From Jimgerdemannia flammicorona (lineage: Eukaryota): a stretch of DNA of 32,526 nt. The notes under the pieces are model-generated. The model saw only the letters and a list, made by a program, of their open reading frames with translations. It had not been told where the DNA came from and searched no databases. Below, piece by piece: positions 1 through 32,526 of the stretch. The translations under genes were made by a program, and so were the position numbers. The DNA is taken from assembly GCA_003990765.1 (NCBI GenBank), contig RBNJ01000342.1, positions 1 to 32,526 on the forward strand. Direction: 5' to 3'. Position 1 is the first letter of the stretch. Every line of letters starts with the position of its first letter.

Positions 1-190
1 TCTGGTAGTAGCTTGAGATTTGTCCGATTCGGTGGGCCTCGCTAAGCATGTTCAGGGCATTCCATCGGGCTTCCACAAAGTAGAGGGGTGCCAGGCTATG
101 GATATTCATGAGGGGCAGAGGGGGTGTGGCTTGGTTGACAATGGCATTCCAAATGTCAGCACGGATGCGGTTGTAGATCTCGCTGGTCAT
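1..190 (-). CDS. N-terminal part of the LTR-encoded (U3) protein, uninterrupted in this copy
   Basis: ATG at 190 reads MTSEIYNRIRADIWNAIVNQATPPLPLMNIHSLAPLYFVEARWNALNMLSEAHRIGQISSYYQ without a stop to the window edge. It is homologous to the ORFs starting at 8358, 17924, 26150 and 27022. Confidence 0.75.
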   Translation of the reverse strand, partial: MTSEIYNRIRADIWNAIVNQATPPLPLMNIHSLAPLYFVEARWNALNMLSEAHRIGQISSYYQ

Positions 191-478
191 GTTTGTGTGT
201 TTGGAAGTTGTGGTTGTTGTTTGTTTTGGTTCTTTGATTCGACGCATCTCGGTGCTCAGTATATATGCATTTGGTCCTGATTGGTAAGGTTCCATTTGTG
301 TAGATCTTGTGTTCCATGACTTCGTATTGACTCAGCTTTGTGCGCTGTGACTTCGGTTTGACTCAGCTTCGTGATCAGGCAGGTGATTTCCAGATTTGTT
401 CGGAGGTCGCGTGTGATTTCAGTGGCTTGTCCAGAGGGTGACGTGTGATTTCGGTGGCTTGGAGGTTGTGTGCTTACA
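1..478 (-). mobile_element. Partial LTR (copy D) of the A/B Ty3/Gypsy family, B-type subfamily; 5' LTR of a minus-strand element or solo LTR, continuing left of the window
   Basis: On the minus strand it starts TGTAAGCACACAACCTCC at 478, like the LTR starts at 8102, 18212, 26436 and 26762. It has the ~30-bp tandem duplication (GTGTGATTTCRGTGGCTT) near the LTR start, as in the B LTRs. The flank at 479+ (GCGGC) is not the PPT, so this is not a 3' LTR. Confidence 0.93.
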
Positions 479-1005
479 GCGGCATCCAAAAGGTGGGAGG
501 AGGCGAAGGCCACAAAAGCGGCGCAGGCATATTGGAAGGCGGTGGAGGCAGCGGCGGCAGAAGCAGCAGCGGCATCAGCAGCAGCAAGCTTGGCGGCGGC
601 AGTGGCGGCACGGATCTCTTCGGAGAGGGCTTGGTGGCAGGCCTCGGGGAGAACAGAGTAGCGGACGGCGGGCGGAGCGACGACGTCGACGTCATGGCGG
701 AGACGAGCCTCCTTGGTGGAGAGGGCAAGAACCGACCGGAACTGAGAGAGGAGCAGATGACCAGAAGGACGAAGGTCCAGGGGGAGGGAAAGGATGGCAG
801 AAGAGATGTAGGTCTCGAAGGAGACAGTGGCAGGGGTGAAGGCAGGGGGAGGGGGAGGAGGAAGTACCTCATCCATGAGCTCGTCGACGAGGACGGAGGC
901 CCCAAGGGCAGGCGGTACAGCAGAGGAGGAGGAAGGCCCAGCGGGAGCCAAGGGAGCGAACCCAGAGCCAGTGTCAAAGCGAACGGAAGACATGTGGAAG
1001 AGCAT
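479..1005 (-). pseudogene. Ala/Pro-rich hypothetical protein (ORF of the inverted-repeat element), interrupted by LTR D at 478
   Basis: ORF track 256..1005(-). ATGs at 1005 and 993 (MSSVRFDTGSG...), with TATATAA at 1078-1084(-) upstream. Translation left of 479 is read-through into the LTR. The start of this ORF is duplicated in inverted form at 1663-1749. Confidence 0.5.
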
Positions 1006-1749
1006 GTATAAGGGGGATGAACAAAGAACATAACCGAAAATGCATCAGCCGTTTATTGCCACGTAAAAACGCGGTCCTTATATACAAAATACGACGTCCC
1101 AAAAGGGAGGACATGCCACAACTCGGGGTGAACCAAATTAGGAACCACATGATCGCTGGAGATAAGCGGAGATAAAGGGGGAGCCAATCCCAGTTGCAGG
1201 ATAAAAATCACAAACAAACACAAACAAAACAAATCCAAATCGAGATTAAAAAACATCCGCAGACCCCGGAGGGGTGAGCATGAGCGAGGGGTGAGGCCGA
1301 AACGGAGCGAGCCGCAGCGAGCCCAAGCGAAGCAAGGGGCCGAAGGCAGCGGAGGGGAGCGGAGTAATGCCGAGACCCTGGAGCAAGCACGAGACCCCGG
1401 AGGGGGCAAGGATGTTTTTTAATCTCGATTTGGATTTGTTTTGTTTGTGTTTGTTTGTGATTTTTATCCTGCAACTGGGATTGGCTCCCCCTTTATCTCC
1501 ACTTATCTCCGGCGGTCATGTGGTTCCTAATTCGGTTTGCCCCGAGTTGTGGTGCGTCCTCCCTTTTGGGATGTCGTATTTTGTATATAAGGACCACGTT
1601 TTTACGTGGCAATAAACGGCTGATGCATTTTCGGTTACGTTCTTTGTTCGTCCCCCTTATACATGCTCTTCTACATGTCTTCCATTCGCTTTGACACTGG
1701 CTCTGGGTTCGCTCCCTTGGCTCCCGCTGGGCCTTCCTCCTCCTCCTCT
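922..1749. repeat. Long inverted repeat: arms 922-1258 and 1410-1749 around a 151-bp purine-rich spacer; probable end of an unclassified mobile element
   Basis: The arms are reverse complements, e.g. AAATCGAGATTAAAAAACATCC / GGATGTTTTTTAATCTCGATTT and GAGGAGGAAGGCCCAGCGGGAGCC / GGCTCCCGCTGGGCCTTCCTCCTC. They differ mainly by CpG-type transitions. Confidence 0.92.
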
Positions 1750-3749
1750 TTATTTAATATTTAGGATGAAGCAGTATATGAGCAAATTGATTATATACTA
1801 GATGAGAATTATAACAGTATATCTTCACTATTATGATAATTGTACCCTTTAAGTTAATAATACTTAATATTAATAACTTAAAGGCACTTATATCAGATGT
1901 CTGTAGTTTGAGGAAGCAGCTATCTTAATGCCTAAATACTGTCTGTTGTACTTCTAATTAATCTAGTCTCCTTCTGGTAGACTTAGATAACAATTTGGTA
2001 ATTACAGACTTTAATTCTTTAAAGTCTAAGTCTTTTAGTATATCCTTCTTAGATATAGTCTAGTTCTGAGAATTATATTTAGATTCTTCAGAGTTCAAAT
2101 ATTTATAGAGTTCAGGATATCTATTTTTAGATGTGGTCTTTTTTAGTTTAAGTTATTCAGAGACTTATCTATATATTATAAACTTTAAGTCTTAATTGTT
2201 CTCTTTTTGATATTGTATAAATTCTGTCTTTTATTAAGTCACTTGCTTGAGGGTATTTATACATTTTTAAGGACTTTACATTTTGACTGACTATTGGCTA
2301 AAAGATATAAGACAGAAAGTTGCTAAGAGTGATGTAAAAGTTACACTATAATGATATCATTATGAAGTCATAATGATACTATTTAATAATATCATTTTTA
2401 TATACTATTTATGAAGTAATGTTCTGGATTTCAACTAAGACTTTGTGATGTAGTGTTTCATTATATCATATAGTAGTAATAAACTTCTGTATAAAGGGTT
2501 AGGGGTCTTTTATCTGATTTTATTTCAGATGAGAAAGAGATTAGCTCTTCTGAGCTAACTTCTGATCTTATAGTCTCAGATAATATAGTAGACTAGTCAG
2601 GAATTAGTCTGACATTTGAGGGGACAGGAAAGCCATGTGGCCAGATACTGATAGGGATGGAGACTTGTATAATTGGTCCTTGAAAGAGACCAATGATAGA
2701 GTTGAATATCTTATTCTCATATAGCCAAGTATTATCATTATAATGATCTTGAAGATTAAAGTCATTTATAAGATCTAACTCTACTTGTGTTATGTGGATG
2801 TCATTGAGGCTACCAATTTCAATAGAGACTATTCCTTATATACTACTAATGACAAAGGGTATTTTTCTGAACAATTGGTAGATATAGAGTAAAATATGCT
2901 GTCTAAATATAAAGACATTGTATTTGTCCAGGATTTCTGAAGTATTTATATTATTTCTGACAATGAGTCTGCCTGTCTGGTAGTTTCTCAATGTCATGAA
3001 GTATCTGGTGACCTGTTGCATTCTTAATACAACTTTATCAGTAGCTTATAGATACTGCTCAAGGTTATAGATATCTATATCAACATATTCTTAAGAGAAC
3101 TGATGTTGATGGTCAAAGACAGTATTCCAGAGTACTTGATAGATATATTCAGAGAGTGTAGGCATAATTTGTTTATGTCTTAGTTTTGTTTTGGAGGAGG
3201 GGTGTCTGTGTATTTGTGTAGTAATTATTTGGATAATTATTTTCCAAAGCCAATTTGTAGGATATTTATTTATTTACCAAATAAACTATTTTAGTATATG
3301 GCAACCATGATTTCATAGCTTATCATGGTCTAGTTTAGCCCATGAAGTCACTGGTCTTAAAGATCTTACTAACTTCTGACATCAGAGGACTGATAATATC
3401 AGTGGCTAATTTTGATATACTCTAGTTTCTATGATATCATAGACTATTTTAGATTATGACATCAATGTGGCTAAAGACTAATTTAGTCTCATATTATTTT
3501 TAGCATTCTTAGTCTATTTCTGAGGCATATCCTTAGTAATGTTAGTGTGAGTGTACACTAAACTAGTACAGAGACTAGTGTGACTACTATGATGTTACTG
3601 GCTAAAGAGGGCTGAAATTAGTGCAAAATCATTATGATCTCACTAATATTCATGTATTTTCTAGCATATAACCTTGCTAGTGACATGAATCTGATGATAT
3701 CAGCTTAGTGATGTCATCATTTGTGACATTATAATGTATTTTCATTATA
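1750..3749 (-). mobile_element. Degenerate ~2 kb 3' LTR of element C (left boundary approximate)
   Basis: On the minus strand, AAGGACATTAAATCTTAAAGAAGAGATAA|TATAATG at 3778-3743 parallels the A/B 3' end GAGGACGTCGAAAGCTAAGAAGGGGAGAGT|TGTAAG. A TATA context GTATAAATACCCTC at 2254-2261 matches the A/B LTR TATA and lies a similar ~500 nt from the LTR end. Confidence 0.6.
2461..3165 (-). pseudogene. Degenerate ORF within the U3 of element C's LTR
   Basis: ATG at 3165 follows a CA-rich leader and reads MPTLSEYIYQVLWNTVFDHQHQFS*EYVDIDIYNLEQYL*ATDKVVLR, in frame with ORF-track 2836..3021. The stops are explicable as CAA>TAA. After a probable frameshift it continues ...FQGPIIQVSIPISIWPHGFPVPSNV... 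to about 2461. Confidence 0.5.
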
Positions 3750-3763
3750 TTATCTCTTCTTTA
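3750..3763 (-). other. Polypurine tract of element C (decayed)
   Basis: Minus-strand AAAGAAGAGATAA immediately before the decayed LTR start TATAATG (ancestral TGTAACG inferred). Confidence 0.55.
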
Positions 3764-4049
3764 AGATTTAATGTCCTTATTAAATAGTTCTATAGGACTT
3801 TTTTCAATATCTCTATTTATTGGTCTAGTTTGAAAAATTTTTCTGATCCCATAACCTCTGGCAGGAGATTGAAAAGTGGTATTTATGGGCTGGTATCTTC
3901 TTTTATATAAAGTAAGGGTCTAATTTTGATCTTGACCAATCAGTTGATAGTTCAAACTCCTCTAGCTTCAAAAGTCTTATGGATGAATAGTTGCTAGTAC
4001 TATATCTCTTAGAGAATGGTCCAGACAGATTGTCTGCTGATTATGGGAC

Positions 4050-4900
4050 ATGCTGTTATGATTTATAGACTAAAACCTTATGGGTGGTTGTTATGTTTTA
4101 CTTCTCCTATATAGCTTCTTAAGTCTGTTTTTATATACTATAGTAGGCAGTATAGTCTCTGAGAGTTTTCTAAGCCAAAGAGTAGTTTTCTTAATATGTA
4201 TCTTATATGTAGAAGAGTCTTTTCTATTTGGGCTTCTAGTTTTTATAACTATGAGGCTTCTATTATATCTCAATATAGTAGAATCTTTTTGATGGGTTCT
4301 AGAGTCTTGTAATTCTTTTCTACATTCTTTCTTGTTAGTGCTTGTGACTTGATAATATAATCTTCTATCTTCTTCTTGATTTGATATAGTTTCCAGATTT
4401 TTGAGTTAATCTATCACTAAGTTAGATCTAGATTTGTGACTGAGATTCTACATATCAGAATCTTCTTCTCCAAAGAGTAGTTCTCTTGGAGAAAGTGTGT
4501 ACTCTGTGATCATATATCTTATTTAGATATAGTGTTATTATACTATTTGAATGATCATAAGTCTGAGGACTTTTGTTTCTTTCAAAAAGTAGTATGCTTA
4601 TAGTACAGTTGCCTAATATATTAAATTCATATGTTAAAGGGTTATATATTCAATACTATATACCAGAAGTGATTCTGGTATCAATTATTGCTAGAGAATT
4701 TTCTGTAAAGAAATCTTCTTAAATATCTATATCTCATTTTCTACCAGTAGTACATATGAGGAGAATAGGCTAACTTTCAGTTTTACTGTTTTTTCCTTAG
4801 AGGGCTTATATTCTTTTATTTTAATCTTATTGTCATTCTCACAGTTAATCCTTTTTAGGATTACTAGTTTTAGCTTGTAAAAATTTTCTTGTGATCTTTT
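4050..4900 (-). pseudogene. Possible decayed accessory ORF between pol and the 3' LTR of element C
   Basis: 4540-4805 is clearly homologous to A 26442-26708. The minus-strand translation gives protein-like blocks (YYW*KMRYRYLRRFL..., DTRITSGI*Y*IYNPLT). Frame and limits are uncertain. Confidence 0.35.
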
Positions 4901-5099
4901 CCTGTATTTACTTGTTTTATTCTAGCAATTAGTACCTTATAGTATAGTAGATAGTAGGTTAATCTTGGGACTATGAGTTAGAGGTTCAACTTCCCCAAAT
5001 TTGGGATATTATATATATTATTTAGCCTATATTACCTAGACCTATTATATCCATTTATTCTTTTTAGACTAGGAGATATGAGTGATATGTCAGTGAGAT

Positions 5100-8000
5100 T
5101 ACAGTTTTCTTTCTTATTATACTAAATATTCTAAGATCTTTTCTTTAGCATTAGTGAGGTTTCTTTCTGATTCCCAAGTAGAGTCATATAAAGGGTAGCC
5201 TTCCCATTTTACTAAATATTCTAAAGAGGTTCCTTAACTCTTTTTTATAACTTAGTAGTCTAAAATTTATTCTACAATATATTCTGTCCTTCAATTATTA
5301 TGGGTGATAGTGGGAGTATTTCCTGATTAGAAATTTGATTTGGAGTATACTGCTTAAGTAGTGAGATATGAAATATATTATATATCTTCATATCTTGAGG
5401 GAGTTCTAATTGATATGATACATTAGATATTATTTCTTTAACTGGGTAGAGTCTAATATATTTTGGGCATAGACTTTGTTTAGAGTGCTCAGTTTGATTT
5501 GTTACAGTTATACATATTAGAGGCTTCTAAGAGAACTAAGTCTCCTACTTTGAAGAGGACCTCTCTTCTATATTGGTTGGCATATTTGACTTATTACTCC
5601 TGAGCCTTTTGTAATTCTTTTTGGACTAACTGTATAATATTTTCAATAGTTACTATAAGATCTTCTGCTGTAGGTATTATAGATTTTTCTATAGTTGCCA
5701 GAGTTTATAGGTATTAACTAGAATTTATAAAGAAGAGTGTCATTTGGGTAGATGACTATTTGGCATTATTATAGGCAAATTCTGCCAATGGGAGATATTG
5801 GTCCCAGTTATCTTATTTGTAACTATAGAATATTCTCAACATTTGTTTAAGAGTTCTGTTAGTTCTTTCTATCTGATCATCAGTTTGTGGATGGTAGGCA
5901 GTATAGAATAATAACTTAGTATTTATTATTCCAAAGAATGCTTTCCAGAAAGTACTTATAAACTTGGAATCTCTATCTGAGATTATTACTGAGGATAGTC
6001 CATGCAGTTTAAAAACTATATGTAAGAAAATATTTGCTGTTTCTGGAGCAGTAACTGTGATAGTAGTAGGTTCAAAATATGCTTATTTGCTGAGCCTATC
6101 TCTGAACACTACTATAGCATCCTTTTCTTGGTTGGTTTTGGGTAGTTTTACTATAAAGTCTAAGACAATCTGGTTCCAATTTCTAGTAGATATTGGTAGA
6201 GGTTGAAGAAGTTCTAAAGATACTTGATTTCTTGTCTTTTCTTTAATATAGATCATAGGAATAACAGAAGTCCTTGATATCATCTGTTATTCTTGACTAG
6301 TAAAAGTTCTGAGTTATATTAGCAAGAGTTTTTTTTATAATCATAATATCCTGCAAAAGGTATATCATAGTATTCTTGTATAATTTGAAGTCTCAGTTTT
6401 TGGTTTTTAGGAATTAAGACTCTTATTTCATTATAGTATAATAACTCTTCTTTGAGGGTTAATTTTTTGGTCAATTCTTTGAGTTTTGAGTCATTGATTG
6501 GGTTTTGTAAGAATTTACAAATTTCTTAGTGAGTAAGATTATAGGCTTCTCTGATCTGATTCTTGAGATCATTGGTTATAATTATAATAGCTGCTATTTA
6601 CTCTGTTTGTTCTATTCTTGAGAGAGCATCAGCTACTATATTTGTTTTTCCAGAGTGATATTCTACTGTAAAGTCATAATCTGCTAGAGCTTCTATCCAT
6701 CTTGCTTATCTTTTAGTCAAAGTAGGTTGATAGTGAATATAGACAAGAGATTGATAATCTGTAATGATAGGAAAATGTTTTCCTATCAGAAAGTATCTTC
6801 ATTCTTTGAGACTTCTAACTATGGCAAAAAATTCCTTTTCATGAGTAGCATATCTTATTTCTGCTTCTTTTAACTTTTGAGAAAAGTAAGCTACTAGGTG
6901 TTTCTCTTGAGTAAGGACTGCTCTAATTGCTATATCTGATGCATCAGTAGTAACTTCAAAGAAGCCTTTTAGATTAGAGATCACCAATACTAGTATATTA
7001 GTGAGAAGTCTTTTTAGATAATTGATAGCTTGTATTTAGATAGAAGTCCAATGTTTTTTAATATCTATAGGTTTTTGAGTGAGTGCTGTTAGAGGAACTG
7101 CTACTCTAGAGAATCCTTCTATAAATTATCTAATCCTTATAATTCTTTAAGATTTTCTGGTTGGGGCCAGTCTTCTACAGCTTTAATCAATCTGGGTGAA
7201 GTTTTAACTATTTCTTTTCCAACAATATGTCCAAGGTATTCTACTTCTTCTTGCAAGAAGTAATATTTTTCAAGCTTTAAATATAACTGATTTTTTCTGA
7301 ATATAGTGAAGACTTCTCTTAGATATTGAAGGTGCTCTTTTTGAGTTATACTATAGATGAGAATATCATCTATATAAACTAGTACACACTTGTATAATAG
7401 AGGCTTAAAGATGTCATTCATGAAGGTCTGAAATGTTGCTGGAGTATTAGTTAATCCAAAGGGCATAACTTTGAATTGATAATGTTCATATCTTATTTTG
7501 AAGACTATTTTCTCTATATCTCTTTCATCTATTCCTATGTGTCAAAATTCTTCTTTAAGATCACCTAAGATTATAACCTTAGCTTTATAAAGCTGAGTGA
7601 GTAGTTCTTTTATATATACTAGGTAGAAGATATTGGTTTTGTATAGTGATCTTGTTAAGTAGATAGTAGTCTATATATATTCTTAATGTTCTATCCTTCT
7701 TTTTTACAAATAGAATGGGTGCTCCATAAGAAGATACACTTGGTTCAATATATTCTTTATCAAGAAGTGTCTTTAGAGTTTCTCTTAAGGCTTCTAGCTC
7801 TGGCTGAGACATAGGATAGATAGGTCTATGAAGAGATGATGATCTTAAAATTATATCAATCTTATGATTGACTTTTCTTTTAGGTAGAGGCTTTGTTGGT
7901 TCTTGAAATATATCAGAGAATTCTTTTATAAGAGGCTGAATTATTTGTGGGATTTGAATAGCTTTCTTTTCTTTTAGAACTATCTATATTAAGCAGAGGT

Positions 8001-8101
8001 AATAATCTTCTATTCTTTTGACTTCTTTATAGAATTGAATAGCTGAGATTATTTCTACTTATACTGACTTTAGATTTAAAGTAAGCTTTTGACCCTGTTT
8101 C
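5100..8101 (-). pseudogene. pol: Element C pol, 3' part: RT, RNase H, integrase, chromodomain (heavily decayed)
   Basis: Motifs are [29 protein letters not shown] and VYIDDILIYS (YIDD at 7365-7376), RNase H TTDASDIAI..AYFSQKL, integrase WNQIVLDFIVKLP and YHPQTDDQIER, and chromodomain-like LEYLVKWEGYPLYDSTWE (about 5170-5225). Confidence 0.93.
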
Positions 8102-8182
8102 TGTAAGTGCACAACCTCCAAGCCACTGAAATCACACATGACCTCCAAACAAATCTGGAAATCACCTGCTCAATCACAAAGC

Positions 8183-8288
8183 TGAGTCAAACCGAAGTCA
8201 CAGTGTACAAAGCTGAGTCAATATGAAGTCACAGAACACAAGATTCACACAAACAGAATCTTACCAATCAGGACCAAATACATATATA
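8183..8288 (+). promoter_or_regulatory. Upstream LTR promoter module: two TGAGTCA (AP-1/Gcn4-type) sites, CCAAT, TATATA
   Basis: TGAGTCA at 8183-8189 and 8214-8220, CCAATCA at 8264-8270 and TATATA at 8283-8288, about 70 nt upstream of the U3 ORF ATG. Recognisable in all five LTR copies. Confidence 0.55.
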
Positions 8289-8357
8289 CTGAGCACTAAG
8301 ATGCATCAAATCAGAGAACCAAAATAAACAACAACCATAACTTCCAAACATATAAAC

Positions 8358-9447
8358 ATGACCACCAAGATCTATATCCATATCTGTGCTGATATTTGGA
8401 ATACCATTATCAACCGAGCCACACCCCCTCTGCCCCTCATGAATATCCATAGCCTAGCACCCCTCTACTTCGTGGAAGCCCAATGGAATGCTCTGAATAT
8501 ACTTAGCAAGGCCCACCAAATCGGACAAATCTCAAGCTACTACCAGATTGGTCACCTCCTGAAAGATATGATTGAATACCACTATGATACAGACATTACT
8601 CAGATATCTCAACACCAGAAGCCACAAACATCGAGAACTCTTCTATGAGTATAGTACCATTATTTCCTGCCTCTGAGTTACCACAGCTAAAATGGTTGCT
8701 ACTCTGTCCTATGGCCAAATCGATGACATGATATAAGAACTCAACCACAAGTACCTTGAGTATGTCAAAACCACAGACAGAATCTTCTCACACCCCAATG
8801 ATCATATCCTGCAAATGCCCCAAGTTGGATATGCCATGAAGGATATCTATGATATAATCCACTTCGATGAAGATAAAGCAGAAGACAATGATCCCTCTGA
8901 TACCAATATGACCCCAAGCCAAGGATCCCTGCCAACATTAATTATACCACCAACCTTGCTGATGAACTTACAACAATTTATAACCACATATAAGACTTAT
9001 TGGGACAATGACCACTGGTATGAATACCAATCTGCATTCACCCTCAATTACTTCAACTACAATGAAGAGACTGGAGAACACAACCTATACCTCCAGACAA
9101 CCCTTGAGATTGAACCAACCACTCCACCACCTGAGTACGAGTGATATAAATCACAGCCACCAGCTTACTATAACCCCGCAACTCATAGTGCTGTAACCTA
9201 TAGAAGGTATGCAGACAGCGAATCCGATGAAAGTGAAGATGATGTACCCCTCCTCTGCCCACCAACACCTTATTCAGCATATGAGACAGACAATGCTATT
9301 CTGTGGGATGGTGACAAAGTTCCAATATATTATTACCTCAGTGAACAAGGAGAAGTAATCTGCAAACCACTCTTCCTAGATAACTACTTCATCAGAGATG
9401 ATGCAATCAATGGTAATATCATCAAAGACTATCCAGACAGTGCCTAA
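8358..9447 (+). pseudogene. LTR-encoded U3 protein, A 5' LTR copy (8-nt deletion frameshift, premature stops)
   Basis: ORF-track pieces 8358..8648 and 8815..9144 join into one ancestral frame ending ...IIKDYPDSA* (TAA 9445-9447). Length is 1090 nt versus 1098 nt in the 3' LTR. Confidence 0.8.
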
Positions 9448-9508
9448 ACCTATATAGCCTAGCAGTTATAGTATAGTTAGATTAGCCTTATATGATGTGA
9501 CTGTAAAC

Positions 9509-9642
9509 TGACTCAGCAGTCAGATGATCTCTTGACATATCAGATCACACTTATACTATATGACTACATTCCGACTCAGCAAGGCACTTAGTGCTACATC
9601 CATATCTAGCATAGTCCAGATAGTCCCTCACTAGTATAAATA
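9509..9642 (+). promoter_or_regulatory. Downstream LTR promoter module (probable genomic RNA promoter): TGACTCA and TATAAATA
   Basis: TGACTCA at 9509-9515 and TATAAATA at 9635-9642. The TATA is conserved at 16732-16739(-), 24954-24961(-), 28309-28316(+) and, in element C, 2254-2261(-). Confidence 0.65.
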
Positions 9643-10133
9643 CCCCCTCCCCCAAACCTCAGAATCTCAGACTGGAATACTTGAACAATCCGAACACAAC
9701 TTCTGAGCACTTCTCCACAATATCCCTTCACACAACTACTTCTAGTATAGCAATAGTATGAATAGCAAATAAACCTATTTAATAACCCACAAACTACTCT
9801 TAAGTAAATCTGCTCCCCATTAGGTCCCACTCCTAACCCCATCACGAAATTTCCTAATTGGGTATTGTCTGCAGCAATACACCAATTCAACTAAGCTGGT
9901 CTTAGTTTCTTGAACTTCCTGAAATATGGAAAATTCTGAACATCCAGAACTAGTCTAAAAAAGGACTCTGGTTGAGATGTCAACCCAATCTTGAAATCAA
10001 TAAGCATAGAGAATATACTCCATATGAAATTGATCTTGACCATAAGAAAATGGTCTTCCAGAATATTCAGAACTTCCAGAAAACTCTTCTAGAACTATGT
10101 AATAATTACCTAAAAAGCAACCCTCTTATAACT

Positions 10134-10145
10134 TGATAGCAGCAG
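10134..10145 (+). other. Primer binding site of A, probably tRNA-iMet
   Basis: Starts 3 nt after the LTR. A reads TGATAGCAGCAG and B reads TAGTAGCAGTGG, giving consensus TGGTAGCAGCGG, which resembles the complement of eukaryotic initiator tRNA 3' ends (..GCTACCA). Confidence 0.65.
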
Positions 10146-13100
10146 TTTACAATCCAAATCTGCTTCAAGATGCTTTCTCACTCTGCTACAACCCCTTCTG
10201 AGAATTCCTACAAGTTGGTATCAAGCCCAACCTCTGAACTGGAATTTATCCTGAACCATCTGACAATCTGGAGAGAATTGAACCTGATGTATAAGGACAA
10301 TTTGACCTCTACACCTGCAACAAGTGGGACAAACTTCATTCAAAAAAAGAAGTACTCTGATTAAACCAACAAATAGGCGAAACCCTATTCACTGAACTCC
10401 TTACACTACACCCAGCAAGTTAAGATGAAGAAGGTCTTATTGAAGCCTTCTTTACTCTCCTCAATAAGAGTTTTGTCAGCTCCACAAATCTGAGTAACCT
10501 AGGACAACCAGTAGCAGTCTTTCTAGCCTTAGTTCCTCATGAAGCTCAAGCCTCTGTAGCCAAGTGGCTCAACTCTACCGACTTTCACCATACTAGGACC
10601 AAGACCATGTTATACTATCGATTCCAGAACAGCAAGGCCCACCATATTCTTAAAGAAGAAGCAAGGGAAACCCTTTATCAACTACCTGACCCTGAACCTG
10701 AAGTAGGCCCTGCTACAGCCCTACCTGAATCTGAAACCAATACCAAACCTGAACTTGACTTTGAATTAAGTTTATCTGAAATCAGATATACAACTGATTC
10801 TGTCTACTTCGATGCCAAGCAAACCCAATTACATGAGAACCAAACTGAAGAGGAGGAGGAGTATCTCAGTAAATTCGATCCCAGATATACCACCAAAGGA
10901 GAAGTACCTCCATGAGGACAGAATACACCTACATAGCAACAAATAGTTATCTATTAAGCCCTCACTCCAGACCCACAACTACTACTCCAGCAACTTACAC
11001 AGACCCAAAGAACCCCATCACACTCTGCACCAGTACCTCAAGTAGTACCAGTAACACCACTACCAGCAGTTCAATCACCTCTAGTAAACAATATGGCAAA
11101 TCAACAGATTCTAGACCTCACAGCCCAGGTAGCCATAATGGCAGCAACCATTACTGCCTTAGCTGAACAGACCTGACCTACTAAAAATCTGAGCCTATCT
11201 ACCTTCAATGGTACTGCACAAGAAGTCCAAAGCTTCATTAGTGTAGTTGACACCAACTTTGAAGCCAATCAATGGACCAATGAGTGAGTTGCTGACCATG
11301 TTCTGACAAATAATCAAGACCACACTCTGAAACAACTCTTTGCTACCACTACAGCATATGTCCGCCAAGTTGTTACATTCTTCTGAGGACCTGCTAAAGA
11401 ATGGTGGTGAACCCTTCCTGAAAAACCCCTCACATGAAATACCTGACCTGCAGTAGTTGCTCAGAATGCAGCAAACAATGCCCCAGGATACGGAGCCCAT
11501 CCTGCAGCCCCTGGACTCAAACAACTCATGATTGCCAAATCTTGAGTAAAACTCTATAACCTCAAATTTGATATATATAGCAAAGAAGAATTTGAAACCT
11601 TCTGTACAAAACTTGAGTCACTCCTGAACACTGTTGGCCTAGGATATATTACTAATGATGAAGCATGAAATGGTACAAGAGCAGACCATTTATTCGATGC
11701 ACTGCCTGGATGGCTTACTTGAAAAATCTGAGAACAAGGCCACCCAGTTGGTTGTGACCACCAACAATAGTGCCTAGCCAGAATCAAGACCATGGTCAAG
11801 CGAATCCTAACAGCTGGACCAATGCTGCCCCAAAGACAATTCAACAACAAGGAAAAGACTTAGACCAAGAAAGAAGAACTAAAGCATGAAGCATCTCGAG
11901 CTCCCTCTACATCCACCTCTTGGATACCCAGAAATCATAAATCCACCCAGTCAAGTACCTTCAAGAAACTCACCAAAGGCAAAAGAAATAAACTTCGAAG
12001 AAGTGGAGCATGCTTCTATTGCCGAAAGACAGGACACATAGCCAGTGTCTGGCCTAACTGGAAACCCCGAACAGCAACACAAGCAACTGTTACCACTCTG
12101 CACCACCTTAACAACCTAACTACCAGAACACTAGACTTTGTCAAGTTAAGACAAACTGCCAAGACCCCAACTAAAGGAAGTCAAAAAGCAGCTGGATATG
12201 ATCTGTATGTAGCCGAAAAGCTATAGTTTCCAACTGAGAAGTCAAACAAGTCTATATAGGAATCAGCATCCAAATCTCTGAAGGACATGTTGGAAGAATA
12301 TGCTGTCACAGCAGCCTAGTATTGAATGGACTCTCAGTAGAAGGAGGAGTTATTGATGAAGATTACACAGGTGAAATCATTGTCCTCATTCGAAACCACA
12401 GTTGGACACCCTTCAAGATCTCTATAGGTTTCTATATTGCCCAGATTCTATTCGAAAAAATTGAGTCAACCCTGACAGTCAAGGAAGTCCCTGAACTACT
12501 GCCCACCATCCAAGAATCCAAAGAATTTGGCTCATCAAACAAGGTGCCAGCCCAACCTACCATGAGCAAAGAAGAACAATTCTATAAGAAGATTGAGGAC
12601 GGATATATACCAAGTGGCCGATGCCCTCATGGCATTGAAATGTACTCTTTCTGAATGATTGATGATTGCTTCTCTTGTGTCAATGAACTGGCTCAAAGAA
12701 GAACTAACAGAAGGAAAGCTCTTACAACTGAAATCACCACCATTGGTTCAGACAAACTGCTTACACTCAAAGCTTTTGTCAACTGAGCACCTGTTAAGAT
12801 TATAATAGACAGTGGTGCCTCAGGCAACTTTATCAATGAAGAGACAGCCAATAGACTCAAGGTCTTCACCTCTCCAGTACAACAAACTCAAGCAGTTGCC
12901 ATAACTGATGGAATCTCATATGTCATCAGCAAGGAAGTTCACAATCTACCCTTCTGAATTGGTGACTATCAAGTACATATTACCCTCCAAATCATACCAC
13001 TTTCTGACAATGAAATCATCCTTGGGACTCTATGGTTAAAACAAGAGAACCCTATGATCAATTGGGTAAACTATTCTCTGACCATCAAGAAAGGATGCCA

Positions 13101-16100
13101 CAACTTCAAACTGCAAGACAAAAAGGACCCACTTAATTCTAGTGACCCTGGACCAAAGATCACCTACATCAACAAGCTACAACTTAAGAAATTGGCCAAG
13201 AAATGCCCTCTCTTCACCATCTCCATTCATCCATCCAAAGAAGAACCCAAGAACTCTGAAGAAGATTTTTCCAAAGTTGACAGCCATGTCAGACTACTAC
13301 TCCAGAAATTTCGAGACATATTTCCAAAGAAGCTTCCAAAAGGCCTACCTCCTAAATGAGCAGTAGACCATACCATCAAGACTATCCCAGATGCCAAACC
13401 AGCCTTCAAGTCAATCTACCACATGTCTCCAAGAGAAATCGATGTACTTAAGAAAGAAATTGATAAACTCCTAGAACAAGGATTCATCAGACTCAATGTA
13501 TCACCTTATGGTGCACTAGTCCTATTTGTTGTCAAGAAAGGAGGAGACCTGCAAATGTGCATTGACTACTGTGATCTCAATGAATAGACCATCAAGAACT
13601 GTTGCCCACTACCAAGGATCGATGAAATATTCGATAGGCTCACCAATCCACAATTCATGAGCTCTCTTGATCTGTAAAATGGTTACTGGCAAATTGCTAT
13701 GAAAGAAGAAGACATCTACAAGACAGCTTTCTGAACTCGCTATGGACACTTCAAGTTCCTGATTATACCCTTTAGCTTAACTAATATTCCTGCAACCTTC
13801 CACACCCTGATGAATACTATTCTGCACCCATACCTGGACAAATTCGTTGTTGTCTATATTGATGATATTCTAGTCTTCAGCAAAACCCTGGAGAAACATC
13901 TTGAATACCTTGAACTAGTACTACTGAAACTCCAAGAAAACTGACTCTTTATAAAACTTAGCAAGTATGAATTTCTCCTAAAAGAAATTCAATTCCTTGG
14001 ATACATTGTCACTCCAAATAGAATCAAAGTGGACCCCAGCAAAATCTCTGCAATCAAGGATTGGCCCAGACTTAAGAAGCTGAAAGACCTCCAGTCATTC
14101 CTGGGATTAGCAAACTATTACAGGTGATTTGTTGCCAACTTTGCTAAAATCGCTACTGCCCTCACCCAAATGACCAAGCATAGCAAGAAACAAGAACAAC
14201 CCTAGACCATGAAACAAGAGAAAGACTTCAACAATCTTGTAACTTGGGGATCTGAACAAGATACTGCCTTTCAAGTACTGAAAGATGCCCTGATAACCAC
14301 TCTAGTACTTCAAGCAGCAAATCCTGCTCTACCATATGAAGTTACTACTAATGCCTCTGACCTAGTCCTTGGAGCAGTACTTATGCAAGAAGGACACCCT
14401 GTGGCCTATCACTCCCACAAGTTCAATAATGCTGAAATCAACTATGCAACTCATGAAAAAGAAATGTTAGCCATCATAGACACTTTGATCAAATGGCAAC
14501 CATACCTAGAAGGAGCACACTTCACCATATTGACTGACCACAAATCATTAGTCAATATCAAGACACAGGCTACCCTTTCTCAAAAGCAAGCCAGATGGAT
14601 AAAAGTCCTTACTAACTTTGACTATGAAATCCAGTATCACCCTGGCAAGGAGAATATTATTGCCAATGCAATCTCCAGACCACTTATTGAAGAAGTTATC
14701 CAAACTCTCACTTTGGTTACCAATACTATCATGGAGCAAATTATTACAGCATGTGCCGATGATAAGAAAGCTCAAACACTGCAAGAAATCCTGAACAGTG
14801 ATGATGCTGACAAGCATATACAGTATCACTAATACCAACTAAAGGACAATGCTATCTACTACAAGGACAGACTGTATGTCCCAAATAACTAAGACCTCTG
14901 AAGGACTATCCTATTCAAATGTCATGATGCACCTACAGCTAGACATTTAGGATTTGACAAATGCTATGAAATTATCTCTCGAAACTTCTATTGGCCCCAC
15001 ATGGTAGATCAGCTCAAAACCTACATCACTTCCTATAATGCCTGCCAATGGAACAAGTCCTCAATACTAGCAAAACCTGGTCTACTCCACCCTATCCCAG
15101 TACCATCTGCTAATTGGGAACAAATCTCTATGGACTTCATTGTATAACTACTCTGAACCAAGAATGGGAAAGATGCAATTGTTGTCTTTGTGGACTATCT
15201 TAGCAAACAAGCTCACTTTGTACCTACTACCACTACTGCAACAGCACCAGACATAGCTACACTCTTATTTGACAGCATCTTCTGCTATCATGGTCTTCCT
15301 AAGATCATTGTTAGTGACCAAGACCCAAAATTCACTAGCCATTTTTGGAAAGCCCTCTATGCATATCTTGGAACAAAACTTGCACTATCCACAGCCTTTC
15401 ACCCTGAAACTGATGGTCAAACTGAAAGAATGAACCGAACTCTGGAACAAATACTAAGGAACTATGTTTCCTACAGACAAGATGATTGGCATGAATACCT
15501 GACTGCAGTCGAGTTTGCTTATAATAACAGCAAGTAAGTCTCTCTTGGAATGACTCCATTCTTTGCCAATACTGGACAAAACCCAAACACCCCTTTAACA
15601 CTTATCCAAACCACCAAAGAACCCTCTACAGTCAAAGCTATTGAAGAATTCTTACTCTGAATGTGCAATCTAAGCCAGATTGCTATTGAGAATTTATCAC
15701 GAGCTCAAGAACAACAGTCACAGTATGTTAACCAACACCATCGAGAAGAAATCTTCAATATTGAAGAAAAAGTTCTACTAAACATCTGAGGATACCAAGA
15801 TGTCAACCTCAAGTACAGACCATCTACAAAGCTGAACAGTAAGTTCATTGGACCATTTGAAGTCATCCCACAAGTCTCTCCAACCTCCTACAAATTGGCA
15901 CTACCAGACACTATTAAGATTCATCTAGTCTTTAATATTCAATGTCTCAAGCAATACAATGAGAATGATGATGAGCTATTTCCAAACCAGACCACCAAAC
16001 CACCTGCACCTGTCATTATTAATGACCAAAAAGAGTATGAAGTTGAACAAATTCTCAACAAATGTGGCAATAAGAGCCACCCTGAGTATCTTGTCAAATA

Positions 16101-16197
16101 GAAAGGTTACCTGATCCATGATGCAATCTGGGAACTCAAGACTAATCTCCAGAATACTACTGACTTGGTTCAGGAATATGATTCTTTGAACAACTAA
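10146..16197 (+). pseudogene. gag-pol: Element A gag-pol polyprotein: Gag, CCHC knuckle, dUTPase, PR, RT, RNase H, integrase, chromodomain
   Basis: CFYCRKTGHIASV(W) at 12011-12052, dUTPase at about 12130-12535, IDSGASGNFI at about 12805, YIDDI at 13855-13869, RNase H TNASDLVLGAVL, integrase HPETDGQTERMN, GPF at about 15850, and chromodomain EYEVEQILNK...YLVK*KGY, ending TAA 16195-16197. Many CGA>TGA and CAA>TAA stops. Confidence 0.96.
12130..12535 (+). pseudogene. dut: dUTPase domain of element A
   Basis: Trimeric dUTPase motifs AAGYDLY, GRICC(R)SSL, GGVIDEDYTGEI and IAQI, plus C-terminal motif V (RGSKGFGSS in B). Confidence 0.93.
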
Positions 16198-16298
16198 AAC
16201 CAAATACTCTGTACCTATCTGTACATGCTATATATTATCCTCCTGAACACTATAACTATCAAATCAAGAACTTAGCAAAATAAGATAAGAATACCAAC

Positions 16299-18212
16299 TG
16301 TAAGAGGGTTGCTTTTTAGGGTAACCATTACATAGTTCTGGAAAGGGTTTCTGGATATTCTGGAAGATTGTCCTCTATGCTTATTGATTTCAAGATCAGG
16401 TTGATGTCTCAACCAAAGTCCTTTTTTGGACTAGTTCTGGATATTCAGGATTTTCCATATTTCAGGAAGTTCAAGAAACTAAGACCAGCTTAGTTGAATT
16501 GGCATATCGCTGCAGACAATACCCAATTAGGAAATTTTGTGAGGGGGTTAGGAGTGGGACCTAATGGGGAGTGGATTTACTTAAGAGTGGTTTGTGGGTT
16601 ATTAAATAGATTTATTCGCTATTCATGATATTGCTATACTAGGGGTAGTTGTGTAAAGGGATATTGTGGGGAAGTATTCAGGAATGTTCTTGTGTATTCG
16701 AGTCTGAGATTCTGAGATCTGGGGGAGTGGGTATTTATACTAGTGAGGGGCTATTTGGATTATGCTAAATATGGATATAGCACTAAGTGCCTTGCTGAGT
16801 TGGAATGCAGTCACATAGTATAAGTGTGATCTGACATGTCAAGAGATCATCTAACTGCTGAGTCAGTTCACAGTCATATCGTACAAGGCTAATCTAACTA
16901 TACTATGACTGCTAGGCTATTTATGGGTTTAGGTGCTGTCTGGATAGTCCTTGATGACATCACCATCAATTGTATCATCTCTGATGAAGTAGTCATCTAG
17001 GAAGAGTGGTTCGCAGATTACTTCTCCTTGTTTGCTGAGGTAATAATACATTGGAACTTCATCTCCATCCTACAGGATAGCATTGTCTGTCTCATATGCA
17101 GGATAAGGTATTGGTGGATGAAGAAGGGGTGTATCATTTTCACTTTCATTGGATTCGCTGTCTGCATACCTCCTGTAAGTTACAGCACTATGAGTTGCAG
17201 AATTGTAGTAAGCTGACGGCTGTGGTTCATGTTGCTCATACTCAGGTAGTGGAGTGGTTGGTTTGGTCTCGAGAGTTGTCTGGAGGTACAGGTTGTGTTC
17301 TCCGGTCTCTTTATTATAGTTGAAATAATTGGGGGTGAACGTGGGTTAGTATTCATGCCAGTGGTCATTGTCCCAATAAGTCTTGTAGGCTGTTATGAAT
17401 TATTGTAAGTTCATTGGCAAGGTTGGCAGTGTGACCAGGGTTGGCAGAGATCCTTGGCTAGAGGTCATGTCGGCATCAGAGAGATCATTGTCTTCTGCTT
17501 CATCTTCATCAAAGTGGATTATATCATAGATATCTTTTATGGCATATCCAACTTGGGGCATTTGCAGGATATGGTTGTTGGGGTGTGGAAAGGTTCTGTC
17601 TGTAGTTTTGACGTACTCGAGGTACTTGTGGTTGAATTCTTGATATTTGTGGGTGATGAGCTTCTGGTATTGAGACATCTCAGTAATGTCTGTATCATGG
17701 TGGTATTTGACCATATCTTCCAGGAGGCGGCCGATCTGGTAGTAGCTTGAGATTTGTCCGATTTGGTGGGCCTCACTAAGCATGTTCAGAGCATTCCAAT
17801 GGGCTTCTATGAAGTGGAGGGATGCTAGACTATGGATATTCATGAGGGGCAGAGAGGGTATAGCTCGGTTAACAATGGCATTTCAAATGTCAGCGCAGAT
17901 GTGGGTATAGATCTCAGTGGTCATGTTTGTGTGTTAGAAGTTGTGGTTGTTGTTTTGTTTTAGTTCTCTGATTTGATACATCTTGGTGCTCGGTATATAT
18001 GCATTTGATCCTAATTGGTAAGATTCTGTTTGTGTAGATCTTGTGTTCTGTGACTTTGTATTAACTCAGCTTTGTGTGCTATGACTTTGGTTTGACTCAG
18101 CTTCATGATCGAGCAGGTGATTTCCAGATTTGTTCAGAGGTCGTGTGTGATTTCAGTGGCTTGTTTGGAGGGTGACATGTAATTTCGATGGCTTAGAGGT
18201 TGTGCGCTTACA
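16299..18212 (-). repeat. 3' LTR of element B (1914 bp)
   Basis: Direct repeat of 24484-26436, preceded on the minus strand by the PPT. It has a private deletion of about 37-39 bp near 16368. Confidence 0.96.
16929..17924 (-). pseudogene. LTR-encoded U3 protein, B 3' LTR copy (331 codons, no frameshift)
   Basis: ATG at 17924 to TAA at 16929-16931 is 996 nt, equal to the A copy (1098 nt) minus an in-frame 102-nt deletion. Includes ORF-track 17400..17843. Confidence 0.8.
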
Positions 18213-18230
18213 ACTCTCCCCTTCTTAGCT
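18213..18230 (-). other. Polypurine tract of B
   Basis: Minus-strand AGCTAAGAAGGGGAGAGT directly before the LTR TGTAAG. Confidence 0.9.
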
Positions 18231-18416
18231 TTCGACGTCCTCATCGGGGCCTTCTAATTTTGTTCAGTGGTACAGGAAAAATAGGCTTGCTTTCTGTTTT
18301 ACCATTTTTTCCAGAGGGTCAGTATTCTTGTCTTGTTTTGCTGAGTTCTTGGTTTAGTCTCCAATAATTATAATGTTTGGAAGGATAATATATGAGTAGG
18401 TGCAGAGTATTTGGTT

Positions 18417-21400
18417 CTAGTTGTTTAAGGAATCATATTCCTGAACTAGGTCAGTAGCATTCTGGAGATTGGTCTTGGGTTCCCAGATTGCATTGTGGAT
18501 CAGATAACCTTTCCAATTGACAAGGTACTCAGGGTGGCTCTTGTTGCCACATTTGTTGAGGATTTGTTCAACTTTGTATTCTTCTTGGTCATTAATAATG
18601 ACAGGTGTAGGTGGTTTGGTGGTTCGGTTTGGGAATAGCTCATCATCATTCTCATTGTATTGCTTGAGATATTGAACATTAAAGACTGGGTGAATCTTAA
18701 TAGTGTCTGGTAGTGCCAATTTGTAAGAGGTTGGAGAAACTTGTGCAATGACTTCAAATGGTCCAATGAACTTGCTGTTCAGCTTTGTAGATGGTCTATG
18801 CTTGAGATTGTCAACTCGGTATCCTCTAATATCTAGTAGAACCTTTTCTCCAATATCAAAGGTTTCTTCTCGGTGGTGTTGATTAACATACTGTAACTGT
18901 TGTTCTTGGGCCTGTGATAAATTCTCAATTGCGATCTGGCTTAGATTACGCATTCGGAGTAAGAATTCTTCAATAGCTTCAACTGTGAAGAGTTCTTCAG
19001 TAGTTCAGATAAGTGTCAAAGGGGTGTTTGGGTTTTGTCCAGTATTGGCAAAGAATGGGATCATTCCAAGAGAGGCTTACTTGCTATTGTTATAGGTAAA
19101 CTCAACTGTGGTGAGGTGTTCATGCCAGTCATCTTGTCTGTAGGAAATATAGTTTCTTAGCATTTGTTCCAGAGTTCGGTTCATTCTTTCAGTTTGGCCA
19201 TCAGTTTCTGGGTGAAAGACTGTGGATAGTGCAAGTTTTATTCCAAGGTGTGCATGGAGGGCTTTCCAAAAGTGGCTGGTGAATTTCAGATCCTGATCAC
19301 TAATGATGATCTTTGGAAGACCATGGTAGTGGAAGATATTGTCAAACAAGAGTATGGCTATATCTGGTGCTATTGCAGTAGTGGTAGTAGGCACAAAGTG
19401 GGCTTGTTTGCTGAGATAGTCTATGAAGACAACAATTGCATCTTTTCCATTCTTGGTTCAGGGTAGTTGTACAATGAAGTCCATAGAGATTTGTTCCCAA
19501 TTTGTGGATGGTACTGGGATAGGGTGTAGTAAGCCAGGTTTTACTAGTGTTGAGGACTTGTTTCATTAGCAGGTATCATAGGAAGTGATGTAGGTTTTAA
19601 GCTAATCTGCCATATGGGGCCAATAGAAGTTTTGGAAGATAACTTTGTAACATTTATCAAATCCTAAATGTTCAGCTGTAGGGGCATCATGACATTCAAA
19701 TAGGATAGTCCTTCAGAGGTCTTGGTTGTTTGAGATATACAGTCTGTCTTTGTAGTAGATAGCATTGTCCTTGAGTTGATATTGATTGTACTGGGTATAT
19801 TTGTCAGTATCATCACTGTTTAGGATTTGGCAGAGTGCTTGAGCTTCTTTATCATCAGCACACGCTGTGATAATTTATTCCATGATGGAGTTTGTAACTA
19901 AGGTGAGAGTTTGGATAACTTCTTCGATGGGTGGTCTGGAGATTGCATCGACAACAATGTTTTCTTTGCCCGGGCGATATTGGATTTCATAGTCAAAGTT
20001 GGTGAGGACTTTCATCCATCTGGCTTGCTTTCGAGAAAGGGTAGCCTGAGTCTTGATGTTGACTAATGACTTGTGGTCAGTCAATACAGTAAAGTGTACT
20101 CCTTCTAGATATGGTTGCCATTTGATCAGAGTGTCTATGATGACTAACATTTCCTTCTCATGAGTTGTATAGTTGATTTCGGCATCATTGAACTTGTGGG
20201 AGTGATAGGCCACAGGGTGTCCTTCTTGCATGAGTACTGCTCTGAGAGCTAGGTCAGAGCATTGGTGGTAACTTCATATGGTAGGGCAGGATTTGCCACT
20301 TGAAGTACTGGGGTAGTTATCAAGGCATCTTTCAGTGCTTAAAAGACTGTATCTTGTTCAGGTCCCCAAGTTACAAGGTTGTTGAAGTCTTTCTCTTGTT
20401 TCATGGTCCAGGGTTGTTCTTATTTCTTATTGTACTTGGTCATTTGGGTGAGAGCGGTAGCGATTTTGGCAAAGTTGGCAACAAATCGCCTATAATAGTT
20501 TGCTAATCCCAGGAATGACTAGAGGTCTTTCAGCTTCTTGGATCTGGGCCAATCCTTGATTGCGGAGATTTTGCTGGAGTCCACTTTGATTCCATTTGGA
20601 GTGACAATATGTCCAAGAAATTGAATTTCTTTCAGGAGAAATTTGCACTTACTGAGTTTTGTAAAGAGTCAGTTTTCTCGGAGTTTCAGTAGTACTAGTT
20701 CAAGGTGTTCAAGATGTTTCTCCAGGGTTTTGCTGAAGACTAGGATGTCGTCAATGTAGACAACAACAAATTTGTCTAGGTATGGATGCAGAATGGTATT
20801 CGTCAGTGTCTGGAAGGTTGCTGGAGCATTAGTTAAGCCAAAGGGCATAACCAGGAACTCAAAGTGTCCATAGCGAGTTCAGAAGGCTGTCTTGTAGATG
20901 TCTTCTTCTTTCATAGCAATTTGCCAGTAACCATTTCACAGGTCAAAGGAGCTCATGAATTGTGGGTTGGTAAGTCTATCGAATATCTCATCGATCCTTG
21001 GTAGTGGGCAACAGTTCTTGATGGTCTGTTCATTGAGGTCACAGTAGTCAATGCACATTCGCAGATCTCCTCCTTTCTTGACAACAAATAGGACTGGTGC
21101 ACCATAAGGTGATACACTGGGTCTGATGAATCCTTGCTCTAGGAGTTTATCAATTTCTTTCTTGAGTACATCAATTTCTCTTGGGGATATGTGGTAGATT
21201 GACTTGAAGGCTGGTTTGGCATCTGGGATAGTCTTGATGATATGGTCTACTGCTCATTTAGGAGGTAGGCCTTTCGGGAGTTTCTTTGGGAATATGTCTC
21301 GAAATTTCTGAAGTAGTGGTCTGACATGGCTGTCAACTTTGGAAAAATCTTCTTCAGAGTTCTCAGGTTCTCCTTTGGATGGGCAGATGGAAATGGCAAA

Positions 21401-24400
21401 GAAAGGGCATTTCTTGGCCAATTTCTTGAGTTGTAGCTTGTTGATGTGGGTGATCTTTGGTCTAGGGTCACTAGAGTTGAGTGGGTCCTTTTTGCCTTGT
21501 AGTTTGAAGTTGTGGTGTCCTTTCCTGATGGTCAGAGAATAGTTTACCCAATCGATCATGGGGTTCTCTTGTTTTAACCATAGAGTCCCAAGGATGATTT
21601 CATTGTCAGGAAGTAGTACAATTTGGAGGGTAATATATACTTGGTAGTTGCCAATTCGGAGGGGTAGATTGCGGACTTCTTTGCTGATAATATGTGAGGT
21701 TCCATCAGCTGTAGCAACTGCTTGAGTTTGATGTACTGGAGAGGTAAAGATCTTGAGTCTGTTGGCTGTCTCTTCATTGATGAAGTTGCCTGAAGCACCA
21801 CTGTCTATCATAATCTTAACAGGTGCTCAGTTGATAAAAGCCTTAAGTGTGAGCAGTTTGTCTGATCCAATGGTGATAATTTCGGTTGTAGGGGCTCTCC
21901 TTCTGTTGTTTCTTCTCTGAGCCAGTTCGTTGATACAAGAGAAGCAATCATCAATCATTTGGGATGAGTACATTCCAATGCTGTGGGGACATCAGCCACT
22001 TGGTATATATCCATCTTCGATTTTCTTGTAGAATTGTTCTTCTTTGTTCATGGTAGGTTGGGCTGGGGTCTTGTTTGATGAGCCAAATCCTTTGGATCCT
22101 CGGATGGTGGGCAGTAGTTCAGGGACTTCCTTGACTGTCAGAGTTGACTCAATTTTCTTGAATAGGATCTGGGCTATGCAGAAACCTATGGAGATCTTAA
22201 ACAGTGTCCAACTATGGTTTTGGATGAGAACAATAATTTCGCCTGTGTAATCCTCATCAATGACTCCTCCTTCTACTGAGAGTCCTTTCAATACTAGGCT
22301 ACTGCAATAGCATATTCTTCCAATATGTCCTTTAGGGATTTGGATGCTGATTCCTGTGTAGATTTTTTTGACTTCTCGGTTGGAAACTATAGCTTCTTCA
22401 GCTGCATACAGGTCATATCCAGCTGCTTTTTGACTTCCTTTAGTTGGGGTCTTAGCAGTTTGTCTTAACTTGACAAAGTCTAGTGTTCTGGTGGTCAGGT
22501 TGTTGAGGTGGTGCAGAGTGGTAATGGTTGCTCTTATTGCTGTTCAGGGTTTTTGGTTAGGGCAGATGCTGGCCATGTGTCCTGTCTTTCGGCAATAGAA
22601 GCATGCTCCGCTTCTTCAAAGTTCTTTCCTTTTACCTTCAGTAAGTTTCTTGAAGATACTTGGCTGGGTAGATTCATGATTTCTGGGTGTCCAAGAGGTG
22701 GATGTGAAGGGAGCTTGGGATGCTTCATGCTTGGGTTCTTCTTTCTTGGTCCAAGTCTTTTCCTTGTTGTTGAATTGTCTTTAGGGCAGAATTGGTCCAG
22801 CTGTTAGAATTCGCTTGACCATAGTCTTGATTTTTACCAGGCACCATTGTTGGTGGTCACAACCAACTGAGCAACCTTGTTCTCAGATTTTTCTAGTAAG
22901 CCATTCAGGCAGGGCATCAAATAAATGGTCTACTCTTGTACCATTTCATGCTTCATCATTGGCAATATATCTTAGGCCAACAGTGTTCAGGAGTGACTTG
23001 AGTTTTGTACAGAAGGTTTCGAATTCTTCTTTGCCATGTACATCAAATTTGAGGCTGCAGAGTTTTACTCGAGATTTGGCAATCATGAGTTATTTGAGTC
23101 CAGGGGCTGCAGGATGGACTCCATATCCTGGGGCATTGTTTGCTGCATTCTGAGCAACTACTGCAGATCGGGTATCCCAAGTGAGGGGTTTTTCAGAAAG
23201 GGTTCACCACCATTCTTTGGCAGGTTCTCGGAAGAATGTAACAACTCAGCAGACATAGGCTGTAGTGATAGCAAAGAGTTGTTCCAGAGTGTGGTCTTGA
23301 TTGTTTGTCAGAACATGATCAGCGACTCGCTCATTGGTCCATTGATTGGCTTTGAAGTTGGTGTCAACTACACTAATGAAGCTTTGGACTTCTTGTGCAG
23401 TACTATTGAAGGTAGGTAGGCTCAGATTTTTTGTAGGTTGGGTCTGTTCAGCTAAGGCAGTAATGGTTGCTGCCATTATAGCTACTTGGGCTGTGAGATC
23501 AAGAATCTGTTGGTTCACCATATTGTTCACTGGAGGCAGTTGGACTGCTGGTAGTGGTGTTACTGGTACTACTTGAGGTACTGGTGCAGAGTGTGATGGG
23601 GTTCTTTGAGTCTGTGTAAGTTGCTGAAGTAGTAGTTGTAGATCTGGAGTAAGGGCTTGATAGATAGCTATTTGTTGTTATGTAGGTGTATTCTGTCCTG
23701 ATGGGAGTGTGTCTCCTTCTGTGGTATATCCAGGATCGAATTCAGTAAGATACTCCTCCTCCTCTTCAGTTTGGTCCCCCTGTAATTGGATTTGCTCGGC
23801 ATCAAAGTAGACAGAATCAGTTGTATATCTGATTTCAGATGAACTTAATTCAAAGTCAAGTTTAGATTCGGTATTGATTTCAGATTCAGGTAGGACTGTA
23901 GTAGGGCCTGCTTCAGGTTCAGGGTCAGGTAGTTGATGAAGGGTTTCTCTTACTTCTTCTTTAAGAATATGGTGGGCCTTACTATTCTGGAATTAGTAGT
24001 ATAATGCAGTCTTGGTCCTGGTATGGTGAAAGTCGGTAGAGTTGAGCCACTTGGCTATAGAGACTTGGGCTTCATGAGGAACTAAGACTAGAAAGACTAC
24101 TGCTGGTTTTCCTAGATTGCTTGGATTTGTGGAGCTGACAAAACTCTTGTTGAGAAGAGTAAAGAAGGCTTCTATAAGACCTTCTTTGTCTTGACTTGCT
24201 GAGTGTAGTATAAGGAGTTTGGTGAATAGGGTTTCACCTATTTGCTAGTTTAACCAGAGTACTTCTTTCTTTGAGTGAAGTTTATCCCACTTGTTGTAGG
24301 TGTGGAGGTCAAATTGTCCTTATATGTCAGGTTCAATTCTCTCCAGATTGTCAGATGGTTCAGGAAAAATTCCAGTTCAGAGGTTGGGCTTTATACCAAC

Positions 24401-24468
24401 TTGTAGGAATTCTCAGAAGGATATATAATGGGGTGAGTAAGCATCTTGAAGCAGAATTGGATTGTAAA
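18417..24468 (-). pseudogene. gag-pol: Element B gag-pol polyprotein (same domain order as A)
   Basis: Intact CFYCRKTGHMASIC at 22562-22603, dUTPase at about 22078-22490, DSG at 21797-21805, YIDD at 20747-20758, RNase H, integrase core, and chromodomain YLVNWKGYLIHNAIWEP ending at 18417. Confidence 0.96.
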
Positions 24469-24480
24469 CCACTGCTACTA
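24469..24480 (-). other. Primer binding site of B
   Basis: TAGTAGCAGTGG, 3 nt after the 5' LTR end at 24484. Confidence 0.65.
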
Positions 24481-24483
24481 AGT

Positions 24484-26436
24484 TGTAAGAGGGTTGCTTT
24501 TTAGAGTAACCATTACATAGTTCTAGAAAGGTTTTCTGGATATTCTGGAAGACCATTTTCTTAAGGTCAAGATTAATTTCATATGGAGTATGTCCTCTAT
24601 GCTTATTGATTTTAAGATCGGATTGATGTCTCAACCAAAGTCCTTTTTTGAACTAGTTCTGGATATTCAGGATTTTCCATATTTCAGGAAGTTCAAGAAA
24701 CTAAGACCAGCTTAGTTGAATTGGCATATCGCTGCAGACAATACCCAATTAGGAAATTTTGTGAGGGGGTTAGGAGTGGGACCTAATGGGGAGTAGATTT
24801 ACTTAAGAGTGGTTTGTGGATTATTAAATAGGTTTATTCGCTATTCATGATATTGCTATACTAGAGGTAGTTGTGTGAAGGGATATTGTAGGGAAGTATT
24901 CAGGAATGTTCTTGTGTATTCAAGTCTGAGATTCTGAGGTCTGGGGGAGTGGGTATTTATACTAGTGAGGGGCTATCTGGATTATGCTAAATATGGATAT
25001 AGCACTAAGTGCCTTGCTGAGTTGGAATGCAGTCACGTAGTACAAGTGTGATCTAACATATCAAGAGATCGTCTGACTGCTGAGTCAGTTCACAGTTACG
25101 TCATACAAGACTAATCTAACTATACTATGACTGCTAGGCTATTTATGGGTTTAGATGCTGTCTGGATAGTTCTCGATGATATCACCATCGATTGCATCAT
25201 CTCTGATGAAGTAGTCATCTAGGAAGAGTGGTTCATGGATTACTTCTCCTTGTTCACTAAGGTAATAATACATTGGAACTTCATCTTCATCCCACAGGAT
25301 AGTATCGTCTGTCTCGTATGCAGGATAAGATGTTGGTGGGCAAAGGAGGGATGCATCATTTTCACTTTCATTGGATTCGCTGTCTACATATCTCCTGTAA
25401 GTTACAGCACTATGAGTTGCAGAATTGTAATAAGCTGGTGGCTGTGGTTCATGTCGCTCATACTCAGGTGATGGAGTGATTGATTCAGTCTCGAGGGTTG
25501 TCTGGAGGTACAGATTGTGTTCTCTGGTCTCTTCATTGTAGTTGAAATAATCGAGGATAAATGTGGGTTGGTATTCGTGCCAGTGGTCATTGTCCCAATA
25601 AGTCTCATAGGCTGTTATGAATTGTTATAAGTTCATTGGCAAGGTTGGTAGTGTGATCAGGGTTAGTAGAGATCCTTGACTAGAGGTCATGTCGGCATCA
25701 GAGAGATCATTGTCTTCTGCTTCGTCTTTATCAAAGTGGATTATATCATAGATATCTTTCATGACATATGTATCCAACTTGGGGCATTTGCAGGATATGG
25801 TTGTTGGGGTATGGGAAGGTTCTGTCTGTGGTTTTGATGTACTTGAGATACTTGTGGTTGAGTTCTTGATATTTGTGGGCGATGAGCTTCTGGTGTTGAG
25901 ACATCTCGGTAATGTCTGTATCGTGGTGGTGTTCGACTATGTCTTCCAGGAGGTAGCTGATCTGGTAGTAGCTTGAGATTTGTCCGATTTGGTGGGCCTC
26001 GCTAAGCATGTTCAGAGCATTCCAATGGGCTTCCATGAAGTAGAGGGGTACTAGGCTATGGATATTCATGAGGGGCAGAGGGGGTGTGGCTCGGTTGACA
26101 ATGGTATTCCAAATGTCAGTGTGGATGTGGGTATAGATCTCGGTGGTCATGTTTGTGTGTTAGAAGTTGTGGTTGTTGTTTTGTTTTAGTTCTCTGATTT
26201 GACGCATCTTGGTGCTCAGTATATATATTTGATCCTGATTGGTAAGATTCCATTTGTGTAGATCTTATATTCTGTGACTTCATATTGACTCAGCTTTATG
26301 CGCTGTGACTTCAGTTTGACTCAGCTTCGTGATCGAGCAGGTGATTTCCAGATTTGTTCAGAGCTCGCGTGTGATTTCAGTAGCTTGTTTGGAGGGTGAT
26401 ATGTAATTTCGATGACTTGGAGATTGTGCACTTACA
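24484..26436 (-). repeat. 5' LTR of element B (1953 bp)
   Basis: Starts TGTAAGTGCAC at 26436 and ends CCCTCTTACA at 24484, followed by the PBS. Confidence 0.96.
25151..26150 (-). pseudogene. LTR-encoded U3 protein, B 5' LTR copy (4-nt insertion frameshift near 25770)
   Basis: ORF-track 25746..26150 is the N-terminal part. The total span is 1000 nt versus 996 nt in the B 3' LTR. Confidence 0.8.
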
Positions 26437-26747
26437 CCGACCCTCTGAAAAAAATAGCAAAACTGAAAGCAAGCCTATTCTCTCTGTATCACTAGTGGGA
26501 AATAAGGCATAGATATTTAAGAAGATTCCTTAGAGGAAATTCTCCAGCAGTAAATGACATCAGAATCACTTCTGGTATACAGCATTAAACATATGACCCT
26601 TTAACGTGTGAATCCAATGCATTAGGTAACTGTACTATGAGTATGCCACTTTCTGAGAAAAATAGACTTCACCAGACTTTTGATCTCCCAAATAGTATAA
26701 CAATACTAGAACAAAATTAGAAGGCCCCAATGAGGACATCAAAAGCT

Positions 26748-26761
26748 AAGAAGGGGAGAGT
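26748..26761 (+). other. Polypurine tract of A
   Basis: AAGAAGGGGAGAGT directly before the LTR TGTAAG at 26762. Confidence 0.9.
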
Positions 26762-28804
26762 TGTAAGTGCACAACCTCCAAGTCACTGAAATCACATGCG
26801 ACCTCCAAATAAATCTGGAAATCACCTGCTCGATCACAAAGCTGAGTCAAACCGAAGTTACAGCACACAAAGTTGAGTCAATATGAAGTCATAGAATACA
26901 TACAAGATTCATACAAATGGAATCTTACCAATCAGGACCAAATGTATATATACTGAGCACCGAGACACATCAAATCAGAGAACCAAAACAAACAATAACT
27001 ATAACTTCCAAACACACAAACATGACTACCGAAATCTATACCTATATCTGCACTGACATTTGGAATACCATTGTCAACCGAGCTACACTTCCTCTGCCCC
27101 TCATGAATATCTATAGCCTAGCACCCCTCTACTTTGTAGAAGCCCAATGGAATGCTCTGAACATACTTAGTGAGGCCCACTGAATCAGACAAATATCAAG
27201 CTACTACCAGATCGGCTATCTCCTGGAAGACATGATCAAATACCACCATGATACAGACATTATCCAGATATCTCAACACCAGAAGCTCATCACCTACAAA
27301 TATCGAGAACTCTTCTACAAGTATAGCATCATTATTCCCCATCTCCAAGTTATCACAGCCAAAATGATTGCTACCCTGTCCTATGACCAAATCAACAACA
27401 TGATATAAGAACTCAACCACAAGTATCTCAAGTATATTGAAACTACAGACAGAACCTTCCCACACCCCAATGATCATATCTTGCAAATACCCCAAGTTGG
27501 ATATGCCATGAAGGATATCTATAATATAATCCACTTTGATGAAGATGAAGCAGAAGACAATGATCCCTCCAACACCAATATGACCCCAAGCCAAGGATCT
27601 CTGCCAACACTAATTACACCATCAACCTTGCCAATGAACTTATAACAGTTTATAACCACATACGAGACTTATTGGGACAATGACCACTAACATAAATACC
27701 AATCCACATTCACCCCTGATTACTTCAACTATAATGAAGAGACCAGAGAACACAACCTGTACCTCCAGACAACCCTCGAGATTGAATCAACCACTCTACT
27801 ACCCAAGTATGAGTGATATGAACCACAGCCACTAGCTTACTACAACCCTGTGACTCATAGTGCTGTAACCTATAGAAGATATACAGATAGCAAATCTGAT
27901 GAAAGTGAAGATGATGTACCCCTCCTCTGCCCACCAATACCTTATCCAGCATATAAGACAGACAATGCTATTCTGTGGGATGGTGATGAAGTTCCAATGT
28001 ATTATTACCTCAGCAGATAAGGAGAAGTAATCTGCGAACCACTCTTCCTAGATAACTACTTCATCAGAGATAATGCAATCGATGGTGATATCATCGAAGA
28101 TTACCCAGACAGTGCCTAAACCTATAAATAGCCTAGCAGTCATAGTATAGTTAGATTAGCCTTGTACGACGTGACTGTGAACTGACTCAGCAGTCAGACA
28201 ATCTCTTGACATATCAGATCACACTTGAACTATATGACTGCATTCCGACTCAGCAAGGCACTTAGTGCTACATCTATATCTAGTATAGTCCAGATAGCCC
28301 CTCACTAGTATAAATACCCCCTCCCCCAAATCTCAGAATCTCAGACTGAAACACTTGAACAATCTGAACACAACTCCTGAGCACTTCCCCACAATATCCC
28401 TTTACACAACTACTCCTAGTATAGCAATAGCATGAATAGCAAATAAACCTATTTAATAATCCACAAACTACTCTTAAGTAAATCTGCTCTCCATTAGATC
28501 CCACTTCTAACCCTATCACAAAATTTCCTAATTAGGTATTGTCTGCAGTGATACGTCAATTCAACTAAGCTGGTCTTAGTTTCTTGAACTTCCTGAAATA
28601 TGGAAAATCCTGAATATCCAGAACTAGTCCAAAAAAGGACTCTGGTTGAGATGTCAACCCAATCTTGAAATCAATAAGTGTAGAGGATATACTCTATATG
28701 AAATTGATCTTGACCATAAGAAAACAGTCTTCCAGAATATCCAGAACTTCCAGAAAACCCTTTCAGAACTACATAATAGTTACCTAAAAAGCAACCCTCT
28801 TATA
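26762..28804 (+). repeat. 3' LTR of element A (2043 bp)
   Basis: Direct repeat of 8102-10130, followed by TSD GTTTC. Confidence 0.96.
27022..28119 (+). pseudogene. LTR-encoded U3 protein, A 3' LTR copy (365 codons, no frameshift, several transition-derived stops)
   Basis: ATG at 27022 (AAACATGA) to TAA at 28117-28119 is 1098 nt in one frame. The internal stops correspond to CGA, CAA or TGG codons, most of which are sense in other copies. Confidence 0.82.
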
Positions 28805-31063
28805 GTTTCCATAGAGTGATTTCATTATTACTTTAATTAATATTGGGGTTGTGCTTTCTAAACCATGGGATCCCAAGTATAATATATATTATAGGCAGAC
28901 AAATATGTTATGTCTAGGTCTACTTTCTCTTTATAGTCCTCTATCTATAGCATTAAGCCTTTGGCAATTTGAGATAATGTCTAAGTTTTGCTATTTGCAA
29001 ATTGTACTATTCTTTTATCACCAGATATAGTAAGAATTTTAGTCTGTTTTACTAAGTTCTAATTGATAAAATTTCTAAAGGCTTCTGTATCAAAGAGAAC
29101 CTTTATATCTTATCCTTTAACTTGAGCTAGAATTTCAATAAGTTCTTCATTATTAATTGTAGAAACAACTTCTTATATCAGATTTTGTTTCTTTTCTTCA
29201 GTCTGGATATTAGCTAGCTTAGTAGATCTTCTTTGACTAAGTTTACTTAGACATGAGTAACAGTTATTGAGCATTTTTGTACAATATATCTGTATGCCAT
29301 AAGGGTATCTTCTATATAATATATATCCATCTTCTAGTTAAGAGTATCATTTTTCTTCTTTGGTAGGTTTTGTTTCTTGAATAGTGGTCACTGTTTTGAG
29401 CTTCTCTTCAGTATTCTGAAGTAGTCCTGAGGATTCAAATCCTTTAGTTCCTCTTTCTGAAGGTGGAAATGTTTTGACTTCTTAAACTGTGAGATTATTC
29501 TTTATAACTTCTATAATCAGTTGTACTACTTTTTGTTCTAGTAGAACAGTATATTGTTCTTTTCTAAGAGTTCTCAGAATGACTTTAATTTCATTCTGAT
29601 ATCTTTCATCAATAACTCCTCTTCCTATTGAGAGATCATAATCTTTTTCTAATCCATATTCTAGCATAGATATTCTGAGGTATTTATACTGTTATGCCAG
29701 TTCTTATTACTTGAGATTTTTCTGGTAGTATTGTCTGTAAGACAGTACTATAGAGGTTATATCCTGTATCTATTAGATAAGCCTTAGTGGGAATAATTGC
29801 TTTATAGTAAAGCCTTTTAAATCTAATAACTTCTTCTATCTCAGGAATAGTATCAATAACTGAGATAGTTGAAAGTTTTGAAAAAATGTTTTTATTTTTC
29901 TCTAGACTGACATTTCTGTCTTCTTGTAGTAAAAACATTTGCCTTCTTTTCTAAGTCTATCTCTTTCTTCTGGAGAAAGTTTTTGGAAAGTGGATTTCTT
30001 AGGTATTGGAATTTCTCTGTTCTAATTCCTTTTCCTAGAGTCTTGATGGAGTTTACTTGAAGCTTGCTTAGAGTTTCTTATATTATTCTATTCTCTAGAT
30101 TTGGTGGTAGCAGATGCTGCTAAAACTATTCTTACTCTTATCTTTGATCATGAGGGCAGTCTGTAGGAATTTCTATTTTCTTGACTCTTCTGGCTAACTA
30201 TAGAGAAATACTTTGGAAGAAGTAATTTGCTCTGGTTCTATTAGAGGTATTATTATCAGGATTATAAGAGAGTCCTAATATATTCAAGGAGGCTTTCATT
30301 TTTATGCAAAGGCTTTTAGGTTTTCTTTGCTTTGTTTATCTCATTTTATAGCTTCTAATTGTGCTTTTGTATCTATAAGAAGTAAAGAACTTAGAAAATA
30401 TCTTTTTAGGAGATATTTAAGTTCTCTTGCTTTAGAGATTTCTAAATATCCTGGTTGGTCTCTTGTGGCATCTTATTCAGTAACTCTAATTCTATTTTCC
30501 CAAGTAAGGGACTTTGGATTTAAGTTATGATATCAGAGGGCAGCTGAATCTTGAAAATTAGCAGCTATTTTAGTAGTTTGAGCTTGGCTTTTTGCAAAGA
30601 CTTCCTCTGGAGAATATAATATATTCTTTACTAAGGTAGAGTCTAGATTTCTTTAGTCATTCCAACTATTGCACTTGTATCCATTATCTACTGCACTTAT
30701 AAATCCTGGTAGATCTGTAGATATTTCTCCAAAAGTGAGAATTGATAGTGCTTTAGCTAGTTAATTCATAATTGCTATTTGTCCTACTAGGTCAGCTAAT
30801 ACTGCCAGTTATCTTATTAATGCATCAGTAGCTATTATTGAGATTACTGATTCAGGTGTAAACTCTGGTTCTCTAAAAGTTTTATCTAAGTCTTCAGAGG
30901 TTTCTTTAAAGAGTCTTTCAAGGCCTTCTTCTTCTAAGGGGTCTGTTGCTTTCCCCTTTCCTTTAGATGATATATCTGGTAGACTTTCTGTTTCAGAAAG
31001 GTCTTCTACTAATAGTTCAGATTCAGAATCTGAATATCTATCTTCTAGTTCAGGTTCTGGTCC
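28805..31063 (-). pseudogene. gag-pol: Element C 5' part: Gag, CCHC, dUTPase, protease (5'-truncated; no PBS or 5' LTR in the window)
   Basis: Gag LSILTFG..STDLPGFISAVDNGYKCNSWND is homologous to B LSLPTFNSTAQEVQSFISVVDTNFKANQWTNE. Also GKCFY at about 29930, dUTPase (DTGYNLYS, GVIDERYQNEI, RGTKGFESSG) at about 29425-29830, and protease VLFDT(G)A..NFI at about 29070-29100. Confidence 0.88.
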
Positions 31064-31477
31064 TCAAATAAGACTAAAGAACTAAAAGACAATTCAGAAT
31101 TGCTATAAGAAAAGAGTGAAAAACTTATGGAGAAAGAGAAAGAAAATGATTATTTAAAGACTCAATTAGCAGAACTTAAAGAAGCTTTAAGAGAAAAAAG
31201 TGAGAAACTTGCTGATAGTGAGGAAAGAAATAGGTAACTACAAAATGAATTAGATGAGACAAAAGATGAAAATAATAAGTTGAGAACTATTATTAATTAA
31301 AAAGATTTTAAAGTATGCTTAGACAAGACATCTTTACCAAGTTTGCTCTAAGAAAAGAAGAACAGAACATTTTCATTAAAGCAAAGCAATCTTAAACTTT
31401 TAGAAAACAAAATAGAAAACAAAGTAAAGACTAGCTTTCATCAATTAGTAGCTAGAATAGAAGTTTACACTAAATAA
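31064..31477 (+). pseudogene. 5'-truncated coiled-coil gene resembling Mollicutes-related endobacterium (MRE) hypothetical proteins
   Basis: One frame reads NKTKELKDNSELL*EKSEKLMEKEKENDYLKTQLAELKEALREK...FHQLVARIEVYTK*. It is K/E-rich and very AT-rich, with internal TAA stops consistent with CAA>TAA. Confidence 0.6.
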
Positions 31478-31504
31478 GTAGTAGGCAAATAAGAATTTAT
31501 ATTA

Positions 31505-32172
31505 ATGAGAGAATTAATCTACACAGTTTTGGATTTGGAAGAATGGTCTAGCAGTAATGTGAGATGTGAGTTTTGTTCTAAATCTGAAAACAGTAGTAAT
31601 AAGCCTATTTGTCAAATCAGAACTTAGAGCAAATTGACTAAAAAGATAATTGCTAATGATGAGGCCTGTAAAAAATGCAAAGAATGATGAGATACCTAAA
31701 TGTAAAAGGTGTGGTAGATTACAAACTAGAATATGCTGAAATTCTTTGTATTTGCATTAGATATAAGAAAAATACAGAAGAAAAAGAACTCCTTATTTTA
31801 CCCCATAAATGAAGACCTAATGCTTTTTATGAATATCAAATAAACAGTTTGTGAGAAGAGTTGACCACAACAAAAGAAGCCTTAGAAATTGAAAGAGAAG
31901 AAATAGACAAATTCTATGAAATATCTGAGCAAAGAGGTAAGGAACAAAAACAAGAACTTTTGGATAATATTAGAGAATTAGAGGAAAGAATCAAGCAATT
32001 AGAAGCAGAGAACAAGTGACTAAAATAATTAACTCCTCAAGACCTGATTAATGAAATAGAATTTTATAAGGAAGAGGTTACTCAATTAAAAACTCAGTTA
32101 GAAAAATTGAATTCTCAACAGAATACTCAAATTGAGGTTAGAAAGTGACCTTGATTGAAAGTTAGGAAGTAA
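31505..32172 (+). pseudogene. CxxC-containing plus coiled-coil gene, MRE-like, genetic code 4 (TGA=Trp), frameshifted
   Basis: MRELIYTVLDLEEW...CEFC...CKKCKE(W)(W)...CKRCGR...CIC...EELTTTKEALEIEREEI...QQNTQIEVRK(W)P(W)LKVRK*. It starts 27 nt after the upstream stop, an operon-like spacing. Confidence 0.6.
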
Positions 32173-32526
32173 TTTGAAAAATCTTCGAGCCTGATGCTTG
32201 AATAACGTCAAATGTTCACTTTGTCTGGTTTTGTTGCAGCACGCCCCATATAATTCATGTAAATGGGATTATTGAAGAGGTTTGGAGTGATGAGGTCTCA
32301 ACCGAATGCTCCCAAGACTGCATGACAGTCTAGAACATTGTGGCATAAATCGGTGTCGCCTACAATATCTTAGGTCATTTGCGCCCAATGCATATGTCAT
32401 TGGGTTCGACGTATCCAGCGAATCAGTTTTAGACGGCAAGGGTTCCAAAGGTCATTTTGAGAATGTGATCGGTGATCGTATCCTTATTGTCAATCGTCGT
32501 ATGTTCATAATCACTTGGGTTCTTTT

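Follow-up and report, generated by a model that had tools for sequence, protein, structure and literature searches.

The minus-strand interval 1753–4457 of the window (the whole stretch of 32,526 nt that was analysed) is probably the 3′ LTR of an old chromovirus, element C, whose U3 holds the remnant of a 234-codon gene in a layout resembling that of two younger relatives, elements A and B, that lie nested within C. Elements of this group appear to maintain an additional gene within the terminal repeat. LTRs with a protein gene in them are textbook knowledge for a few complex retroviruses, as exemplified by sag of MMTV, and stand outside the usual picture of an LTR retrotransposon.

Element C and the elements nested within it

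Element C, on the minus strand, is an old, transition-decayed, 5′-truncated Ty3/gypsy chromovirus with a dUTPase. The 3′ part of its pol (5125–8101, minus strand) has the chromovirus domain order of RT, RNase H, and integrase, with Pfam matches to RVT_1 at 7541–7137 (E 7e-24), RT_RNaseH_2 at 7035–6799 (2.8e-19), and the integrase core with SH3_Tf2-1 (3.9e-13) at 6525–5272, followed at the integrase C-terminus, at ~5280–5125, by a chromodomain (Chromo, E 3.1e-13; 49.8 bits, with the cut-off at 25.1). The 5′ part (28805–31080, minus strand) comprises a gag remnant matched to the A gag by tblastx, a dUTPase (Pfam, 7.7e-6), and a protease (RVP_2, 9e-4, at 19.5 bits just below the 20.3-bit cut-off); the dUTPase sits upstream of PR, as in the common A/B/C backbone of gag, dUTPase, PR, RT, RH, IN, and chromodomain. 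C is cut near 31080, with the gag N-terminus, the primer-binding site (PBS), and the 5′ LTR missing. Comparison of 31000–32526 with the C LTR gave no match, and the window holds no second C LTR.

The two parts of C are separated by element A (plus strand, 8102–16298 plus 26437–28804), which is inserted in C and is in turn interrupted by element B (minus strand, 16299–26436). A and B both possess two LTRs and a 5-bp target-site duplication (GTTTC/GTTTC and CCAAC/CCGAC), and their paired LTRs have indels in common. That C is the older and more decayed relative is supported by its composition, with a GC content of 0.30 versus 0.40 in A/B and a CpG observed/expected ratio of 0.00 versus 0.14–0.26. 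At the amino acid level, its pol is 38–58% identical to those of A/B.

Transitions make up 243 of the 248 singleton differences among the LTR copies. In classical Neurospora-type RIP, the TpA/ApT index is high and the (CpA+TpG)/(ApC+GpT) index low, with cut-offs of ~0.89 and ~1.03, respectively; the corresponding values in C are 1.05–1.16 and 1.07–1.11. The pattern is compatible also with methylation-linked CpG decay, a process known from truffles according to the available excerpt of one report (PMC12581995). A ciliate-type genetic code (TAA/TAG=Q) was considered for the interrupted frames and rejected, as TGA stops and frameshifts still break them.

The decayed reading frame and its protein family

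The ORF of C begins with an ATG at 3165 and extends for 234 codons to 2464 on the minus strand, ending in TAA TGA at 2463–2458. It is interrupted by four in-frame stops, at codons 25, 40, 110, and 191, and by zero frameshifts. Sliding windows of 234 codons across C in six frames (14,446 in number) carry a mean of 18.8 stops. Since only 0.29% of them have four or fewer, every one in this ORF or in RT/RNase H, the openness of the frame is far above chance, at a stop density as low as that of the RT.

Among 169 candidates the sole match was P0005, an intact 234-aa "hypothetical protein" (E 2.6e-82); when the two are aligned, 132 of 234 positions (56%) are identical and 173 are positive, there are no gaps (E 2e-96), and the first and last residue positions coincide. 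C>T and G>A changes alone account for 47 of the 102 amino acid differences, compared with 8 in the reverse direction. Three further relatives (P0006, P0007, and P0008) were retrieved from 1.84 billion representatives. The 90% cluster of P0005 contains 10 sequences, P0006 and P0007 are partial forms, and the relatives have the look of a family present in multiple copies, some of them broken. A further candidate, P0009 (1237 aa, matched in 8 stretches), reads as a leucine-rich-repeat protein; it was set aside as a repeat-driven false match and is excluded from alignment A1.

Searches beyond the family yielded little. The C ORF (P0003) matched zero Pfam families at E≤1, the PDB sequence search with the C-family profile, P0005 included, returned only E values of 0.23 and 0.34, and the ESM Atlas search with P0005 gave no usable match. 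Prokaryotic genome contigs scanned with P0005 produced 44 pattern matches, 0 of them confirmed, as expected for a eukaryotic element. AlphaFold2 models of the C and A/B ORF families are of low confidence (pLDDT 44.6 and 34.0), too low to support a search by fold; the modelled protein is largely alpha-helical up to residue ~160 and has an acidic Ser/Thr-rich tail at its end. Judged from its sequence, the C ORF is the remnant of a genuine protein gene, and the searches support a small family of orphan proteins that includes intact relatives found elsewhere. The sequence-only reading, which had described a CA-rich leader, an ATG at 3165, and a decayed ORF of ~235 codons, was accurate on all three, on the minus strand.

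The leader, read from the sequence at 3166–3330 (minus strand), contains a TATA-like CATATACT ~130 nt upstream of the ATG and does not resemble the A/B leader significantly (482/1000 and 340/1000 shuffles as good). Five TGAYRTCA palindromes, unstranded, are clustered at 3377–3716, 200–550 nt upstream of the ATG. This motif occurs 12 times in the window against 3.46 expected, a count that 0 of 100 shuffles attain, and half of the occurrences (6/12) fall within 2352–3716; any function of the cluster is putative.

A TATA motif and layout common to C and A/B

Downstream of the C ORF lies a TATA-type core promoter motif, GTATAAATACCCTC (2249–2262, minus strand), that is common to the A/B LTRs. C has GTATAAATACCC(TC) at 2262–2249, and the 12-mer GTATAAATACCC is found exactly once in each of the four full A/B LTRs and once in C, all five on the element sense strand. 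With up to one mismatch allowed, there are six occurrences in the window versus 0.19 expected, and none of 100 shuffles gets to six. The alignment of the TATA region between C and A/B was matched by 2 of 1000 shuffles.

The architecture around this motif is also alike. In C as in A/B, a sense ORF follows a CA-rich leader and lies between the LTR start and the TATA; the exact 12-mer comes ~190–200 nt past the stop (198 nt in C, 188 nt in A/B), and ~500 nt separate the TATA from the LTR end (510 nt in C, counted to an AT/GC junction at 1753, and 497 nt in A/B). An A/B-like layout with a motif about 500 nt from the LTR end, as read earlier from the letters, is thereby borne out. The PPT and LTR-start motifs of C and A/B are likewise related.

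In A/B, the LTR measures 1.9–2.04 kb and its U3 ORF 333–365 codons. This ORF is demonstrably within the repeat, being present in four full LTR copies and one partial copy, and is under purifying selection. An indel of 96 nt between A and B is in frame, and differences fixed between the two lineages comprise 24 synonymous and 23 non-synonymous changes where 33% synonymous are expected (p=0.009), compared with ratios of 15/32 and 9/38 in the control frames. Homologues of the A/B ORF numbered 0 at E≤0.01 among 428 candidates of near length, and neither Pfam nor the PDB sequence search gave a match. Because the 5′ LTR of C is missing from the window, placing the C ORF inside a repeated LTR rests on analogy with A/B.

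Ancestry of the C and A/B genes

It is quite conceivable, if somewhat short of probable, that the ORFs of C and A/B represent a single ancestral U3 gene, by now diverged past easy recognition, their difference being only apparent. They have strand, slot, and downstream TATA in common. Both contain YQxGRLL at residues 61–68 and Q[RK][IL][LI]xHxYQ at 88–97 and 86–95, and the collinear stretch with these motifs gives the best BLASTP E value between them, 0.048. Helix layouts over residues 1–107 appear similar in the two low-confidence models, and with pol identity at just 38–58%, an accessory gene could plausibly have fallen below detection. Over residues 1–70, a window picked after the data were viewed, the ungapped score on diagonal 0 was attained by 22/5000 shuffles for the B copy and 58/5000 for the A copy; over 100 residues, however, the same test gave 1228/5000 and 1057/5000.

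More general comparisons argue against common descent. The full profiles of the two proteins, compared by hhalign as the sequence-only reading had proposed, gave a probability of 2.3%, and the score of the N-terminal parts alone was attained by 17/200 column shuffles. Smith-Waterman shuffle counts in seven comparisons were 161/1000, 41/1000, 15/1000, 317/1000, 576/1000, 539/1000, and 784/1000. The ORFs differ in length (234 codons in C, 333–365 in A/B), and their C-terminal halves do not align. The N-terminal resemblance noted in that reading can be seen in the letters, but neither BLASTP nor hhalign finds it significant. Of its larger proposal, a fast-evolving, LTR-borne cargo gene as a lineage-wide trait, the real ORF in the same TATA-relative slot and the selection on the A/B gene stand, while homology of the ORFs is unproven. 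One ancestral "fast-evolving cargo" gene and two independent captures, or replacement, are not distinguished by these comparisons.

Extent of the C LTR

The sequence-only reading had assigned C an LTR of ~2 kb at 1750–3749. Homology to the PPT/LTR junction of A instead places the start near 4457, giving an inferred 3′ LTR of ~2.7 kb (1753–4457, minus strand) that ends, putatively, at a junction between AT-rich and GC-rich DNA. An internal block of 288 nt just upstream of the PPT (4517–4804, minus strand) is 78% identical to A 26441–26721, and a transition-tolerant Smith-Waterman comparison of C 4804–4517 with A scores 538, where shuffles average 59.9 and reach at most 75; ~225 nt of this block are absent from B. 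The candidate PPT, GGAGAAGAAGA (4470–4460, minus strand), abuts the inferred LTR and aligns with the A and B PPT directly upstream of the LTR start. The junction as a whole, GGAGAAGAAGA plus TGATATGTAGAATCTCAGTCACAAATC in C aligned to AAGAAGGGGAGAG plus TGTAAGTGCACAACCTCCAAGTCACTGAAATC in A, scores 58, compared with a shuffle mean of 34.2 (sd 6.2) and 0/1000 shuffles as high. This score is also the peak, at 4470–4490, of a scan of C against the A junction in 325 windows with a median of 35. A junction at 3766–3650 scores 39 and is equalled or beaten by 324/1000 shuffles.

Past the junction, the two kinds of LTR diverge. C from 4516 to 1753 displays no general nucleotide similarity to the A/B LTR, the next Smith-Waterman scores of 65 and 64 lying within shuffle noise, in agreement with what had been said of the U3 from inspection, and blastn at word size 9 between the C and A/B LTRs found nothing beyond the pre-PPT block. 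The final 150–250 nt before 1753 are no more similar to the A/B LTR end than shuffles (861/1000 and 969/1000 as good), and no TG...CA terminus is recognisable at the C LTR. The 1752/1753 junction coincides with the point where an inverted duplication in the flank ends, and may represent a breakpoint of rearrangement. A 104-codon open frame (4091–4405, minus strand) immediately follows the inferred start of the LTR; the frame 4405–3698 had 0 homologues among 74 candidates, and the six frames of 3300–4400 gave no Pfam match. Near the LTR start, a 14-nt inverted repeat (4201–4214/4446–4459) and a 31-nt direct repeat were also observed.

C differs from A/B in its ~2.7-kb LTR, in the 1292 nt between its inferred LTR start and the ATG as opposed to 260 nt, and in a protein for which homology is not demonstrable. 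Given this spacing, an insertion or other boundary behind the long stretch from LTR start to ATG is possible. A more drastic revision, which we consider unlikely, would make the C ORF an internal post-pol accessory gene ("ORF3"), with the real LTR short or later-starting and most of 1753–4457 unique internal or flanking sequence. The region is single-copy in the window, the distance to the ATG is five times that of A/B, and the 14-nt inverted repeat bounds a ~257-nt unit directly after the PPT (4459 to 4201), beyond which the pre-PPT 31-mer recurs; moreover, ORF capture downstream of pol is a known pattern in LTR retrotransposons, as far as the available text of one study goes (PMC6431247). 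However, two-copy short repeats are often due to chance in 30%-GC DNA, and no PPT/LTR junction signal was seen between 4450 and 1853 in the 325-window scan, whose second-best windows, at 2060–2070, score 49 against 58. Furthermore, the A/B-type 12-mer, which is inside the LTR in A/B, lies downstream of the C ORF at A/B spacing. That 1750–3300 represents a pseudogene of the host, or some insertion that is unrelated to C and adjoins it, is very improbable: a family without known domain is compatible with a host origin and the flank at 1752/1753 is rearranged, but the interval agrees with C in strand and decay (GC 0.300 vs. 0.298, CpG observed/expected 0.00 in both), a TATA of A/B type comes after it at the distance known from A/B, the relatives look multi-copy with some broken, and neither a target-site duplication nor terminal repeats, as signs of an insertion, were seen around the ORF.

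Parallels in known elements

In MMTV, sag is a superantigen ORF in U3 that travels at the 3′ end of the genomic RNA and is present at both ends of the DNA form, and Nef and Bel are encoded by ORFs that overlap U3. C would resemble MMTV in having a protein-coding ORF in the U3 of its LTR, a placement that is predicted in C. In contrast, the C ORF has no sequence relationship with sag and, with no Pfam match, falls outside the Sag family, and whereas MMTV has a vertebrate host, the present element is a chromovirus without env in a non-vertebrate host. The 3′ LTR ORF of MMTV is described in the accessible portion of PMC2118998.

Among LTR retrotransposons, extra ORFs captured downstream of pol are reported for Ogre, Athila, and bdelloid elements in the sections available of two studies (PMC6431247, PMC2864245). 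In those sections they are, as here, sense-strand accessory ORFs 3′ of pol whose function is not known, but they lie between pol and the 3′ LTR, whereas here the ORF is, at least in A/B, part of the repeat. Fungal chromoviruses with a dUTPase, namely the PosPlaTy3 families and Tmt1, likewise combine a chromodomain with a dUTPase domain in Pol; where the dUTPase sits varies among families, and here it is upstream of PR, while the excerpt of that source does not mention an LTR-internal ORF for them (PMC2864245). Searches of open-access literature text found no chromovirus, fungal or otherwise, described as carrying an ORF in its LTR.

Proposed expression and implications

If 1753–4457 is the 3′ LTR of C, as we favour, intact C copies would have the whole stretch at either end, and the gene with its ATG at 3165 would lie in U3 on the sense strand, ~200 nt upstream of the TATA promoter. 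It may be expressed from a subgenomic or spliced form of the element RNA or, alternatively, from a dedicated promoter in the 5′ part of U3, with a CATATA(TA)CT motif and the TGAYRTCA cluster upstream of the ATG; in either case, the mRNA would end at the LTR's own poly(A) site. With a promoter of its own, each LTR would constitute a complete gene by itself, even as a solo LTR. The protein might, at a guess, be an accessory factor that serves the element in trans, for example, by regulating transcription of the element or silencing by the host.

A more far-reaching picture, which we regard as doubtful, is that U3 is a standing "accessory-gene slot" in this chromovirus lineage. Each family would carry a sense gene upstream of the TATA, and evolution or exchange of this gene would be so rapid that almost no sequence is left in common between sister families. 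With promoter elements of its own upstream and the LTR poly(A) site, the gene would make each LTR, including solo LTRs, an autonomous expression unit, and the gene product would be a regulator serving the element, such as an LTR trans-activator or an antagonist of methylation-based silencing.

Because each of two related families has a real gene in the corresponding place of U3, the one with intact copies elsewhere and the other under purifying selection, a conserved accessory function of the U3 genes is suggested. For annotation, a family of JGI "hypothetical proteins" would be explained as transposon cargo. LTR and solo-LTR copies, commonly annotated as non-coding, may supply many "orphan" gene models.

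Nested organization of the window

The window consists of LTR retrotransposons nested in one another. By composition, AT-rich stretches (GC 0.29–0.31) occupy 2001–8000 and 29001–32000, a block of intermediate GC (0.38–0.43) spans 8001–28000, and both window ends are GC-rich. A repeat map, together with alignment of the long repeats, reveals one LTR family, that of elements A and B, in four full copies (8102–10130 and 26762–28804 on the plus strand; 16299–18212 and 24484–26436 on the minus strand) and one partial copy (1–478, minus) that continues past the window start. Common indels pair the copies at 8102 and 26762 as element A and those at 16299 and 24484 as element B. A sits in C between 5-bp target-site duplications (GTTTC/GTTTC, 8097–8101/28805–28809), and B sits in A between another 5-bp pair (CCAAC/CCGAC, 16294–16298/26437–26441) whose members are apart by one transition. 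The nesting is C[A[B]], and the LTR pairing and target duplications therefore define element C as 1753–8101 plus 28805–~31080, on the minus strand. C is cut at ~31080, where an AT-rich stretch follows; nothing in that stretch matches the 3′ end of C, and hence the window holds one C LTR only.

Several pieces lie outside this nest. The partial LTR at 1–478 is essentially free of mutation (GC 0.49, CpG o/e 0.73), retains an intact LTR ORF over the opening 63 codons, and has no adjoining polypurine tract (PPT), so it belongs to a young copy, either as the 5′ LTR or as a solo LTR. Next to it, 479–1752 is an undecayed GC-rich block with a 343-bp inverted duplication (916–1258/1410–1752, 95%; spacer 151 nt) and a Pro/Ala-rich ORF of at least 171 codons (ATG 993, minus) that matches no Pfam family; its opening 25 codons are repeated in inverted orientation, and this repeat stops exactly at the C junction. 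At the opposite end, a decayed Glu/Lys-rich, coiled-coil-like frame (31085–~32100, plus), antisense to C, begins where the gag of C breaks off; its Pfam matches (TPR_MLP1_2, TSC22) all fall below threshold. The stretch 32151–32526 is undecayed (CpG o/e 0.97).

Identity and decay of element C

On the minus strand, 8101→5125 encodes RVT_1 (Pfam 7e-24), RT_RNaseH_2 (2.8e-19), SH3_Tf2-1 (3.9e-13), and a chromodomain (3.1e-13), and 29950→28822 encodes a dUTPase (7.7e-6) plus a retroviral protease that scores below threshold (9e-4); the gag remnant is similar to that of A by tblastx. The pol pieces are only 38–58% identical to A/B in amino acids, so C represents a related but distinct family. Its dUTPase (29482–29950) lies upstream of the protease (28822–29346) on the minus strand, giving the order gag–dUTPase–PR–RT; this is one among several positions reported for fungal chromoviruses, in which the location of the domain varies (PMC2864245, in the part available).

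C is more decayed than A/B: its GC content is 0.30 and its CpG o/e 0.00, compared with CpG o/e of 0.14–0.26 in A/B and 0.73–0.97 in the GC-rich flanks. Among the A/B LTR copies, 243 of 248 singleton differences are transitions. The CpG o/e of 0.00 holds throughout 1753–8101, 28805–31080, and 31081–32150, and the classical RIP index, (CpA+TpG)/(ApC+GpT), is 1.07–1.23 across the C parts and 31081–32150. CpG/methylation-linked C>T loss seems to fit this decay better than RIP of the Neurospora type does. For truffle chromovirus clades, the available part of PMC12581995 describes control that is methylation-based, not RIP-based.

The C ORF is a gene remnant

The ORF in the tail of C is a genuine gene remnant. 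Counted from its ATG at 3165 (minus), the frame is 234 codons long, contains four in-frame stops and zero frameshifts, and closes with TAA TGA; all six frames of C, sampled in 14,446 sliding windows of that length, average 18.8 stops. Windows with six or fewer stops are confined to this ORF, pol, dUTPase, gag, and one plus-strand stretch antisense to gag. The frames of that antisense stretch (30204–31085) are unusually open, down to five stops per 234 codons, and two ORFs in them (83 and 106 codons) have no stop at all.

Among 169 candidates from 5.8 billion proteins searched, the sole match (E 2.6e-82) is P0005, an intact 234-aa JGI ‘hypothetical protein’ with 10 sequences in its 90% cluster. 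Pairwise alignment is end-to-end and gapless, with 132/234 identities and 173/234 positives; 47 of the 102 differences are derivable from the P0005 codon by C>T/G>A alone and eight by the reverse direction, an excess that fits the C ORF being the decayed copy. Both the decayed ~235-codon ORF and the CA-rich leader before its ATG, proposed by the sequence-only reading, are borne out. Exhaustive HMMER searching of 1.84 billion representatives gave four matches; among them, P0006 and P0007 are partial close forms and P0008 is a diverged C-terminal relative (45%). A 1237-aa protein matched in eight stretches reads as a leucine-rich-repeat protein, and its match was regarded as repeat-driven noise. 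Pfam, PDB, and Atlas gave no match to the family.

Proposed extent and layout of the C LTR

The sole strong nucleotide match of the C tail to A/B (C 4804–4517 versus A 26441–26721, 78% identical; Smith-Waterman score 538, shuffle maximum 75) lies outside the proposed LTR, in agreement with the earlier remark that C lacks clear nucleotide similarity to the A/B U3, and its counterpart in A directly precedes the PPT and 3′ LTR. In the three-way alignment the PPT reads GGAGAAGAAGA in C and AAGAAGGGGAGAG in A/B; past it, the LTR start of C (TGATATGTAGAATCTC-AGTCAC-AAATC) is related to that of A (TGTAAGTGCACAACCTCCAAGTCACTGAAATC), and AAATCTGGAAA occurs 50–62 nt into the LTR in both. This junction, near 4457, scores 58 (shuffle mean 34.2, sd 6.2; 0/1000 reach 58) and ranks first in a 325-window scan of C, while a junction near 3766 scores 39, equalled or beaten by 324/1000 shuffles. 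Compared with the partial copy at 1–478, which has no adjoining PPT, the C junction window is not significant (826/1000). From the homologous junction we infer that the C LTR begins near 4457, which would make it ~2.7 kb long if it ends at 1753; the ~2-kb extent with a boundary at 3749, as first proposed, is not supported.

At the nucleotide level, nothing is better conserved between C and A than the ~290-nt pre-PPT block (4517–4804 versus 26441–26721). In B (18213–18300) it has lost ~225 nt by deletion, yet B still carries two near-identical LTRs; the block seems dispensable for transposition. Near the inferred LTR start, a 14-nt inverted repeat (4201–4214/4446–4459) and a 31-nt direct repeat (4162–4192/4457–4487, 81%) flank a ~257-nt unit and may be due to chance.

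Every full A/B LTR contains the TATA promoter motif GTATAAATACCC as a single exact copy, as does C (within 2262–2249, minus), in each case on the element sense strand; allowing one mismatch, there are six matches versus 0.19 expected. It follows the ORF stop by 198 nt in C and 188 nt in A/B, and the TATA-region alignment between them is reached by 2/1000 shuffles. The motif stands 510 nt from the 1752/1753 junction in C and 497 nt from the LTR end in A/B, which confirms the proposed common layout of an ORF followed by TATA ~500 nt from the LTR end; the closeness of these distances also means that little of the C LTR end seems missing. The ends themselves lack similarity (861/1000 and 969/1000 shuffles do as well), and the junction falls at the end of the inverted duplication in the GC-rich flank; 1753 is a candidate for the 3′ end. 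With these boundaries, the C ORF would lie within a repeated LTR.

The two LTRs differ upstream of the ORF, with 1292 nt from LTR start to ATG in C versus 260 nt in A/B. Unlike A/B, the C LTR also has a 104-codon open frame (4405–4091) and five TGAYRTCA palindromes (3377–3716). The former, on the minus strand directly after the inferred LTR start, has neither homologue nor Pfam family, and its reading frame remains fairly open as far as ~3700; a second decayed ORF or chance could explain it. As for the palindromes, half of the window's 12 fall in the C LTR (3377–3716 and 2352–2359), five of them within 340 nt, 200–550 nt upstream of the ATG. Decay of TGACGTCA-type sites, of the CRE/ATF kind, may have produced them.

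Relationship to the A/B ORF

Every copy has the A/B ORF inside the repeat. An in-frame indel of 96 nt (32 codons) separates the A version from the B version (e.g., 27022–28119 and 17924–16920), and the frame is broken by a 4-nt insertion in the copy at 24484–26436 and an 8-nt deletion in that at 8102–10130. Fixed A–B lineage differences comprise 24 synonymous and 23 non-synonymous changes (33% synonymous expected among transitions, p = 0.009), versus 15/32 and 9/38 in the control frames. A near-length search found no homologues, and no Pfam family matched.

A relationship between the C and A/B ORFs is not shown by these comparisons. The faint N-terminal likeness noted previously does not reach significance in BLASTP or hhalign. 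BLASTP of the window copies finds nothing (best E 0.94); P0005 aligns with the B copy over a collinear 41-residue stretch (E 0.048), with YQxGRLL at residues 61–68 in both. In the profile–profile comparison advocated by the sequence-only reading, hhalign of the two small profiles gives a probability of 2.3%; restricted to the first 110 residues, its score is reached by 17/200 column shuffles. Smith-Waterman shuffles over seven ORF comparisons range from 15/1000 to 784/1000. An ungapped same-register test gives 22/5000 and 58/5000 for the first 70 residues, a window picked after seeing the data, and 1228/5000 and 1057/5000 for 100 residues. AlphaFold2 models of the two ORFs (pLDDT 44.6 and 34.0) are too poor for comparison; the similar look of their helix layouts at the N-terminus counts only as a hint.

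Comparison with known systems

Capture of an ORF downstream of pol is described in the available part of PMC6431247; neither that part nor those of PMC2864245 on dUTPase chromoviruses and PMC12581995 on truffle chromoviruses mention an ORF inside an LTR. Literature matching phrases for LTR-borne ORFs, among the matches listed, concerned mostly MMTV, with no retrotransposon-LTR ORF in titles or abstract openings. This leaves MMTV sag as the closest functional analogue of an LTR-borne ORF; it has no sequence relationship to the C ORF. Within these elements, one fast-evolving gene may lie behind both the C and the A/B ORFs.

Follow-up and report, generated by a model that had tools for sequence, protein, structure and literature searches.

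Organization of the locus

The window examined here, that is, the whole stretch of 32,526 nucleotides from Jimgerdemannia flammicorona (contig RBNJ01000342.1), is a transposon nest in which one element, B (minus strand, 16299-26436), splits another, C (plus strand, 8102-28804). Self-BLAST, a five-copy alignment and the flanking sequences place the length of the long terminal repeats (LTRs) at 1914-2043 nt, with TGTAAG at the start and CTTACA or CTTATA at the end. The nest is laid out as follows.

1-481, minus strand: first 481 nt of a fifth LTR, truncated by the window edge
8102-10130, plus strand: 5′ LTR of element C
10134-10145: primer binding site (PBS)-like TGATAGCAGCAG, after the element C 5′ LTR
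10131-16298, plus strand: internal region of element C as far as the insertion of B, with gag (decayed CCHC knuckle), dUTPase, protease, RT, RNase H, integrase and chromodomain
16299-18212, minus strand: 3′ LTR of element B
18213-24483, minus strand: internal region of element B (gag-pol), 88.6% identical to its counterpart in element C
24484-26436, minus strand: 5′ LTR of element B
26437-26761, plus strand: remainder of the element C internal region past the B insertion, polypurine tract included
26748-26760: polypurine tract (PPT) AAGAAGGGGAGAG, adjoining the element C 3′ LTR on its upstream side
26762-28804, plus strand: 3′ LTR of element C, 2043 nt, from TGTAAG to CTTATA, carrying ORF copy S

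Element C is bounded by a 5-bp target duplication (GTTTC at 8097-8101 and GTTTC at 28805-28809) and element B by CCAAC/CCGAC. The PBS-like sequence TGATAGCAG/TAGTAGCAG begins 3 nt past the LTR and presumably matches the 3′ end of initiator tRNA-Met. In a Pfam scan of pol (12133-16293 translated, with X at stops), the domains fall in the order protease, RT, RNase H, integrase that is expected of Ty3/gypsy: RVP_2 at aa 205-320, RVT_1 at 468-626, RT_RNaseH at 731-829, Integrase_H2C2 at 920-976 and rve at 996-1091. These are followed at the integrase C-terminus by a chromodomain (PF00385 Chromo, aa 1302-1350, E = 9e-09, 35.6 bits against a cut-off of 25.1). An Atlas search with a 207-aa segment of RNase H matched nothing but generic Ty3/gypsy RNase H clusters; the few of their members that bear a label are most often Streptophyta or Oomycota. 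The LTR termini, the short target duplications, the PPT and the PBS-like site all fit Ty3/gypsy as well. The host element family is a dUTPase-bearing chromovirus of Ty3/gypsy (Metaviridae, chromodomain clade), which agrees with an earlier sequence-only reading of this DNA that had named a gypsy chromovirus. Chromoviruses that bear a dUTPase are reported from basidiomycetes and Tuber (PMC2864245).

A reading frame within every LTR copy

All five LTR copies share one sense frame that starts ~260 nt into the LTR. It lies past the polypurine tract, stays inside the LTR over its whole length and occurs twice in each element, once per LTR; its copies differ in how far they have decayed.

27022-28119, plus strand: copy S, in the element C 3′ LTR; 365 codons plus stop, internal stops at codons 54, 129, 208, 223, 265 and 333, no frameshift
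8358-9447, plus strand: copy in the element C 5′ LTR, with a private 8-nt deletion
16929-17924, minus strand: copy in the element B 3′ LTR; 331 codons, 4 stops, no frameshift, with a 102-nt in-frame deletion
25151-26150, minus strand: copy in the element B 5′ LTR, with a 4-nt insertion of its own in addition to the shared deletion of 102 nt
190 to 2, minus strand: copy in the fifth LTR; first 63 codons with 0 stops, the least decayed, ended by the window edge

The first base of the ATG lies at 8358 and 27022 on the plus strand and at 190, 17924 and 26150 on the minus strand, exactly where the sequence-only reading had put it when it reported the same sense ORF in all five copies. The alignment also bears out its description of two copies as frameshift-free and of the other two complete ones as carrying private 4- or 8-nt indels. 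Its statement that the ORF is duplicated at every insertion likewise holds: the gene belongs to the LTR, occurs at both ends of B and of C, and therefore arrives in two copies per insertion. That the ORF is kept even in solo LTRs, as had also been claimed, finds no example in the window, where 26762-28804 is the 3′ LTR of element C. A feature absent from that reading is the in-frame deletion of 102 nt (34 codons) common to both element B LTRs; the segment corresponds to codons 95-128.

Two other identities for the frame were considered and rejected. It is not a copy of gag or of another part of the element, since tblastn of the window matches the five LTR copies only, and it is not an internal additional ORF in the env position, since it begins 260 nt past the PPT/LTR border and recurs in the 5′ LTR.

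Placement relative to promoter and polyadenylation motifs

Four motifs in the element C 3′ LTR bear on how such a frame might be expressed.

26928, plus strand: CCAAT box, 94 nt before the ATG, in 5/5 copies; candidate promoter of the LTR gene
26945-26952, plus strand: TATA-like ATATATA, 77 nt before the ATG, in 5/5 copies; candidate promoter of the LTR gene
28309-28316, plus strand: TATAAATA box, identical in 4/4 complete copies; likely main promoter of the element
28442-28447, plus strand: AATAAA, in 4/4 complete copies; likely polyadenylation signal at the R/U5 border

Because the conserved TATAAATA (28309) and AATAAA (28442) lie downstream of the ORF stop, we infer that the LTR gene is located in U3, which would end ~30 nt past the TATAAATA box. 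This matches the earlier description of the ORF as lying upstream of the main TATA box: the conserved box at 28309 stands past the ORF end at 28119. The LTR gene could use its own CCAAT/TATA pair, 77-94 nt before the ATG, together with the LTR poly(A) signal, and it is conceivable, at somewhat less than an even chance, that each LTR would in this way be a self-contained transcription unit. An alternative route of expression would be a spliced subgenomic RNA off the 3′ LTR copy.

It is also worth asking whether an element gene might lie in R rather than in U3. If genomic RNA were to start from the CCAAT/TATA at ~26928-26952, the ORF would be its first cistron, encoding a leader protein comparable to the ORF1 that some plant elements have, and R would extend over ~1.5 kb. 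Such an arrangement would account for the retention of the CCAAT/TATA-like pair 77-94 nt before the ATG in all five copies and for the A-rich context of that ATG, but it sits poorly with a perfect TATAAATA (28309) and an AATAAA 133 nt further on (28442) in 4/4 copies, which together outline a classical short R. Furthermore, from general knowledge of retroviral polyadenylation, a transcript begun 1.5 kb upstream would be expected to end at the poly(A) signal of the 5′ LTR, far from the cap. We consider placement in R unlikely and retain U3 as the preferred location.

Decay and constraint between the two elements

The stops in the frame have a uniform origin. In every copy they (TAA, TAG and TGA) are the products of C>T or G>A changes, and opposite each of them except that at codon 129 another copy in the window has CAA, CGA or TGG, which supports the impression, formed from the sequence alone, of transition decay. 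At codon 129, both element C LTRs have TAA and element B reads CAA across its deletion junction; a TGA at codon 265 is also common to both element C LTRs. Transitions account for 229 of the 233 polarised post-insertion changes, most of them C>T and G>A. The inferred state of the ORF at insertion has 0 stops in element B and 2 in element C, and the ORF was open over 331 codons when element B inserted.

Frameshifts fixed in a subfamily had been named in advance as evidence that would speak against a functional gene; none is found in the ORF within the window, the frameshifts of 8 nt and 4 nt each being confined to one copy and the sole lineage-fixed indel, that of 102 nt, being in frame. The flanking LTR (945 nt) has 6 fixed indels, 1 of them a multiple of three. 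Among fixed transversions (n=8), 7 affect the third codon position and 6 leave the amino acid unchanged. The fixed differences between B and C in the ORF comprise 24 synonymous and 23 non-synonymous changes (codon positions 16/4/27), against 89:136 (codon positions 95/38/92) for the post-insertion changes that serve as a neutral control; for this comparison of two lineages within the window, Fisher p = 0.19 and chi-square p = 0.09. By overall divergence the ORF is no better conserved than its surroundings, with 4.8% fixed differences compared with 3.6% and 5.3% in the flanking LTR.

Relatives elsewhere

A search of 1,835,955,588 representative proteins returned only two matches, both of them metagenomic and intact. 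P0002 (247 aa) aligns with codons 115-364 at 151/250 identities (60%) and 197/250 positives, interrupted by two 2-residue gaps only, and P0005 (128 aa) aligns with codons 1-128 at 94/128 identities (73%) and terminates exactly at codon 128. Word-indexed protein searches, in which 1/356 and 1/24 candidates matched, included one with P0001 as query that recovered P0005 alone. A match to an ordinary host gene, which the sequence-only reading had regarded as damaging to its proposal, was looked for among the same 1.84 billion representatives and did not appear; there is no cellular homologue among these representatives or among 5.8 billion clusters.

The state of these relatives is informative. 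When identity is set to 60% in neutral simulations, a 247-codon frame stays open in 1/500 cases for every kappa; when it is set to 68%, the frame stays open in 3-4/500. Mismatches that are positive in BLOSUM62 number 46/91 and 49/90, compared with a simulated mean of 0.29-0.32, and a positive fraction of 0.48 is reached in 0/300 neutral simulations per kappa. As judged by these models, the intactness of the homologues and the conservative nature of their replacements are not expected under neutral drift.

Scans of metagenome contigs for the DNA of the relatives gave 592 pattern matches with alignment A3 and 92 with P0005, with no confirmed relative among them. Soil-metagenome contigs have sense codons at the copy S stops 208, 223 and 333, among the 40 differences listed of 487, and show no net frameshift inside the ORF, among the 12 indels listed of 19. 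Contig depth over the LTR has a dip at 27314-27382 and a rise past 28142, although depth of this kind cannot rank parts of the stretch.

These observations bear on whether the frame, if a real gene, is of any use to the element. Because both C LTRs have stops at codons 129 (TAA) and 265 (TGA), and P0005 extends no further than codon 128, the element C subfamily may have moved with a truncated gene; if so, the full protein is dispensable in cis. One could take this further and regard the gene as a passenger, a captured host or foreign fragment that is useless to the element and is decaying or truncated in some subfamilies, and the dispensability of codons 95-128 (34 codons) in element B and the non-significant constraint between B and C are in keeping with such a view. 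A captured fragment might, however, be expected to have a cellular homologue somewhere in the 1.84 billion representatives or 5.8 billion clusters, which hold only two metagenome proteins, from short contigs of 998 bp for P0002 and 1180 bp for P0005; moreover, the frame was still open over 331 codons in element B at insertion, and it is open at 60% identity with conservative replacements. Its codon-position composition and codon frequencies also equal those of pol, an argument that it has long resided in the element: G at codon positions 1/2/3 is 0.225-0.26 / 0.09 / 0.11-0.13 in the ORF and 0.243 / 0.116 / 0.12 in pol, as against a flat ~0.13 in the non-coding part of the LTR, and the correlation of ORF and pol codon frequencies is r = 0.69-0.70 when the ORF is read in frame, falling to 0.26-0.33 when it is not. 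A passenger is, in our estimation, improbable, marginally more so than a gene in R, and we favor a gene that belongs to the element.

Coding signal

The six frames of 27022-28119 contain 7 (terminal included), 19, 35, 10, 27 and 28 stops, such that the sense frame of the ORF has 6 internal stops compared with 19-35 in the other sense frames. None of 2000 dinucleotide-preserving shuffles had a best-of-six frame with <=7 stops (mean 17.6, minimum 9). With the terminal stop included, stop density is 7/366 and 5/332 in the ORF and 24/1387 in pol of the same element; in the non-coding 3′ part of the LTR, whose composition is the same as that of the ORF, it is 16-20 per 228 codons (7-9%) in all frames. 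The base composition of the ORF also equals that of gag and pol. The idea that there is no gene and that the open-looking frame is a by-product of an A/C-rich, G-poor LTR, whose sense strand (14-16% G) should have fewer TAG and TGA and whose antisense frame -1 is also stop-poor (10 and 6), is extremely improbable in the face of the shuffles, the stop-rich LTR part of like composition, a three-base periodicity like that of pol and intact homologues with conservative replacements. The frame is a genuine protein-coding gene that was once intact, and it is likely that a real gene was built into the ~2-kb LTR of a dUTPase-bearing chromovirus and that the ORF at 27022-28119 represents a copy of it altered by hypermutation.

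Predicted product

The predicted product of the LTR gene consists of a helical N-terminal part of ~125 aa and a strongly acidic tail of ~240 aa, which has a net charge of about -35, is rich in aromatics and proline and is predicted to be unstructured. Its composition is extreme, with D+E at 16-19%, K+R at 4-5%, Y+F+W at 12-15% and a net charge of -35 to -36. Pfam contains no family that matches P0001, P0002, P0003 or P0005 at E < 0.001, a PDB profile search gave 0 matches, and neither resource points to a relationship with Sag or with any other known retroviral accessory protein. AlphaFold2 modeled the N-terminal 128 aa as all helical at a pLDDT of 50.2 and the C-terminal 247 aa at 32.8, and the ESM Atlas model of P0002 (pLDDT 0.39) has no usable feature match; between Pfam, PDB and these poor models there is no confident fold, family or structure match.

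The composition fits that of acidic activation domains, which combine acidic with bulky hydrophobic or aromatic residues, here in models with a pLDDT of 33-39. The transactivator or anti-silencing role suggested earlier is compatible with so acidic and aromatic-rich a protein. Going by this composition, the likeliest function, offered here as speculation, would be that of a regulatory accessory protein, an acidic activator or adaptor recruiting host transcription or chromatin factors.

Comparison with known systems

The layout of a gene inside an LTR is otherwise known mainly from complex retroviruses. The closest parallel is sag of mouse mammary tumor virus (MMTV), a superantigen ORF in the U3 of the LTR. 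Like sag, the frame described here has several hundred codons, lies in both LTRs ahead of the main promoter (here placed by motifs) and would be an accessory gene on which reverse transcription does not depend. Unlike sag, it is without a sequence or family match (Pfam). Sag is, moreover, a membrane glycoprotein of a vertebrate betaretrovirus, whereas the predicted LTR product is an acidic protein with no predicted fold in a chromovirus that lacks env. Some papers call MMTV sag the ‘LTR ORF’.

Other retroviral genes reach U3 by a different route. The HIV/SIV nef and foamy-virus bel/bet ORFs overlap U3 of the 3′ LTR, and foamy viruses drive bel/bet from a second promoter. They resemble the LTR gene in that they are accessory genes placed at the genome's 3′ end and reaching into U3, but nef and bel/bet start in the internal region and merely overlap U3, whereas the LTR ORF and 260 nt of LTR upstream of it are entirely past the PPT. 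A precedent of another sort comes from the Cassandra TRIM elements, in whose LTRs a 5S RNA gene is found together with a promoter that serves it. There, as predicted here, an independently transcribable gene sits within the LTR and is duplicated with it; Cassandra, however, is a non-autonomous plant element and its gene a Pol III RNA gene, whereas the present chromovirus is autonomous and its frame codes for protein.

Additional genes have been described in several groups of LTR retrotransposons. They include the additional ORFs (aORFs) of plant elements (PMC7264820); CERV of Cer1, an essential regulator that acts in nuclear export of the genomic RNA (PMC10309623); the ORF3s of bdelloid elements (PMC5408684); and an ‘add. 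ORF’ marked in fungal chromoviruses (PMC2864245). The LTR gene resembles aORFs in being a lineage-restricted extra gene without clear homology in a Ty3/gypsy element and differs from them in its position in the LTR itself; phrases that would put a gene in the LTR have 0 occurrences in the plant aORF paper (PMC7264820). Within the full-text literature searched, which takes in few subscription journals, no protein ORF inside the LTR of an LTR retrotransposon is described, in line with the earlier remark that no equivalent was recognized in fungal chromoviruses.

Implications

Retrotransposon LTRs are usually regarded as non-coding control regions and are masked by annotation pipelines. At its most ambitious, our reading of the motifs and the frame would make this LTR a gene cassette (CCAAT/TATA, an ORF of ~331-365 codons and a poly(A) signal), from which every LTR, any solo LTR too, could make an acidic trans factor that boosts or de-silences the family. 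We put this forward only tentatively and think it rather doubtful; if it were true, no U3-encoded protein would have been described before it in an LTR retrotransposon outside the retroviruses, and dead copies could help live ones.

A conserved LTR gene would also have consequences of its own. U3 accessory genes, a hallmark of complex retroviruses, would then have arisen in simple elements that lack env as well; the gene would arrive twice with each insertion, and a solo LTR could go on coding for protein. The element would offer a testable case of how a PPT shift can bring an ORF into the LTR, and its lineage-restricted, highly acidic protein would be a candidate for regulating how transposons are expressed or silenced. 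A more general caution is that genes predicted from metagenomes and without known relatives can be LTR-borne.

A probable protein gene in five LTR copies of a chromovirus family

A genuine, family-specific protein gene is very probably present within the long terminal repeats (LTRs) of a chromovirus in this contig, and this conclusion is well supported. The same open reading frame (ORF) is found in all five LTR copies of the window, as the sequence-only reading had observed, and tblastn detects no further copy in the window. Self-BLAST, alignment of the repeat copies and inspection of their flanks show that the window is a transposon nest, in which element C is split by element B of the same family.

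Features of the nest and copies of the LTR gene
1-481, minus strand: fifth LTR copy, partial, cut by the window edge
1-190, minus strand: gene copy P, in the partial LTR; 63 codons, no stops, ends at the window edge
8102-10130, plus strand: element C, 5′ LTR
8358-9447, plus strand: gene copy A5, in the 5′ LTR of C; private 8-nt deletion
16299-26436, minus strand: element B, splitting C
16299-18212, minus strand: element B, 3′ LTR
16929-17924, minus strand: gene copy B3, in the 3′ LTR of B; 331 codons, 4 internal stops, no frameshift
24484-26436, minus strand: element B, 5′ LTR
25151-26150, minus strand: gene copy B5, in the 5′ LTR of B; private 4-nt insertion
26762-28804, plus strand: element C, 3′ LTR
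27022-28119, plus strand: gene copy S, in the 3′ LTR of C; 365 codons, 6 internal stops, no frameshift

The start codons had been read correctly, with 8358 and 27022 on the plus strand and 190, 17924 and 26150 marking the first ATG base on the minus strand; likewise, the two frameshift-free copies and the private indels of the other two complete copies are as described. What that reading had missed is a 102-nt in-frame deletion (34 codons) common to both B copies. Because 26762-28804 is the 3′ LTR of C, the window contains no solo LTR, and retention of the gene in solo LTRs is not borne out here.

The LTRs are 1914-2043 nt long, starting with TGTAAG and ending with CTTACA or CTTATA. A polypurine tract (PPT), AAGAAGGGGAGAG, lies immediately 5′ of each 3′ LTR, and a PBS-like TGATAGCAG/TAGTAGCAG lies 3 nt beyond each 5′ LTR. 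The target duplication of C is 5 bp, GTTTC, with no difference between its sides; that of B is CCAAC/CCGAC. Pfam searches of the internal region, with stops read as X, identify dUTPase, protease, RT, RNase H, integrase, SH3-like and chromodomain segments, and a gag with a decayed CCHC knuckle lies upstream of dUTPase-pol. The family is thus a chromovirus-type Ty3/gypsy with dUTPase at the N-terminus of pol. This domain (PF00692, E = 1.8e-17) occupies 12211-12537 on the plus strand, ahead of protease, with a matching part in B. dUTPase domains are reported in basidiomycete and Tuber chromoviruses, and some basidiomycete chromoviruses place dUTPase before protease (PMC2864245).

Element C is itself inserted in another Ty3/gypsy element, older and distinct, on the minus strand (2500-8101 and 28805-32526), with RT, RNase H and integrase ORF fragments at 5272-7983 and another fragment at 29684-29950 (minus strand). 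Since the older element holds C and C holds B, the nest has three levels. The segment of C between pol and the PPT (26441-26721) is 78% identical, inverted, to 4517-4804 of the older element and has no counterpart in B, so the region before the PPT is variable in this family or exchanged between families. A GC-rich block (62-65% GC at 401-1000) contains a 262-codon stop-free frame (256-1044, minus strand) that spans an LTR border, covering flanking DNA and the first 225 nt of the partial LTR; adjacent is an inverted repeat of 336 bp (923-1258 and 1745-1410, 95.5% identical).

Coding signal and intact relatives

The frame is far more open than chance would allow. The six frames of 27022-28119 contain 7 (including the terminal one), 19, 35, 10, 27 and 28 stops; when the best of six frames was scored in 2000 dinucleotide-preserving shuffles, none had 7 or fewer (mean 17.6, minimum 9). 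Stop density in the LTR gene (7/366 and 5/332) equals that in pol of the same element (24/1387), and every frame of the LTR's non-coding 3′ third carries 16-20 stops per 228 codons. The three-base periodicity is that of the element's own genes: G at codon positions 1/2/3 is 0.225-0.26/0.09/0.11-0.13 in the LTR gene and 0.243/0.116/0.12 in pol, and is flat at about 0.13 in the non-coding LTR part. Codon frequencies correlate with those of pol at r = 0.69-0.70 in frame, against 0.26-0.33 in shifted frames.

Intact relatives provide stronger evidence than any selection test inside the window. A word-indexed protein search gave one relative among 356 candidates, an exhaustive HMMER search of 1,835,955,588 representatives gave two, and a search among shorter proteins gave one of 24 candidates. 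P0002 (247 aa; ENA, 998-bp contig) matches codons 115-364 (copy S numbering, used throughout) with 151/250 identities, 197/250 positives and two 2-residue gaps, and has Q, Q, W, Q and N opposite stops of copy S. P0005 (128 aa; JGI/IMG, 1180-bp contig) matches codons 1-128 with 94/128 identities and an identical start. In neutral simulations that ignore indels, a 247-codon frame was open in 1/500 runs at 60% protein identity (with each transition bias), 3-4/500 at 68% and 12-20/500 at 75%. Furthermore, 46/91 and 49/90 mismatches score positive in BLOSUM62, where simulation gave a mean fraction of 0.29-0.32, and a fraction of at least 0.48 arose in 0/300 simulations per kappa. The open frame and the conservative replacements exceed neutral simulation, and the sequence has therefore been maintained as a protein through a divergence much greater than the one separating B and C.

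Thousands of short contig pieces, from four runs in three studies (soil metagenomes and one organism), aligned to the LTR at 80% likeness or above. Among the differences listed (40 of 487), codon 208 is CAA, with C at 27643 in nearly all contigs; at codons 223 and 333, loose contig ends have TGG and CAA, respectively. Among the indels listed (12 of 19), those in the ORF are only two compensating +1/-1 pairs, and those in the flanking LTR are of 1, 4, 7 and 8 nt.

Inside the window the selection test is weak. Fixed differences, counted where the two LTRs within each element agree but C and B differ (47 sites, some of which must be parallel decay), fall 16/4/27 on codon positions 1/2/3, against 95/38/92 for post-insertion neutral changes (chi-square p = 0.09). 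Synonymous to non-synonymous counts are 24:23 against 89:136 (Fisher p = 0.19), a ratio of ratios of about 0.63 that is indistinguishable from 1, with a control skewed by mutational context. Nor is the ORF more conserved than its surroundings (4.8% fixed differences; flanking LTR, 3.6% and 5.3%). Two smaller signals point to constraint. Among the eight fixed transversions, a class hardly produced by the decay process, 7/8 are at third positions and 6/8 are synonymous; and within the 1098 nt of the ORF a single indel is lineage-fixed, and it is in frame, with six in 945 nt of flanking LTR, one of them a multiple of three.

Decay and state at insertion

The two LTRs of an element are identical when inserted; those of each element here are now 89-90% identical. 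Of 324 within-element differences over the LTR, 233 could be polarised: 124 C>T, 64 G>A, 26 T>C, 15 A>G and 4 transversions, or about 98% transitions. C>T changes lie at CpA (64), CpC (39), CpG (11, few CpG remaining) and CpT (10), with G>A as the mirror pattern; across all LTR copies, C>T at CpT is about five times rarer than at favoured contexts. CpG is mostly gone, with 14-32 per 2-kb LTR against 23 in 540 nt at the young partial copy (1-481 plus 59 nt of flank). This spectrum resembles hypermutation in an unusual context, either directed at repeats or linked to methylation. The stops fit the proposed origin by transition decay: every one in any copy is TAA, TAG or TGA, and at all of these codons but 129 another copy of the window has CAA, CGA or TGG.

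By column-by-column inference, B at insertion had no stops over 331 codons and C had two, TAA at codon 129 and TGA at codon 265, each in both C LTRs. TGA 265 derives from a CpG and could have arisen by parallel mutation in the two LTRs. More troubling is codon 129, TAA in C and CAA in B (read across the B deletion junction); codon 128 is exactly where P0005 ends. Elements of the C type may have transposed while carrying a truncated LTR gene, and it is a real possibility that the gene is dispensable in at least one lineage. The segment deleted in B (27304-27405, codons 95-128) ends just ahead of this nonsense codon, where P0005 also stops.

The protein product

The product and its relatives match no Pfam family below E = 0.001; a profile search of PDB sequences gave no match, and the Atlas model of P0002 (pLDDT 0.39) gave no usable one. 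AlphaFold2 predicts six helices in residues 1-128 (pLDDT 50), and the C-terminal 247 residues have pLDDT 33. Codons 95-128 look like a dispensable linker from the helical N-terminal part to an acidic tail. The C-terminal two thirds contain 16-19% D+E and 4-5% K+R (net charge -35 to -36), 12-15% Tyr, Phe and Trp, 7-10% Pro and almost no Cys. Acidic activation domains intersperse acidic and aromatic residues in a disordered chain, and by composition the tail would fit this class, as a resemblance. The accessory role proposed for the product in the element is putative.

Promoter motifs and placement in the LTR

Motifs of the 3′ LTR of element C
26928, plus strand: CCAAT box, 94 nt before the ATG, kept in 5/5 copies
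26945-26952, plus strand: ATATATA box, 77 nt before the ATG, kept in 5/5 copies
28117-28119, plus strand: stop codon of the LTR gene, copy S
28309, plus strand: perfect TATAAATA, in 4/4 complete copies
28442, plus strand: AATAAA, in 4/4 complete copies

The ORF does lie upstream of TATAAATA, the likely main promoter box of the element. A classical reading of these motifs would end U3 (starting at 26762) at about 28340 and R at about 28465, with U5 reaching 28804, borders that would place the whole gene inside U3. The 3′ LTR copy would then lie at the 3′ end of genomic RNA, and to be expressed the gene would need a spliced RNA or a promoter of its own, for which the upstream CCAAT/TATA pair would serve. 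We tentatively prefer to see in each LTR a promoter-ORF-poly(A) unit. The same upstream boxes could instead start the genomic RNA, leaving the ORF in a 1.5-kb R, which we regard as improbable. Of the claim of a gene in U3 of a chromovirus LTR, the gene itself is upheld by frame statistics and intact relatives; its U3 placement and its expression we infer, the former from motifs. Immediately 3′ of the PPT, the terminal TGTAAGT (26762-26767 and other LTR starts) includes GTAAGT, a perfect match to the 5′ splice-site consensus; this could be relevant to a spliced LTR-gene mRNA or could be coincidence.

Comparison with known systems

In its layout the gene matches MMTV sag, which lies in the LTR as the gene of this chromovirus does. 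MMTV sag is called the "LTR ORF", and Nef and the foamy-virus bel genes overlap U3 partially. Extra ORFs are well known in LTR retrotransposons, and the descriptions covered here put them in the internal region, 3′ of pol in PMC6431247; the gene reported here is inside the LTR. For fungal chromoviruses, a figure legend of PMC2864245 gives an "add. ORF" of unknown function. In-LTR phrases are absent from a review of plant aORFs (PMC7264820), and in full-text literature covering few subscription journals we found no protein gene inside the LTR of any LTR retrotransposon, so an earlier description may exist. LTR-borne accessory genes of retroelements are already known, and the LTR gene of this family is best seen as a further variant of that kind.
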